From positions 186,001 to 250,000 of IMG/VR virus record IMGVR_UViG_3300042868_005134: a stretch of 64,000 nucleotides of DNA. One strand, written 5' to 3'. Below the pieces are notes generated by a model. It was not told where the DNA came from and searched no databases. It was given only the letters and a program-made list of their open reading frames with translations. Both the position numbers and the translations under genes were made by a program. Shown here in pieces: positions 1 through 64,000 of the stretch (within the stretch, counting starts at the first letter, position 1; each line of letters starts with the position of its first letter).

Positions 1-84
1 GATATTCCTGTACCGGAGTATTGGAAAAAATATTCTACAATAACCGACACATTCTCCAAGGAAATGCCACCCGAGAACGAGGAG

Positions 85-90
85 TAAATA
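85..90 (+). promoter_or_regulatory. T4-late-like TAAATA box
   Basis: TAAATA 5 nt before the ATG at 96. Confidence 0.55.
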
Positions 91-95
91 CTACT

Positions 96-539
96 ATGAC
101 AGCCAATCAGAAATTATTTAACAAGGTAGTACTAAAAGGCCCTGCCGGCAGAGCAACTGTGCCTGGATCTAAAACCTACAAAGGTTTTAGCAGTGTCAGC
201 GGCGACAGCAAGAGCTATAGCCTGTATGATCTAGCCTTAATTAAACAAGATATTATCAATCACTTTCATATTCGTCAAGGCGAACGGTTAGAAAATCCTA
301 CGTTCGGCACTATCATATGGGATGTATTATTTGAACCGTTGACGGAAGATCTAAAACAACTTATTGTAAAAAACGTTGAACAGATTATCAATTACGATCC
401 TCGGGTCAATGCCAACAATGTAATTGTTACAACCTACGAAAGCGGCCTACAAATAGAATGTACGCTGACTTATCTTCCTTATAACATACAAGAATCTCTC
501 CAATTTAAATTTGACCAAGCAAATGGTCTAATCGGCTAA
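96..539 (+). CDS. Baseplate wedge protein, T4 gp25-like
   Basis: gp25 signature 'GERLENPTFGTIIWDVLFEP...INYDPRV', immediately upstream of a gp6-like gene. ATG at 96 preferred over the TTG at 21 because it follows a TAAATA box (85-90). Confidence 0.88.
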   Translation: MTANQKLFNKVVLKGPAGRATVPGSKTYKGFSSVSGDSKSYSLYDLALIKQDIINHFHIRQGERLENPTFGTIIWDVLFEPLTEDLKQLIVKNVEQIINYDPRVNANNVIVTTYESGLQIECTLTYLPYNIQESLQFKFDQANGLIG

Positions 540-563
540 TTAAAATAGCATATAATAAAACCG

Positions 564-570
564 ATAAATA
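564..570 (+). promoter_or_regulatory. T4-late-like ATAAATA box
   Basis: Intergenic, upstream of the gp6-like gene. Confidence 0.6.
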
Positions 571-590
571 TCTGTATATGGGAAGCAGAT

Positions 591-3500
591 ATGTCAGCAA
601 CAGATAGACAAAATAGATTACTAGTAGCAGAAGACTGGAAACGTATATACCAGAGCTTCCGTAATGCCGATTTCCAAAGCTACGACTTTGAAAATCTACG
701 CCGCGTGATGATTAGTTATATCCGCGAGAATTATCCAGAAGATTTCAACGACTATATTGAATCAAGCGAATACCTTGCCCTAATCGACATGATTGCGTTC
801 TTGGGCCAAAGCATAGCTTTCCGTGTTGATTTAAATGCCCGTGAAAACTTCCTAGAGCTAGCAGAACGACGCGAAAGTGTGTTGCGTCTAGCACGTTTAT
901 TAAGTTATAAAACAAAACGTAATATTGCTGCATCGGGCTTGTTGAAATTTAATACTGTAAGTACTACTCAGTCAGTGTATGACAGCAACGGCAGAAATCT
1001 AGCCAATCAGGTTGTTGCGTGGAATGATCCAGCTAACACCAATTGGTACGACCAGTTTATTAAAGTTATCAATGCGGCCTTGCCGGCAACTAGACAGTAT
1101 GGAAATCCAGACGCAAAACAAGAAATTTATGGTATTCCCACTGAACAATATAGATTTCAAACAGTGAGCACTTCTATACCGGTATACTCTTTTAACAAAC
1201 CAGTAGATGGCCGCAGTATGAATTTTGAAATTGTAAGTACAACGTTTGCTGGTAAAACTGAAATATATGAAGAACCTCCTAGCATAGGAAACAGTTTGTC
1301 ATTCTTGTACAGAGACAGCGGCCGCGGCAACGGCAGTAGCAATACAGGATTCTTTTTAAGATTTACTCAAGGTACATTGAATCAAGGCAGCTTTACACTG
1401 AGCCAGCCAGCCACAGACGAATCAGTTGACCTAGACGCAGTTAACATTAACAACAGTGATGTGTGGTTATATAGACTAGATAACAACGGAACGGAAAGTG
1501 AGTATTGGGCACAAGTCCCTAGTTTCGAAGGCAATAATGTTATCTATAATAGTCTTAACAAAAGCATCCGAAACATATATGGTGTAGTAACTAGAGCCAG
1601 TGACAGAGTTAGTTTAGTGTTCAGTGACGGTGTGTTTGGTAATTTACCACAAGGCACATTTAGAACATACTACAGAACCAGCAACGGACTAAACTATACT
1701 GTTAATCCTAAAGATATTAAGAATGTTAGCATAGATATTCCTTATATTAGTCAAGTTGGCCAAGTTGAAACATTGAGTGTGACATTAAGTTTACAATCAA
1801 GCGTGTCTAATAGTGGCCCAACCGAAACTAACGACAGTATTAAGACTAATGCTCCTGCCACGTACTATACACAAAATAGAATGATTACAGGAGAAGATTA
1901 CAATATTAGTCCTCTAAGTGTTAATCAGCAAGTTGTAAAAGTAAAAGCAGTTAACCGCAGTTCAAGCGGTATCAGTCGATATTTTGACCTAGTAGACCCA
2001 ACAGGCAAGTACAGCAAAACTAACTTGTTTGCGGATGACGGTTTAATATATAAACAAGAATTCTCTGACAGTTTTAGATTTAAGTACGCCACTAGAACAG
2101 ACATAGAGGCAATTCTTTATAATGAATTGTCAGACGTTTTAAAATCATCTAATCTTAAAAATTTTTACTACGATAATTTTGAAAAAATTCCTGTAAATTT
2201 ATTAGAAGTTAAATGGTACAACAGAACATTGGATGTTAATCAGAGTACTGGCTACATTGAAGATACTGTATCGGGTACAAAGCAAAAAGTTTCTTCTTAT
2301 ACTGGTACCCTGTTACGATTTTTTACAGTGGGTGCCTTGATAAAATTTACAGCGCCCGCCGGTTATTACTTTGATAAAACAAAAAACAATGAGTTGGTGC
2401 CTGGCTCTGCCACAGTATTGAATTCTGCTACATTCATTTGGACAAAAGCAGTATCAATAGCGGGAGATGGAACAGCCAATGGTACTGGACTGTTGTTTGA
2501 TAAATCAGGACCTATTGTGTTAAATGATATAGTTCCAAATACTGCAGTATTATCTGAAATCATTCCTGCTTGGAGAACCAGCATAGAATCCAGTACTATA
2601 ACTGCCATGGTAGATTTGGTGTTTGGAAATAAAAAATTCGGTCTTCGATATGATATTGAAACAAGATTATGGAAAATTATTACAGAGACAAATCTTAACA
2701 CTAGCGAAGTCTTTAGCCTTGGTAGGCAAGGCGACGCCACTAATTCTAAAACGGACAGTAGTTGGCTAGTGCTATTCACGACAGATACAGAATACTATAC
2801 AGTGACTAGTAGATTAACACGTTACATATTTGAAAGTGCCCAACAGGTAAGATTCTTCTTTGATTCTAGCGATAAAATTTATGATACTCGTAATAATACT
2901 GTTGTTAAAGATGTAATCAAAGTTTTAAATATTAATACCAACCCGTTGTCTCCAGGCGGCACAACTCCATTTACCTATGATAGAGATTGGGAAATTACTG
3001 AAGAGTTTCGAGGTCTAGATGGTTATGTTGATACTAAAAAAATTCAAGTCACATTCAATGACAGCGACGATGATGGCGTAGTTGATGATCCTACATTATT
3101 TGATCAATTAGTAATACCTAACACATATATTGTATTAGAAAAATATGTTGTAGCACAAGGTCAAGAAGATTATCGTTATATTTCTAATGATAGTGACATT
3201 GTTGTTGTTGTTAACACACAAAATGATATAGTAATTTCTCAATACCAAGATGGCCAATATTTTTATATTGTAGATATTGACACTGTTAAAATATATGATA
3301 AAATTGCTTCTAATTTTATTCCCACTCTTGACTATAAAGTGTTTGTGGGTAGAGACAAAATTAAATTTCAATATATACATAACGCTGATTACGAGTCACG
3401 AATTGATCCAGGATTAACTAATCTTATTGACGTATTTGTACTAACCAAGCAATATGACATTGCTTATCGACAATGGTTGTCTGGCGCAGGAACTACTGAA

Positions 3501-4031
3501 CCGTTACCTCCTAGCAGCGATTTCTTGTACAATTTATTAAGTCCTGAACTTAATAAAATTAAATCTATCAGCGATGAAATTGTATATCACCCTTCAAAGT
3601 ACAAGGTTCTTTTTGGATCTAAAGCTACCACAGATTTACAGGCAACATTTAAAGTTGTAAAAAATTCTGAAATAGTAATCAGTGATAATGATATTAAAAC
3701 TAGAGTGCTAGTGGCAATATTAGAATTCTTTGCTTTAGAAAATTGGGAATTTGGAGATAATTTCTATTTTAGTGAATTATCAACCTACGTCATGAATAAA
3801 GTGTCTCCTTATATTGTAAATTTTGTTATAGTGCCTAAACAAAGTACTTTAAGTTTTGGCGGGTTGTACGAAATCCGTAGCGAAAAAGATCAAATTTTTA
3901 TCAACGGCGCCGGCATAGATGACATAGAAATTATTTCTACAATAACCGCAAGCAACATCAAGAGTGCCGTAATTCAAGCGAATCAAACAGCAGTGAGTCA
4001 GCAAACAATAACAAGTTTAGGGAGTAACTGA
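591..4031 (+). CDS. Baseplate wedge subunit, T4 gp6-like (1146 aa)
   Basis: N-terminal 'DFENLR...DYIESSE...ARENFLELAERRESVLRLARLLSY', central 'FSDGVFGNLP' and 'APATYYTQNRMITGEDY' are gp6/baseplate-J-type motifs; follows the gp25-like gene. Confidence 0.85.
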   Translation: MSATDRQNRLLVAEDWKRIYQSFRNADFQSYDFENLRRVMISYIRENYPEDFNDYIESSEYLALIDMIAFLGQSIAFRVDLNARENFLELAERRESVLRLARLLSYKTKRNIAASGLLKFNTVSTTQSVYDSNGRNLANQVVAWNDPANTNWYDQFIKVINAALPATRQYGNPDAKQEIYGIPTEQYRFQTVSTSIPVYSFNKPVDGRSMNFEIVSTTFAGKTEIYEEPPSIGNSLSFLYRDSGRGNGSSNTGFFLRFTQGTLNQGSFTLSQPATDESVDLDAVNINNSDVWLYRLDNNGTESEYWAQVPSFEGNNVIYNSLNKSIRNIYGVVTRASDRVSLVFSDGVFGNLPQGTFRTYYRTSNGLNYTVNPKDIKNVSIDIPYISQVGQVETLSVTLSLQSSVSNSGPTETNDSIKTNAPATYYTQNRMITGEDYNISPLSVNQQVVKVKAVNRSSSGISRYFDLVDPTGKYSKTNLFADDGLIYKQEFSDSFRFKYATRTDIEAILYNELSDVLKSSNLKNFYYDNFEKIPVNLLEVKWYNRTLDVNQSTGYIEDTVSGTKQKVSSYTGTLLRFFTVGALIKFTAPAGYYFDKTKNNELVPGSATVLNSATFIWTKAVSIAGDGTANGTGLLFDKSGPIVLNDIVPNTAVLSEIIPAWRTSIESSTITAMVDLVFGNKKFGLRYDIETRLWKIITETNLNTSEVFSLGRQGDATNSKTDSSWLVLFTTDTEYYTVTSRLTRYIFESAQQVRFFFDSSDKIYDTRNNTVVKDVIKVLNINTNPLSPGGTTPFTYDRDWEITEEFRGLDGYVDTKKIQVTFNDSDDDGVVDDPTLFDQLVIPNTYIVLEKYVVAQGQEDYRYISNDSDIVVVVNTQNDIVISQYQDGQYFYIVDIDTVKIYDKIASNFIPTLDYKVFVGRDKIKFQYIHNADYESRIDPGLTNLIDVFVLTKQYDIAYRQWLSGAGTTEPLPPSSDFLYNLLSPELNKIKSISDEIVYHPSKYKVLFGSKATTDLQATFKVVKNSEIVISDNDIKTRVLVAILEFFALENWEFGDNFYFSELSTYVMNKVSPYIVNFVIVPKQSTLSFGGLYEIRSEKDQIFINGAGIDDIEIISTITASNIKSAVIQANQTAVSQQTITSLGSN

Positions 4032-7000
4032 TGGCCTATAGCAACGATCAAAACGAGCCAAAGGTACCTATTTCAAATGTAGAAAAGCGTTCGAGCGCTG
4101 ACTTATTACCGAGGTTTTATAGAACACCCGGTAACAAGAAGTTTTTACAAGCAACAGTAGATCAGCTAATTCAACCTGGAACAGTTAAAAAACTTAACGG
4201 TTACGTTGGAAGACAAACTGCCAAGGCTGTTGTTAGTTCAGATACATTTCTCGAAGCTGCTGATCAAACTAGACAAAATTATCAACTAGAACCTGCTGCA
4301 GTCATTCAAGACTATCTTGGAAATACTACATTTTTTAAAGATTACATTGATCATATTAACCATATCAGTGTGTTTGATGGTGTCGTTGACAATCATAGTA
4401 GATTGAATCGTGAAGAATTTTATAGCTGGAATCCAAATATCTGCTGGGACAAATTTGTAAATTACCAACAGTATTACTGGCTTCCTTTTGGTCCTCGTCC
4501 TATTGAAGTGTTGGGTAATGAATTAGAAATTATCAGTACGTACTCTGTTACCGGAGTTGACGAGACTGATAATGTTGCGTATTTGTTTAATCCCGAAGGC
4601 CCGTTAGAGGGGTTGATTAGAAATCCTAAGATACGACTATTTAGAGGTCAAACTTATATTTTTGATATTAACGTTGTTGGACATCCGTTTAGTATTAAAA
4701 CTCAGCGCACTGCAGGCGACCTTTATAGATATACAAAAGGAGTCGATGCCTATGCTGTTGAAAACGGTAAAATTACCTTTACCGTTCCAGTGGATGCACC
4801 TGATGTATTATTTTATGTAAGTGAAAACGCAGTTGATACCGGCGGCGTATTTCACGTATTGGACATTACTGAAAATACTGCAATTAATCTAACAACTGAT
4901 TTTGTTGGAAAAAAGGAATACGTTATTCCTAACGGTACCGCAGAAGGTTTGCGAATCAGTAACGGAATGAAATTAAGTTTTGGAGGACAAGTGACTCCAG
5001 AAGAATATGCCAACGATTTTTGGTATGTAGAAGGCGTTGGAACAGCCATACGATTAGTTAGGGATAAAGATCTAGAAGTTAGAACATCATTTAATGAAGA
5101 AACTAGTATCCTTTTTGATGACAATCCATTCGATCAGTTGCCATTTGGCGACGCTAGTACATTACCTAGCACTAAAGATTATATAACAATCAATAGATCG
5201 AGCTCTGACAAAAACCCCTGGAGTAGATATAATAGATGGTTCCATCAAGATGTTATTATTGCTAGTGCTGCTGCCAATAATGTTCAATCAGGTTTGGATC
5301 AAACACAAAGGGCAATTCGTCCTATTATTGAATTTAATGCAGGCATTAAATTACACAATCATGGTCTTAGCTCTAAACAAAATATTGATGTAATTGATAA
5401 TTTTACAAAGGATGTTTTTAGTACCATCGAAGGTAGTTTAGGTTATAATGTAGATGGAATTGATCTTGCTGACGCTATGCGAGTGATTTTCACAAAAGAT
5501 ACAGATATACTTGTTAGAAACAAAATATACCGAGTAAACTTTATCGATGTAGTTGTCCCTAGTCGACAATTATCTTTTAACGGAACTACATCGGTTAATA
5601 TTACTAATAATACTTTTACCTTTGCTAGCGAACACGGCTTGTCGTCTAGTAACCGTGTCACTTACTTAAACAATGGCTTTGATACATTACCAGGATTAAC
5701 AAACAGACAAGTTTATTATGTGAAAGTTATAGATTCATTCACCATTGAATTACACACAAATACTGCGTTAACAAAACAGGTAGACATATTTTCAGCAGTC
5801 GATGCTGTTTATAAATTTGAAGTCTTTTCAGGAAGTCGTAGGCAAATAACATTAACAGAAGAATCGGACGCTGTTGCCATACTATACGAATCTGTAACAA
5901 TAAATTATGGTACTCAAGAAACACTCACATCTAGTATCAATGGCAATCAAGGTCAGACCTATTGGTTTACAGGCACTACTTGGAAACTAGCTCAAATAAA
6001 AACAAAGGTAAACCAAGCTCCGTTGTTTGATTTATTTGATAAAAATCAAATTAGTTTCACTGACACCTCAGTTTATGACGGCTCTACTTTTGAAGGTAAC
6101 AAGATTTTTAGTTATAAAGTAGGAACAGGTACAGTTGATAGTGAGTTGAACTTTCCGTTAACATATCAGAATATTAATAATATCGGTGATATTGTTTTTG
6201 AATTTAATCTATTAACAGACAAATTTGCCTATAAAGAAATAACCAATGTACTATACAAAGATACTGCAACCGGCTATTTAAAAATATCAAAAGATATCAA
6301 CAGGGCAGCTTACGAAAACGGATGGACTACAAGTTTAATTGAAGATTCACAGCCTGTGGTCAGAGTGTTTAAGGATCATATATATAACGGAACAACTATC
6401 CCTTTTCCGATTGATGTTTTTGATAATAAAAACGATCTAACAGATTTAGAAGTTCGAGTTTATATTAATGGAAATCGATTAGCAAAAGATCAATACACTG
6501 TCACTACTAGTGTAGTTAGGAAACAAGTAGAGTTGACTACAGCAGTGACAACTACAGATGTTGTAACACTACGTTGCTTTGCTAAACAAGCAAAAAATTC
6601 TAATGGTTATTATGAACTTCCAATTAGTTTACAGAACAATCCGTTAAATCACAATGTAGAACAGTTTACTCTAGGTCAAGTAATAGATCATGTAGGATCT
6701 ATTGTTGACAATATTACAACATTTACTGGCACTTATCCAGGTTACGGTAATCTTAGAGATATCGGCAATTTGAGTCCTTACGGCGTCCGCTTTGTACAGC
6801 ATAGCGGACCGATGAATCTTAGTTTATATCATATTGGATCTAAAAGTTCTAACGTAGTAAAAGCCATAGACATGGCAAGGAATGACTACGGCAAATTTAA
6901 ACGAGCATTCATAGTTGCTGCAACCGAAAGCGGAATAGATACAGATCCACGCCGACATGTCGATTTTGTTTTACAGATGATAAACAAGGACAGACCAAAA

Positions 7001-10000
7001 ACAAGCCCATATTACCTGTCAGATATGTTTGGTTACACAGCTTCGAATAGAATAGAATATACTGTTTTAGATTCAAGAATAAAAACATATCCGTTAACTA
7101 GCAAGTTTGGATTATCAACACTATCTAATAAAAGTGTCAACATTTATCTAAACGGAGACCAACTTGTACACGGCCGAGATTACGTATTTGGCGATGACGT
7201 ATTTTTCGAACTGTTAATTGACATCGTACAAGACGACCTTATTGAAGCATACGAGTATGAAACTACTGACGGATGTTTTTGCCCTGCCACTCCTACTAAG
7301 CTAGGGTTATATCCTAAATTTGAACCTAAGATTTATCTAGACGATACTTACGCTGAACCTACTCGAGTAATACAAGGACACGATGGTAGCATCACTATTG
7401 CCTTTGACGATTACAGAGATGACTTAATTTTAGAATTAGAAACTAGAATTTTTAATAACATAAAATGCGAGTATAATTCAGACATTTTTAATATTCACGA
7501 TTATATTCCAGGCTACAGCAGAACAACTCTGTATTCATTTAAAGAATTTAATAGAATACTATCTAAGTATTTCTTCCAGTGGACAACTAACATTCAAGAA
7601 GATTATACAAAACATATTGGGTACGATCAAACTGATAGTTTTACCTATAACTATCGAGGCAACTTCACACCTGACAATCAGGATGTTCCCGCAGCATGGC
7701 GCGGAATTTATACCTGGTTACTAGATACAATTCGCCCGCATAGTCATCCATGGGAATGTTTAGGATTTAGTATTGAACCATCTTGGTGGCAAGATGTATA
7801 TGGTCCAGCGCCATATACAAGTGATAACTTAATTCTATGGGACGACATTAAGGAGGGTATTATTCGACAACCTGGCGTGCCTGTTAGACGGGATGTTAAA
7901 TTTGCTAAGTCCTCGCTAGCTTATGGATTACCAGTCAACGACCAGGGCGTATTAATAAGCCCTAAAGATTCGGGAATGGTATCTGGTACTATACGATCAG
8001 GCGACAGCGGCTATTTTGAATTTGGAGATCAAGCCACAGTTGAATCAGCATGGAGACGCAGTAGCTATTATGCGTTTGCTCTTATTGAAACATGTCTGCT
8101 AATGCAGCCTAACAGTGTGTTAGGTCGATGTTTAGATAGAAGTAGAATTGTAAAAAATTTAAATAACCAATTAGTATATTCTGAAACTGGTTTACGTCTA
8201 CGATTAGAAGATATTGTTATTCCATCAACTAGCAACAGAAATGTAGATACCAGAGCTTATACTTGCGGCCTAATCAATTATCTAGTAGATTACCTATCAG
8301 GCGATAATGTCTTACGACTAGACGAATACCAGTTAGATTTAACATCTCTAACAAATAAAATAACAACACGTATAGGATCGTTTACCAGCCAGCCCAAATA
8401 TAAAATTTTATTAGACAGTAAAACTCCTAGCAGTACAGGCGGTGTGTTTGTGCCAGAAGAAAATTATTATGTAGATTTAAATATTTCTAGTGCCATAACA
8501 AAAGTTGTTTATAGCGGAGTAATAATAACAAAATTTGCTGACGGATTTGAAGTAAAAGGTTATAATTTTGACAATCCGTATTTCACTTATTATCCATCTA
8601 GACAAGATGACAGGGTAATAAATGTTGGAGGCATTAGTGAAGGTTACATTACTTGGAATTCTGGCCAAATTTATGCTGCTGGTAAGATTGTTAAAAATAA
8701 CAATCAGTATTACAGAGTAAAAACTAATCATACAAGTGTTGAAACATTCGACAGTCAATACTATGCTAGACTAGCTGAGTTGCCGGTTGTAGGCGGCAGA
8801 GACGCTATTTTAAGAAAAACTTGGGATTACGATGAGCCGCAAACTGTGGCATACGGTACTAAGATAACAACTATACAAGCTATGGTTGATTTTTTACAAG
8901 GCTATGGAGCCTATCTAGAACAACAAGGTTTTGTTTTCGACGACTTCAACAACGAGCTTGCCGTTATTACCAATTGGGAAACTAGTGTAAAAGAATTTCT
9001 ATTCTGGTCAACTCAAAATTGGGCCGCAGGTGCAGTTATAAGTTTAAGCCCAGCCGCTAACCGATTAATTTTTAAATCTAATATTGCTGCCGTAGATGAC
9101 CTTACAGATCCATTTTACGGATATAGTATTTTTAGAGTTGATGGTCAAAAATTAGATCCTGAGTTTATAACAACTTATAGAAAAGACGGCGAATTTACGT
9201 TACAGCCGCAAGATACAAATCACGGAATATTTGGAGCTACTTTATTTCTTGTACAAAAAGAACATATTGTAGTATTAGATAATACAACGTTATTCAATGA
9301 CACAGTGTATGATCCTGAAGCAGGATACAGACAAGAAAGAGTTAAGGTACTAGGTTACGTTACTAGCAACTGGAATGGCAGTTTTGAAATTCCAGGTTTT
9401 ATCTACGACAGAGCTATTGTTAATGCGTGGACACCTTGGACTGATTTTGCGTTAGGCGACATTGCTAAACACAAAGAGTTTTATTATAGTGCTAAAAGTT
9501 TCTTAGTAGGAACAGAAACATTTAATGATGATAGCTGGGTATTATTAACAGAAAAACCCAAAGCAGAACTATTACCTAACTGGGATTATAAAGCTGAGAC
9601 TTTTGCTGACTTTTATGATTTAGATACTGACAATTTAGATAGCGGACAGCAAAAAATTGCTCAACACTTAATTGGATATCAGAAACGTCAGTACCTTGAA
9701 AACATTATTCAAAATGATGTAAGCCAGTACAAGTTTTATCAAGGCATGATTATTGAAAAAGGCACACAGAATGTTTTAAACAAACTGTTTGATGTGCTAA
9801 GTGCCGATGGCATGGAAAGTTTAACATTCGACGAAGAGTGGGCATTCCGTGTTGGAGAATATGGCGCAGTGGATACATTTGACGAAGTTGAATTTAAATT
9901 AGACGAAAGAGAATTTAAAACTAATCCTCAACCGATTGAGTTAGTAAATTCTATCGATCCGTTGCTAACAGATTTTGTCTATAGACAACGCCCTGTTGAT

Positions 10001-13000
10001 GTTTATGTTAAGCCATATAACTACACTAATGATATTTGGCCAGTTAAAACTACCGGCACATATTTAAGAACTCCGGGATATATACGCTCGGAAGATGTAA
10101 AACTTAGCATAGATAATTTACAAGATTTAATCACTGTTGACATTTCGTCTTTTAAAGAAGGTGATTATGTATGGTGTGCGTTTGAAAATCGAGACTGGAA
10201 TGTTTATAGATTTAGTAAAACACCTTTTAAGATTAACAATATTACATACTCGAACAAAGTAATAACTATTGTTTGTGATAAAGTAATAACGTTAACTGTT
10301 GGAGATGTAGTAGGGATAGAGAATAGTGTCTCTGTTCAAGGATTCCACATAGTTGCTTCAGTTTCTCTTAATACATTTACTGTATCTAAAGAAGTACAAG
10401 GTTGGCAAACTTGGACTGACCAAGATACAGTGTTAAGTTATCAATTTAATTTACATCGAGTTGAAAACATCGATAACGCGAATTCTATTATTCCACGTTA
10501 TATTAAACCTAACGAATTAATTTGGGCAGACAACAACGGACACAGTAAATGGTCAACGTATCAATACGCTCCTGTTTATAGTCAAGGTACAATTTTAAAT
10601 ATCGACGTTAGGACAAATTTAAACTTTGGTTTAGCAACAGCAATTACTGACGACGGAAACGTGGCTGCTGTAACAGATATCGACGGCGTTACAATTTATG
10701 AAAAAAGTTCTTCGGATAATGTATGGTTAAGTAAACAACGCATTTTGACTACCGCTGTATTGTCGCCTGGCGAGTTTGGTTCTCTAATCAAATTTAGTAA
10801 AGACGGTCGCTGGTTGGCAATTTCAGCACCATTGGCAGATATTGGATTTACAAATCAAGGGTGTGTATTCTTATACGAACAAGGCACCGACGGACAATTT
10901 GATTTATCAAATACTATTGTTAGTCCTGTACCTTCAGCTGGCGAAAAATTTGGTATAAATCTTGCTTTTGGAAGAAAACCTAACCCTACTGTTTTGTATA
11001 GCGCACTAACAGGCACATACACTGAAAACGGTAACGGAGCAGTATGGACAGTTACACGTATCGGATCTTCTTATGTATTACTAGTTTCCGACAGAGGCTT
11101 GCGATATAAAGCCGGCGAAACTATTGTCATTCCAGGATCTCAATTGGGCGGCACAAATGTTGACAACGATTTAACCATCATTATCAATACAGTAGATTCT
11201 GTCACTGGATCTATAGAAAACTTTACTTACACTGGTTCGGGCCTAGGCGATGTTTATATCTTGGCAATAACAGCAGAAGGTTATAACAGCAATCAGGGTA
11301 GAGTTTACACTTATAAATTTGACAGTATTACAGTATGGAATCAATTTGTAACATTGTCAACTAGTACGATTTCGGGTGACTACTTTGGATACGATTTAGC
11401 AATTGACACTAATTTAACAATCGTAGCGTCTGCTCCATCAGCAGATACCGAATCTGGTAAAGTATTTGTATATTCTTATACTGGATCTAACTATTCCTTG
11501 GTTAAGACATTAGTAGGTAACATAGTTGACAACGCTGAAAGATTTGGCGAAAGCGTATCGATAACAACAGACGGTGACTATATTGCGGTTGGTAGCACAT
11601 TAATGAATGTCAGCAACAAGAAAGATGTAGGGCAAATCTTAATCTATAAGCAATCAGATTCTACATATACTACGGGCACGCCTTATCAAGTTATTGATAG
11701 TCCCCGTAACGAAGTTAACGAACGTTATGGTACCGACATTGAATTTATGAATAATAAAACACTAGTAGTGTTTTCTAAAAATGGTAACATAGAAAATATC
11801 ACGGTGTTTGATGAATTATCTACTACATTCGATAACAGTAATTTACAACTAATCGATGTAGCAGTGGATGTAGGCCGTATTGATATTTTTGATATGTACA
11901 ACACTAAATTTGTCTACGGCGAGAGTCTAGATAATATCAGTGTTATTAATTCTGGTTACGGTGAAGAAATTGCTGTGGGCAATAATACTGTCTTGGTAAG
12001 TGCTATTAAAGAAACTAGTCAAGGTTTTACAAATTCAGGAAACGTTTATTCTTATATCAAGCCCGGAGAAAAATTTAGCTGGATGCCTATTCACACGCAA
12101 GTTGATAGCGTAGACATAGGAAAAATTAAAAAAGTTTATCTCTATAATACAGTAACTAACGAGCTAGTAAAATATTTAGACGTCATTGATCCTTTACAAG
12201 GTAAGATCCCAGGAGTAGCAGATCAAGAAATCAGATATAAAACTTTCTACGATCCTGCTATCTATTCTGTTGGAACATCGTCAGTTAATGTTGATGACGG
12301 TATGAATTGGACTACGGTACAAGTTGGTCAACTATGGTGGGATCTAACACGAGCTAAATTCTTAGATACTCAAAGCGGCGATGTAATTTACAGAACAAGT
12401 AGCTGGAATACACTGTACGAAACAGCAAGTATAGACGTTTACGAATGGGTAGAAACTTCGTTATTGCCTTCAGCTTGGATTAAGCAATCAAGCACTGATG
12501 CCGGAATAGCCAGAGGTATCAGCGGCACACCAAAATACAGCGACGAAGTTTATAGTGTTAAAAAACGTTACGACTCTGTTAGTAAAACTTTTAAAGAAAC
12601 TTATTTTTATTGGGTAAAAGGAAAAAAAGATGCTCCTAACGTTTCAGGCAGAACGTTGAATAGTTATGATGTAGCACAGTTAATTGCTGATCCTGCTGGA
12701 TATGGATATAGCTTTATTGCTTTCACAGGCACAAATAGTTTCGCATTAGTGAATTGCGAAAAATATTTACAATCTAATAATGTTGCGTTAAGTGTACAGT
12801 ATTGGTTAAGCGATAACAAAACTAGCAACTATCATAGTCAGTGGAAATTATTGAGTACTAATAGAAACACTATTATACCTACAGCTATTGAAGAAAAGTG
12901 GTTTGACAGTTTAATTGGCAAGGACTCCAATGACAGAGTTATACCTGATACTAGCTTGCCGTTAAAGAACCGACACGGTATTGAATTTAAACCTAGACAA

Positions 13001-16000
13001 AGTATGTTTATGAACAGAGTCGAGGCTCTTAAAGTTTTTGTTGAAAGTGTAAATGCTTCTATTAAAAATGAACTTATTGCCGATGATTATGACCTTGCCG
13101 AATTAGATACTTACGAACCTATACCAAGCGCAGTGTCGGGATTGTGGGATATTGCTATAGACACAGATTCAGAATTACGATTTATTCCTACTACACTACT
13201 TCAAACAGCAGTGTTAAAACCTATAATTATCAATGGTAGAATTACGGGTATCACAATCGTTTCATCAGGATACGGATATGGCACACTTAGAGAATACCCT
13301 AAGACTAATACACTAGATCCTGATAGATGGTATGGTCCTAATGTAAAAATTACAGGTAGCGGTATAAACGCTAAAATTAAATCTATAATAGATGCTCAAG
13401 GCAAAATTGTTGACTATGAAATAGAAAATAGCGGTGAGGGATATACAGCGAACACCGCCATTATTGTTCGAGATGTATCGGTACTCGTTAGAAGCGACAG
13501 CGAGTCGTTAGATTTATGGAGCATCTATTCATGGAGTGCTCGCATCGAACAATGGTCTAGAATAAAAAGTCAAAGCTATGATGTTAGAAAATATTGGCAG
13601 TATTTAGATTGGTACGCCGATGAATACAATCAATTTGTAAAGATAGACTATCTTGTAGAGAACACTTACGAATTAACAACTACCTATATGGATGTTGGCA
13701 GCATTGCCAAAGTTAGGAACGTGGGCCGCGGCGGCTGGCTGCTACTACTAAAAGTTGCTGATACACAAACAATAGATTACACACAAAATTTCACAGTTAT
13801 TGGCAGACAGAATGGTACAATAAAATTCTTAGAATCACTGTATCAATTCAAAGCTAGTACACTGGGATTCGATGGTCCGTTGTTTGATGCTGATATTTTT
13901 GATAACAGTCCTACGACAGAATTGCGAATAATTCTTGAAACAATACGAGACAAAATCCTAATCGATGAATATCGCACATCCTACTTAAAAGTATTTTTTG
14001 CCTGTGTTCGATATGCACTAAGCGAACAGACGTTTATCGACTGGGCGTTTAAAACTAGCTTTGTCAAGAGTCAACATAATGTAGGTGAGCTAAAACAAAA
14101 AGTCACTTACAACAGTGACAATTTAGAATTTTTTGAAGAATACATTAAAGAAGTTAAACCCTATAGAACTAAAGTACGTGAGTACGTTAGTAACTACACT
14201 TCACTAGATTATTCTCAAAGTTCAGTATCTGATTTTGATTTACTACCTGTGGTTAACGATAACAGAAGTGTTGCGCCTTTGTTGGTTCAAGTAAATGATA
14301 ACGCTGAAATTGTTACAGATTTTAGTGAAATATTAACATATCCATGGCGCCATTGGCACGATACCGTGGGCTTTGAAATTACTTCTATAGAAATAGTAGA
14401 TGGCGGCTCCGGATATATTACCAAGCCGATAGTAAAAATTTACGAAGAATATCAAGGTATAGTTTATAAATTATCCAATAGTGTGGCAGCAGAAGCAAAA
14501 GCCTACATATCAAACGGACGAGTGAATAGAATAGAATTAGTAAGCAGCGGCACACGCTGGATACGAGCTCCTAGAATTGAAATCATAGGAGGTCTAGCAA
14601 CTACCGGATCTGCTGCCACCGCAGTGGCAATTATAGGCCAGGGTGTGGTTAGAAGTAACTATGTTAAAATTAAATTTGATAGAACTAGCAAAGTTTATGA
14701 AATTACAGAACTTATATCAGTTGAAACGTTCTCTGGTACAGGTTCACGAACTCAATATTTGTTAAAATGGGCACCTGATATAAAGGTAGGTGAAAGTTAT
14801 GTAACTATTGATAATGCTGAAGTACTCAGGGATGATTATACATTAGAAGTTGTCAAATCTGTAACTAAAGGTTATACTAGTTACAGTGGACAAATTACTT
14901 TTAAAAACGCACCTCCTGCCAACAGCGCAACACCAGTTAACATTCGTATTGAGTACAAAAAAGATTTTGTACACTTAAATGCTCCTGATAGGATTAATTT
15001 TTACTATGATCCACAAACGGGACAGCTGGGTAAAGATCTAGCACAGCTAATGACTGGCATTGACTACGGTGGTGTAGAAATCACTGGCCTCGGGTTTGGC
15101 GTTAATGCCGGCTGGGATGCACTGCCGTGGTTTAGTGAACCGTGGGATACTATTGATCCTGAATTTGAAGATTATATTGTAACTGTTAGTTCGATAACAT
15201 ATTCTTATCGTATGCCATATGTTCCAGAGGAAAATCAACAGATCAATATCTATATTAGTCGATATACTGGCACAAGCTATGAACCTTCTATTAGAATAGA
15301 TGATCCTAACTATGCTACAATTTTACAAACAAACAATGACGCATTAATGCTATCCTTTACAGGAGATGGTGAAATTGATATTATCAATTTGCCAATTACA
15401 GTAGCGTTATCTGTAGATGATAGATTGATATTCCGTAAGGATACTAGCGATGGTAGTTACGGAGCACGTCCAGACGAATATGATACAAAATTAAGTGGCG
15501 GCAATTTAGCCTATACCAGTGCTACGGGATTGGCAGCAGACGACATAATTCTAGACGGGGACGACTTAGTAAGCGCAAATACTAGTTACGCTCCTGAAGA
15601 AGTTGTTCCTGGGCAAGTTATGGACACTGTGGCAATCAAAGTCTATCACAGACCAAGCGGCGGCTGTCCGAACATAATGTTTAATCATCATCGTGGCAAC
15701 GCATCTACTACAGATTTTAAAATAGGTCAATATTTTCCTAACGATAGTTCGGTAATAGTAAAAGTTGATAATCTAATTAAAACTTTAAGCGTGGATTACA
15801 CTATTGATTATCAAAACAACAATATTGTTTTTAACACTGCTCCGAGTCAGGGTGTTGCGATTGATATTTTAAGTATCAGTTTCAACTCTGCCAACATATT
15901 AGATTTAGATTATTTTATTTCTGATGGTGTTACCACTGAGTATTTGACAAAAGCCAATTGGTTGCCTACAATAGCATCAACAGTTCTTGTTAATGGCGCA

Positions 16001-17986
16001 GTCGTTGCCTATGAACTATTCAGCACAGACGATCAGTACACTGATGTAGTAGGTCAAACATGGAGGAGTCGAGCAGGGATTAGATTTGAAGCAGTACCTC
16101 CAGCAGGCGCACTAATTAATTACATTATTGATACATCAGTTGCAGACCAAACGTCTAGTGTTGTAAAATTAGAAAATTTAACTTACACAAGTGTTGATAC
16201 ATATCCTCTGGGAAATATCATAGGCTTAAATTCTCCACTGGATCAGAATGTGTTGGTTAAAACTAATCAAACAATATTAAAACCTGCAAGTGCTAATTAT
16301 TTTATTATTGAAAATTCTATGCTTGAATACTCTTTAAGAGATTACAAGTATCTAGGAGTAACTATAAATCCTGGTAACGTTAAAGTCTATAAAGATAATA
16401 CATTACTGGCATATGGCACAGAATATATATTGGATTTTGACTATACTGGAATTGTGTATGGCATTGACTCAACATCTTTAACAATCACCGGCGGCACAGG
16501 CTATGTTGTAGGTGATGTATTGGATGCTGTTGGCGGCACAGTTTCACCTACTGGCAGCTTGGCAAAATTCGAAGTGGTATTTGTAAATGGGTCGGGCAAG
16601 ATTCAACTATTAGAAATTGTTGACGCAGGATCATATGATGTGCCGCCTACTAACCCAATTAACCTATCGGGTGGCTCGGGCATTGGCGCAGCGTTATCTG
16701 CTAATTTTGAAATTATTCAAGACCAGCCAAACATAACTGTTAAATTAAAACCCGATGCTTACACTGACGGATCCGCATTAACAGTGTTGGTAGACTCTAA
16801 CGCAGACTATATTATAAATTCTGATAATTCTATAACATTTAATAATTCATATCCTTCTAATACACCTTTTGAAATCATAAGTTTTTATAACCACAATATT
16901 TTAAAAGTTGAAAGAACTATTGACGAGTTAATCCCTGCTGCTTCTTTAACAAACGGAACTACAGAATATTACGAACTTGTTAGCAAATTGGGCGGCAACT
17001 TTAAATTACGTAACACAGCAGTGTCCGGTGATTTTGTATGGGTAATTAAAAACGGAGAGCTGTTAATGCATGGCATTGATTATTATCTTCAAGATGATTT
17101 TATTACTGTTAAGTTAGCAGACTCATTGTTTAGTTCTGATGTGTTACAGGTAATGGCCTTTACAAATGTAGTAGTCCATGAAAGTTTTGCTTATATGCAA
17201 TTCAAAGATATCTTAAATCGTGTACACTATAAGCGTCTGAACAAATCAAAATCTACACTACTTGCTAGGGATTTGTTCCAGTTTGATAAAGAAATTCATG
17301 TGGATGATGCTAGTACATTAGACAATCCGATGCCTAGCAGAAACGTGCCTGGTATTATAGAAATTAACGGAGAACGCATCGAGTACTTTGTAAAAATTGG
17401 AAATGTGCTAAGTCAGTTACACAGGGGAACGTTGGGTACTGGTATGCCTAATTACCACAGCGCAGACAGTTTAGTTCAAGGCCTTGGCGCAAGCGAAACT
17501 ATTCCGTATAAAGATGAAAGCATCGTTGTAACTCATACTGTTTCTATAGGCGACCTTGGCATAGTAACATTACCTTATATTCCTAGCATAAATGATATGG
17601 AAGTGTTTATAGCAGGGTATAGATTGAAAAAACACCAATATAGTGTTTACTCTAATTTAAATTATCCATATAGCACAGAAGGTGATGTGGTGTTTAATGC
17701 TGAGTTCGAAATTAACGGCACTGTCCAATTACAATTAAATGTGACAGATCTTACAGTCAAAGGGCTATTTGTTCCGGGAGTTAAGATAACTGTGGTAAAA
17801 CGTCAGGGTAGATTATGGAATGATATAGGTCAACGATTGGCAAAATCTAACAATCCTATTGCTAACTTCCTTAAAGAAACTGGCACAAACTGGGTAGAAA
17901 CATACCTAGATAAATATGAAGATAGAGTCTTGGGCGGTGACGGAAACCCACTCTCAGCTGGTGACGGCGAACCTTTGGAATACTAA
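4031..17986 (+). CDS. Giant multidomain virion (baseplate/tail) protein, 4651 aa
   Basis: Uninterrupted 13.9 kb ORF coupled to the gp6-like gene. Contains FG-GAP-like beta-propeller repeats (about 10620-12060), two carbohydrate-binding-like W...Y..GD.V...Y motifs (about 8650 and 9425), several 'G.GY' beta modules and 'IKEVKPYRTKVR'. Confidence 0.75.
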   Translation: MAYSNDQNEPKVPISNVEKRSSADLLPRFYRTPGNKKFLQATVDQLIQPGTVKKLNGYVGRQTAKAVVSSDTFLEAADQTRQNYQLEPAAVIQDYLGNTTFFKDYIDHINHISVFDGVVDNHSRLNREEFYSWNPNICWDKFVNYQQYYWLPFGPRPIEVLGNELEIISTYSVTGVDETDNVAYLFNPEGPLEGLIRNPKIRLFRGQTYIFDINVVGHPFSIKTQRTAGDLYRYTKGVDAYAVENGKITFTVPVDAPDVLFYVSENAVDTGGVFHVLDITENTAINLTTDFVGKKEYVIPNGTAEGLRISNGMKLSFGGQVTPEEYANDFWYVEGVGTAIRLVRDKDLEVRTSFNEETSILFDDNPFDQLPFGDASTLPSTKDYITINRSSSDKNPWSRYNRWFHQDVIIASAAANNVQSGLDQTQRAIRPIIEFNAGIKLHNHGLSSKQNIDVIDNFTKDVFSTIEGSLGYNVDGIDLADAMRVIFTKDTDILVRNKIYRVNFIDVVVPSRQLSFNGTTSVNITNNTFTFASEHGLSSSNRVTYLNNGFDTLPGLTNRQVYYVKVIDSFTIELHTNTALTKQVDIFSAVDAVYKFEVFSGSRRQITLTEESDAVAILYESVTINYGTQETLTSSINGNQGQTYWFTGTTWKLAQIKTKVNQAPLFDLFDKNQISFTDTSVYDGSTFEGNKIFSYKVGTGTVDSELNFPLTYQNINNIGDIVFEFNLLTDKFAYKEITNVLYKDTATGYLKISKDINRAAYENGWTTSLIEDSQPVVRVFKDHIYNGTTIPFPIDVFDNKNDLTDLEVRVYINGNRLAKDQYTVTTSVVRKQVELTTAVTTTDVVTLRCFAKQAKNSNGYYELPISLQNNPLNHNVEQFTLGQVIDHVGSIVDNITTFTGTYPGYGNLRDIGNLSPYGVRFVQHSGPMNLSLYHIGSKSSNVVKAIDMARNDYGKFKRAFIVAATESGIDTDPRRHVDFVLQMINKDRPKTSPYYLSDMFGYTASNRIEYTVLDSRIKTYPLTSKFGLSTLSNKSVNIYLNGDQLVHGRDYVFGDDVFFELLIDIVQDDLIEAYEYETTDGCFCPATPTKLGLYPKFEPKIYLDDTYAEPTRVIQGHDGSITIAFDDYRDDLILELETRIFNNIKCEYNSDIFNIHDYIPGYSRTTLYSFKEFNRILSKYFFQWTTNIQEDYTKHIGYDQTDSFTYNYRGNFTPDNQDVPAAWRGIYTWLLDTIRPHSHPWECLGFSIEPSWWQDVYGPAPYTSDNLILWDDIKEGIIRQPGVPVRRDVKFAKSSLAYGLPVNDQGVLISPKDSGMVSGTIRSGDSGYFEFGDQATVESAWRRSSYYAFALIETCLLMQPNSVLGRCLDRSRIVKNLNNQLVYSETGLRLRLEDIVIPSTSNRNVDTRAYTCGLINYLVDYLSGDNVLRLDEYQLDLTSLTNKITTRIGSFTSQPKYKILLDSKTPSSTGGVFVPEENYYVDLNISSAITKVVYSGVIITKFADGFEVKGYNFDNPYFTYYPSRQDDRVINVGGISEGYITWNSGQIYAAGKIVKNNNQYYRVKTNHTSVETFDSQYYARLAELPVVGGRDAILRKTWDYDEPQTVAYGTKITTIQAMVDFLQGYGAYLEQQGFVFDDFNNELAVITNWETSVKEFLFWSTQNWAAGAVISLSPAANRLIFKSNIAAVDDLTDPFYGYSIFRVDGQKLDPEFITTYRKDGEFTLQPQDTNHGIFGATLFLVQKEHIVVLDNTTLFNDTVYDPEAGYRQERVKVLGYVTSNWNGSFEIPGFIYDRAIVNAWTPWTDFALGDIAKHKEFYYSAKSFLVGTETFNDDSWVLLTEKPKAELLPNWDYKAETFADFYDLDTDNLDSGQQKIAQHLIGYQKRQYLENIIQNDVSQYKFYQGMIIEKGTQNVLNKLFDVLSADGMESLTFDEEWAFRVGEYGAVDTFDEVEFKLDEREFKTNPQPIELVNSIDPLLTDFVYRQRPVDVYVKPYNYTNDIWPVKTTGTYLRTPGYIRSEDVKLSIDNLQDLITVDISSFKEGDYVWCAFENRDWNVYRFSKTPFKINNITYSNKVITIVCDKVITLTVGDVVGIENSVSVQGFHIVASVSLNTFTVSKEVQGWQTWTDQDTVLSYQFNLHRVENIDNANSIIPRYIKPNELIWADNNGHSKWSTYQYAPVYSQGTILNIDVRTNLNFGLATAITDDGNVAAVTDIDGVTIYEKSSSDNVWLSKQRILTTAVLSPGEFGSLIKFSKDGRWLAISAPLADIGFTNQGCVFLYEQGTDGQFDLSNTIVSPVPSAGEKFGINLAFGRKPNPTVLYSALTGTYTENGNGAVWTVTRIGSSYVLLVSDRGLRYKAGETIVIPGSQLGGTNVDNDLTIIINTVDSVTGSIENFTYTGSGLGDVYILAITAEGYNSNQGRVYTYKFDSITVWNQFVTLSTSTISGDYFGYDLAIDTNLTIVASAPSADTESGKVFVYSYTGSNYSLVKTLVGNIVDNAERFGESVSITTDGDYIAVGSTLMNVSNKKDVGQILIYKQSDSTYTTGTPYQVIDSPRNEVNERYGTDIEFMNNKTLVVFSKNGNIENITVFDELSTTFDNSNLQLIDVAVDVGRIDIFDMYNTKFVYGESLDNISVINSGYGEEIAVGNNTVLVSAIKETSQGFTNSGNVYSYIKPGEKFSWMPIHTQVDSVDIGKIKKVYLYNTVTNELVKYLDVIDPLQGKIPGVADQEIRYKTFYDPAIYSVGTSSVNVDDGMNWTTVQVGQLWWDLTRAKFLDTQSGDVIYRTSSWNTLYETASIDVYEWVETSLLPSAWIKQSSTDAGIARGISGTPKYSDEVYSVKKRYDSVSKTFKETYFYWVKGKKDAPNVSGRTLNSYDVAQLIADPAGYGYSFIAFTGTNSFALVNCEKYLQSNNVALSVQYWLSDNKTSNYHSQWKLLSTNRNTIIPTAIEEKWFDSLIGKDSNDRVIPDTSLPLKNRHGIEFKPRQSMFMNRVEALKVFVESVNASIKNELIADDYDLAELDTYEPIPSAVSGLWDIAIDTDSELRFIPTTLLQTAVLKPIIINGRITGITIVSSGYGYGTLREYPKTNTLDPDRWYGPNVKITGSGINAKIKSIIDAQGKIVDYEIENSGEGYTANTAIIVRDVSVLVRSDSESLDLWSIYSWSARIEQWSRIKSQSYDVRKYWQYLDWYADEYNQFVKIDYLVENTYELTTTYMDVGSIAKVRNVGRGGWLLLLKVADTQTIDYTQNFTVIGRQNGTIKFLESLYQFKASTLGFDGPLFDADIFDNSPTTELRIILETIRDKILIDEYRTSYLKVFFACVRYALSEQTFIDWAFKTSFVKSQHNVGELKQKVTYNSDNLEFFEEYIKEVKPYRTKVREYVSNYTSLDYSQSSVSDFDLLPVVNDNRSVAPLLVQVNDNAEIVTDFSEILTYPWRHWHDTVGFEITSIEIVDGGSGYITKPIVKIYEEYQGIVYKLSNSVAAEAKAYISNGRVNRIELVSSGTRWIRAPRIEIIGGLATTGSAATAVAIIGQGVVRSNYVKIKFDRTSKVYEITELISVETFSGTGSRTQYLLKWAPDIKVGESYVTIDNAEVLRDDYTLEVVKSVTKGYTSYSGQITFKNAPPANSATPVNIRIEYKKDFVHLNAPDRINFYYDPQTGQLGKDLAQLMTGIDYGGVEITGLGFGVNAGWDALPWFSEPWDTIDPEFEDYIVTVSSITYSYRMPYVPEENQQINIYISRYTGTSYEPSIRIDDPNYATILQTNNDALMLSFTGDGEIDIINLPITVALSVDDRLIFRKDTSDGSYGARPDEYDTKLSGGNLAYTSATGLAADDIILDGDDLVSANTSYAPEEVVPGQVMDTVAIKVYHRPSGGCPNIMFNHHRGNASTTDFKIGQYFPNDSSVIVKVDNLIKTLSVDYTIDYQNNNIVFNTAPSQGVAIDILSISFNSANILDLDYFISDGVTTEYLTKANWLPTIASTVLVNGAVVAYELFSTDDQYTDVVGQTWRSRAGIRFEAVPPAGALINYIIDTSVADQTSSVVKLENLTYTSVDTYPLGNIIGLNSPLDQNVLVKTNQTILKPASANYFIIENSMLEYSLRDYKYLGVTINPGNVKVYKDNTLLAYGTEYILDFDYTGIVYGIDSTSLTITGGTGYVVGDVLDAVGGTVSPTGSLAKFEVVFVNGSGKIQLLEIVDAGSYDVPPTNPINLSGGSGIGAALSANFEIIQDQPNITVKLKPDAYTDGSALTVLVDSNADYIINSDNSITFNNSYPSNTPFEIISFYNHNILKVERTIDELIPAASLTNGTTEYYELVSKLGGNFKLRNTAVSGDFVWVIKNGELLMHGIDYYLQDDFITVKLADSLFSSDVLQVMAFTNVVVHESFAYMQFKDILNRVHYKRLNKSKSTLLARDLFQFDKEIHVDDASTLDNPMPSRNVPGIIEINGERIEYFVKIGNVLSQLHRGTLGTGMPNYHSADSLVQGLGASETIPYKDESIVVTHTVSIGDLGIVTLPYIPSINDMEVFIAGYRLKKHQYSVYSNLNYPYSTEGDVVFNAEFEINGTVQLQLNVTDLTVKGLFVPGVKITVVKRQGRLWNDIGQRLAKSNNPIANFLKETGTNWVETYLDKYEDRVLGGDGNPLSAGDGEPLEY

Positions 17987-17989
17987 AAT

Positions 17990-18826
17990 ATGGCTACAAT
18001 TAACGACTTAAACCCTATATCAGTGCCAGCAGACGACTCTGTAATAGTTGTTACTGATGCTACTTCCAGTAAAAAAATAACGGTGTTAGATTTAAAATCT
18101 AATATTTTTAAACAGGCTAGCAGCACACAGGCAGGCAGTATAAAAGTTGGCTCTGGTCTAAGCATAAACACTGATGGTATACTATCTGTATCTAACTACA
18201 GCGATTATACGCTTCCAAAAGCAACTACATCTAATTTAGGCGGTGTAATTATAGGAGCAGGGTTGGCAATAGATACAGCAGGCGTTCTTACTGTTAGTGC
18301 TACTACTATTCCAAGTGCTAGTACGTTAGTTTCAGGTACAGTTAAAGTTGGCACTGGGCTAGTTATGAATTCAGGAGTATTGTCAATTGCGTTTTCTCAA
18401 TATGAGTTACCCAGCGCAACACAAGTAGTTTTAGGTGGAATTCGGGTAGGTTCAGGATTAATCATGGATAACTCTGTGTTGTCCACACAGGCTGACCCTT
18501 TTCTTACTGAAAGTGATCAAACAGTAACTAACAATTACACTACTGCTGACAATAAAGTAGTTTATAGTATAGGTACAATTACTCTAGATAGAACAGTTAC
18601 ATTTACAGTTGAAAGAAACGCAACTTGGACAATTTACACCCCAGGCGCTGTTTCAGCTACTATTCCTGTAATCCCTCCAGCATCTCCAATTCAAGAACAA
18701 GACACCACAATTATAGCTAATTATAGCATATCCAACAATAAAATTGCTTCAAGTATAGGGCCTGTTGTTGTTGATCGTAACGTTACCGTAGAAGTTGCAC
18801 CATTATCTACGTGGATTATATTTTAA
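17990..18826 (+). CDS. Tail fibre-like repeat protein
   Basis: Four 'P.A....LGGV.VG.GL.I...G.LS'-type repeats and a duplicated C-terminal 'Q..T...NY....NK...SIG....DR.VT..V....TW.I' module. Confidence 0.65.
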   Translation: MATINDLNPISVPADDSVIVVTDATSSKKITVLDLKSNIFKQASSTQAGSIKVGSGLSINTDGILSVSNYSDYTLPKATTSNLGGVIIGAGLAIDTAGVLTVSATTIPSASTLVSGTVKVGTGLVMNSGVLSIAFSQYELPSATQVVLGGIRVGSGLIMDNSVLSTQADPFLTESDQTVTNNYTTADNKVVYSIGTITLDRTVTFTVERNATWTIYTPGAVSATIPVIPPASPIQEQDTTIIANYSISNNKIASSIGPVVVDRNVTVEVAPLSTWIIF

Positions 18827-18833
18827 ATAAATA
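18827..18833 (+). promoter_or_regulatory. T4-late-like ATAAATA box
   Basis: Intergenic, upstream of the SD and ATG at 18858. Confidence 0.55.
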
Positions 18834-18857
18834 CATTATCATTAGGAGTATTTCAAC

Positions 18858-19772
18858 ATGGCAAATTTAAAACTTTTGGGGGCATCATCTGGATACACAG
18901 AGCTAGCCGCCGCATCAGTTGCCGTACCTACAACATTTACACTTCCGGCAGCTGACGGCACCGCAGGCCAAATATTGAGTACAAATGGCGGCGGGCAACT
19001 ACAATTTATAACAAACGAAGCAGCTTCTTACAGCTTGCCCACCGCTTCAACTACCGTGCTAGGTGGTGTACGAGTAGACGGAACCACTGTTACCATCAAC
19101 GGTAGCGGCGTTATCAGCTCTGCAAGTGCTTACACATTGACTACTGCTAGCTCAACTGTGTTGGGTGGAGTTAAAGTAGGAACCGGTTTAGCCATCAATG
19201 CTGGTGTACTCAGTGTTGCTAATACAGGCGCCGCAGCACAAGCTGACAGTTTAAAAGTAGGCGCCAATTACAGAACCGCAACGATAGACGAAGCAAGTCA
19301 AGGTACTAGTTTATCTATCGCTTGCCGAGACATTGACGGAAATCTAAATGCTGTGCTTTTCCAAGGAACTGCCACTAGTTCATTGTTTGCTGACTTGGCA
19401 GAAAAATACGTAGCTGATTCTCGCTATGAAGCAGGCACTGTTTTAGAATTTGGCGGCATACATGAAGTTACAATAGCTGAAGATGAAACACGCAGGGTTG
19501 CTGGAGTTGTTTCTACAGATCCAGGTTTTATAATGAACACAGGCCTTGAGTGTAGCGTAAGCAATGGAGAGCACACCGCAGTTTTAGCGTTAACTGGCCG
19601 AGTTCCTTGTAAAGTTCGTGGCAATATCAAGAAAGGTGACATGCTTATTAGTGCTGGCGGCGGCTTCGCCCGTCCTAGTAATAACCCTTCTATGGGAACT
19701 GTTATTGGTAAAGCGCTAGAAGATTTTGATGGAGATGAAGGTCTTATTGAAGTTGTTGTAGGCAGAATGTAA
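18858..19772 (+). CDS. Tail fibre-like protein with C-terminal ADLAE (peptidase G2/IMC-like chaperone) domain
   Basis: SD AGGAG. Two LGGV.V repeats shared with the upstream gene; C-terminal 'ADLAEKY...GVVSTDP...ALTGRVPCKVRG.IKKGD.L...IGKALE'. Confidence 0.65.
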   Translation: MANLKLLGASSGYTELAAASVAVPTTFTLPAADGTAGQILSTNGGGQLQFITNEAASYSLPTASTTVLGGVRVDGTTVTINGSGVISSASAYTLTTASSTVLGGVKVGTGLAINAGVLSVANTGAAAQADSLKVGANYRTATIDEASQGTSLSIACRDIDGNLNAVLFQGTATSSLFADLAEKYVADSRYEAGTVLEFGGIHEVTIAEDETRRVAGVVSTDPGFIMNTGLECSVSNGEHTAVLALTGRVPCKVRGNIKKGDMLISAGGGFARPSNNPSMGTVIGKALEDFDGDEGLIEVVVGRM

Positions 19773-19792
19773 TTCATAATAAAGAGAACAAT

Positions 19793-20404
19793 ATGCAAGG
19801 TAAAGATCTATCTGGAATTCTAGTTGAAGGCCATATCAAAATTTGGTATCCTGAAACAGGCGAAGTGGCAGTAAACAAACGTAATGCTATTCATTATGAA
19901 AATATGAGTGTTGCCCTTGCCGAGAGTTTAGCCAACGAAGGCCAAGGATTCATTAGTTCAATGGCATTTGGCAATGGCGGTACTAGCGTAGATCCTACAG
20001 GTATCATCACTTATCTTACTCCTAACTCGACTGGTACTAATGCTAGTCTGTACAATGAAACTTATACAAAAGTGGTAAACGATAGACTAAGTTCTAATCT
20101 TGATCCGACTCGTAATAGAATTGAAACACGTCATGTAACTGGTAAAAATTATACTGATGTATTTGTAACCTGTTTACTAGATTATGGTGAGCCTAGCGGT
20201 CAAGAAGCATTTGATAATACCAGTAATAACGATAGTGCTTATGTATTCGATGAACTAGGTTTAGTTTCGTATAGTACAACTAATAATCCACGATTGCTAA
20301 CCCATGTTATTTTTCATCCAGTACAAAAGTCATTAAACAGGCTTATTCAAATCGACTACACTGTTAGAATTCAAAGTCTAACTGGATTAAGTGAGGTTGC
20401 GTAA
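19793..20404 (+). CDS. Virion structural (baseplate/tail) protein
   Basis: Lies among tail genes; 'AFGNGGT', 'FDELGL' and 'THVIFHPVQKS...IDYTVRI' resemble baseplate/fibre-attachment proteins of large myoviruses. Confidence 0.55.
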   Translation: MQGKDLSGILVEGHIKIWYPETGEVAVNKRNAIHYENMSVALAESLANEGQGFISSMAFGNGGTSVDPTGIITYLTPNSTGTNASLYNETYTKVVNDRLSSNLDPTRNRIETRHVTGKNYTDVFVTCLLDYGEPSGQEAFDNTSNNDSAYVFDELGLVSYSTTNNPRLLTHVIFHPVQKSLNRLIQIDYTVRIQSLTGLSEVA

Positions 20405-20406
20405 AG

Positions 20407-23352
20407 ATGACTTACAACATTTATTATAGTGATTCTGGTAATCCTCAAAATCCAATATCAGTGCCAGACGGCATCGGCAGTGTTGACACTAGCACCAGTT
20501 TGACATTTCCTGGAAAGAATTCTACAAGTTATGCATCTGCCATCGGTACTAATTTTTTACGTTTACTAGAAAATTTTGCTAGGAACACTGCTCCTGGCTC
20601 AGTTTTTGGAGAAGGTTCTCCAATCACTGGACAATTATGGTACGACACGTCAGCTTTTCGTCCGCAGTTAAAACTCTACGATGGTACAAAATGGACCGAA
20701 GCTGGAAACATTAAAAAAGGTTCAACACAACCTTCTGCAGAAAATAGTATCATAGGCGATTTATGGGTTGACACTACAAATCAGCAATTATATTTGTTTG
20801 CTGGAACTACTTGGATTTTAGTAGGCCCTCAGTTTAGTGAAGGCAGTGAGTCTGGAATAAAAGCAGAAACATTAGTAGACAGAAATACTAATACTAATAA
20901 AACTGTCTTAATTTTATACGTTAGTGGATTTCCAGTTATTATTGTTAGTAAAGATGAATTTATTCCAAAATTAGCAATTGACGGTTTTGAAGTAATACGT
21001 CAAGGCGTTAATTTATCTACAGCCGACTTTGATCTCGACGGAAGAGTTTTAAATAAATTCTGGGGAACCAGCGAAAAAGCAAATTCGTTAGTTGTAGGTA
21101 CTAGTATAGTTCCGTCCACGAATTTCTTACGCAGCGATACTGTAAGTACAACCAATTATACATTAAACATTAGGAATGGTGGCGGCCTAGTTTTAGGCAG
21201 CTCATTAGAAACATCGCTGTCTATATCTCCAACCGGTGCCCTGTTATATCATAAAACTCCAGGACAGTCTTTAATTTTTAAAACAACTACTTCTGGCGGC
21301 GTTGCCAACGAAGTGTTAGTTGTAACTGGAAATCAACGTGTAGGGGTGAATAAGACACCCACTGAAGCATTGGACGTATCTGGTAATTTATTAGCCAGCG
21401 GCAGCATAAAAACTACAGCAACTACTAGTTCTACAAGTACAACCACTGGCTCTTTAGTGGTTGGCGGCGGCGCAGGCGTGGCTGGCGCCTTATATGTTGG
21501 CGGTGCAGCTAATGTAGTTGGACAAGTTACAGTTGGAAATTCTGCAGCCACAGGTGCGGCCATAGTAACTAGTAACACAACGCCGTTAGTTCCAAAACAC
21601 GACATTGGTACTTCTGGAAATAATTTTAGAAATGTTTATGCTCAGAATTTTTATGGAACTACATTTGTCGGAGATGTAACTGGTAATGTGTCGGGTAATG
21701 TGTCGGGATCAGCAGTATCTCTAGCAAAGACTTCGGCATTCTCTTTAAGAGGCGATATCACTAGCAATGTCATTGCTTTCAACGGAGCATCAGCAGTTCC
21801 TATTAGATATGTATCTACAGTTTCTAAAAATGTTCTTGGGGTAGTCACTGTTACTACCATTGTTCCGCACGAATATATTTCTAGTTATATTGTTAGCTTA
21901 GAATATAATACTGTAAGTCCCGGAGCAATTTTAACTTCTTTTATAACAGCCGGTTCGGTAATCACTGTCACGGGTCTTAACACATTTACATATACCAGTT
22001 CTAACACTGTGTTAATTAGTACAACAGGTACTGTGGGCAGTATTGCTGGAAGTGGACCTTGGACAGGCACTATCACTGGTATGAGTTCGACTACTGGCTT
22101 GGTAATAGGATCAACTGTAACAGCAACTAATGGTTCAGGTAGCCTCGGATCTAGCGGAGTATATACGGTTAGCGGTTCAATTACGGGCTCGTCTGTAGCT
22201 TTTACAGCTACTGGTGGCACAACTCCAGTAGCTGGAGCAATTACTAATATAATTGCTACTGGTTCTATTGCTACAACTTCTATGCCAGTTGGTATAGTTG
22301 GTTCACTAACAGTAAATCCTGGCGGCACATTTAATACAGTACTAGATGACGAAGTTATTTCTGGAAAAATAGAATTATCAAACATAGTAGATAGTGATTT
22401 CTTTTTAGTTTATAGATCTACAGCATCGCCTGCTTTAAGAAAAATTAGCAAAGCTGTATTGTTTTCCACAGCAGGCACAGTGCCTACTGGCAGTATAATG
22501 CCTTTTGCTGGCGATACTGCTCCGGCAGGATACTTATTATGTGACGGCAGTGAACAAAGTCAGGGTCAATATTCCGAACTGTTCACAGTATTAGGCACCA
22601 AGTACGGTTCTGGCACATATAATGCTATATCAAATCCAACTGGCTTGGAAGGTTATCAAACATTTAGAATTCCAGACTTACGTGGACGTTTTGCGCTAGG
22701 CAAAGATGACATGGATAACGGTAACACTATCAATATACAAGTATCGGCCACACTAGGTTCTATGACTGCTATAACAACATTAGGTGCCATCGATGCAACA
22801 TTTACAGTTTTAAATTCAGCTACTATAAACGGACCATGGACAAGGGCATTGGGTAGAACATTAAGCGGTACACCGCTTCAAAATAATTTGTCTCCGGTTA
22901 CGATTACAGCAGTTACAGTTGGAACTACTAACACAACTATAGTTGTAAGTTGTCAAAGTCAAACTGTTGGCTATCCTACTGGTGCCACAGGACTAACGCT
23001 GGAAGCAATTGGTTCAAAAGATGGCGGTGGTGGTGTAGCTGGCAGAGTATCGAGCGCAACAATATTAGGTGTTTCAGGCGGTAATAATCAGAAAACATTA
23101 TCAAGCTCAAACATTCCAGATCACTTACATGATATGAAGGATAGTTTGAATAATCAATATGGAGCTGTTAGCAGCGCCCCTTCTACCGCACCAGAAATTA
23201 TTGCACAAAGCATACACTTTACATCCCCAGCTGGTCAGTTGTTACCAAACAGTGGCGGCATTCAGGGATATACTTCACAAACAGCACTAGACGTTATGAA
23301 TCCGTATCAAACAATCAACTATATTATATTTACTGGCAGGATCTTACCATGA
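20407..23352 (+). CDS. Tail fibre protein with phage tail-collar domain
   Basis: Collar motif 'VPTGSIMPFAGDTAPAGYLLCDG...YSELFTVLGTKYG...FRIPDLRGRF' and terminal 'MNPYQTINYII'; Gly/Ser/Thr-rich shaft. Confidence 0.82.
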   Translation: MTYNIYYSDSGNPQNPISVPDGIGSVDTSTSLTFPGKNSTSYASAIGTNFLRLLENFARNTAPGSVFGEGSPITGQLWYDTSAFRPQLKLYDGTKWTEAGNIKKGSTQPSAENSIIGDLWVDTTNQQLYLFAGTTWILVGPQFSEGSESGIKAETLVDRNTNTNKTVLILYVSGFPVIIVSKDEFIPKLAIDGFEVIRQGVNLSTADFDLDGRVLNKFWGTSEKANSLVVGTSIVPSTNFLRSDTVSTTNYTLNIRNGGGLVLGSSLETSLSISPTGALLYHKTPGQSLIFKTTTSGGVANEVLVVTGNQRVGVNKTPTEALDVSGNLLASGSIKTTATTSSTSTTTGSLVVGGGAGVAGALYVGGAANVVGQVTVGNSAATGAAIVTSNTTPLVPKHDIGTSGNNFRNVYAQNFYGTTFVGDVTGNVSGNVSGSAVSLAKTSAFSLRGDITSNVIAFNGASAVPIRYVSTVSKNVLGVVTVTTIVPHEYISSYIVSLEYNTVSPGAILTSFITAGSVITVTGLNTFTYTSSNTVLISTTGTVGSIAGSGPWTGTITGMSSTTGLVIGSTVTATNGSGSLGSSGVYTVSGSITGSSVAFTATGGTTPVAGAITNIIATGSIATTSMPVGIVGSLTVNPGGTFNTVLDDEVISGKIELSNIVDSDFFLVYRSTASPALRKISKAVLFSTAGTVPTGSIMPFAGDTAPAGYLLCDGSEQSQGQYSELFTVLGTKYGSGTYNAISNPTGLEGYQTFRIPDLRGRFALGKDDMDNGNTINIQVSATLGSMTAITTLGAIDATFTVLNSATINGPWTRALGRTLSGTPLQNNLSPVTITAVTVGTTNTTIVVSCQSQTVGYPTGATGLTLEAIGSKDGGGGVAGRVSSATILGVSGGNNQKTLSSSNIPDHLHDMKDSLNNQYGAVSSAPSTAPEIIAQSIHFTSPAGQLLPNSGGIQGYTSQTALDVMNPYQTINYIIFTGRILP

Positions 23353-26066
23353 CCTATAAGATTAACAAAACAGATGGCAGCTTGCTAACAGAAATTATCG
23401 ATAGTGCTATCGATACCACTGCCACTGACTTGGCCTTAATAGGTAAAAATGTTACGGGCTACGGCGAATATCTTAATGAAAATTTTGTAAAGCTTCTGGA
23501 AAATTTTGCCAGTACAAGTGAACCTAATAATCCTATAACTGGACAAATATGGTTTGACGTTAGTGAAAACAGATTAAAAGTTTATGACGGTAATGGATTT
23601 AGAATTGGAAGTGGTCCGATTGTATCAGGTACAGCACCGCTAAATCCTATTCAAGGTGATTTTTGGATTGACAGCAATGAAAATCAATTGTACTTTTATG
23701 ATGGCACTGATAGACAACTAGCAGGCCCAATTTATAAAGATAGTCAAGGTATTTCTGGTTGGGAAGTTGCCACAATAGCAGACACTGACAGTAATTCGCG
23801 AGTGATTGTAAAGTTATGGGCTGCTCAGACGTTATTAGGAATTTTTAGTAAGTATACAGAATTTACACCTAGTAGTTTAATACCCGGATATGCAGGTTCT
23901 ATCAAACCTGGATTTAATGCTGGTACTGTATCGGGATTCAAACTCAACGCTACAGCATCTAGTGCAGATGCGCTAGTTGATAATCTTGGAAATTTAAAAC
24001 CAGTTAGCAGTTTTATGTTAACTGCTGACGATAACAGTACTACAGGCAGTCTTACAATTATCAATCCAGAACCTTTGATACTGGGCGCAAATCAAAAAAA
24101 TACTATATTGGTATCCGATGATGATATTCGAATTCGTAGTAATTTCGGCGGCAATATCGCACACCCTGACGGTCAAAACTTTATAATAACAACCAAACAA
24201 GGATCAACATTTAGTGATGCAATCACAGTAAAAGCTGCAACTAATAGAGTTGGCATTTTTAATAATGCCCCTACAGGCATGTTACACATTGGAACTACGC
24301 TAGCACCTGGCAATGTTGTCATCGAAGGTAACTTAACAGTTAACGGTACTAGCACAACTATTAATTCCACAGTCGTAGCCATAGATGACATCAATATAAT
24401 ATTAGGTGATACTGCGTCACCAACTGATGTAACAGCCAACGGCGGCGGCCTTACACTTAAAGGCGCCAGCGATAAAACTTTATCATGGATAGATGCTACC
24501 GATTCTTGGACCAGCAATCAGAATTTTGATATTACTTTTGGCAAAACATACAAGATCAACGGCGTTGATGTATTAACCTCTACAACATTAGGATCGAGTA
24601 TTGTTAATTCTAGCTTGACCAGTATTGGAACATTGACTAGTTTACAAGTTGATAACATCAATATTAACAATAATGTAATCTCAACTACTACTACAAATAC
24701 TAATTTAGTATTATCGCCTAATGGCACTGGCGTAGTTGATGTTGCCACTAGTAGAATTACAAGTTTGTCCAATCCAGTTGCTGGCACAGACGCAGTAAAT
24801 TTACAAACATTAACAGCTAGTTTGCCAGCACCTTGGATTAATGTCAATGCCAATTATCAATCTAGTAAAAATGATAGATTATTAGTAAGCACAATTTCAG
24901 GTACACTGACTGTGACATTGCCCAATGTTGTAAGTTCTAGTGACACTATTCGTTTCTTTGACTATGACAGCACATTCGATACTGATAATTTAATCATAAC
25001 TAGATATAGAAGAATAGATCCTGCTACAATTACTGGATTAAGTGCAGGTATAGCAAATACATTTATTGGGTTGGCAACTACTACAACCAGTGTAGCAGGT
25101 AACGGAATCATTGTCACGGTAACAACAACATCCGCAACACCAGCAGGATATAATAACGTAAACACCGCCATCACAGTGACCACTTCAGGTTATGGATATG
25201 TAACAGGAGATGTTATAACAGTGTCTGGTGCTGCCGTCGGCGGCGCAAGTCCTGCTAACGATTTAGTATTTGAGTTAGATGTTATGGATAACATCTTTGG
25301 ACTAGACGAAGATTTAATTGTAAATGACGCCGCAGCATCATTTGGTTTGATATATGCTAATTCTGCTCAAGGTTGGCGCTATATCGAAAGTTTAGAACTT
25401 CCAGCAATAATTTATGTCGATGTAACTGGTAATCTAACAGGCAATGTAACAGGCAATGTAACAGGCAATGTTACAGGCAATGTTACAGGCAATGTTACAG
25501 GGTCAATATTATCTGCATCTCAGCCTAATGTTACCAGTCTTGGAACTTTATCTAATTTATCTGTTAGTTCTGATATATTAGCTAATTTAAAAGGAAACGT
25601 AGTTTCTAGCAATACTAATGTAACTGTGCTTAATACCAGTGCTGCTACTGCAACTTTTTTGGGTAACGTCACTGGCAACATTACTGGTGACGTTACTGGT
25701 GACGTCACAAATACACAATTAGTCTTAGAATCCACTACAAATTCTGTATTAATAAAATCCGGAGCAAACGGAATTAGATTAAGTTCGCTGGACGATACAA
25801 CCGTACAAGAACAATACAATGTACAGATTACACCAGGCGCATCACCAACACAACGTTCGCGTACTTTGTTATACGGCGATGTAGAAGTTGTTAATATTTC
25901 TACAAGCAATATCAACGGAGCATCTTTCAAATTACCGTCTTACTCTAATTTAGAACTTGCATCGAGAACATTGAGCGCACTAAATTATGGTGAACTTATC
26001 TATAATAGCACTGCTAACCAGGTACAAGCCTACATTAGCCCAGGCTCTTGGGTTAGTTTGAATTAA
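23349..26066 (+). CDS. Tail fibre protein (paralogous N-terminal attachment domain)
   Basis: N-terminal 'LIGKN..GYGE..NENF..LLENFA...P..GQIWFD' shared with both neighbours; TGNV repeats; ATGA overlap with the previous gene. Confidence 0.75.
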   Translation: MTYKINKTDGSLLTEIIDSAIDTTATDLALIGKNVTGYGEYLNENFVKLLENFASTSEPNNPITGQIWFDVSENRLKVYDGNGFRIGSGPIVSGTAPLNPIQGDFWIDSNENQLYFYDGTDRQLAGPIYKDSQGISGWEVATIADTDSNSRVIVKLWAAQTLLGIFSKYTEFTPSSLIPGYAGSIKPGFNAGTVSGFKLNATASSADALVDNLGNLKPVSSFMLTADDNSTTGSLTIINPEPLILGANQKNTILVSDDDIRIRSNFGGNIAHPDGQNFIITTKQGSTFSDAITVKAATNRVGIFNNAPTGMLHIGTTLAPGNVVIEGNLTVNGTSTTINSTVVAIDDINIILGDTASPTDVTANGGGLTLKGASDKTLSWIDATDSWTSNQNFDITFGKTYKINGVDVLTSTTLGSSIVNSSLTSIGTLTSLQVDNININNNVISTTTTNTNLVLSPNGTGVVDVATSRITSLSNPVAGTDAVNLQTLTASLPAPWINVNANYQSSKNDRLLVSTISGTLTVTLPNVVSSSDTIRFFDYDSTFDTDNLIITRYRRIDPATITGLSAGIANTFIGLATTTTSVAGNGIIVTVTTTSATPAGYNNVNTAITVTTSGYGYVTGDVITVSGAAVGGASPANDLVFELDVMDNIFGLDEDLIVNDAAASFGLIYANSAQGWRYIESLELPAIIYVDVTGNLTGNVTGNVTGNVTGNVTGNVTGSILSASQPNVTSLGTLSNLSVSSDILANLKGNVVSSNTNVTVLNTSAATATFLGNVTGNITGDVTGDVTNTQLVLESTTNSVLIKSGANGIRLSSLDDTTVQEQYNVQITPGASPTQRSRTLLYGDVEVVNISTSNINGASFKLPSYSNLELASRTLSALNYGELIYNSTANQVQAYISPGSWVSLN
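25437..25501 (+). repeat. 12-bp tandem repeat (ACAGGCAATGTW, about 5.4 copies) encoding TGNV
   Basis: Two ACAGGCAATGTA units, three ACAGGCAATGTT units, then ACAGG. Confidence 0.9.
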
Positions 26067-26095
26067 AAATTGCATAATGAATATGTACATAGAGC

Positions 26096-26101
26096 TAAAT
26101 A
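26096..26101 (+). promoter_or_regulatory. T4-late-like TAAATA box
   Basis: Intergenic, upstream of the tail fibre gene at 26126. Confidence 0.55.
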
Positions 26102-26125
26102 TAATAGATCAGGGGGTTAACAGTT

Positions 26126-27832
26126 ATGCCTTATAGCATTGACAAGTATAATGGAACAACCATTGCGGTAGTCGAAGACGGTACTATAGATAGTACCCTA
26201 GATATTAAATTAATTGGTAAAAATTACGCCGGCTACGGTGAAGTACAAAACGAAAACTTTGTTCATTTGCTAGAGAATTTTGCTGGAGGATCTTCACCTC
26301 CCCGCCCAATTAGCGGACAAATTTGGTACGATACCACTACTAAGAAAATTAAATTTTATGATGCTGCCAGCGCCCGCTGGAGAACAGCAGGAGGCGCAGA
26401 AAGTGCTGCCGGCCCAACTGGCCCAATAGGTCTGGGACAGGGTGATTTCTGGTTTGAAACTATCAACAAGCAGTTATATGTTTACGACGGCACCGCATAC
26501 GTTCTAGTGGGTCCACAAGGTGTTGGCGGCCTTGGCACCACTCAAATGAAATCTGTTTCAGTAACAGACACCGTCGCCGGCACACACGGAATTATACAAG
26601 CATTTGTCGATGGCGACATTGTGTTTGTTGTTTCAACAGATTCGTTTGAGTTGAGTACAGCTAGTGAAGCAACAATGCCAGGGTTTGGCATAATAAAGTC
26701 TGGTATTACGCTGGCAAATACTGATAATACTGATGGTATAACTGACCCAGGTGTTAATGCTACTCCGTTAGATATTGTTTGGGGAACTGTCAGTAACAGT
26801 CTTAAATTAAACGGTTACACATCTGACGATTTTGTTTTAAATGAGGGCACTGTTAATTTCGATGTGCTAGTACATTTTTCAGATCTAGGTTATACTGTTG
26901 GCGATAGCGATGATCTCGAAGTAAAAATTGACACTGACGGCATAACACCAATATTTAAAACTTCAATTAACAATACAATCAAGTTCCAAACTTACAACGC
27001 TCTTACACCGACCATACCAAATACGCCACTTACCTTAGTGGGCGCAAATATTTTACCAGGCGTCGATAATGTAACGAATCTAGGATCTAGTTCTTTTAAA
27101 TTTAAAGATGTGTACGGTACTACTTTTTCTGGAACTGCCGCTCAATCAGACAAGTTAAAAGTTGGCGTAGTTTACGCAGATGCAGCAGTAGCCAGCACCG
27201 CGGACACAGTGGTAGTTAGAACTGCCGCAGGAGCCATAAACGCAACTTCTTTCTTGGGTAATGCGTCTACCGCAACTACCGCAACTACAGCAACGCAGGC
27301 AAATACACTACAAGTTGCCGCTGGCGTGTATAGAACAGCTAGTGTTTCAGCTCCAGATGATGGAGTTGCAGATACTATTGCAGTAAGAGATTCAGCCGGC
27401 GACTTGTGTGCTACAATTTTCCGTGGAACAGCCACAGCCGCATTGTTTGCTGACTTGGCTGAAAAATATTTGGCAGATGACGAATACGAAATTGGCACAG
27501 TGGTAACTGTGGGCGGTGCGCAAGAAGTTACAGCATGTCAAATGGGCACCCGTGCATTTGGTGCAGTAAGTGGAAGTCCAGCTTTTATGATGAATGAAGG
27601 TCTTGTTGGCGGCACATATATCGCACTAAAAGGTCGTGTACCAGTTAAAGTTATTGGAGCAGTGACTAAAGGTGACAAATTAATAGCAGCCAGTAACGGT
27701 TGCGCAGGTCCTGCCCACGTGTTGCTACAGAATTTACCCGTCCGTGCTGGAAATTTTCCAGATACTTTTGCTATTGCATTAGAAAGTAGCGATGACGCAG
27801 GCGTCAAACTAATAGAAGCAATAATTATTTAA
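26126..27832 (+). CDS. Tail fibre protein with C-terminal ADLAE domain
   Basis: Same N-terminal domain as the 20407 and 23349 genes; same C-terminal 'ADLAEKY...ALKGRVPVKV.G...KGD.L' domain as the 18858 gene. Confidence 0.72.
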   Translation: MPYSIDKYNGTTIAVVEDGTIDSTLDIKLIGKNYAGYGEVQNENFVHLLENFAGGSSPPRPISGQIWYDTTTKKIKFYDAASARWRTAGGAESAAGPTGPIGLGQGDFWFETINKQLYVYDGTAYVLVGPQGVGGLGTTQMKSVSVTDTVAGTHGIIQAFVDGDIVFVVSTDSFELSTASEATMPGFGIIKSGITLANTDNTDGITDPGVNATPLDIVWGTVSNSLKLNGYTSDDFVLNEGTVNFDVLVHFSDLGYTVGDSDDLEVKIDTDGITPIFKTSINNTIKFQTYNALTPTIPNTPLTLVGANILPGVDNVTNLGSSSFKFKDVYGTTFSGTAAQSDKLKVGVVYADAAVASTADTVVVRTAAGAINATSFLGNASTATTATTATQANTLQVAAGVYRTASVSAPDDGVADTIAVRDSAGDLCATIFRGTATAALFADLAEKYLADDEYEIGTVVTVGGAQEVTACQMGTRAFGAVSGSPAFMMNEGLVGGTYIALKGRVPVKVIGAVTKGDKLIAASNGCAGPAHVLLQNLPVRAGNFPDTFAIALESSDDAGVKLIEAIII

Positions 27833-27843
27833 GGAATACTACC

Positions 27844-28899
27844 ATGGCAGGAAGAGGAACACGAGCTACGGCGTCGGATTTTAACAACATTCAAGCAACA
27901 GTTAACAGCGTATTAGGCCTTGGTTCGTCTACACAAGGATACGGACAAACAGTTTCCAGTGCGCAAGTAGGTTCTGGAGCAATCATTACAGTTGCTCAAT
28001 GGACTACTCTACGTGCTGACTTGGTCAAATGTAGAACACACCAAACCAATCTAGCAGTTGTAAACGGTGCAGCAAACGTTAGTGCTAATCGCGGCGGCGC
28101 ATGCCAAACGTTGGAAACTATTACTAGTAGCACTGTTATTAGTGAAGACATTCGAGATCAATACAATTTGTTTACCAACGGAAGTCCTGGTACCATTGGT
28201 ATTAATGCTGAACGATCATTGGCAAACGCAGCCCAATTGAGTGCAGCAACAGCACCAAGCGGTGTTACCAACCCTAGTCAGTATGCTGGCGCATGGGGCG
28301 TAAACGCAAGTAGTACTCGTTACCTAAGACAAATTTACACAGTAACTTTTGCCGGCTACACACATGTTGGCGGATTATCAGTTTCAGCTGCCAATCATAT
28401 CAGATGTTTCTTTAACGCAGGCGGCAAAATTCAATTTACCAGCACTAGAAGCGGTACAGCAGACAACACAAAGGATACCGATTGGACCAATATGTTGAGT
28501 GGCATGGGAAATTTCATATTTGCTGCAGCAAATTCAAGCGTTAGCGGAACTACTAACCCAGGAAACGGTGGATCAACTCCTGGATCTAGTATAGGATATC
28601 ATCAAACAACTGGCACTTACCAAACATTAGTAAATGTAGCATCTACTGTGAGCCGGTACACTGAAAATAGATTTACAGTTGAAGTGCAGACATCAGGTAC
28701 TAACGCTTTGTTATTTAGATTGACATGGGCTGACAATGACGTAATTGAAGGCGCCGAAACAGTGGACGAACCGGTTAATGGTAATGGCGGTTCCAGAATG
28801 GAAAGCAGTTGTTTTATCGTTCGTCCAAACGTAGCAATCACAGTAGACGTTCCGGCGCCTACAGCAAGCGTAGGCGCTTTTGCAGCATCGGCTTCTTAA
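27844..28899 (+). CDS. Putative virion structural protein
   Basis: SD AAGGA; Gly/Ser/Thr/Ala-rich; 'GYGQ', 'W..LR.D' and 'FFNAGG.I' motifs; last gene of the tail block. Confidence 0.55.
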   Translation: MAGRGTRATASDFNNIQATVNSVLGLGSSTQGYGQTVSSAQVGSGAIITVAQWTTLRADLVKCRTHQTNLAVVNGAANVSANRGGACQTLETITSSTVISEDIRDQYNLFTNGSPGTIGINAERSLANAAQLSAATAPSGVTNPSQYAGAWGVNASSTRYLRQIYTVTFAGYTHVGGLSVSAANHIRCFFNAGGKIQFTSTRSGTADNTKDTDWTNMLSGMGNFIFAAANSSVSGTTNPGNGGSTPGSSIGYHQTTGTYQTLVNVASTVSRYTENRFTVEVQTSGTNALLFRLTWADNDVIEGAETVDEPVNGNGGSRMESSCFIVRPNVAITVDVPAPTASVGAFAASAS

Positions 28900-28917
28900 T
28901 CAATAAACTCTAAATCG

Positions 28918-28946
28918 TTGACACTCCTAGGCTAAGATAGTATACT
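28918..28946 (+). promoter_or_regulatory. Sigma70-type promoter for the glycosyltransferase operon
   Basis: TTGACA (28918-28923), 17 bp spacer, TATACT (28941-28946). Confidence 0.8.
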
Positions 28947-28970
28947 ATACTATAAACCTAGGAGTTTTTT
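28923..28970 (+). terminator. Possible terminator or SD-masking hairpin at the end of the tail operon
   Basis: ACTCCTAGG (28923-28931) / CCTAGGAGT (28957-28965) followed by a T-run. The loop is long (25 nt), so terminator function is uncertain. Confidence 0.4.
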
Positions 28971-29321
28971 GTGGACGAACGATTTCAAAAAGCCTTTGAA
29001 ACTGCCAATTATATGACAACATTGGCCAGTCAAAAGCAAATTCTTAAAGAAGAATTTTATCAAAATTTAATTCATTATCATAATGGCGGAATCTTTACCG
29101 CATCGCGTGAGCTAATCAATTTTACCAAAACGCTAGTTGATATTGGTAACAATGAATCTACAGTACTGGTAGATAATAACGAATTACCTGTTGACATTGT
29201 TGATCTCTCTAAATTTTTAGAGGAGTTGCTGTCAAAATATCATTTTGCCGTTAACGGGTATTATACAAGATACGATCAGATGAGAAAGAATAGAACTGTG
29301 GAAGGTATTCTCAGTGTATGA
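28971..29321 (+). CDS. Hypothetical protein, first gene of the glycosyltransferase operon
   Basis: GTG start with AGGAG SD; downstream of a sigma70 promoter; stop overlaps the next ATG. Confidence 0.7.
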   Translation: MDERFQKAFETANYMTTLASQKQILKEEFYQNLIHYHNGGIFTASRELINFTKTLVDIGNNESTVLVDNNELPVDIVDLSKFLEELLSKYHFAVNGYYTRYDQMRKNRTVEGILSV

Positions 29322-30142
29322 CACAGGGCGTTTTACTTTTCGCAAATAACAACAGCGAAATAGCATACACTGATTTAGCTATTTTTGCTGCACAGCAAAT
29401 AACAAAGTATCTAAATGTGCCAGTTAGTATTGTAACTGATAGCAAACCCAGCATTTCAAAAAACGTATTTGATAAAATTATAGAAATAACTGATAATTCT
29501 TCTTATACTAAAAGATTTCACGACGGCACTGACAGTAACAAAACGTTACATTGGAAAAATACATCCAGGTCTCGGTGCTACGAGCTTACTCCATACGATG
29601 AAACGCTGGTTATTGATGTTGATTATATAGTTAATTCGACAACTTTAAACTATTGTTGGAATCAGCCGCATGATTTTTTAATTTATTCCAAATATTGTGA
29701 TCTAGCACAATGGCGAAGTAGCGCAGAATTTGATCATGTAAGCGAATATTCAGTACCGTTCTATTGGGCCACTGTATTTTTCTTTAGAAAAACTGAACTT
29801 AATAAACAATTTTTTGATTTAATAACACATATTAAATTAAATTGGGTTTATTACAAGTTTGTATATCAAATTCAAAGTACAAATTTTAGAAATGATTATG
29901 CTTATAGCATAGCAATACACATGATGAATGGTTTCACAAATGGTGTATTTGCTAACCAACTACCTAGCAAGATGTTTTATACATTGGATACTGATTTTCT
30001 TATTGATATCGATGGCGACACCATGAAATTTCTTGTTGAAAAACAAAATACACCTGGTGAGTATACCGCTTTAAAAACTTCAGGATTAGACGTTCATGTT
30101 ATGAACAAGTATAGTTTGTTAAGGTGTGTTAACAATGAGTAA
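29318..30142 (+). CDS. Glycosyltransferase, GT-A fold (GT8-like)
   Basis: 'TPYDETLVIDVDYIV' DxD motif, 'WATVFFF', 'RNDYAYSIA', terminal 'HVMNK'. Confidence 0.7.
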   Translation: MTQGVLLFANNNSEIAYTDLAIFAAQQITKYLNVPVSIVTDSKPSISKNVFDKIIEITDNSSYTKRFHDGTDSNKTLHWKNTSRSRCYELTPYDETLVIDVDYIVNSTTLNYCWNQPHDFLIYSKYCDLAQWRSSAEFDHVSEYSVPFYWATVFFFRKTELNKQFFDLITHIKLNWVYYKFVYQIQSTNFRNDYAYSIAIHMMNGFTNGVFANQLPSKMFYTLDTDFLIDIDGDTMKFLVEKQNTPGEYTALKTSGLDVHVMNKYSLLRCVNNE

Positions 30143-30968
30143 AGGTCATGTATTTTTAGCACAAAATTCCACAGTCGACTATGTTAGACAAGCCTGTGCT
30201 TTAGCTTTAAGTATTAAAAAACATAATAAACAACACAATCAAACTTGTGTTATTACCAATGACGATATTCCTGAAGAATACAAACACGCATTTGATTATA
30301 TAGTTCCTATTCCATGGACTGATATAGCAAAAGATTCTGTATGGAAAATAGAAAATAGATGGAAAATTATTCATGCTACTCCATTCAAGGAGAATATTGT
30401 CTATGATACTGATATGATATTGCTAAACTCCAACGATCATTGGTGGCCACATTTATCCAAGCATGAACTATTGTTTACATCCACAGTTACTGATTATAGA
30501 AACAACATTGTAACAAGTGATTTTTATCGTAAAACTTTTACAGCAAATGCGTTACCTAACTTGTATGTTGGAGCATTTTATTTTAGAAAAACAAATAAAT
30601 CCTATGAGTTTTTTAAATGGCTCGACTTGCTAACTGCCAATTGGAAAACTTTTTATCAAAAATTTTTATCAACACAGCCACAAAAATTTTGTAGCATGGA
30701 TGTAAATGCTGCCCTTGCTGTAAAATTTATGGATTGCGAATCGCAAGTTTTAGTTAACAAAACTTTTATACCCGGCTTTACACACATGAAGCCCGCATTA
30801 CAAGGGTGGAATAATGTACCCGCAAAATGGACAAGTGTGTTACCTAGTTATTTCTCGGATGATTGCCAGTTAAAAGTTGGTAACGTACAACAACAAGGTT
30901 TATTCCATTATGTAGAGGATGAATTTTTAACCGAAGACATACTACATAAGTTGTCTAGACAAACATGA
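30135..30968 (+). CDS. Glycosyltransferase, GT-A fold (paralog of the previous gene)
   Basis: 'TPFKENIVYDTDMIL' DxD motif, 'FTHMKP', 'FHYVE'. ATG at 30135 preferred over the GTG at 30126. Confidence 0.7.
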   Translation: MSKGHVFLAQNSTVDYVRQACALALSIKKHNKQHNQTCVITNDDIPEEYKHAFDYIVPIPWTDIAKDSVWKIENRWKIIHATPFKENIVYDTDMILLNSNDHWWPHLSKHELLFTSTVTDYRNNIVTSDFYRKTFTANALPNLYVGAFYFRKTNKSYEFFKWLDLLTANWKTFYQKFLSTQPQKFCSMDVNAALAVKFMDCESQVLVNKTFIPGFTHMKPALQGWNNVPAKWTSVLPSYFSDDCQLKVGNVQQQGLFHYVEDEFLTEDILHKLSRQT

Positions 30969-31513
30969 CAGTAATTAACAAAATGTATGTACAATACGAT
31001 GATACAGGTCGAGTACACTACGTTAACAATTTTCAAGATCCTGTACTTAAGAATTTCGAAATTGATCTAGAATTAATTTTAGACTTTTTATCGGATGGCA
31101 ATAAAGACTGTAAGAAATATAAAATTAATTATTTTTTCAATCTAAGTAAGGGTGTTGTTGAACACGAATCCGAACAACAAGATATACAAACTCCGTTTCC
31201 TGTTGTAATGTCTAGGACAACTTCTTATCAAAACGAGATTACATTAGATCATAATCTACTAGAATCTAAATGGACAATTCATGTTAGACCAGACCTAACA
31301 GATCAGTTAGCAATAAGTTCTGATTTTGTATTTTTTATTTGTAAGAAAGATGACCCGCATTATCTGTATTCTACTCTAGTTGTTCAACCAGATAATCTTA
31401 AAACTGGCAAGTTTGATTTGTTTTTTATTCATGATCATGAAAAAGACATAAACAATATAAGTGTTGTGCCGATTCGATCGTTTAAATCGTACGGGCTAAA
31501 GGAAATTAAATGA
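30965..31513 (+). CDS. Hypothetical protein
   Basis: 182-aa ORF with ATGA overlaps on both sides. Confidence 0.7.
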   Translation: MTVINKMYVQYDDTGRVHYVNNFQDPVLKNFEIDLELILDFLSDGNKDCKKYKINYFFNLSKGVVEHESEQQDIQTPFPVVMSRTTSYQNEITLDHNLLESKWTIHVRPDLTDQLAISSDFVFFICKKDDPHYLYSTLVVQPDNLKTGKFDLFFIHDHEKDINNISVVPIRSFKSYGLKEIK

Positions 31514-32427
31514 GTCAAAAATTTAAAGTTATGGACTGCGATATTGTATATTTGAGCTATGACGAACCAAATGCCGAAGAAAATTACGCAGACTTACTGA
31601 CCAAAGTGCCATGGGCAAAACGTGTACATGGTGTAGAAGGTAGTGATGCCGCACATAAAGCCTGTGCTAGGCTAAGTGAAACAGATCGATTAATAGTTGT
31701 AGATGGCGACAACAAAATTCGTCCCGAGTTTCTTAAACAAGAAGTTGAATTTAAAGATGAAGTTGAACTTGATAAAAGTGTTATTAGTTGGGGAGCACAA
31801 AATGTCATCAATGGATTGATTTACGGTAACGGCGGCATCAAATGTTGGCCTACTCAGTTAGTACTTGACATGAAAACACACGAAGCAGCTGAAAGTGACA
31901 ATTCCAAGACACAAGTAGATTTTTGTTGGGATATCAATTACATACAGATGGAACAATGTATGAGCGATGTATATAACAACGCTAATGCCCAACAGGCCTG
32001 GCGAGCTGGATTCCGTGAAGGTGTTAAAATGGGTTTGCTCGAAGGGTCAAAAGCAGACAATATTGTAAAACAAGTACACTGGAAAAATTTTCAAAGACTG
32101 TTAGTATGGATGCATGTTGGAATGGATGTTAAGAATGGTGAATGGGCAATCTATGGCGCCAGACAAGGTTGCTATATGACCAATTGTACTGACTGGGATT
32201 TCGTCAATGTTAGAGACTTTAAATGGTTAAATTCCTATTGGACAGAACATGACAGTAAAACAACTGACAAGATGTTACCATTTGAAATTATGGGTATCGG
32301 CGAAACACTTAAACATGAACTAGATATGTCTATGGCTGATCCATTCACCAGTGAGCAAAGTACACTATTTAAATCGTTGTATACCAATCCACCACGTATG
32401 AAAAACACATTTATTGTGGGATCATAA
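31510..32427 (+). CDS. Glycosyltransferase, GT-A fold (GT2-like)
   Basis: 'DIVYLSYDEPNA', 'KRVHGVEG..AAH', 'VVDGDN' DxD motif, 'YGNGGIK', 'AWRAGFRE'. Confidence 0.65.
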   Translation: MSQKFKVMDCDIVYLSYDEPNAEENYADLLTKVPWAKRVHGVEGSDAAHKACARLSETDRLIVVDGDNKIRPEFLKQEVEFKDEVELDKSVISWGAQNVINGLIYGNGGIKCWPTQLVLDMKTHEAAESDNSKTQVDFCWDINYIQMEQCMSDVYNNANAQQAWRAGFREGVKMGLLEGSKADNIVKQVHWKNFQRLLVWMHVGMDVKNGEWAIYGARQGCYMTNCTDWDFVNVRDFKWLNSYWTEHDSKTTDKMLPFEIMGIGETLKHELDMSMADPFTSEQSTLFKSLYTNPPRMKNTFIVGS

Positions 32428-33101
32428 TGTACGATATTGTATTCATAAGTTATCAAGAACCCAATGCTGACAGCAATTGGAAGTTGCTAAACCGTAGATT
32501 TCCATTTGCTAGACGTGTACACGGAGTAAAAGGTATACATCAAGCGCACATCGCCGCCGCAAAAAAGTGTTTCACTGACATGCTGTGGGTAGTTGACGGC
32601 GACGCAGTGGTGCTTGACTCATTCAACTTTGATTATGTACCACAAGATCCTGAATATGTATTTGTTTGGCGAAGTAAAAATCCCGTAAATGACTTAGAGT
32701 ACGGCAACGGTGGAATAAAATTGTTGCCCAGGCTAATGACATTAAATATGGATACTAGCAAACCTGATATGACAACTAGTATTAGTACTAAATTTAAACC
32801 TGTAAAAATAGTCAGTAACATAACGACATTTAACACCGATCCATTTAACACTTGGAAAAGCGCATTTAGAGAATGCTCTAAATTGTCAAGTACTGTTATC
32901 GACAGGCAAAAGCAAGACGAAACAGCAGACAGATTACATATATGGTGTACGAAAGGTATCGGTAGACCTTACGGTGATTGCGCTATTGCTGGCGCCCTAG
33001 CAGGTAAAGCATATGGTGACGCTAACAAAAATAATTTAGAAGCACTGAAGAAGATTAATGACTTTGAGTGGTTGGATAGAAAATTTAAGGAAACTTTATG
33101 A
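32427..33101 (+). CDS. Glycosyltransferase, GT-A fold (paralog of the previous gene)
   Basis: 'DIVFISYQEPNA', 'RRVHGVKGIHQAH', 'VVDGDA', 'YGNGGIK', 'WKSAFRE'. Confidence 0.65.
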   Translation: MYDIVFISYQEPNADSNWKLLNRRFPFARRVHGVKGIHQAHIAAAKKCFTDMLWVVDGDAVVLDSFNFDYVPQDPEYVFVWRSKNPVNDLEYGNGGIKLLPRLMTLNMDTSKPDMTTSISTKFKPVKIVSNITTFNTDPFNTWKSAFRECSKLSSTVIDRQKQDETADRLHIWCTKGIGRPYGDCAIAGALAGKAYGDANKNNLEALKKINDFEWLDRKFKETL

Positions 33102-34033
33102 GTGAAAAGCAAAGCAGTACTATCGAGTGGTTGTATGGACTAGAAGATTATTTTAATTTTTCTAACAACACAGAAGCTGCGGATTATATTAGAAATATTA
33201 TTACTATATTTTATGCAGACAATCCAGCAGCAGCATTAAAGAAATTATGTGTTAGCGCATTTGAATCTATCGATGACACTGAACAGTTTGCTAAGGTTGT
33301 CAACTTATATTTTACGGCACTAGACAAGAATTTTTCATTGCTAGAGCTTGCAAGTAATGCTAGAATCTTATTTCCTAAAGAAAAAATATTTAATGCTATT
33401 CATATGTACAGTCGTAATAATTCTAATATAGAAACATTAAACGATGCGCTGAGCAAGAGTCAAATTAAAAGTAAAATTTGGTTAGTAGAAGAACTAGCTA
33501 AGATAAAAACTAACTACGATAATGTAGCAGTTATGGCTGGATGGTACGGACAAATAAAATCAATTTATGACAAAAGGTTAACTTATGCTAAAATGAGAAT
33601 TATTGAATTGGATAAATCTGCGTGTGAAACTAGCGATTATATTTTTAATTTAAGCAATTTAGAAAATTATAAAGTTAAGTCAGTTAATGCCGATATCAAC
33701 AATCTTACACTACACAAAAATGGTTATGAGTGGGACGTTGAAAATTTTAAAGAAGGTTCTAAATATACGGAGAAATTTTTACCTGATTTAATCATCAATA
33801 CCAGTGCCGAGCACATGACCGAAGAATGGTTTCATCAAATTAGATTTAAAGAATTGGAAAGCAATCCCGTTGTGGCAATACAAAGTAATAATATGTTTGA
33901 CGGAGAAGGACATGTTAATTGTGTTCATAGTATTGACCATATGAAGAAAAAGTTTCTCATGAAGGAAATTTTGTTTGAAGGTGAGCTACAGCTTAAGGGA
34001 TATAAGCGTGTTATGCTTATAGGACGTCCATGA
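33098..34033 (+). CDS. Class I SAM-dependent methyltransferase-like protein
   Basis: C-terminal Rossmann-like pattern: 'VAVMAGWYG' (motif I), 'IIELD' (acidic motif II), 'NADI', 'DLIINTSAEHM'. Confidence 0.6.
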   Translation: MSEKQSSTIEWLYGLEDYFNFSNNTEAADYIRNIITIFYADNPAAALKKLCVSAFESIDDTEQFAKVVNLYFTALDKNFSLLELASNARILFPKEKIFNAIHMYSRNNSNIETLNDALSKSQIKSKIWLVEELAKIKTNYDNVAVMAGWYGQIKSIYDKRLTYAKMRIIELDKSACETSDYIFNLSNLENYKVKSVNADINNLTLHKNGYEWDVENFKEGSKYTEKFLPDLIINTSAEHMTEEWFHQIRFKELESNPVVAIQSNNMFDGEGHVNCVHSIDHMKKKFLMKEILFEGELQLKGYKRVMLIGRP

Positions 34034-34257
34034 TAGATTTAGAAACATTCGAATTACGTAAACTACAAACAGAAGCTGCTCGCGCATTGTCTTCGATGGA
34101 AGCAACTAATGACAATATATACAAATTTAACCAAGTTGCTAGACATGACAGTCATTTATGGTATAAAGCTGTAATTAATTGGTATATAGAACAACATGGG
34201 GGCCTCCCAAGCGAGATAGGTCCAGGCTCAACAGTTAAAATGGTAACAACACAATGA
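34030..34257 (+). CDS. Small hypothetical protein (75 aa)
   Basis: SD AGGA; ATGA overlaps with both the methyltransferase and the first radical SAM gene. Confidence 0.7.
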   Translation: MIDLETFELRKLQTEAARALSSMEATNDNIYKFNQVARHDSHLWYKAVINWYIEQHGGLPSEIGPGSTVKMVTTQ

Positions 34258-35417
34258 TGTATAATTATGATGATATAAAAACAGTTCACTTAGAAATTAC
34301 TGATAAGTGTAATGCTGCTTGCCCTATGTGTGCAAGAAATATCAATGGTGGTGAAGATAATCCTCAGTTGCCAAATACTGAAATCACACTAGCAGATGCT
34401 GAAATAATTTTTCCAGTAGATTTTGTTAAACAACTTGATCGAATGTATATGTGCGGTAATTTTGGTGATCCTATGGCAGCATCTGACACACTTGAAGTTT
34501 TTCAATATTTTAGGAAACATAATCCTAAAATGTCGTTGTCGTTACACACTAACGGCAGTGCTAAAACAACTGAATGGTGGAAAACTTTAGCAGCAACACT
34601 AAGTCCTAACGGGTATGTGGTATTTGGTATTGACGGATTAGCGGATACTAATCACTTGTATAGGCAAAATACTAATTTTGACAAGATTATGCAAAATGCT
34701 CAGGCTTTCATCGATGCGGGTGGCAGAGCTCGTTGGGATTACATTGTATTTGCACATAATGAGCACCAAGTTGAAGAAGCAGAAAAATTAGCTAACAACA
34801 TGAAGTTTGAAAAATTTCAAATTAAAAAGTCGGCAAGATTTGTTAGTAATGACGGCACTACTAAAGACCAGCACATTGCTCGTAATCGGAAAGGTATGTC
34901 TACTTTATTACAGCCCCCTACTAACCCTAAGTATCGAAATAGTGCATTACAAGAAATAAGTAAGATTGAGAGTAAGTCCAGAGTTGTTAAATTTAATCCT
35001 AGCAAAGTTTCAGAATTAACAATTTTAAAAAAACAAGTATTCAATACTGATCCTGAAAAGAAATCTCCTATTGAAAAATACTGGGATACTACTGAAATTA
35101 CATGTAAAGTTGCAGAAGAAAAAAGCATTTATATCAGCGCAGAAGGCATAGTACAACCTTGTTGTTGGACAGCTGGTCAAATGTATGTGTGGTTTTTACA
35201 ACCTAAGAGTACGCAAATTTGGTCTCTTATAGACGAAATTGGAAAAGACAAATTAAACGCTAAACTCACTTCGCTAAAGAGTATAGTTGACGGATTATTC
35301 TTTCAAGACTTACTACCTGAAAGTTGGAAGAAAACAAGTTGTGCTACTGGAAAACTGGCAATATGTGCTAGGACATGCGGCGGTAAGTATAACGCCTTTG
35401 CTGAACAATTTAAATAA
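34254..35417 (+). CDS. Radical SAM enzyme with C-terminal twitch/SPASM-like domain (type C)
   Basis: CNAACPMC; 'CGNFGDP'; 'HTNG'; C-terminal 'TCK...IYISAEG.VQPCC...CARTC'. Confidence 0.9.
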   Translation: MMYNYDDIKTVHLEITDKCNAACPMCARNINGGEDNPQLPNTEITLADAEIIFPVDFVKQLDRMYMCGNFGDPMAASDTLEVFQYFRKHNPKMSLSLHTNGSAKTTEWWKTLAATLSPNGYVVFGIDGLADTNHLYRQNTNFDKIMQNAQAFIDAGGRARWDYIVFAHNEHQVEEAEKLANNMKFEKFQIKKSARFVSNDGTTKDQHIARNRKGMSTLLQPPTNPKYRNSALQEISKIESKSRVVKFNPSKVSELTILKKQVFNTDPEKKSPIEKYWDTTEITCKVAEEKSIYISAEGIVQPCCWTAGQMYVWFLQPKSTQIWSLIDEIGKDKLNAKLTSLKSIVDGLFFQDLLPESWKKTSCATGKLAICARTCGGKYNAFAEQFK

Positions 35418-35418
35418 T

Positions 35419-36369
35419 TTAAATTATTATTTTTTTAGATATATTAGTTTCTAAGGCACAGCTACACCACGCCTGTTTACAAACTACTGGTGTTTTCGAT
35501 AATCCTTTAAAATCTTTTAAAGTTCCTAAATTCTGCCCTTGACTACAACTAGCGCCAGTTATGTCTCCAAAAAAAGAAATATATAAACAATCTGCTCCAA
35601 TATTACAAGTCCAGTTAAAAAACTTGTTTAATCTATTGTTAAGCAAATACTGATCGTCAAGAGGTTCTTCTTGTCCATTATCGTATTTTATAAATGTTTG
35701 TCCAAATCCCCGACCTTGACTTAGATTGAATGGAAACGCTTTATTTACAGGTGTTTCTTTTTCGAACCATGCCAGCTGTTGTTCTGTGTACTCGTAGCTA
35801 GTATCTTGTTCTAATTGATCTTTCTTAAATACTCTAGTAAATCCAGTATGTGCCATACTGTCCATGATTTTAAATTTATTGTATACTTCGACGCACTTAT
35901 CCCATAACGGTGGCCACATTAATACAAATACTCCAGCATTGGTAACTTTGCCAATAGCATCCATTTTTTCAAATATATCTGTATTATCCCATTCTGGATG
36001 ATAGCTCAATGTAACTTTGTACAATTTTGGAGCATATTCTTGCCACCAGGCTAAACTCCGTGTACCGTTTGTGTTAACATGGCAGTGCCAATTATATTCG
36101 TTAAACTTGTCGCACAAGAATTCAAAGTGCGGAGAAATAGTAGGTTCTCCGCCGTTTAAAAATATATGTACTGGTCTATCTTTAACTTCTTCTTTTAGCT
36201 TAGATAAGAAATTTTCTAGTATCGCACGATCTTCTACCTTGTTGATTATAGTGTTAGTGCCTCGATGTAGTAAATCAGGACAATAGGTACAGTGATATGT
36301 ACAAATACTGTTCAAAGTCCAATTAATTACAAGTACATTATTCTTGTCATAGATTTCTATAGGTTTCAT
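35419..36369 (-). CDS. Radical SAM enzyme (type D)
   Basis: CTYHCTYC; 'GGEPT'; 'NTNG'; C-terminal Cys cluster 'WTC..G...I...G.I..ASC...C....CSC'. Confidence 0.9.
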   Translation of the reverse strand: MKPIEIYDKNNVLVINWTLNSICTYHCTYCPDLLHRGTNTIINKVEDRAILENFLSKLKEEVKDRPVHIFLNGGEPTISPHFEFLCDKFNEYNWHCHVNTNGTRSLAWWQEYAPKLYKVTLSYHPEWDNTDIFEKMDAIGKVTNAGVFVLMWPPLWDKCVEVYNKFKIMDSMAHTGFTRVFKKDQLEQDTSYEYTEQQLAWFEKETPVNKAFPFNLSQGRGFGQTFIKYDNGQEEPLDDQYLLNNRLNKFFNWTCNIGADCLYISFFGDITGASCSQGQNLGTLKDFKGLSKTPVVCKQAWCSCALETNISKKIII

Positions 36370-36377
36370 ATTACGTC

Positions 36378-36397
36378 TATTTATCTAGCCATAAATA
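36378..36397. promoter_or_regulatory. Divergent pair of late-like promoters
   Basis: TATTTAT (36378-36384) and ATAAATA (36391-36397) between divergent radical SAM genes. Confidence 0.65.
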
Positions 36398-36401
36398 TCT
36401 C

Positions 36402-37679
36402 ATGACACCAAATACTATATTTCCAATTAAGTCTGAAACTGCCTGTTTATTAAAATGGGCCTGGAGCAGTCTTTTCGTATATCAAGGAACTTCTAGCTCA
36501 TGCCATCGAACAATACATTCTTCGTTTGGTCCAGAGTTAATAGGCACTTTTCACAATACTCCTGAAAAAATCAAAGAACGTGAATTAATGCTTAACGGTA
36601 AATGGCCAGGTCGCGGGTGTGAATATTGCCGAGATATTGAAGCCGCCGGCGGCACAAGTGATCGTATGAGAGAATTGGAAGGGTTGTCGGATCCACTTTA
36701 CCGAGGATTTATCCCGCCAGAATTAAAAGATAATCCCTTTGCTACAGTTGTCACTCCTACTATGTTAGAAGTTTACTTTAGTAATTTGTGTAATATGACA
36801 TGCTTGTATTGCGGCCCAGATTTAAGTACACAATGGGTCGCTGAAAATAATATTCATGCAGGTGATCGTGGTAAACAGCAATTTAAAATACATCAAGAAC
36901 GACAAAATTTATATCCTGAGCGTTTAAAATATTTTTGGGAATGGTTATCAAACAACTATCAAAGTCTCAGGATGTTTAACGTATTAGGTGGCGAGCCATT
37001 TTACCAAGATGAAACAGAACAATGTATTGAATTTTGGAATAACAATCCCAATCCCAAAATGCATTTTAGCATATTTTCTAATTTAAAAGTTAAGCCTGAA
37101 AAATTTAAAAAAATATTAGATAAATTTGATTATCTTATTAAAAATAAAAAAGTAAGTTCTATAGGGATAACAGCTAGTCTTGATTGTTGGGGCGTCGAAC
37201 AAGAATATGTGCGATGGGGCGTAGATTTAAATGAGTGGGAAACTAATTTCAAAACTCTTGTTTACGATTACCCTAGCATAAAGATTTGCGTTAACAGTAC
37301 AATAAATTGCCTTTCTATAAAAACTATGCCCGAATTACTAACTAGAATTAATGATTGTAATTCTTATCGTAAAAGTATTACAGGTAATGATATTATTCAT
37401 AGTTTTAATATGTTAACGGAACCAAACTTCATGAATGCTAAGATTTTCCCGGCAGGGTTCTTCGATGAAGATTTTAAAAAGATTTTAACTGTTATGCCTT
37501 CAGCCACAGCAAGAGAGCAGAGTCTAAAAGAGCATATGGAAGGTATTTGGAAAGCATACAATTCTGCCAAACACGATCCTAGTCAAATTGCTTTGTTAAA
37601 AGAAGTACTCGACGAAGCAGACAAGCGTCACAAAACCAATTGGCAAACAATTTTTCCTTGGTTAACGGACATACATTAA
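36402..37679 (+). CDS. Radical SAM enzyme with N-terminal auxiliary Cys domain (type B)
   Basis: N-terminal 'ACLLKW...SSCHR...GCEYC'; core CNMTCLYC; 'GGEP'. Confidence 0.9.
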   Translation: MTPNTIFPIKSETACLLKWAWSSLFVYQGTSSSCHRTIHSSFGPELIGTFHNTPEKIKERELMLNGKWPGRGCEYCRDIEAAGGTSDRMRELEGLSDPLYRGFIPPELKDNPFATVVTPTMLEVYFSNLCNMTCLYCGPDLSTQWVAENNIHAGDRGKQQFKIHQERQNLYPERLKYFWEWLSNNYQSLRMFNVLGGEPFYQDETEQCIEFWNNNPNPKMHFSIFSNLKVKPEKFKKILDKFDYLIKNKKVSSIGITASLDCWGVEQEYVRWGVDLNEWETNFKTLVYDYPSIKICVNSTINCLSIKTMPELLTRINDCNSYRKSITGNDIIHSFNMLTEPNFMNAKIFPAGFFDEDFKKILTVMPSATAREQSLKEHMEGIWKAYNSAKHDPSQIALLKEVLDEADKRHKTNWQTIFPWLTDIH

Positions 37680-37682
37680 ATA
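37677..37682 (+). promoter_or_regulatory. T4-late-like TAAATA box
   Basis: Overlaps the upstream stop codon; 4 nt before the SDR ATG. Confidence 0.5.
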
Positions 37683-37686
37683 CTAG

Positions 37687-38232
37687 ATGAAAATACTTAT
37701 TACTGGAAATCCAAATTTTGGCTTAGCATCTGAATTGTTTAAGCTATACCCTGACGCAACATTCATATCGAGAGAAAGTGGATATGATTTAACCACCCGA
37801 GAAGGTTATCGTAAACTAGGTGAGATAGTCGCAGAATACGATATTTTTATCAATTCAAGTGCGTTATGGAAATTTAATCAAACGCTAGTACTTGATGCTG
37901 TATATAAAAAATGTGTAGAGATCAAACACAATATGCGAATCATTTGTATAGGTAGCACTACAGATAGAGTTAAGAAAGCAACATCGTGGATTTATAACGC
38001 TGAGAAAAAAGCACTACGTGATTATTCAAATAGTTTAAGTTTAACAGGTGTGTGGGATTCAGGCCCAACAGTCTCGCTAATCAGTTTTGGCAGTTTGTCT
38101 AATGTACAAGAAAAACACCCAGGCCGTGTTTGTTTAGAACTATCACGTGCCGCATCTTATATTAAATGGTTGATTGACCAGCCTTCGGATATATGTATTA
38201 ATGAAATCAGTATTGACCCTTTACAACATTAA
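37687..38232 (+). CDS. Short-chain dehydrogenase/reductase (SDR)
   Basis: 'KILITG...GL' Rossmann start, 'FINSSA', 'IGS', catalytic YxxxK ('YNAEK'). Confidence 0.75.
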   Translation: MKILITGNPNFGLASELFKLYPDATFISRESGYDLTTREGYRKLGEIVAEYDIFINSSALWKFNQTLVLDAVYKKCVEIKHNMRIICIGSTTDRVKKATSWIYNAEKKALRDYSNSLSLTGVWDSGPTVSLISFGSLSNVQEKHPGRVCLELSRAASYIKWLIDQPSDICINEISIDPLQH

Positions 38233-39545
38233 TGACTAAAACCTTTTGTCCTATTCCTTGGAATTTCCAAGCAGTCCGTAATAACGGAGATATTCGTGTA
38301 TGTTGTCAAGCCAACGTAACAGAAAATCAAGGTGTGGTTAGACATGCGGACGGTACTCCGTTCAACGCTGGTAAAGATGATATGGAAATTGCTCGAAATG
38401 CCACACTGATGAAAGAAGTTCGTATGAACATGTTGACAGGCGAGTGGAGTAAAGAATGCGGCCGGTGCCAACAAGAAGAAGCAAGTGGCTTAAACAGTCG
38501 TAGACAATACGAACTAGATAACTGGAAATTTAGTATAGATGATGCTCGCAACATTACAGACGTTGATGGCACCATTAAAAATAGACAGTTAGAATATTAT
38601 GATTTACGATTTGGTAACTTATGTAACTTAGCGTGTCGTATGTGTGGTCCAACCGATAGTCATACTTGGTATGAACAATGGACAGAATATCATGGTAGTA
38701 CAGATTACGCAGACACACACGGCATTGTAAAACTAATTAAAAACTCTAAAGGCAGATTAAGTACTGAGGATTATGATTGGCATAACAGTGAAACATTCTG
38801 GCAGCAAATAGAAGCTAATATTCCAAATATCAAACATGTCTATATGGCCGGCGGTGAACCAATGATGATTGAACGTCATTATGAGTTCTTACAAAAGTGT
38901 ATCGATATGGGTCAAAGTAACAAGATGATTATCGAGTACAATACTAACATGAGTAATTTGCCACAACGTGTATTGGATATGTGGACGCAGTTTAAGCAAG
39001 TTCGTGTTGGCGCCAGTATGGATGGTATGGGCGATGTAGTAGAATATCAGCGCTGGCCTCTAAAGTGGAGCCAGGCATATAAGAACTTACAAAAGCTAGA
39101 TGAATATGCACAAAATAATTCCAATATACTTGCTTGGTTAGCGTGTACAGTAACAGCATATAACATTTGGCACATACCTCGTTTTATGAAGTGGAAATTA
39201 CAAAGTAGTGGATTTAAAAAGATTAATAGTACAAAAAAACGTCCTATCATAACACATCATGTGGCACATGGTCCAAAACGTGTTAATGTACGGGTATTGC
39301 CAGCTGACATGAAACAAGAGATAGTTGAATACTATGCTCGTTGGATAGAAGAATTTAAAACAGAATATCCAGAAGATATTGCTAAGAACGCTGAAAATAT
39401 TTTAAACAGCATTACCAAGTATATGTTAGATGCAGATTACAGTGATAAACTTCCTGAGTTTATTAAGTTTACAAAGTATTTAGACAGTGCCAGAGATCAG
39501 CATATTGTTGATATAGCACCAGAATTTAAACGATTATTTGATTAA
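38232..39545 (+). CDS. Radical SAM enzyme with N-terminal twitch-like domain (type A)
   Basis: 'FCPIPW...G.IRVCC...ECGRC'; core CNLACRMC; 'GGEP'; 'YNTN'. Confidence 0.9.
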   Translation: MTKTFCPIPWNFQAVRNNGDIRVCCQANVTENQGVVRHADGTPFNAGKDDMEIARNATLMKEVRMNMLTGEWSKECGRCQQEEASGLNSRRQYELDNWKFSIDDARNITDVDGTIKNRQLEYYDLRFGNLCNLACRMCGPTDSHTWYEQWTEYHGSTDYADTHGIVKLIKNSKGRLSTEDYDWHNSETFWQQIEANIPNIKHVYMAGGEPMMIERHYEFLQKCIDMGQSNKMIIEYNTNMSNLPQRVLDMWTQFKQVRVGASMDGMGDVVEYQRWPLKWSQAYKNLQKLDEYAQNNSNILAWLACTVTAYNIWHIPRFMKWKLQSSGFKKINSTKKRPIITHHVAHGPKRVNVRVLPADMKQEIVEYYARWIEEFKTEYPEDIAKNAENILNSITKYMLDADYSDKLPEFIKFTKYLDSARDQHIVDIAPEFKRLFD

Positions 39546-40658
39546 GATTTCAGAAGGTCTGTCTTTAGTTCTTCGTTGTCTTATAAAATGGTTACCAGTA
39601 GCATCTACACACAAGTTACTTGGTTTGGCAGCATCTGGCGCACCTATACCTAATATAGCAACAGGGTAATTATCTTCGGTAATGCCATGCTTGCTAGATA
39701 ACCAGTTAGAAATATTGCTCGGATTATAACATCCGCAAAATCCTGTCTTGTATCCTAGTAATTGTGCGGCAAGTGCTACCGCGCCTGCACTAATACCCGT
39801 ATTCAAACTTTGATGTCTTGTTAGTTCTATATCGGTATCGTATTCGAGATCGAACAGTCTATTATAAGTTTCGTCTTTATTAGCAGTCCACATAAAAACA
39901 ACTGGTGCAAGTAACTGTGTGTTATAGTTGTGCTGATTTCTGGAAGTATATGCTGTACCAATCTTTAATACTGGCATCCTTGGCAATCCGTGATTAATAA
40001 CATCGATTATAATATTAGTAAGCTGACCAATGTCGGTAGCTTCTGCTGTAATGTTAGGAATTAAAACTTGAGGTTCAGCAAGCTGAATAGCTGGTATTTT
40101 AACATTAACTAAGATATATTCTGTAATCAATCTTTGAATAAATCTATGTGCTTCAAGTTCGGCAATTTTCCTAACTTGTAAGTTTCCGTAGATATCAAAA
40201 TACTTTGATACTATGTTACGTGTGTACTTATTAGAATCTAGTTTTAGATCTTTAATGTAAGCTTCTACAACAAATCCAATATCTCTGTAACATTTGTGCG
40301 CCTCGTATACAAATCCATCAAACGGCGCACTATTAGTATCTACTTTATGCTTGATCCAAGCAGCACCTTCTCTTTTAATAAATTCTTTATTTTCTTTTAG
40401 TAATCGAACAGCGTTAGGGGCTAAATTCGGCATATTATCCGGAATATAACCTTCACTATGACAAATTTCAAATAATTCTTCTTTTGCGTCTGCGTCAGTA
40501 AATGCGATACATTTAAAGAAGTTAACATTCTGCTTGGTAGGAGTTCCATTAGCTACTTGTAACAGTAAGTTTAAATTTTCTTCAGATACGCTGTCGCTAA
40601 TCCAGTTTCTTTGACAAGCATTAATTGATGTTAGGGCTGATAATAGTTCGGTATTCAT
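39534..40658 (-). CDS. Nitroreductase-like (FMN-binding) protein with a large internal insertion
   Basis: N-terminal 'CQRNW..DSV....L..LL..A..TPTKQN' and C-terminal 'TGISAG...LAA..LGYKTGF...LGIG' follow the nitroreductase pattern. Confidence 0.65.
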   Translation of the reverse strand: MNTELLSALTSINACQRNWISDSVSEENLNLLLQVANGTPTKQNVNFFKCIAFTDADAKEELFEICHSEGYIPDNMPNLAPNAVRLLKENKEFIKREGAAWIKHKVDTNSAPFDGFVYEAHKCYRDIGFVVEAYIKDLKLDSNKYTRNIVSKYFDIYGNLQVRKIAELEAHRFIQRLITEYILVNVKIPAIQLAEPQVLIPNITAEATDIGQLTNIIIDVINHGLPRMPVLKIGTAYTSRNQHNYNTQLLAPVVFMWTANKDETYNRLFDLEYDTDIELTRHQSLNTGISAGAVALAAQLLGYKTGFCGCYNPSNISNWLSSKHGITEDNYPVAILGIGAPDAAKPSNLCVDATGNHFIRQRRTKDRPSEILIK

Positions 40659-40659
40659 G

Positions 40660-41916
40660 TTAGATTCCTTCTTTAATATTTATCATCCACGGAAATACCT
40701 GCCGCCAATTTGTATTTCTGCGTTGGTCCATTTTATCTAAGAATATTTTTAATTCTTTGACTTTTTCATAATTTGTAGGAGTTTCGATAATTTCTTTAAA
40801 AATAGCATTTACATAATTGCTGTATTCTGCGTCATTAAACATCTGCCCATTTAATTCTTGTATTTCTCTTATTTTGTCAATATATATCTCACCTGGAATA
40901 TTATGTGGATCTAAAATTTCAGGAGAAATACATTTATTGTAATTTACACTGATTTTTTTACCCTTACATGTGTTGTTCCAATGAATGACTTTTTTAATTA
41001 ATTCTGGAGTACTATGTATCGATAATGCTGACACTGTCCAGTTCATTGTGGGAATAATTTCAGGACATTCGTATATTAAGTATTCCATATTTTCTGTGAA
41101 TGTCGCAAGATCCAATCCTGTTCTAATATATTCTGATTCTATCCCCCAGCAGTCAATACTAGCAGTTAGCTCAACAGTATTACAAGTTTTTACTAATTGT
41201 TTAATTTTTTCCATCTGTTTTTTAAAAAGAGATGGTTTAATTTGCATGTTAGAAAAGATCTCAACATCGAGATCTGGATTTGGATGTGCAATCATCCAAT
41301 CTATACAATCGAAAGTTTCTTGTTGAATTAATGGTTCGCCACCTAGTATATGAAATTCTCGTAAATCACAATAATGTTTTTCCATCCACACATAAAACTC
41401 AGCTAACCTTGTTTTATAAGTCACATCATCCATTGCGATAGAATTTAAAAAAGAGTTATTACTAGGCCCGTATTGTTCCTCTTCCAACACCCACGAACTA
41501 CTTAAAAATGGCCCACAATATAAGCATTTTAAATTACATTTATTATTGAAATAAATTTCTAACATTGTAGGATTTACTGAAGTTTGTGTTGGGTTAGTGT
41601 ACAATTCTTTAGGTACATATTTCTCGTTATACGGTCTGGACAACCAATTTTTTCTATCACTAAAATTACTATATGTTTCTTGATCCTTACAGCTTTCGCA
41701 CCCGCGTCCTGGCCACTCGTTTTTTAACATTTTTTCTCTATCTATAATTACTTCGGGCGTATTGTGAAAATTTTCAATATTATCTACTTTAACATTTTCT
41801 ACCCTGTGACAAGAACTAGACGTACTAGTCCATAAGTATAAACTACTCCATGCCCATTTTAATAAACAAGCCTGTTCAGATTGGATTGGGAACCATTTTT
41901 TAGCATTTTCAGTCAT
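40660..41916 (-). CDS. Radical SAM enzyme (type B), close paralog of 36402-37679
   Basis: 'ACLLKWAWSSL...SSSCHR...WPGRGCESC'; core CNLKCLYC; 'GGEP'. Confidence 0.9.
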   Translation of the reverse strand: MTENAKKWFPIQSEQACLLKWAWSSLYLWTSTSSSCHRVENVKVDNIENFHNTPEVIIDREKMLKNEWPGRGCESCKDQETYSNFSDRKNWLSRPYNEKYVPKELYTNPTQTSVNPTMLEIYFNNKCNLKCLYCGPFLSSSWVLEEEQYGPSNNSFLNSIAMDDVTYKTRLAEFYVWMEKHYCDLREFHILGGEPLIQQETFDCIDWMIAHPNPDLDVEIFSNMQIKPSLFKKQMEKIKQLVKTCNTVELTASIDCWGIESEYIRTGLDLATFTENMEYLIYECPEIIPTMNWTVSALSIHSTPELIKKVIHWNNTCKGKKISVNYNKCISPEILDPHNIPGEIYIDKIREIQELNGQMFNDAEYSNYVNAIFKEIIETPTNYEKVKELKIFLDKMDQRRNTNWRQVFPWMINIKEGI

Positions 41917-41920
41917 GAAA

Positions 41921-41950
41921 TATTTATCGATAAAATACAGCGGTTAAATA
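41921..41950. promoter_or_regulatory. Divergent pair of late-like promoters
   Basis: TATTTAT (41921-41927) and TAAATA (41945-41950), each 4 nt from its ATG. Confidence 0.65.
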
Positions 41951-41954
41951 TAGT

Positions 41955-43358
41955 ATGAATAAAATATCCAAAACATTTTGTATTTTACCCTGGGTACATT
42001 TAAGTACCCGACCTGATGGTAGTATGAGAGTTTGCTGTACAGCCAATGCTAGTAGCGTTGGCCAGACAAACGATAGAGAACACGGCGGCATGGTAGGTGT
42101 TCTTAAGACAGACGCCGGCAAACCTAACAACTTAAATGTTAGCGATTTCAAAAGTGCATGGAACAGTTCCTATATGCGAAATGTTCGCAAACAAATGCTT
42201 AACGGTGAACAGCCTCCTAGTTGTTTAAAATGTTATAAAGAAGAGGCAGCTGGACATAATAGTAAACGTATGTGGGAAACTAAGTATTGGAGTCAACGTG
42301 TAAGTGTTAATAAGTTAATTGAAGATACTGCAGAAGATGGTAGTGTTCCACCGCAACTTGCCTATATCGATTTACGCTTTGGAACTAAATGCCAGCTAGC
42401 GTGTGTAATGTGTAGTCCTCATGATAGTTCTGGCTGGATTAAAGATTATAAAGCCATCTTTTCTGAAGTAGAAAATGCCAGTTTAAAACAAACCATGTTA
42501 TGGACTGACAAAGGCTCTACCAACGGTAGTAGTTATAATTGGCACAAACAAAACCCTGTGTTCTGGCAACAGTTTTATGAACAAATTCCTAATATGCAGC
42601 AAATTTATTTCGCTGGCGGAGAAAGTTTAATTATTGAAGAACACTACGAAATTCTTGAAGAATGTATTCGTCAAGGTCACGCCAAGAACTTAGAGTTACG
42701 TTACAACTCAAACGGCGTTGAATGGCGCGATGATCTATTTGACTTATGGAAACATTTTAAACTAGTGAGATTCCATTACAGTGTAGACAGCATTGGAGAA
42801 ATGAATGCCTATATTCGTTACCCTAGTATATGGGAACGTACTAAGGAAGTATTTCACATTCTTGATAAGCAAACAGGCAATAATGTTGAAGTTACAGTAG
42901 CTTGTGCTGTACAAGCTCTTAATATCTATTACTTGCCTGACTTTTTAAAGTGGAAATTAGAAGAGGGGTTTACAAAAATTAATATGTGGCCGTTTGGTGC
43001 AGGCGGCGTTAATTATCACTTTGTTTATCACCCGCCGCACCTTAATGTTAAAGTACTTCCTAAAGAATTCAAAGAAGCTTGTCGTAAAAAATACGAAGAG
43101 TTTTATTCATGGTGGGAAGCAAATTGGGAAAAAGGCATTCCTAGTTGGCATAAAGGTAAAGTAACATATGAAGATTGGCGTAAAGCAGAATATGGTATTA
43201 GCCGTTTGGAAGGTATGTTAAAATTTATGGAAAGTGAAGATTGGAGTAATCGATTGCCTGAAACTAAAGAATTTTTAGATTTATGCGACAAACAACGAAA
43301 TCTTAACTTTAGTGAAATTTTTCCAGAAATGAAGGATATTTTTAATGGAACAACATAA
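41955..43358 (+). CDS. Radical SAM enzyme with N-terminal twitch-like domain (type A)
   Basis: 'FCILPW.H...DG.MRVCC...SCLKC'; core CQLACVMC; 'GGES'. Confidence 0.9.
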   Translation: MNKISKTFCILPWVHLSTRPDGSMRVCCTANASSVGQTNDREHGGMVGVLKTDAGKPNNLNVSDFKSAWNSSYMRNVRKQMLNGEQPPSCLKCYKEEAAGHNSKRMWETKYWSQRVSVNKLIEDTAEDGSVPPQLAYIDLRFGTKCQLACVMCSPHDSSGWIKDYKAIFSEVENASLKQTMLWTDKGSTNGSSYNWHKQNPVFWQQFYEQIPNMQQIYFAGGESLIIEEHYEILEECIRQGHAKNLELRYNSNGVEWRDDLFDLWKHFKLVRFHYSVDSIGEMNAYIRYPSIWERTKEVFHILDKQTGNNVEVTVACAVQALNIYYLPDFLKWKLEEGFTKINMWPFGAGGVNYHFVYHPPHLNVKVLPKEFKEACRKKYEEFYSWWEANWEKGIPSWHKGKVTYEDWRKAEYGISRLEGMLKFMESEDWSNRLPETKEFLDLCDKQRNLNFSEIFPEMKDIFNGTT

Positions 43359-44172
43359 AAATTTAGAATGGGTCCCTGGCGATCCTATCACAAAAGAAAT
43401 GCTAGAGGTTAAGTCAGAAGATTACGCATTGTGGAAAAAAACGTGGGGCGATAGCTACTGTGTTGAAAATGTATTTGACGATGATGAGTTGACCTGGTTA
43501 GAAGATTTAATGTATAGAAATCATAAAAGTCGACGTGTTAAGAAAAATGGAACGCTTCACTTTAATGTAGATAACAGACTGATACAAGATAAATTTTTTG
43601 ATAAATTAAAATCAGTTATTCCTGAATTGGAAAATACTGAATTATGGGAAGGCAATTTTTTAATAACTGCTACTCCATATAATATACATATCGACACCGG
43701 TAATCACCAAGTGATGAGTAATGCTACCTATGTTCCGGGGAAGCAATTTATTATTCCTCTTTGGTTCTGTCACGGACACAAAGAGACAGATTATCCTGAA
43801 CACGGCACCGCTATTTTTAAAAATCGATTTATCATGTACGGAACAAATTTTGCCAAAGGAGACGCAAAATATGACACAAATGTTTTTTATACAGTACGTG
43901 ACTATAAGGATTTAGTATGCTATAATAAAGATGGCTCCGTGTGGAACGTTGATTGGTCTAAGCGTAGTGTAAGCGATAACGACTATATTAGATACTTTGA
44001 TCACTTTAAAAGAGAATGGCTAGACGGTTTTGAATTAGAAGCAGTCTACCAATGGAAACGTGGAAGTATTATTGTATTTGATAGATCACAAGCGCACACT
44101 GGCATCAATTTTATGAAAAACAAGGTAACACTGAAATGTGGGTTATCTATGATGACAACAGTTAAAAGATAA
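43345..44172 (+). CDS. Putative 2OG-Fe(II) oxygenase-fold protein
   Basis: HxD ('IHIDTG') and distal His ('WKRGSIIVFDRSQAH'), matching the HxD...H facial triad in a double-stranded beta-helix pattern. Confidence 0.6.
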   Translation: MEQHKNLEWVPGDPITKEMLEVKSEDYALWKKTWGDSYCVENVFDDDELTWLEDLMYRNHKSRRVKKNGTLHFNVDNRLIQDKFFDKLKSVIPELENTELWEGNFLITATPYNIHIDTGNHQVMSNATYVPGKQFIIPLWFCHGHKETDYPEHGTAIFKNRFIMYGTNFAKGDAKYDTNVFYTVRDYKDLVCYNKDGSVWNVDWSKRSVSDNDYIRYFDHFKREWLDGFELEAVYQWKRGSIIVFDRSQAHTGINFMKNKVTLKCGLSMMTTVKR

Positions 44173-45236
44173 TGAAATATTTGCCGAACCCAAAAAGACT
44201 TCAATTTGAACTTAGCAATGTATGTAATCTACATTGTTTAGGTTGTGTGCGAACTGAAACTACACTTAATTCAGTTAAAGCTGCTATCGGCGATCCTACT
44301 TATCTTTCAGTGGATACTTTTTATAAAATAATAACAGATAGCGCACTTGATAGTATTGTGGATTTAGATTTTTGTGGCAGAATAGATGACCCATTAGCAC
44401 ATCCGGATTTTCTAAAAATATTAGAAATGGCAATCGAACATAAATCTTTTAAAATTTTCATTCACACAAATGGCGGATTGCGTAATCCTGAATATTGGAA
44501 AAAACTCGGAAATTTGTTAAAAGGTACAGACCATGTTGTTATGTTTAATGTAGATGGTCTCGAAGATACTAATCACATTTATAGACAAGGGAGTGTCTGG
44601 AGCAATATTGTAGCTAATGCCAAATCTTATATTTCTACAGGTGCTAATGCTACGTGGCAATATATAGAATTTCCTTGGAACAAACATCAGATTCCGGAAG
44701 CATTGTTATTAAGTAAAGAATTGGGCTTTCAAAGTTTTAACGTTCGTCAGGACCGTAGTCGTATACAACATAAATCACTAGAACAAATAGTAGTTATGAA
44801 ACAACGAACACAAATACCAGAACAAAATAGAGACACTTTTTTATTACATCCAAGATACGATACTAGTTATGAAATCACATGTATGAATAAAGTAGACAAC
44901 ATGTATTTTATAGATCATACTGGTAAGCTATGGCCCTGCTGCTTTATTCCAAACGGTTTTATAGAAGATAATAATAAGTTAGCTCAGAAAGAATATTTAC
45001 AAGACAGAATATATGGCAGCTACTCGGATACTACATGGAATGACTGTAACTTACACGATGTATCTTCTATTATAAATCATAAATTTTATACAGAAGATTT
45101 AGTAGATAGTTGGAATTCAGAACAACACGGCATTGAAACTAAAGACAGAATTTTTAGATGTACTGAAACCTGCTCTTCTCGCGCATCCGCCATTAAGCCA
45201 TCTGCAAATTCTACAACTAAAAAATTTAATCAATGA
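44172..45236 (+). CDS. Radical SAM enzyme (type C)
   Basis: CNLHCLGC; 'CGRIDDP'; 'HTNGG'; C-terminal 'TC...FID..G..WPCC...CTETC'. Confidence 0.9.
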   Translation: MKYLPNPKRLQFELSNVCNLHCLGCVRTETTLNSVKAAIGDPTYLSVDTFYKIITDSALDSIVDLDFCGRIDDPLAHPDFLKILEMAIEHKSFKIFIHTNGGLRNPEYWKKLGNLLKGTDHVVMFNVDGLEDTNHIYRQGSVWSNIVANAKSYISTGANATWQYIEFPWNKHQIPEALLLSKELGFQSFNVRQDRSRIQHKSLEQIVVMKQRTQIPEQNRDTFLLHPRYDTSYEITCMNKVDNMYFIDHTGKLWPCCFIPNGFIEDNNKLAQKEYLQDRIYGSYSDTTWNDCNLHDVSSIINHKFYTEDLVDSWNSEQHGIETKDRIFRCTETCSSRASAIKPSANSTTKKFNQ

Positions 45237-46300
45237 TAGCAAAAGATCAAATCAAAATAGTTCATGTTGAAGCTAGTAGTAGATGTAACAGCAGATGCCC
45301 TATGTGTAGTAGATTCACTGCTGATGGATTCGTACAGCCTGAATTAAACGAATTGGATCTAACCGGCGAAGTTTTTTATAAGCTATTTACTAAGGATTTT
45401 ACTAGTCAGCTAGAGCATGTCTATTTTAGCGGAGTATACGGCGATCCTTGCTTGAATAAATTGTTGCCTGAATTTGTTAACTACTTAATGGATAACGGCT
45501 GTAAAAGTGTTAGCATAGATACTAACGGCGGATATCGTAGTGAAGAATGGTGGGCTAAACTTGCTAGAAAAGACGTTCTAATCAATTTTGCGTTGGACGG
45601 CACAGATAATGAAACGTTGGATAAGTATCGTATTGGAGTAGTGTACGACAAAGTATATGCTAATATGAAAGCATATATAGAAGCTGGCGGCAATGCTCAG
45701 TGGAACTTTATTGTATTTAAACATAACGAACATCAAGTAGACATAGCAAAGCAATTGGCATTGGATATGGGCGCAAAGTTTAGACTTAAGGTAACACAAA
45801 AGTTCCGTGGTCGAAAAAATCATAAAGTTATGATAGATGGTGAACTACAACATACATTAGAGCCACCAGATCAAGAATCATTCAGACATCCGAATATAGG
45901 AACTATTGATCATATTCCTATTAGTATTTTTAAGTTTAAAGATTATTCAAGATTATCTCATCTTAACGGAAACAAAGTCACATGTAAAATTCAACAACGA
46001 CAGGAAGTTTACTTAACAAGTATTGGCTTGCTATTACCCTGTTGCTATCTTGCTACTTATACACATGATAGTCCAGGATCCGCACAGTTTACTAGTTTGT
46101 ATAATTTAGAAAAGTTCGATTTAAAATTACTCTCCGTTGTTGAAATTTTAGAAAATTTTAAACCAATAAGTAACAAATGGAATGATACCATAGATGATGG
46201 CAATTTAATTATTTGTTTAGGCACTTGTGGCAATAAAGAAAACACTACTCTTTATCATGATAACAATTTGAAAAAAGAAAACATTTTAAAACAGCAATGA
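45233..46300 (+). CDS. Radical SAM enzyme (type C)
   Basis: CNSRCPMC; 'SGVYGDP'; 'DTNGG'; C-terminal 'TCK...LPCC...CLGTC'. Confidence 0.9.
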   Translation: MIAKDQIKIVHVEASSRCNSRCPMCSRFTADGFVQPELNELDLTGEVFYKLFTKDFTSQLEHVYFSGVYGDPCLNKLLPEFVNYLMDNGCKSVSIDTNGGYRSEEWWAKLARKDVLINFALDGTDNETLDKYRIGVVYDKVYANMKAYIEAGGNAQWNFIVFKHNEHQVDIAKQLALDMGAKFRLKVTQKFRGRKNHKVMIDGELQHTLEPPDQESFRHPNIGTIDHIPISIFKFKDYSRLSHLNGNKVTCKIQQRQEVYLTSIGLLLPCCYLATYTHDSPGSAQFTSLYNLEKFDLKLLSVVEILENFKPISNKWNDTIDDGNLIICLGTCGNKENTTLYHDNNLKKENILKQQ

Positions 46301-47658
46301 CAGCAAAATCTAAGACATTTTGTATATTACCTTTTATACATATTCAAGTTAAACCTAACGGTCAAATAAAGCCGTGTTGCCGATTCGATTTTGTACACGA
46401 CGACTACATTGACAAAGACTGGACTGCTAAAAATGGATCAGCGTATCATGTTTTTAACAAGTATAATATCTCTAACGGTTCTACTCTAACCGAAGCCATG
46501 ACTAGCAATTTATGGAACGATGTTAGAAACAATATGCTAAATGGAAAACCAGTTAGTGGATGTAGGAAGTGTTATACCGCAGAAACTTTTAACGGCAGAT
46601 CTATGCGTGTGCATGAAAATTACGCTAGGAATGATCAAATACAGGACAGTTTATCTAGCAGTATTGAACCATTAAAAATAAAATATCTTGAAATGACTTT
46701 CGGTAATTACTGTAATTTAAAGTGTAGGACATGTGCTGGGGATTTATCGAGTACATGGCACGAAGAAGAAGCATTGTTAGCAAAGGTTTACCCTGGACGA
46801 TATAGCTCACCTAAAGTTTTAAACATCCCGTTTAATTGGAAACCCGAAGATTTTGTTAATATAGAAGAAATTAAATTCACAGGCGGCGAGCCTATGATAC
46901 ATCCTGATTTTTTAAAATTAATGGATATGCTAATTGAAATTGATGTTGCTAAAAATATTGCTCTAGATGTTTTTACAAACTGTAGCTGGATTCCCGGCGG
47001 GAAATTTTTTAAGCGGTTAACTAAATTTAAACAAGTAAAAATTAGTCTAAGTATAGATGGCGTTGGAAAAACTAACGATTATATCAGAACGCCTAGTGAC
47101 TGGCGTGTTGTCGATAGTGTAGTTGATAGTTGGCTTGCTCAGGAAGCAGCTGATACTAATAAGATTCAAATAACTTGGAACCCAACTATCAACATTTACA
47201 ATATTTTAGAAATAGATAACATGATAGATTGGTGGGATAACAAACAAAACGGACATTTTCCCAATCGCTCATGGCCTAATCTAACGGAAAAAGATTATAA
47301 AGAAGATCATAACATATCAAGTTTTAGATTGATTTTTAATATACTACAAGATCCTAAGTATTTGTCAATCTCCAATTTGCCACAATCTGCTAAAGAATTA
47401 GCTAATCGTACAATAAAATCTATATATGACAAATACGATTCTTGGGATATGGCAGAAAATCCTCGTAAAGAAATTTTTAATAAAAAAATGGAAGCAATTA
47501 GAGGAGCATTAAATTCCACAGCAAACATAGAAATGTTAAAATTATTTGCTAGTTATACTGAAGATTTAGATAAATTACGTACACAGTCTTTAAAAGATTC
47601 CTTACCATTATTGTATAAAGAATTAGAAGGGCACGTGGACTATACAGGAAAATTGTAA
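46297..47658 (+). CDS. Radical SAM enzyme (type A)
   Basis: 'FCILPF.H...NG.IKPCC...GCRKC'; core CNLKCRTC; 'GGEP'. Confidence 0.9.
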   Translation: MTAKSKTFCILPFIHIQVKPNGQIKPCCRFDFVHDDYIDKDWTAKNGSAYHVFNKYNISNGSTLTEAMTSNLWNDVRNNMLNGKPVSGCRKCYTAETFNGRSMRVHENYARNDQIQDSLSSSIEPLKIKYLEMTFGNYCNLKCRTCAGDLSSTWHEEEALLAKVYPGRYSSPKVLNIPFNWKPEDFVNIEEIKFTGGEPMIHPDFLKLMDMLIEIDVAKNIALDVFTNCSWIPGGKFFKRLTKFKQVKISLSIDGVGKTNDYIRTPSDWRVVDSVVDSWLAQEAADTNKIQITWNPTINIYNILEIDNMIDWWDNKQNGHFPNRSWPNLTEKDYKEDHNISSFRLIFNILQDPKYLSISNLPQSAKELANRTIKSIYDKYDSWDMAENPRKEIFNKKMEAIRGALNSTANIEMLKLFASYTEDLDKLRTQSLKDSLPLLYKELEGHVDYTGKL

Positions 47659-48902
47659 TGAGCAAGACTTTTTGTGTTATGCCATTCTGCCATGTCAATA
47701 TTAAACAGGAAGGTAAGGTAAGTGCTTGTTGGAGATATCCTGATAAAATTGGAGATTATACCACACAGAGTATACATGAAGTTTGGAATGGTTCTGAGAT
47801 AAAAGAATTACGTAGACAACTACTCAACGACGAGCGTCCTGTAGGATGCCGTAGTTGTTGGGATATGGAAGATAGCGGAGTTCGTAGTACACGATCACAA
47901 ACAGCAGTCGATTATAAAGACATAATGAATATTGAAAAAGCAAAAGCAGTAATTACTGAAGATTTTGCTATGCCCGACGAAAATTTAAAAAGTATCGAAC
48001 TTAGATTTGATAATATTTGTAATTTAATGTGTAGGCACTGTAGTCCTGACTATAGCAGTAAGTGGGAAGCGGCAGTTAAACGAGATGAAAAACTACAAAG
48101 TAAAATGATTCAGTTTGGCACTTTTAGAAAAAGTGATGAGCATATAAATCTTAACCAGAAAATTATTGATGAAATTGGTGGTACTATTTCTTCAAATTTA
48201 ACAGAGATTATGCTAGCAGGCGGCGAACCTTTATATCACGAACGCCATTATGATTTTATTAAATCGATGTTACCGAATGCTAAAAATATAAAACTTAGTT
48301 ATAATAGTAATTTAACCACATTAGATTACAAGGGTAATTCCATTTTAGATTTATGGAAGCACTTTAAAAAGGTTAATTTGCGTGTTAGTATTGATGGCGA
48401 TCCTAGTTGTTATCAATATGTTAGAGCACATGACGGCTTGACTTTAATTGAAAAAAACATTACACTAGTACATAACGTGCCTAATACTAGAGTTAGTGCA
48501 ACATGTACTACTAGTTTATTGAATATAACAAGATTGATATCGATTATAGAATATTTTTTGTCGTTAGGCGCATATTTTCATGCCAGTATAGTTCAATACC
48601 CACGGGCGTTGAATCCTAAGTTGTTACCACTAGAATTAAAAGAAAAAATAACAACTGATTGGACTAACTGGATTGCCGACATTGACACAAACATTGTAAA
48701 CTGTGTAAAGTTATTGCCAACTACAGACGTTGAATCTCATAAGAAAAACATATTGAAGTTTGGAAATATGATAGTTGATTATATGAATTCGGAAAACTGG
48801 CACGAACACTGGCATGAATTTGTGGATTATTCTGCGGTGCTAGATGACCATTTTAAAACAGACTTGTATAGTGTGTATCCTGAATTTAAATTTGTAAAGT
48901 GA
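47658..48902 (+). CDS. Radical SAM enzyme (type A)
   Basis: 'FCVMPFCH...G.VSACW...GCRSC'; core CNLMCRHC; 'GGEP'. Confidence 0.9.
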   Translation: MSKTFCVMPFCHVNIKQEGKVSACWRYPDKIGDYTTQSIHEVWNGSEIKELRRQLLNDERPVGCRSCWDMEDSGVRSTRSQTAVDYKDIMNIEKAKAVITEDFAMPDENLKSIELRFDNICNLMCRHCSPDYSSKWEAAVKRDEKLQSKMIQFGTFRKSDEHINLNQKIIDEIGGTISSNLTEIMLAGGEPLYHERHYDFIKSMLPNAKNIKLSYNSNLTTLDYKGNSILDLWKHFKKVNLRVSIDGDPSCYQYVRAHDGLTLIEKNITLVHNVPNTRVSATCTTSLLNITRLISIIEYFLSLGAYFHASIVQYPRALNPKLLPLELKEKITTDWTNWIADIDTNIVNCVKLLPTTDVESHKKNILKFGNMIVDYMNSENWHEHWHEFVDYSAVLDDHFKTDLYSVYPEFKFVK

Positions 48903-48906
48903 AAAT

Positions 48907-50226
48907 ATGGAAGATTGGAAAAATACGTATTGTTCTAAATCCTGGACTGATGTTAATGTAGACTTTTCAAGCGAGTTTGTTAAAAATTGCTGTAAATCGA
49001 AGCCTATTAAATTTGTACCTAATTTAGATAAAACTTTCTTTGAGTTCTCTCCAGAGTTACTTAAACGCAAGACTGATAGCTTACAAGGAGTACAAAATGA
49101 AGATTGTCATTTTTGTTGGAAAGAAGAAGGTAAGCGTGTAACTTATAGAGATGTACATAATAAATGGACACCTGAATTTATAGAATTAAATCGTGATAAC
49201 TTATTATCTACTGATAAATCATTTGCGAATTATATTGAAGTTAAGTTCTCCAATACTTGCGATATGGCTTGTTTATATTGCGGCCCTAATTTTAGTAGTA
49301 AAATAGCCATAGAAGAAAAAGTTCGAATTAAAAGTGTGCCGTTAGCATCTGAATTTGAAGCTTTTAAAGAATTTTCAGATCCGCTAATTAAAAATGCAGT
49401 TGAAATTAATAGAGAATCTATTGATAATAGTGTGTGGGATAATACACAATTACGATTTGTATTCTTAGGAGGCGAACCCACGTTGATAGATCAATTTTAT
49501 GATTTTATTGAACATATTGTATCTAGAGTTGAACATCATGCTCAACTAGCAAACTGGAAGCACAAAATGAAAAATATCCGTCTTGAAATTGTCACTAATG
49601 GTAATACTACCCCGGCATTAATGGACAAGTTTTTTAAATTATTATACAGTACAAATTTTGAATGGACAATTGGGATAAGTAACGAATCTTTTGGGCATGA
49701 TGCTGAATTGATCAGACATGGGTTAAATTGGGAACGATTTCAAACTAATTTTAAAAAATATATTTCTGTTCCTAAAAAAATTGACAGCATTAATTTAGCA
49801 CCAACTCTTAATATTTTTAGTTTAAAAACATTTCATCTCTACATGGCATGGGTACATGAGCAATTCGATAATCAGTTAAAATTAACAGGTGTTTGTCCAG
49901 CTTTTACATGGCACGGCAATTTTGTAACAGATCCGGTATTAGACATTAAAGTATTGCCAGTTGAATATAGAAAGTACATTGATCTTGCCATTGAAGTTGC
50001 TGAACGTGAAAATAATCCTAAATTTAAGAATAAAAAAAGTACAATTAAATTTTTAAATCAGATGAAAGATAGGATTGGCACAACTGATCCTGAATCAGAT
50101 GATGCTGTATGGTATAGAGAACGAGCGAGAGATTGGCTTGTGATGAAAGAAAAAAAGAAAGGAGTTAGTAATCTAACACCTTTACTATTGAATATCGAAT
50201 ATCATGATTATAAAAGGTATCTGTAA
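48907..50226 (+). CDS. Radical SAM enzyme (type B-like)
   Basis: 'YCSKSW...NCCK...DCHFC'; core CDMACLYC; 'GGEPT'; 'VTNG'. Confidence 0.88.
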   Translation: MEDWKNTYCSKSWTDVNVDFSSEFVKNCCKSKPIKFVPNLDKTFFEFSPELLKRKTDSLQGVQNEDCHFCWKEEGKRVTYRDVHNKWTPEFIELNRDNLLSTDKSFANYIEVKFSNTCDMACLYCGPNFSSKIAIEEKVRIKSVPLASEFEAFKEFSDPLIKNAVEINRESIDNSVWDNTQLRFVFLGGEPTLIDQFYDFIEHIVSRVEHHAQLANWKHKMKNIRLEIVTNGNTTPALMDKFFKLLYSTNFEWTIGISNESFGHDAELIRHGLNWERFQTNFKKYISVPKKIDSINLAPTLNIFSLKTFHLYMAWVHEQFDNQLKLTGVCPAFTWHGNFVTDPVLDIKVLPVEYRKYIDLAIEVAERENNPKFKNKKSTIKFLNQMKDRIGTTDPESDDAVWYRERARDWLVMKEKKKGVSNLTPLLLNIEYHDYKRYL

Positions 50227-51398
50227 TGAGCGATGATTTATCTTGGTCAGCCTACGACTTTACAAAAATTCCATACAATGATATTCAACGTGTGGGTCAA
50301 CGCACAATGTTATATCGTGACTTGTTTACAGTAAGTTGGCTGTTAGGCCGGTTCTGTAATTATCGATGTAGCTACTGCTGGCCCTATGCTCGCAGTGATA
50401 AAAAAGATCATAGACCTACAGAGTTATGTCTGCTTACGGTAGATGAGATTAAACGTCAAGCTAGAGAGCGAGGATTTAATAGTTTTCACTTTAGTCTAAG
50501 TGGCGGCGAACCAACATTTCATCCAGGCTATATTGATATCCTAAATCATCTTAATAACGACGCAGGGAATACAAACTATACCAGTGTACACATGACAACA
50601 AATATGAGTCGCAGTTTACGTTGGTTTGAAGATGAGTATTGTCCTGCTGTAAGTAAGTTTCACAGAGCTAGTATCACTGCCAGTCTACATACCGAACATG
50701 TAGACACACCAGAGAAAATGCAAGACTTTGCTGACAAATTAATATTGTGTCAAAAACACGATGTTCAAATAACTATCAATATGGTTATGGTTCCTGAATG
50801 GTTCGAACGTGACTTTGAAAATGCATTGTTCTTTCACAATCAGGGAATTAATGTAACACTAAAACCTCAGAGTGATCCTACTGCTAGCCGTGTAGTAGAT
50901 GGGTATACTCCTGAAATGTTAAAACGATTACACAATGGAATGCCACAACGTGCCTTCACAGAGAATAAAGCAGATGAAGCTAAATTAGTCAAACGCCCAA
51001 CTCCTACATTTAGAAAAGTTCCTGATCCATTGTACAAAGAAGAAAACGCAAAAATTCCACAACATTTCCAAGTAGAATTTGTTGATAGCAATAAAAAAAT
51101 CTGGTATATGGATCAAGCTGAACGATTCAATGCGTTCAACTTTAATAAGTTTAAAGGCTGGGAATGTTCCAGTGGATATCGTAGTATTATTATACGTGAA
51201 CCAGATGGCAGCATAAAACGCAGTTATAGCTGTAGTGATGTTCCGTTAGGTAATGTAGAAACTGGCTTTAAATTGTTTGACGGTCCAACGCCGTGTATAA
51301 GTGATAGCTGTGTTAGCAGTGCTGACAGTAAGATTCCAAAAAGATCGCCTGGAACTCATTTACCATTGTGGCCAGGCGATACTACTTATCTTGCTTGA
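50226..51398 (+). CDS. Radical SAM enzyme (type D)
   Basis: CNYRCSYC; 'SGGEPT'; C-terminal 'FKGWECSSG...DG...SYSC...PC...SC'. Confidence 0.9.
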   Translation: MSDDLSWSAYDFTKIPYNDIQRVGQRTMLYRDLFTVSWLLGRFCNYRCSYCWPYARSDKKDHRPTELCLLTVDEIKRQARERGFNSFHFSLSGGEPTFHPGYIDILNHLNNDAGNTNYTSVHMTTNMSRSLRWFEDEYCPAVSKFHRASITASLHTEHVDTPEKMQDFADKLILCQKHDVQITINMVMVPEWFERDFENALFFHNQGINVTLKPQSDPTASRVVDGYTPEMLKRLHNGMPQRAFTENKADEAKLVKRPTPTFRKVPDPLYKEENAKIPQHFQVEFVDSNKKIWYMDQAERFNAFNFNKFKGWECSSGYRSIIIREPDGSIKRSYSCSDVPLGNVETGFKLFDGPTPCISDSCVSSADSKIPKRSPGTHLPLWPGDTTYLA

Positions 51399-52726
51399 TG
51401 TAGACATTCTAAATATAATTTTTTTGTGTCTAGCATAAGATATCTGTTGTAATTATACATTATAATTTCTTTCCAAGAATCATATAACTTTTGCTTTTCC
51501 TCCAATGGAAGATTAGCGATTGCCTTTACTTTGTCAATTACGTATTCTAATTCGTCAAAATAATGCCTTTCATTATTGCTCGGTAATTCGAGACCAGGAT
51601 ATTCTTTAAATCCTAGTGATTTTAAAATATTTTTAATTTTATGACCGCCCAAGGTAATGAAAGGTACTCCTGACAAGATTGCCATTGAAGTTTTTTCTGT
51701 CAACATTGACGGAGTGCAATCAAAATCTTCACCGCTAATAATGGAACAAGTTTCTAGCACTATATGAAACATTGAATTTATTTCAAATGGTATCCCTGCT
51801 ATATCTTTTCTTAAATGATCTTTAGAACCGTGATCTATAAATTTTAAGGTATTTAAATTTTCTAGCTTGGTGTGTATAAAACTTAATTGTTTTTGATACT
51901 TGTGAATAATTCCTGTATTTTTACAGTCTTCTACAAACGAATCTTTTGCAGGCAATAATCTACTGTATTGACCAAAATCAGTTATCTTTTCTTTGTCTGC
52001 CCACAATTGGAATAATGTCCTAGTTAGTCTCGGTGTCCTGCAAAACGATTGCCATACTAATGTATCTTGTGTTAGTACTCTATTTCTAATTTCTTCAAAT
52101 AATGCTTCTTTTTTAGATTTCGCATTCGAATATAAATCAGAATCAATATATGCTTTATGAAAAAACGCTCCTGGAAACATGCAGTGATCTACCTGTATGT
52201 TTCTTGACCTATTAGACATATAGTTATTAACAAGTTCGCCACCTACAACATAAAATTTAAGATTTTTAATTCCTCTAAAGAAATGATTTTTAGCAGTTAA
52301 GTAATTAACATACTCGGTTTCAAATAATTTGTAAGATCTAATATAGACATTATCCATTTCGGCAGAGCCGTCGATTATTATAGGAATTTTATTTTCAACT
52401 AAGAAATCTGTCACATCTGGATCTACAGCAAAAAAATCTGTTAAATGAAAAGTCTTAACATGTAACCAAGCTGAAATAAAATAAAATACATCGACATTTT
52501 TATCAATTGTACCGTTATTCTTTACCTCAGCAATAAATTCACCAGCTTTTCTAAAAGTAATAAAATCTGAAGAGCAATTATACAATGTCCTAGGAGTTTC
52601 TGAAATCCAGCCAAATTGGTAGCCTTCTGTAACTAACTTGGCAATCAATTTTTCGTATACTCTTTCTAGTAAAGTTACAACTTTTCCATCTACGATATCG
52701 TCAACTAAAAATATTGCTTTTTTCAT
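51386..52726 (-). CDS. Putative glycosyltransferase, GT10 (fucosyltransferase)-like C-terminus
   Basis: 'FHIVLET...LTEKT..AI..G.PFI..G' resembles the GT10 donor-binding motif (F.L.FEN...Y.TEK...A...G.VPI); coupled by an ATGA overlap to gmd. Confidence 0.45.
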   Translation of the reverse strand: MKKAIFLVDDIVDGKVVTLLERVYEKLIAKLVTEGYQFGWISETPRTLYNCSSDFITFRKAGEFIAEVKNNGTIDKNVDVFYFISAWLHVKTFHLTDFFAVDPDVTDFLVENKIPIIIDGSAEMDNVYIRSYKLFETEYVNYLTAKNHFFRGIKNLKFYVVGGELVNNYMSNRSRNIQVDHCMFPGAFFHKAYIDSDLYSNAKSKKEALFEEIRNRVLTQDTLVWQSFCRTPRLTRTLFQLWADKEKITDFGQYSRLLPAKDSFVEDCKNTGIIHKYQKQLSFIHTKLENLNTLKFIDHGSKDHLRKDIAGIPFEINSMFHIVLETCSIISGEDFDCTPSMLTEKTSMAILSGVPFITLGGHKIKNILKSLGFKEYPGLELPSNNERHYFDELEYVIDKVKAIANLPLEEKQKLYDSWKEIIMYNYNRYLMLDTKKLYLECLHQAR

Positions 52727-53721
52727 CTTGCGTTAGGATTTGTCTTATAAAAATCCATCCAGTAATCTACCATCTCATCTAACATAGATTCAAAGGTATA
52801 TGTTGGTACCCACCCAAGTGTTGTTCTAGCTTTGGATGAATCACCTTTTAAATAATGTAACTCTTCGGGTCGTTTAAATTTTTCATCGGAAAATACGTAT
52901 TTTGTTCGATCCAGTTCTAATTTTTCAAATACATAGTTAACTAAGTCATTAACTGTTTTTGTCACACCAGTCGCAATTACATAATCATCACTTTTTTCTT
53001 GTTGTAGCATTAACCACATAGATTCTACAAAATCTTTAGAATGACCCCAATCCCTTGCTGCTTCAAAATTACCTAAAATTAATTTTTTAGATTTACCTAA
53101 TTTAATTTTGACAGCCTCTAATACAACTTTGTTGGTTACAAAATTAATACCACGTCTTGGGCTTTCGTGATTAAACAAAATTCCAGAACATATAAACATG
53201 TTGTACGCATTTCTATAATTATGACATAGACTATGTGCGTATAGCTTGCTACAACCATATGGCGATACAGGTATTAATGGAGTGGTTTCTCGTTGAAACC
53301 CGTCAGAGTCACACGAGTTTCCAAACATTTCCGATGTTGCTGCATGGTAAACTTTTGAATGATTGGAAAATTTTCTAACAGCTTCAAGTACTGACAATGT
53401 TCCGCCAGCATTCACATCGAGTGTATACTTTGGTAATTCAAAGCTAATCTGTACATGACTTTGTGCGCCAATGTGATAAATTTCATCTGCCTGTACATTG
53501 CTTATTACACTTTCTACACTTAGCGGATCGGTAAGATCCATGTATTTCAACTGAATACGGTTGTCCTTGAACAAATGCTCTATGCGAGTAGTTTGAGATT
53601 CAGGCACAGAGTTACGTCTTACTGTGCCTGCCACTTTGTAATTTTTAGAGACTAATAGTTCGGCAAGGTAAGAGGCATCTTGTCCATTTGCTCCAATAAT
53701 TAATGCTGTTTTTTGAGTCAT
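52723..53721 (-). CDS. gmd: GDP-mannose 4,6-dehydratase
   Basis: 'GANGQDASYLAE', 'AQSHVQISF', 'TSEMFG', 'SPYGCSK', 'NHESPRRG.NFVT.K', 'RDWGH'. Confidence 0.95.
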   Translation of the reverse strand: MTQKTALIIGANGQDASYLAELLVSKNYKVAGTVRRNSVPESQTTRIEHLFKDNRIQLKYMDLTDPLSVESVISNVQADEIYHIGAQSHVQISFELPKYTLDVNAGGTLSVLEAVRKFSNHSKVYHAATSEMFGNSCDSDGFQRETTPLIPVSPYGCSKLYAHSLCHNYRNAYNMFICSGILFNHESPRRGINFVTNKVVLEAVKIKLGKSKKLILGNFEAARDWGHSKDFVESMWLMLQQEKSDDYVIATGVTKTVNDLVNYVFEKLELDRTKYVFSDEKFKRPEELHYLKGDSSKARTTLGWVPTYTFESMLDEMVDYWMDFYKTNPNAR

Positions 53722-53722
53722 A

Positions 53723-54877
53723 TTATTCCTGATTTATAATCGAAGCAATAACTTCGATGTCTTCCTTAACTAGTCCTTGATGATTAGGAACATAAAAACC
53801 TTGTTTATCAATAATATCGGCATTTGGTAAATCTGTCAAACGTCCGTATCGTTTGATCCAGAAAGGTTTGTTTGCCATATTGCCAGCAATTAAGGGACGA
53901 GTTTCAATATTGTTTTGTTTAAGTTTTTCTATAATTTTATTTCTATTGGGCAATACAACAGGGTATGCGAAATTTGAAACAAAGTCGTTATCTCGTTGCG
54001 CAAGTAATAATTTGTTATTGTTAATTAGTTCTTTATAAATTAAAAAGTTTTTGTTACGTATCCGACTGTACTTATCCAACTTGTCAACTGCTCCAAGTCC
54101 AATGAACGCCTGTAAATCTGTTGATCTAACATTGAGTCCCGGTACGTAAAATGTATATAATGCTTCAAAGTCAGTTACATTGGCTTGCTTTCTTAATTCT
54201 TGTTGTTTACTTGTTGGCAAATCTCTATCCCATCCATGACTACGCATCATTAGTAATCCGTGATAAAATTCTTCATTATCAGTATTAATAAACCCGCCTT
54301 CGATGGTGCTTAAATGATGACCAAAGTAAGTGGAGAACAGCGACGCAATACCAAATGATCCTAAATACTTTCCTTGATATTTAGAACCCATTGATTCGCA
54401 ATTATCTTCTACTAATAGAACTCCGTATTCTTCGCACAAGTGTACTATTCTTTGTATATCTGGTACTAATCCTAATGGAGTTACCAAAATGAATACAGAT
54501 GGTTCAAACTCTTTAAAAATAGTTTCTAAGTGGGCAAGGTCGCACGATAGGTCAACTAAATTACAGTCACATAGACGTGTTTCAAAATTTAACAGCATAG
54601 GGGAACTTACATCGGTAGACCAACTCAGTGCCGGAGCAACTAATCGATTATTCTTTAAGAAACCAAACTCTTTTAATACTGCTAACGAAAGTAAAATAGC
54701 TGACGAGCCTGAGTTGACAAATACAGAATATTTTGTTCCTATCTTCTTTGCCCATTTGCGTTCTAACTCAATTGTTAATTCGCCTTTGGTTAATCGAGGA
54801 ATCGTATCCTGCGATAGCCATTCTACAAGTTTAGCAATGTCAGATTTATCAATAGTATCACTGACCAAATTTATCAT
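53723..54877 (-). CDS. colD: GDP-4-keto-6-deoxy-D-mannose 3-dehydratase (ColD-like; DegT/DnrJ PLP family)
   Basis: 'VNSGSSA.LL', 'EDNCESMG', 'STYFGHHLSTIEGG' with His at the position of the usual PLP-binding Lys, 'RSHGWDR', 'PG.NVR'; lies between gmd and an fcl-like gene. Confidence 0.75.
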   Translation of the reverse strand: MINLVSDTIDKSDIAKLVEWLSQDTIPRLTKGELTIELERKWAKKIGTKYSVFVNSGSSAILLSLAVLKEFGFLKNNRLVAPALSWSTDVSSPMLLNFETRLCDCNLVDLSCDLAHLETIFKEFEPSVFILVTPLGLVPDIQRIVHLCEEYGVLLVEDNCESMGSKYQGKYLGSFGIASLFSTYFGHHLSTIEGGFINTDNEEFYHGLLMMRSHGWDRDLPTSKQQELRKQANVTDFEALYTFYVPGLNVRSTDLQAFIGLGAVDKLDKYSRIRNKNFLIYKELINNNKLLLAQRDNDFVSNFAYPVVLPNRNKIIEKLKQNNIETRPLIAGNMANKPFWIKRYGRLTDLPNADIIDKQGFYVPNHQGLVKEDIEVIASIINQE

Positions 54878-55754
54878 ACGTTTTCCTTATGCCATCTCGT
54901 AAGGTAGTTAAACCAAACTCTGGAAATATTTTTGTTAACTTACTTATACTAACATCTTTTCGAAGTTGTCCATTAGGCATAGTTGTATCCCAGTTTATTG
55001 ATAGATGAGTAGCATCACATACATCTAACGCAATTTCAGCAATTTCTTTTATAGTTAATGTTTCGTTTGTGGCAACATTAAAACTTTCAGTAATATTATT
55101 ATCTATTACAAATTTAATAACATTACAAAAATCATCAACATGCATAAATTGTCTTAACGGTGTACCATCTCCGAATAAAGTAATAGAGTTATCATTATTT
55201 TGTTTAGCTTGCCATATCTTTTTAATTAAGGCTGTTACAAAATGACTGTTATTGCCATGCTTGTCTCCTTCTCCAAAAAGATTACACGGAATAAGATAGC
55301 TATATTGTGTGTTGTATTGTGTATTGTACGCATCAATTTGTACTCCTAAACATCGCTTTGCATAACCGTATGAAAAATTAGTAGGAGTAGGCGGCCCTAA
55401 ATGTAGCATGTTTTCGTCGAGTGGGTATGTCTCAACTACATCCGGATAAATGCAAGTGCTTAATACTCCAATGAATTTCTTTACATTATACGCATGGGCG
55501 TATTTTACTAATAATGTATTCATCAGTATATTTTCAGTAAAGTACGGTGCTGGATTATTAATGTTATCAATGATTCCGCCAACTTTAGCGGCAAGGTGAA
55601 TAATACAATCTGGTTCTAATTCTTTATACATGTTGATTACATGTTGTTCGCAAGTTAAGTCATAATCTGCCGATGACAAATATATTGCGTCTGAAATATA
55701 TTTTTTTAAATTGGCACCGACTAATCCACTTCCGCCAGTTACAACTATTTTCAT
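54858..55754 (-). CDS. GDP-4-keto-6-deoxysugar epimerase/reductase (Fcl/ColC family)
   Basis: 'TGGSGLVG', 'HLAAKVGGI', 'STCIYP', YxxxK 'YGYAKR', 'P.NL.G', 'GDGTPLRQF.H'. True start probably the ATG at 55754, which overlaps the upstream stop. Confidence 0.9.
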   Translation of the reverse strand: MKIVVTGGSGLVGANLKKYISDAIYLSSADYDLTCEQHVINMYKELEPDCIIHLAAKVGGIIDNINNPAPYFTENILMNTLLVKYAHAYNVKKFIGVLSTCIYPDVVETYPLDENMLHLGPPTPTNFSYGYAKRCLGVQIDAYNTQYNTQYSYLIPCNLFGEGDKHGNNSHFVTALIKKIWQAKQNNDNSITLFGDGTPLRQFMHVDDFCNVIKFVIDNNITESFNVATNETLTIKEIAEIALDVCDATHLSINWDTTMPNGQLRKDVSISKLTKIFPEFGLTTLRDGIRKTYDKFGQ

Positions 55755-56515
55755 TGTTTTCTCTCTATATCTTCTTCTATACATTCTGTACCGTATTGTA
55801 TTTCCACAATACGACAAACCGCTTCGAACGGATTATGTATTTTATGCCAATTGCCCAAAGGTATTACTACCTGAGAATGTTGTGTTAATGTTAGCATAGG
55901 CAATGCGTAGCCGCTCGTCAACTGCTGTTCTAATACGCATTGTCCTTCAGCAACGTGCCAAAATTCGTGACGTTTTAAATGCCGTTGCATGCTTAATGAT
56001 TGTCCCGGTTCTATAGTAAGCTCTTTTACTTTACAACCGTTTACATCATATAGTACTTGATAGTAACCCCATGTACGTGATGTTTTAATAGATTTCCATT
56101 CTTCCAATATCCAACTACTTGAATTTTTCTTTGTGTTTCCGCCAACTCCAAATACAAACTCTAGTTTATCGTCTACTAAGTCCATTTCATGTATATTTTC
56201 TTTTGTACGGTCTCCACCGTTGGCAAAAATAATAGTAGCATCGGGGTACATAGCTCTAACACCTGTGATAGTGTTTTTACTACTACCGTCGGCATCAGGG
56301 TAACAAACCACTTTATCTACAACTTTAAGAGATTCAATGATGCGGCAACGTTCGTATTCTTCCATAAAGGCCTGACCCTTTTTACGAACTAACCAATCAT
56401 CTGTATTAATACCAACAATCAGCATGTCACCTAGTTTACTAGCTGCTTCAAAGTACTCAATATGCCCAGAATGAAGGGGGTCGAAACCCCCTGTTACAAG
56501 TACGATTCTTTTCAT
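55751..56515 (-). CDS. Nucleotidyltransferase (HxGH) fused to a mannose-6-phosphate isomerase type II-like cupin
   Basis: N-terminal 'TGGFDPLHSGH...RKKG...ANGGDR'; C-terminal 'RTWGYY...KVKEL.I.PG.SLSMQRH..R.E.W.V...EIQYG..C.EEDIER'. Confidence 0.85.
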   Translation of the reverse strand: MKRIVLVTGGFDPLHSGHIEYFEAASKLGDMLIVGINTDDWLVRKKGQAFMEEYERCRIIESLKVVDKVVCYPDADGSSKNTITGVRAMYPDATIIFANGGDRTKENIHEMDLVDDKLEFVFGVGGNTKKNSSSWILEEWKSIKTSRTWGYYQVLYDVNGCKVKELTIEPGQSLSMQRHLKRHEFWHVAEGQCVLEQQLTSGYALPMLTLTQHSQVVIPLGNWHKIHNPFEAVCRIVEIQYGTECIEEDIERKQ

Positions 56516-56519
56516 ACAC

Positions 56520-56527
56520 TATTTATA
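56520..56527 (-). promoter_or_regulatory. Exact T4 late promoter TATAAATA heading the nucleotide-sugar operon
   Basis: TATAAATA on the minus strand overlapping the thyX stop, 4 nt before the ATG at 56515. Confidence 0.65.
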
Positions 56528-57203
56528 GTGTATTTGCCATAGGAAAAATTTCAGCAATTACTTTAGCACAAGCAAGAGCGATATGTTGATGTTCTTTTTG
56601 AGTACCGTTTTCTTTGCGGAGATCAATGTAGTGAATCCAACTACGCAATGTACCATTCATATACATACGGCTGATAGTAAGCCCTTCAGGCAGCACTGCT
56701 CTAGCTTGTTCTTTAGCAATGCCGTTCTTGATAGCCCACGCATACTCTTGTTTGACCGAAAAAAGCACTCGTTTTTGGGCCCGCTCCCATTCAATGGCAA
56801 TTAATTTTTGTGCTTCGTCACTCATATCTGCTTCTACACTATTCTGACGATTTTTTGTATCTTGGAATCTAGCTTCACGCAATACAAACGCTTCGTCTAG
56901 TTCTGCTGTTGGATCAGCATAACGCTGACTAAATTCTTGAAAGCTAAAACTGCGATGACGTAGAATTTGTCTAGCAATATCACGTGTGGTTTCAATTTCA
57001 ATACAGGCACTTACCATTTCAAGAGGACTCCAGTGTTGATGCTTAATCAAATATTTGATTAATTTCTCACTTGTCTCTGTGTTAAATTGGTTGGCAGGAT
57101 TACTGACTCTCGCACAATACGCAACAAGATCTAATGCGTCTTTGATATTTTGTTGACGAAATTCTTCTGTTGGCTGACTATTCGATACTAATTTAACTTT
57201 CAT
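56523..57203 (-). CDS. thyX: Flavin-dependent thymidylate synthase
   Basis: ThyX motif 'RHRSFSFQEFSQRY', plus 'H.SPLE', 'KEQARAVLP' and 'LRSW.HY..LR'. Confidence 0.95.
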   Translation of the reverse strand: MKVKLVSNSQPTEEFRQQNIKDALDLVAYCARVSNPANQFNTETSEKLIKYLIKHQHWSPLEMVSACIEIETTRDIARQILRHRSFSFQEFSQRYADPTAELDEAFVLREARFQDTKNRQNSVEADMSDEAQKLIAIEWERAQKRVLFSVKQEYAWAIKNGIAKEQARAVLPEGLTISRMYMNGTLRSWIHYIDLRKENGTQKEHQHIALACAKVIAEIFPMANTL

Positions 57204-57520
57204 TTTAATTTCTTGTTATTTAAAAATTTGTTGGTGTGTTTGGTTATATCTTTTTTAATTCGATTAGTATCTAATTTAAAATCGACATTTTCGATAGTAT
57301 CTTCATATTCTAATACAATCTCTTTCATCTGCCGTTCAAAGTTACCCCAACTTCCTTCATTAAGTTCTTTTTCTAATTCTATTTCCCAAATCTTTTTATT
57401 TTTGAATGTAATTGTAACCGAATGAAGATATCGGAGAGGAACTACATTAAGTGTTATCTCTCCGAATACTTCGGGCCAGCGATCTATTACGTCTTTGGGA
57501 AGTGTTTTCCCACGTGTCAC
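57200..57520 (-). CDS. Hypothetical protein
   Basis: 106-aa ORF overlapping both neighbours by 4 nt. Confidence 0.7.
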   Translation of the reverse strand: MTRGKTLPKDVIDRWPEVFGEITLNVVPLRYLHSVTITFKNKKIWEIELEKELNEGSWGNFERQMKEIVLEYEDTIENVDFKLDTNRIKKDITKHTNKFLNNKKLK

Positions 57521-58137
57521 TTTACTTTCTTCGTAGGCACAAGTTCTTCAGCTTTACGTCTAAAATCAGCAGCCTGTTTTGCTAACTTGTCTGCGTCACT
57601 TCTAAACTTTTTAGCCTGAGCTTCAGGGCTAAGATTTTCTACCATGGGTTGAATATCTTCGTTTACACTTTGTGATGTGGTTTTTGCCGAAGGGCTAATG
57701 TCTTTGACAGTGGCCACATCGACAACTTCAACGTTAGTAGGAATTTTTACTACGTCTTTAACAGCTAAATCATCCACTGCAATTCCACGTTGCTCTGCAA
57801 TTAACTGATTAAGTTCATCTAGGCTAATGCGTGTTGTAAAATTTGGAATCATTTCAACTTCACTAGTAGATACTTTTGTTAACATACCCTTAGTGTGTAA
57901 ACTAGGCAGCATTGTACTACCATCTGGAAACTTTGCTCTGGCTAGTACTTCAGAAAATTCAAATGCTTCCTGTGCTGAATTATTTTCTACAAGCTGTATT
58001 AGAGCATCGTGGTAACTATCGGACAAATTTTCTGTTGGGATGATTAGACAACTGTAAGAATCGCCGGGCAATGTCCTGTACGCTACTAATACTTTACGGC
58101 CAGTTTTTTTCATTCGGCCTACGTGTTTAATATCCAT
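57517..58137 (-). CDS. Hypothetical protein
   Basis: 206-aa ORF, SD AGGAG, coiled-coil-like C-terminus. Confidence 0.75.
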   Translation of the reverse strand: MDIKHVGRMKKTGRKVLVAYRTLPGDSYSCLIIPTENLSDSYHDALIQLVENNSAQEAFEFSEVLARAKFPDGSTMLPSLHTKGMLTKVSTSEVEMIPNFTTRISLDELNQLIAEQRGIAVDDLAVKDVVKIPTNVEVVDVATVKDISPSAKTTSQSVNEDIQPMVENLSPEAQAKKFRSDADKLAKQAADFRRKAEELVPTKKVK

Positions 58138-58138
58138 A

Positions 58139-58384
58139 TTATTCTCCTTGAGCAGGCGCTGCAGGTTGTGCTTTCTGCGCCGCTTCTAAGAAGCTATTTA
58201 ATTTATCAAACAATACACCAACGCTTGATAATTCGATAGCTTTGAATGCGCCGCGTGTAGTTACTACGTCGATTAGATTACGCATAGCAATTAAATCATT
58301 AATGTTAAGTTCTGGCGCTGCAGCGGGTGCGGCCTCTACCGGCGTTTCGACGCCATTTTGTTCTGTTACAACTTGTTCAATCAT
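58139..58384 (-). CDS. Small hypothetical protein (paralog A)
   Basis: SD AGGAG; 'DL.AM...ID....RG.FK..E...VG....KL' shared with the adjacent gene. Confidence 0.75.
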   Translation of the reverse strand: MIEQVVTEQNGVETPVEAAPAAAPELNINDLIAMRNLIDVVTTRGAFKAIELSSVGVLFDKLNSFLEAAQKAQPAAPAQGE

Positions 58385-58590
58385 TTTGTTTCTCCTTGGT
58401 TTTGTTTAACACCTTCTAAAAAGGTTGTTAGTTTGTTATAAGTTTGCCCGACAATCATCATTTCGTTCGGTTTAAACGTACCTCTAGCACTTGCGATATC
58501 GATAATGCTTTTCATTGCCGCTAAATCGGTAAGTGTTAATTGAGCAGGATCCTGTTGAGGAACCTCTTGGTTATTAGTTTCTTCAGTCAT
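58381..58590 (-). CDS. Small hypothetical protein (paralog B)
   Basis: SD GAGGAG; same motif as the adjacent gene. Confidence 0.75.
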   Translation of the reverse strand: MTEETNNQEVPQQDPAQLTLTDLAAMKSIIDIASARGTFKPNEMMIVGQTYNKLTTFLEGVKQNQGETK

Positions 58591-58630
58591 ATAAACTCCT
58601 CGTAAATTATATATGCTTATAATTTATCTA

Positions 58631-58909
58631 TTAGGCTAAATGTGGACAAGCAAGTCTGAAAAAACTAAGTTCTTTTTCAGATTCGAATCCTATACGTGTA
58701 GTATAAATTATGGTATTGTCGATAATGCCTATGTATTGCCCTACATAATATCGACTATTAAGATTGGCATAGATCCAGCGATCTATATGATTAGACAATA
58801 CAGGATTGTACTTGGGTACATCTGTATAGTGAAAATGATGCGCTGGAAACGAGACTTTTCTCAGATCCAGCGCATTAAGCGGATTTATTTTACCGTTTTT
58901 TAACGCCAT
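58631..58909 (-). CDS. Hypothetical protein
   Basis: 92-aa ORF coupled by a TAATG overlap to the vWA gene. Confidence 0.65.
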   Translation of the reverse strand: MALKNGKINPLNALDLRKVSFPAHHFHYTDVPKYNPVLSNHIDRWIYANLNSRYYVGQYIGIIDNTIIYTTRIGFESEKELSFFRLACPHLA

Positions 58910-60120
58910 TAACTACTTGCTTCTTCTTCGTAATAAGCATGGGCGCCCCAAGGTGGCACAATGCTGGTAGTACCGTGAATAATAAACACTGTATCGCAGT
59001 AGTTTTCATCACCCCATGAATCCCACGGATAACCGTCTGTGAACATGATAAACTTCTTAGGGTTAATGTCATGTTGCTTCATGTATTCCCAGTTAGCCAT
59101 AAAGTCAGTACCACCACCGCCCATTGGTTCGTACTCGGTAATATCGTTGCCGCCGTAACCGTCGAAGTCTTGTTCGTTATAGACTTTAGTATCGAAACAC
59201 CAAACTTTAATACTGTAGTCCTTGTACTCGTCCATAATGCCTTTAATTTCAGTTAAGAAATCTTTAGCTTGCTCATCGCTAATAGAACCTGACATGTCAA
59301 TACTAATACAAATGTCGATAGTTTCATCAAAATTCATACCTGGCAAAATAGCACCAGTGTGCCATGCCTTACGACTAGGACGACTAAAGGTATAGTCATG
59401 CTTGATAGTGCTTTGAATTTGCTGACGCAAAATTTGACGCCAGTTCATTTTAGGTTCTGTCAACTCACGGATTATACGCTGAATTTCAGCAGGAGTGTTA
59501 CCTGCTCCAGCAGTCTGCGCCGCGGTGATAGTAGCTTCGCGAATTTCGTCACGAATCTTTTTCAATTCTTCTTTACTATATTGTGGCCGACCTTTACCGG
59601 ATCCGGGTTGATTACCACTACCATCGCCATCACCTTTTTGCCAATCGATATGTTCGTCGAGCAATTGACCAAGAGCAGACAAACTTTGTTCGTCCATGTC
59701 TTCGTAAATTTCGTCGTACACTTGTTCAGCACTTTTGCCGTAATGCTTAGGATCGTGGAAAATTTTAATACCTTTTGGCTGATCTCCAATACGGTCTCGA
59801 ACCAATTGCCCATTTACACAATAGTCGATTGCGGCATTCCAAATGCCTCGATCTCTGCCTTCTGTGCGGGCAATGTGGTCAAATACATTGTGTAGGATTT
59901 CGTGTGCCACCACAAACTCAACTTCTTTAGCACTGAGTTTTTCAAAGAACGGTCGGCTGTAGTACAGGCTGCGCCCATCTGTAGCCGCAGTATTACACCA
60001 TTCGCTGGCATCGACAATTTTCAATCGCGTTGCCATGTTGCCAAAGAAAGGATGGCGGAGTAGCAAACCAATCCGTGCTACAATAATTTTATCAACAATT
60101 GGGTCTAAATCATGCGACAT
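58909..60120 (-). CDS. vWA-domain protein with N-terminal HExxH putative metallopeptidase (DUF2201-like)
   Basis: 'TAATDG', 'VVAHEILH', MIDAS 'IDMSGSI', 'GGGGTDF', 'FTDGY'; adjacent to a MoxR ATPase. Confidence 0.85.
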   Translation of the reverse strand: MSHDLDPIVDKIIVARIGLLLRHPFFGNMATRLKIVDASEWCNTAATDGRSLYYSRPFFEKLSAKEVEFVVAHEILHNVFDHIARTEGRDRGIWNAAIDYCVNGQLVRDRIGDQPKGIKIFHDPKHYGKSAEQVYDEIYEDMDEQSLSALGQLLDEHIDWQKGDGDGSGNQPGSGKGRPQYSKEELKKIRDEIREATITAAQTAGAGNTPAEIQRIIRELTEPKMNWRQILRQQIQSTIKHDYTFSRPSRKAWHTGAILPGMNFDETIDICISIDMSGSISDEQAKDFLTEIKGIMDEYKDYSIKVWCFDTKVYNEQDFDGYGGNDITEYEPMGGGGTDFMANWEYMKQHDINPKKFIMFTDGYPWDSWGDENYCDTVFIIHGTTSIVPPWGAHAYYEEEASS

Positions 60121-60149
60121 ACTTGCTCCTGTTATTTGCTATAGTATAT

Positions 60150-60178
60150 ATTATAACACCGCCCGCAGGCGGTGTCAA
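60150..60178 (-). promoter_or_regulatory. Consensus sigma70 promoter for the vWA gene
   Basis: TTGACA, 17 bp, TATAAT on the minus strand; SD AGGAG downstream. Confidence 0.88.
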
Positions 60179-60195
60179 TTGGATTTGGCTACTAA

Positions 60196-61287
60196 TCAAC
60201 GCTTTTCTGTGGCCGCCGCAATGTACTTACCGAACTTAGCATGGAATGCGTCAAAACACTCAATCTCATCTGGATCCAAAGGCAGTTGATATTGTGTCAA
60301 CGCAAGTTTAGTACCCATAACAACCAATTCAGTTTCGAAATTGTCCATCATGAATTGGAAGAAACAGTTAACTTTATCGTTAAAGCCTTTGTCGTTTTTA
60401 TCAGACGCATCTTTCAATTCATAGCACAGGGACACAGTCAAAGAGTACATGGCACTAATTTCTTTAGTATCCATTTTCTTAACCTTGCCCTTGAGAATCT
60501 CTGTAGGGTTAGGCAGTTTAGAGGCAATCTTACGATGAGCCATAAACTTAATGGCAAGACCTTCACCAACCGCACCCGACACTAAATCTGTCAAAGTGTT
60601 TTCGTCTTCGTCGTCATCAAACAACAGTTCACTAACAAATGCCCAGCTACGTGGAGTGGCAAATGCCTTTGAGCTAGAACGAGGATCAAAATCGTACAAG
60701 TCTTTCTTGCTAAAAGTCAAAAAGCCCACAACGTCTTTGTGTTGGCGATTTTCAGTAGCCCAGCTAAAGTAGTCGTCCCAATCAACACGCATCTCCATGT
60801 GAACAAAACGGTTAGCCAACGGAGCAGGCATACGATAAGTAACGCCCTTGTCAGCTTCACGGTTACCTGCTGCCACAATGAACACATTGTCAGGCAGTTT
60901 ATAAGTACCTACGCGGCGATTCAAAACCAACTGATAAGCCGCTGCCTGTACAGCAGGAGCCGCACTGTTCATTTCGTCCATGAACAGGATAATGTTTTTA
61001 TGCTTGGACGCTTCGACTTCGTTAGGCAACTCAATTGGAGGAGCCCATGCCATGCGGCTAGTGTTAGCATCAAAGTAAGGGATACCTTTAATGTCAGTAG
61101 GTTCCCACAAGCTCAAACGAATATCAATAACATGAGCTTCTAATTCTTCGCCCAATTGCTTGACAATATCTGACTTACCAATTCCGGGAGGACCCCAAAG
61201 GAACACAGGACGTTGTGCCTTAAAAGCACGACGAAGGGACTTTTTAGCGGCTTTAGGGCCAACGGTGCGTGAAACAATCTCGCTCAT
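60196..61287 (-). CDS. MoxR-like AAA+ ATPase
   Basis: Walker A 'GPPGIGKS', Walker B 'ILFMDE', 'AAGNR', 'PLANRF', 'TPRSW'. Confidence 0.9.
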   Translation of the reverse strand: MSEIVSRTVGPKAAKKSLRRAFKAQRPVFLWGPPGIGKSDIVKQLGEELEAHVIDIRLSLWEPTDIKGIPYFDANTSRMAWAPPIELPNEVEASKHKNIILFMDEMNSAAPAVQAAAYQLVLNRRVGTYKLPDNVFIVAAGNREADKGVTYRMPAPLANRFVHMEMRVDWDDYFSWATENRQHKDVVGFLTFSKKDLYDFDPRSSSKAFATPRSWAFVSELLFDDDEDENTLTDLVSGAVGEGLAIKFMAHRKIASKLPNPTEILKGKVKKMDTKEISAMYSLTVSLCYELKDASDKNDKGFNDKVNCFFQFMMDNFETELVVMGTKLALTQYQLPLDPDEIECFDAFHAKFGKYIAAATEKR

Positions 61288-61336
61288 ATATACTCCAGGG
61301 TTAAAAAAACGTTGTAAACTAAGTGTCTATGTATGT

Positions 61337-61365
61337 ATTATAAACGATATCTGTGCCCACGTCAA
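61337..61365 (-). promoter_or_regulatory. Sigma70-type promoter for the MoxR ATPase
   Basis: TTGACG, 17 bp, TATAAT on the minus strand. Confidence 0.82.
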
Positions 61366-61372
61366 CTGTTTT

Positions 61373-61780
61373 TTAACTTTTTTCTTCGTTTTGAGCATCC
61401 TTTTTTCGAGCATTCATAGCTTTGACTAGTCCATATTTTCGAATATCATCCGAAAACATGTATAGCTCAAAAGCCTTTTTTTCCGAAAAAACGGTTAAAC
61501 TTTGTCCTGTTAAGAAATAAGGGCAGTCCAAATAGTTGTCAAAAAATATGATTGTTTGGGGACTAAGTTCAATTTTATCTGTGAAAGGAACTTCAAATTC
61601 TTCCAATTTAAGTTCGCCAATTAAAAATTCATATCCTTCTAGACTCAGTCGCAGTGCTCCGGATTCTTTGGTACGTTTACTTTGCCACCATTTGTGTAAG
61701 TGTAGTTTGACATTGGCTTCATCCGTACTACGTTCCATTGATTTAAGGAAAATTCTAGTGTAAAGTTCTCGACTAATCAT
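61373..61780 (-). CDS. Hypothetical protein
   Basis: 135-aa ORF with an ATGA overlap to the upstream gene. Confidence 0.7.
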   Translation of the reverse strand: MISRELYTRIFLKSMERSTDEANVKLHLHKWWQSKRTKESGALRLSLEGYEFLIGELKLEEFEVPFTDKIELSPQTIIFFDNYLDCPYFLTGQSLTVFSEKKAFELYMFSDDIRKYGLVKAMNARKKDAQNEEKS

Positions 61781-62637
61781 AATTGATCTTTTATTTTTTT
61801 AAACACATTTTCAGCAAATCTTCTATGTGACATTTTACCAAGGTGCATGCCATCTCTTGCCACGTCTTGATGATTAAAAGTTATATCTAAATTATTAAAA
61901 TTTGATAATCTATCACATATTGTTTGTATTATATTACAATCTGGATTATTGGACCATGTGTTTTCTTGATTTTCTATTCCGATATGGTAGTGTATTTTAG
62001 ATTCTTTAAATCTAGCAAGAGTGTTGATTAACATCAAATTTTTATAACTTTCAAAAGCGGCATAGCCCTCGTCCATAAATGTTGGATCTGCTTTAGTTAA
62101 CTTTCTCTGTAGACTGTCAGAATATTCCGCATACTCCTGCCAATTTGGAACATAGTCTACTACTGCATCTTCTAATATAATCTCACGTCTGTACATACCA
62201 GGAACTGAAAAAAATATTAATTTTGGATTAAGTTTGTGTATATGTTTTTCTAATAGCATTGCCTGTCTATCTATACTCGATCCAGCTGTTGCCAAGTTCC
62301 AAAACGGAATTTTTTTACCTGTATAGTCTTTAATTTTGTTTAACAGTACGTTTGACCATACATCTTGAATTTCTAAACCAACTCCTGATGTATGACTACA
62401 CCCTAAAAATACTATAGGTAGTTCACTGGTAGTTGTAAATTCGTCGCATCTAAATCTTTGACTATTGTACTTATAACTGTATGTTTTTGATCGTTCCAAT
62501 GCCAAGTTGGGGTGTTCTTTTAAATCATGATTTGACCAAAATCGTGGTTCGTCAGTCGCACAAAAAATATGTTCTGAACCACCTTCGTAAAAGCAAACAG
62601 TACTGGCGTGATCTAGAAGATGATTTATGCGACTCAT
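61777..62637 (-). CDS. SGNH/GDSL hydrolase-like protein
   Basis: Block I 'FLGCSHTSG', block II 'NLATAGSS', block V 'RDGMHLG' (DxxH). Confidence 0.6.
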   Translation of the reverse strand: MSRINHLLDHASTVCFYEGGSEHIFCATDEPRFWSNHDLKEHPNLALERSKTYSYKYNSQRFRCDEFTTTSELPIVFLGCSHTSGVGLEIQDVWSNVLLNKIKDYTGKKIPFWNLATAGSSIDRQAMLLEKHIHKLNPKLIFFSVPGMYRREIILEDAVVDYVPNWQEYAEYSDSLQRKLTKADPTFMDEGYAAFESYKNLMLINTLARFKESKIHYHIGIENQENTWSNNPDCNIIQTICDRLSNFNNLDITFNHQDVARDGMHLGKMSHRRFAENVFKKIKDQL

Positions 62638-62918
62638 TTAACGATTTCTCCAGCAGTTAATCTAACCACCTGAAAATCACCACAATCGAACATCTGATTT
62701 AATTTTTTTGCTAGATTGATAGCATGTCCAGGGTTGCTAAATGATACTTTCTTATATTTAGGACCTGGGTAGGATGTAAGGCTGTTAAAGCTCTTTAAAT
62801 TGAAAGGTTCGTTTTTGTAAAATACTGCCCAAATAGCATCGGACTCTAAAACTTGTTCGGTTTTATAGTTCTTTTTATTGGTGTATTCTAAAAGTACCTT
62901 AGGCTTGGGTCTACTCAT
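62634..62918 (-). CDS. Hypothetical protein (basic, 94 aa)
   Basis: SD AAGGA, upstream TAAATA box, overlap with the next gene. Confidence 0.75.
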   Translation of the reverse strand: MSRPKPKVLLEYTNKKNYKTEQVLESDAIWAVFYKNEPFNLKSFNSLTSYPGPKYKKVSFSNPGHAINLAKKLNQMFDCGDFQVVRLTAGEIVK

Positions 62919-62949
62919 ATATGCGTCCTTAATATACGCATATATTTAT
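62917..62949 (-). promoter_or_regulatory. Late-like ATAAATA box overlapped by a 10-bp hairpin masking the start site
   Basis: ATATATGCGT (62917-62926) / ACGCATATAT (62936-62945) perfect inverted repeat; ATAAATA on the minus strand at 62943-62949. Confidence 0.6.
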
Positions 62950-62952
62950 CAT

Positions 62953-63195
62953 CTAGGTAGTGGAAAATCCCCCACCATCCATTTTGATAGTAACTTCGCT
63001 GCCTTGCGCCTGTGCCAATTTGCTTAACAATTCGTCTTGATCTTCTAGCAATTTGGCAGTTATTTCACCTAGACTATAAGCCAGCATCTTTGCTGACTTA
63101 ATGTCTATTTTTACTTCTTTTTGCTGTGCCAATTCAGCACTTTTTACCTGCTGAATAAACTGCTGAATAGGCAGTGTGTTAATTGGATTTGACAT
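62953..63195 (-). CDS. Hypothetical protein
   Basis: 80-aa ORF within the minus-strand gene run. Confidence 0.65.
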   Translation of the reverse strand: MSNPINTLPIQQFIQQVKSAELAQQKEVKIDIKSAKMLAYSLGEITAKLLEDQDELLSKLAQAQGSEVTIKMDGGGFSTT

Positions 63196-63658
63196 TACTT
63201 AGTACCTGTTTCATTTCAAATTCTGTTTTAAAAGGTCCACGGTTCTCGTAGCGTTCAATTGTAATTAGTTTAGGGCAGAAACTTTTAACCCAACCTTTGT
63301 CAAATCGAATAATATAATAACCTGCGCAATACAAACTTTTGCTAGCTTCACTTTTTGTAAACAGGGGCAATTTCTTTTGTACATTATACATGGGATTACA
63401 TGGAGTACAGCTTGTTGGATACCCGTGTACATCTTTGCTTTCATCTTGACTAATAGTAGTTGTAATTTTACCACTAAAAAAATCCTTCCCGAATGCTTTA
63501 ATAAGCTCTTCTTTTTTGCCAAAGAAACTACTGCCGTCTTTGCCACTTAACATATATTTGTTATTTTCTTTCTTGTGTAATGTACCAATCTTTTCTCCGT
63601 CTTGTTCTACAATCCAAAACTTGCCATCTACGATGGGCTTGGCGTGAATTTCTGTCAT
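63179..63658 (-). CDS. Hypothetical protein
   Basis: ATG at 63658 has a GAGGA SD; the ORF track start at 63721 is an in-frame alternative. Confidence 0.7.
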   Translation of the reverse strand: MTEIHAKPIVDGKFWIVEQDGEKIGTLHKKENNKYMLSGKDGSSFFGKKEELIKAFGKDFFSGKITTTISQDESKDVHGYPTSCTPCNPMYNVQKKLPLFTKSEASKSLYCAGYYIIRFDKGWVKSFCPKLITIERYENRGPFKTEFEMKQVLSNVKSN

Positions 63659-63717
63659 AATATTTTCCTCACAATCTTGTGTTTCATTTGGACATGTATT
63701 TTTATATAAACATATTG

Positions 63718-64000
63718 TCATTTGTATTTTGCCTGAAATGGTTCAGCATACTGCTGAATGCTGTCAATCATACGTTTCATATCGTATAGTTGACAAAATT
63801 TTAATAGTCTAATGCCCACTTGATCAACAGTCTTGGGTACAGCATTAGTTGTAATTGTTTCTTTAATAAAAGACTTAATGTCTTCAGGCTGTGCTTTAAG
63901 GTCGATCAGCTGACGATTACGGTGGTAGTCATCTAGCACCCTGTGTTCACCGCCATTGTGATCAACCCACCTCTGCAACATGAGATTGTTCCACGCGAAG
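63718..64000 (-). CDS. 3' end of an RNase H / 5'-3' exonuclease (T4 rnh-like), truncated by the window edge
   Basis: 'WNNLMLQRW...YHRNRQLIDL...P.DI' matches the C-terminal RNxxLIDL motif of T4 RNase H-like nucleases; the frame is open to the window edge. Confidence 0.7.
   Translation of the reverse strand, partial: FAWNNLMLQRWVDHNGGEHRVLDDYHRNRQLIDLKAQPEDIKSFIKETITTNAVPKTVDQVGIRLLKFCQLYDMKRMIDSIQQYAEPFQAKYK

What the first reader, a model, noticed from the sequence alone, without database searches (positions are those of the whole stretch)
62916..62949. Hairpin timing switch: late promoter overlaps the 5' arm of a stem that hides the start codon
Seen (minus strand): GATAAATATATGCGT-ATATTAAGG-ACGCATATATG. 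A perfect 10-bp stem encloses the SD (AAGGA) and pairs the AU of AUG, and the TAAATA box overlaps the 5' arm. Known: T4 genes e, soc, 49 and I-TevI are silenced on early read-through mRNA by such hairpins and are translated from late transcripts lacking the 5' arm. Inference: this small basic unknown protein is deliberately restricted to late infection although it lies among apparently early genes.
Basis: partly seen in the sequence, partly recalled or inferred. Interest (0 to 1): 0.6.

Follow-up and report, generated by a model that had tools for sequence, protein, structure and literature searches.

The report
Late-promoter hairpin hides start codon
In an uncultured 383-kb jumbo phage, a conserved RNA hairpin covers the ribosome-binding site of a small unknown gene, and its 5' half overlaps a T4-type late promoter, so probably only late transcripts can be translated; this is a well-supported new example of a trick long known in phage T4.

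Summary
On the minus strand, an ATAAATA box (62949-62943) overlaps the 5' arm of a perfect 10-bp stem (62945-62936 with 62926-62917). The loop holds AAGG, and the stem pairs the A and U of the start codon (62918-62916) of a 94-aa basic ORF.

A perfect 10-bp hairpin alone is not beyond chance: the window has 3, shuffles give 1.4. Comparison settles it. Of 81 sequences (window plus 80 metagenomic relatives), 74 keep the stem. One pair switches G-C to A-U 16 times, with 3 G-U and no mismatch, in at least 5 well-supported independent lineages. Four other relatives pair the same 5' arm with codons 6-9. Three others, including Agrobacterium phage Atu_ph07, have unrelated hairpins with the same layout. 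Some distant relatives start leaderless right after the box.

ATAAATA behaves as this phage's late promoter:
- The genome encodes a gp55-family sigma factor.
- 42 of 72 boxes lie just upstream of gene starts.
- Most named products behind a box are virion parts.
- Box-to-ATG spacing puts the transcript start at about 62938/62937, so late RNA lacks the 5' arm.

Opening the ribosome site costs 10.6 kcal/mol on read-through RNA and 2.3 on the short RNA. For T4 gene 49 the figures are 13.4 and 3.2.

Timing itself is inferred, because there are no expression data. This is a new member of a known kind.

The parts
62943..62949 (-). ATAAATA box (preceded by G62950): predicted gp55-type late promoter -10 element
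   Evidence: Sequence read. The genome has 72 copies, 42 of them within 70 nt upstream of a predicted start (15.8-fold enrichment). The box is present upstream of the homologous gene in all cultured and metagenomic relatives.
62937..62938 (-). Predicted 5' end of the late transcript (5th-6th nt after the box)
   Evidence: Inferred from the bimodal box-to-ATG spacing. Seventeen ORFs start 4-8 nt after a box. A metatranscriptome contig of a relative ends at 62936 plus 2 nt; this is weak, because contigs cannot prove an RNA end.
62936..62945 (-). 5' arm of the hairpin; its first three bases are the last three of the box
   Evidence: Nearly invariant in 80 relatives.
62927..62935 (-). 9-nt loop holding AAGG of the Shine-Dalgarno sequence (AAGGA = 62930-62926)
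   Evidence: Loop length varies from 6 to 17 nt in relatives, and a GGA/GAGG-type SD always sits at its 3' end.
62917..62926 (-). 3' arm: the SD-to-AUG spacer plus A and U of the start codon
   Evidence: It co-varies with the 5' arm.
62634..62918 (-). ORF of 94 aa, basic, function unknown; start ATG 62918-62916
   Evidence: No Pfam, PHROG, PDB-sequence or PDB-fold match. Roughly 600 (599 confirmed) relatives in IMG/VR, with 43 invariant residues among the 35 aligned sequences.
62953..63195 (-). Upstream 80-aa ORF; its stop (TAG 62955-62953) lies 3 nt before the box, with no terminator between, so upstream transcripts would carry the whole hairpin
   Evidence: Syntenic in 79 of 80 relatives.
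61777..62637 (-). Downstream 286-aa ORF whose ATG overlaps the stop of the 94-aa ORF (ATGA); possibly co-transcribed and coupled
   Evidence: Not conserved in any of the 80 relatives.

Best explanation
This is a T4-style temporal translational switch. Shown: the hairpin exists, it covers the SD-AUG spacer and the AU of AUG, and selection maintains it as RNA base pairing. Strongly supported: ATAAATA is the -10-type element of late promoters read by the phage's gp55-family sigma factor. Transcription would start about 5-6 nt after it, at C62938/G62937. Late mRNA would then keep only 2-3 nt of the 5' arm and have an open ribosome-binding site. Inferred: transcripts coming from sigma-70-like promoters upstream run through the 80-aa ORF, carry the full hairpin, and are poorly translated at this start. 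The 94-aa basic protein would therefore be made only once late transcription begins. Its function, and so the reason for the delay, is unknown.
For: Structure: one search gives -13.2 kcal/mol with the hairpin for the long RNA and -3.1 with no hairpin from 62936. One search scans 5' ends, and the stem is lost from 62938 onward. The cost of opening -12..+3 is 10.6 kcal/mol (long) against 2.3 (short). That is the largest difference among the 31 box-preceded leadered genes and rank 7 of 443 starts. The T4 gene 49 control gives 13.4 against 3.2.

Conservation: 74 of 81 sequences keep the canonical stem, and their mean opening cost is 10.0 +/- 2.5 against 3.2 +/- 1.0. In the covariance-model alignment A4, 89.9% of cells are paired, against 4-49% when the partner is slid. 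One pair reads G-C 53, A-U 16, G-U 3, with 0 unpaired. RNAalifold finds the core by itself. On a 1-kb three-gene tree there are 5 independent switches on well-supported branches, all compensated, and 11 on the whole tree.

Convergence: L062, L068 and Atu_ph07 have unrelated stems whose 5' arm lies upstream of or on the box and whose 3' arm covers the SD. L057, L063, L064 and L041 pair the same 5' arm with codons 6-9, and the variable base again co-varies. Distant relatives L109, L110, L114 and L117 place the ATG 6-7 nt after the TAAATA core of the box with no SD.

Promoter: a gp55-family sigma factor is encoded. The box is enriched 16-30 nt upstream of starts. Of the 26 box-preceded genes scanned, 15 got a PHROG match with a named product, and 12 of those are virion, tail, baseplate or connector proteins. 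Spacing is bimodal, 4-8 or 12-39 nt (mostly 15-28), never 0-3 or 9-11. The same ATAAATA motif plus a gp55-like sigma was predicted for phages CBB and GAP32 (PMC5259590).

Paradigm: T4 genes e, soc, 49 and I-TevI (PMC3014915).
Against: No transcript 5' end, time course or protein measurement exists for this uncultured phage. The late start site is inferred from spacing statistics. Read-through from upstream rests on consensus matches only. The SD core sits in a 9-nt loop, not in the helix. Box-preceded genes as a class do not show a larger long/short difference than other genes (p = 0.11), so this is a gene-specific device and not a genome rule. The PA5oct and Phosso homologues have the box but no hairpin. 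Covariation rests on a single variable pair, because the 5' arm is otherwise nearly invariant, and the sign test on 5 supported pairs cannot go below p = 0.06. With a start at 62938 a weak alternative 7-bp AU-rich stem can still form (the whole 59-nt RNA folds at -3.8 kcal/mol).
Confidence: 0.7

Rival explanations
1. Translational-coupling gate. The hairpin does not silence read-through RNA. Instead it makes translation of the 94-aa ORF depend on ribosomes finishing the upstream 80-aa ORF, which melt the stem as they terminate.
For: The upstream stop codon lies only 7 nt before the 5' arm in the window and 1-8 nt before the box in most relatives. The upstream ORF is syntenic in 79 of 80 relatives.
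Against: A ribosome stopped at TAG 62955-62953 reaches about 62945-62943, by established footprint sizes. That opens at most the first 1-3 A-U pairs and leaves the GCGU/ACGC core. In the sub-clade with the longest stems (13-14 bp; L048, L069, L081) the upstream stop is about 25-35 nt before the box. This idea does not explain why the 5' arm always lies on or upstream of the promoter box in four unrelated hairpin versions, nor the leaderless relatives.
Confidence: 0.1
2. The hairpin is present in the late mRNA too, because the start site is upstream of or inside the box. It would then serve another RNA-level role, such as 5'-end stabilisation or a binding site for a translational repressor.
For: The start site is not mapped. 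The 5' arm stays nearly invariant even in relatives that lost the nearby 3' arm. A sub-clade repeats the arm's core sequence in a palindrome upstream of the box, which could mark a protein-binding site.
Against: Seventeen ORFs begin 4-8 nt after a box with no SD, which only makes sense if RNA starts about 5-6 nt after the box. The gp55 homologue and the T4 precedent place +1 downstream of the box (PMC3014915). A stable stem over the AUG in every transcript would leave the highly conserved protein untranslated.
Confidence: 0.1
3. A DNA-level palindrome: an operator for a dimeric DNA-binding protein that controls the late promoter.
For: It is a perfect inverted repeat overlapping a promoter box.
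Against: The spacing between half-sites varies from 6 to 17 bp, and to more than 40 bp where the partner lies in the coding region. G-U pairs are tolerated: 3, 3, 4 and 22 cases at four positions. These are mismatches in DNA. Unrelated sequences do the same job in L062, L068 and Atu_ph07.
Confidence: 0.03
4. An intrinsic terminator of upstream transcription, or a chance hairpin.
For: A 10-bp perfect stem is not rare by itself: 3 in the window against 1.4 expected.
Against: No U-tract follows the stem, and the terminator scan does not list it. Conservation and compensated changes in 74 of 81 sequences exclude chance.
Confidence: 0.02

Closest known systems
Phage T4 gene 49 (endonuclease VII) leader; likewise T4 genes e, soc and I-TevI (reviewed in PMC3014915)
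   Same: The late-promoter box lies in the 5' strand of a helix whose loop and 3' strand hold the SD and reach the AUG. Long early RNA is closed and late RNA is open. I read the T4 gene 49 leader and folded it with the same script: 13.4 against 3.2 kcal/mol, compared with 10.6 against 2.3 here.
   Different: The phage lineage is different: an uncultured 383-kb freshwater jumbo phage related to PA5oct, Atu_ph07, Phosso and SCTP-2, not Straboviridae. The box is ATAAATA, usually preceded by G or A, and not TATAAATA. The regulated protein is an unrelated 94-aa unknown. Nothing has been shown experimentally here.
Aeromonas phage Aeh1 mobE hairpin (Gibb and Edgell, cited in PMC3014915 as refs 105-106)
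   Same: [quoted passage not shown]
   Different: Known to me only through the citation in PMC3014915; I did not compare the sequences.
Predicted ATAAATA late promoter of RaK2-like jumbo phages CBB and GAP32, with a gp55-like sigma (PMC5259590)
   Same: The same 7-mer upstream of structural genes and the same gp55-like sigma. This supports reading the box as a late promoter in this wider group of jumbo phages.
   Different: That paper reports no hairpin switch, and its motif is also a prediction. Those phages gave no tblastn match to the 94-aa protein.

Membership tests
T4-type late-promoter / RBS-hairpin temporal switch (e, soc, 49, I-TevI) | The SD and/or AUG lie in an RNA helix on long transcripts | tested here: met
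   A 10-bp stem covers the last A of the SD, the spacer and the AU of AUG. The opening cost is 10.6 kcal/mol.
T4-type late-promoter / RBS-hairpin temporal switch (e, soc, 49, I-TevI) | The late-promoter box lies in or upstream of the 5' strand, so late RNA lacks that strand | tested here: met
   Box 62949-62943 overlaps arm 62945-62936. The start site is inferred at 62938/62937 from spacing and is not mapped.
T4-type late-promoter / RBS-hairpin temporal switch (e, soc, 49, I-TevI) | The helix is maintained by selection (conserved, with compensatory changes) | tested here: met
   74 of 81 sequences keep it. One pair reads G-C 53, A-U 16, G-U 3, unpaired 0. There are at least 5 supported independent switches.
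T4-type late-promoter / RBS-hairpin temporal switch (e, soc, 49, I-TevI) | Early or middle transcripts read through the gene | tested here: inconclusive
   Sigma-70-like matches lie 1-4.5 kb upstream on the same strand, with no terminator-like site between. These are pattern matches only.
T4-type late-promoter / RBS-hairpin temporal switch (e, soc, 49, I-TevI) | The protein is made late only, and the long RNA is translationally silent | not testable with these tools
   The phage is uncultured. The only RNA data are metatranscriptome contigs.
gp55-dependent T4-type late promoter | The phage encodes a gp55-family sigma factor | tested here: met
   Genome 179845-180669(-): phrog_12791 E 7e-77 and phrog_234 E 3e-24; T4 gp55 matches at E 6e-7.
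gp55-dependent T4-type late promoter | An A/T-rich -10-type box of the TATAAATA kind just upstream of late genes | tested here: met
   ATAAATA matches 7 of the 8 T4 positions. 42 of 72 copies lie upstream of starts. Of the 15 scanned box-preceded genes with a named PHROG product, 12 are virion parts. The full octamer is rare: 12 copies. Whether a -35 element is absent was not examined.
gp55-dependent T4-type late promoter | gp33 co-activator and gp45 clamp dependence | not tested
   Not searched. PMC5259590 found neither in the related phage CBB.
Intrinsic (rho-independent) terminator | A G+C-rich stem followed by a U-tract | tested here: not met
   No T-run follows the stem, and the scan does not list it.
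Palindromic DNA operator | Fixed half-site spacing, with no G-T 'pairs' tolerated | tested here: not met
   Spacing is 6-17 nt or more, and G-U pairs occur at four positions.

The most novel reading that the evidence does not exclude
Across a large, mostly uncultured clade of freshwater jumbo phages, one conserved 94-aa protein is kept translatable only from the late promoter. At least five interchangeable devices do this: the canonical stem, three unrelated stems, a stem whose partner moved into codons 6-9, and a leaderless start. That would imply strong selection against early synthesis of a still unknown function. The same gp55-type promoters would also produce a sizeable class of leaderless late mRNAs (17 ORFs in this genome).
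Probability: 0.45. Interest if true: 0.6.

Novelty: new member of a known kind. Interest (0 to 1): 0.45.

Why it matters
The T4 hairpin-plus-late-promoter switch is a textbook case known from a handful of T4 genes. Here the same logic appears in a distant jumbo-phage lineage, and comparative evidence supports it well: 74 of 81 sequences keep the stem, changes are compensated, and the layout has been reinvented independently. This suggests the device is a general and evolvable way for phages with gp55-type late promoters to time single genes embedded in earlier operons. It also flags a very widespread, highly conserved 94-aa protein of unknown function as one whose early synthesis is probably harmful, which makes it a rational target for experiments. 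As by-products, it gives a promoter model and a start-site estimate for annotating these uncultured genomes, including a class of probable leaderless late mRNAs.

Tried and rejected
- DNA similarity search of the locus against cultured phages found nothing. Protein-level search was needed.
- MAFFT alone misaligned the 3' arm into two registers. I therefore seeded a covariance model from 16 rows in the same register. That alignment is fitted to the structure and leans towards it. The slide controls, RNAalifold and the raw listing guard against this bias.
- A tree from the 276-nt gene alone was too poorly resolved: 7 of 75 branches were supported and only 2 independent pairs were found. A 1-kb three-gene tree replaced it.
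- Test of whether box-preceded genes in general carry such switches: not significant, p = 0.11. The idea of a genome-wide rule was dropped.
- Protein function: Pfam and PHROGs gave no hit. The PDB sequence profile gave only E 0.78. ESM Atlas returned only 'hypothetical protein' clusters. The AlphaFold model has pLDDT 75; Foldseek against PDB found nothing at E <= 0.001, and BFVD returned only uncharacterised phage proteins.
- The large protein searches were not used, because the hairpin claim does not rest on them.
- The PA5oct RNA-seq paper (PMC7318152) gives no value for gp330, lists only sigma-70-type promoters, and has no supplements held.
- Metatranscriptome runs hold only contigs of relatives. 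One contig ends at the predicted start, but contigs cannot show RNA ends.
- Terminator, DNA-operator and chance readings were rejected (see rivals).
- The window-only mini-ORF across the 5' arm (62952-62929) is not conserved and was not pursued.

Full report
**1. What is in the sequence**

Reading the minus strand gives these features:
- the stop codon TAG (62955-62953) of an 80-aa ORF
- ATG, then the box ATAAATA (62949-62943)
- a perfect 10-bp inverted repeat, with 5' arm 62945-62936 and 3' arm 62926-62917
- a 9-nt loop (62935-62927) that contains AAGG
- the start codon at 62918-62916

The A and U of the start codon are the last two stem bases. The ORF (62634-62918) encodes 94 aa with pI 9.6.

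ViennaRNA forms the hairpin in every RNA that includes the 5' arm: -9.6 kcal/mol alone, and -13.2 for 62949-62880. The hairpin is lost when the RNA begins at 62938 or later.

A perfect stem of at least 10 bp is not improbable by itself. The window has three, and dinucleotide shuffles give 1.4 +/- 1.2.

**2. What genome this is**

The window is bases 186001-250000 of a single 383,411-bp virus record with 40.7% G+C, classed as complete. Protein searches place it near the jumbo phages PA5oct (Pseudomonas), Phosso (Sinorhizobium), Atu_ph07 (Agrobacterium) and SCTP-2 (Salicola), and more distantly the RaK2 group. It is not a T4-like phage in the strict sense.

**3. Is ATAAATA a late promoter here?**

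I called 443 genes with a simple codon-usage scheme and counted k-mers in the 70 nt upstream of the starts.
- ATAAATA is the most enriched non-SD 7-mer. Of its 72 genome copies, 42 lie there (15.8-fold), typically 16-30 nt before the ATG and usually preceded by G or A.
- Both ATAAATA (72 copies against about 155 expected) and TATAAATA (12 against about 46) are otherwise avoided.
- The genome encodes a gp55-family late sigma factor at 179845-180669(-). It matches phrog_12791 'sigma factor for late transcription' at E 7e-77, and T4 gp55 matches it at E 6e-7.
- I scanned 26 box-preceded genes, and 15 got a PHROG match with a named product. Twelve are virion parts: baseplate wedge, tail fibres, virion structural proteins and a head-tail adaptor. 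The other three are two radical-SAM-like proteins and a heptose kinase-like protein.
- The CBB paper predicted the same ATAAATA motif before structural genes of CBB and GAP32, together with a gp55-like sigma (PMC5259590).

Box-to-ATG spacing, counted for ORFs of at least 60 aa, is bimodal. It is either 4-8 nt (17 ORFs, no room for an SD) or 12-39 nt (mostly 15-28), and never 0-3 or 9-11. The short class only makes sense as leaderless mRNAs. That places the transcript start at about the 5th-6th nt after the box, as in T4. Here that is C62938/G62937, which leaves 2-3 nt of the 5' arm.

**4. Energetics**

I computed the cost of making -12..+3 single-stranded.
- On an RNA with 60 nt of upstream sequence it is 10.6 kcal/mol. 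On the RNA starting at the predicted late +1 it is 2.3.
- This is the largest difference among the 31 leadered box genes and rank 7 of 443 starts.
- T4 gene 49 was read from the T4 record and run through the same script. It gives 13.4 against 3.2.
- Box genes as a class do not differ from other genes (p = 0.11). The device is gene-specific.

**5.

IMG/VR holds roughly 600 relatives of the protein (599 confirmed). The best 80 were fetched, at 73-88% aa identity.
- All 80 have the box or its TAAATA core upstream. Counting the window, 74 of 81 sequences keep a stem whose 5' arm starts inside or right after the box. Its 3' arm ends within 3 nt of the AUG, and the loop is 6-17 nt with the SD at its 3' end.
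- In the covariance-model alignment, 89.9% of cells are paired, against 4-49% when the 3' partner is slid by 1-3 columns. One pair reads G-C 53, A-U 16, G-U 3, and is never unpaired. RNAalifold recovers the core on its own.
- On a tree from the three syntenic genes (1 kb; 30 of 75 branches well supported), the 5' base changes in 5 independent pairs on supported branches and 11 on the whole tree. The 3' base follows each time. With 5 pairs the sign test cannot go below p = 0.06. A tree from the gene alone was too weak.

The relatives that lack the canonical 3' arm are the most telling.
- In L057, L063, L064 and L041 the same 5' arm pairs with codons 6-9 of the ORF, and the variable base again matches: A with T, G with C.
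- L062 pairs a 10-nt segment upstream of the box with the SD and spacer.
- L068 pairs a segment that includes the first half of the box with the SD.
- Atu_ph07 has its own 14-bp stem with the box in the 5' arm.
- The opening costs (long against short) are 13.4/2.0, 17.0/2.2 and 11.8/2.9 for these last three.
- More distant relatives (L109, L110, L114, L117) have the ATG 6-7 nt after the TAAATA core with no SD. They are the leaderless type, which also ties translation to the late start.
- PA5oct and Phosso have the box but no hairpin.

The common denominator is not a sequence but a layout. The strand that closes the ribosome site always lies on or upstream of the promoter box.

**6. Context**

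The gene sits in a 45-gene minus-strand block (genome 237386-263402) that has only one other box. The block carries sigma-70-like matches, including a perfect TTGACA-17-TATAAT at 60178-60150. Four matches of 10-11 out of 12 lie 1-4.5 kb upstream, and no terminator-like site on that strand lies between them and the gene. PA5oct depends on host RNA polymerase and has TTGAC/TATAATA promoters (PMC7318152). This fits early or middle read-through, but it rests on pattern evidence only.

**7. RNA data**

Two lake metatranscriptomes hold contigs of relatives over parts of the locus. One 166-nt contig covers 62773-62936 and ends 2 nt further on, which is the predicted late start. The tool states that contigs cannot show RNA ends, so I record this as compatible and not as evidence.

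**8. The protein**

It has 43 invariant positions across 35 aligned sequences. There is no Pfam, PHROG, PDB-sequence or PDB-fold match. The AlphaFold model (pLDDT 75) is a small alpha/beta fold, with three N-terminal strands, two helices and a C-terminal strand. It is similar only to uncharacterised phage proteins. Its function is open. By analogy with T4 lysozyme, endonuclease VII and I-TevI, early synthesis may be harmful, but that is speculation.

**9. Rivals**

- Translational coupling to the upstream ORF is possible. However, a terminating ribosome would reach only the first 1-3 pairs, and the sub-clade with the longest stems has the stop 25-35 nt away.
- A role in late RNA requires a start upstream of the arm, which the leaderless class contradicts.
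- A DNA operator is contradicted by the variable spacing and the G-U pairs.
- A terminator is excluded because there is no U-tract.
- Chance is excluded by conservation.

**10. Verdict**

The temporal behaviour itself remains inferred. It is a new member of a known kind (the T4 e/soc/49/I-TevI switch) in a different phage lineage, with unusually rich comparative support.

Noticed in passing
genome-wide; in the window: box 36391-36397(+) before ATG 36402; box 36384-36378(-) before gene 35419-36369(-); box 41927-41921(-) before gene 40660-41916(-); box 56526-56520(-) before gene 55751-56515(-): Seventeen ORFs of at least 60 aa begin 4-8 nt after an ATAAATA box with no Shine-Dalgarno sequence. 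These are probably leaderless late mRNAs. Spacing is bimodal, 4-8 or 12-39 nt (mostly 15-28), never 0-3 or 9-11. Two divergent boxes stand back to back at 36378-36397.
   Followed up: partly
L109, L110, L114, L117 (gene start at 301 in each): More distant relatives of the 94-aa gene have the ATG 6-7 nt after the TAAATA core of the box and no SD. In them the same gene is itself of the leaderless late type.
   Followed up: partly
L048, L067, L070, L081, L084, about 10-45 nt upstream of the box: One sub-clade carries an 18-nt perfect palindrome (core ACGTAGTT or GCGTAGAT) upstream of the box. It repeats the core of the hairpin's 5' arm and could pair with it or mark a protein-binding site. Unexplained.
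   Followed up: no
window 564-593 (+) and genome 40870-40840 (-): The same layout occurs in weaker, AU-rich form: the end of the box starts the 5' arm, the SD is in the loop, and the AU of AUG is in the 3' arm. It lies before the baseplate-wedge gene (591-4031) and a virion structural gene. The long/short opening costs are 4.6/2.7 and 5.3/0.4 kcal/mol.
   Followed up: partly
whole genome: TATAAATA (12 copies against about 46 expected) and ATAAATA (72 against about 155) are depleted outside promoter positions. The window has 1 TATAAATA against 11.7 in shuffles.
   Followed up: partly
window 62929-62952 (-): A mini-ORF of 7 codons starts right after the upstream stop (TAG then ATG) and runs across the box, the 5' arm and part of the loop. 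It is not conserved in relatives.
   Followed up: partly
window 60150-60178 (-) and 61337-61365 (-): A perfect sigma-70 consensus (TTGACA, 17 nt, TATAAT, with TG) and an 11/12 match lie ahead of the VWA/DUF2201 metallopeptidase-like gene and the MoxR-type ATPase gene.
   Followed up: no
window 61777-62637 (-): The 286-aa ORF that overlaps the stop of the 94-aa ORF (ATGA) has no homologue in any of the 80 related loci, whereas the two upstream ORFs are syntenic in 78-79 of them. The downstream side is a variable region.
   Followed up: partly
window 4031-17986 (+): A single 4651-aa ORF lies among tail-fibre and baseplate-like genes. Three radical-SAM-like ORFs cluster at 36402-43358.
   Followed up: no
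window 62773-62936: A 166-nt lake metatranscriptome contig of a relative ends 2 nt beyond 62936, at the predicted late start. Another contig shows a 1-nt insertion in the loop at 62930. Contigs cannot prove RNA ends.
   Followed up: partly
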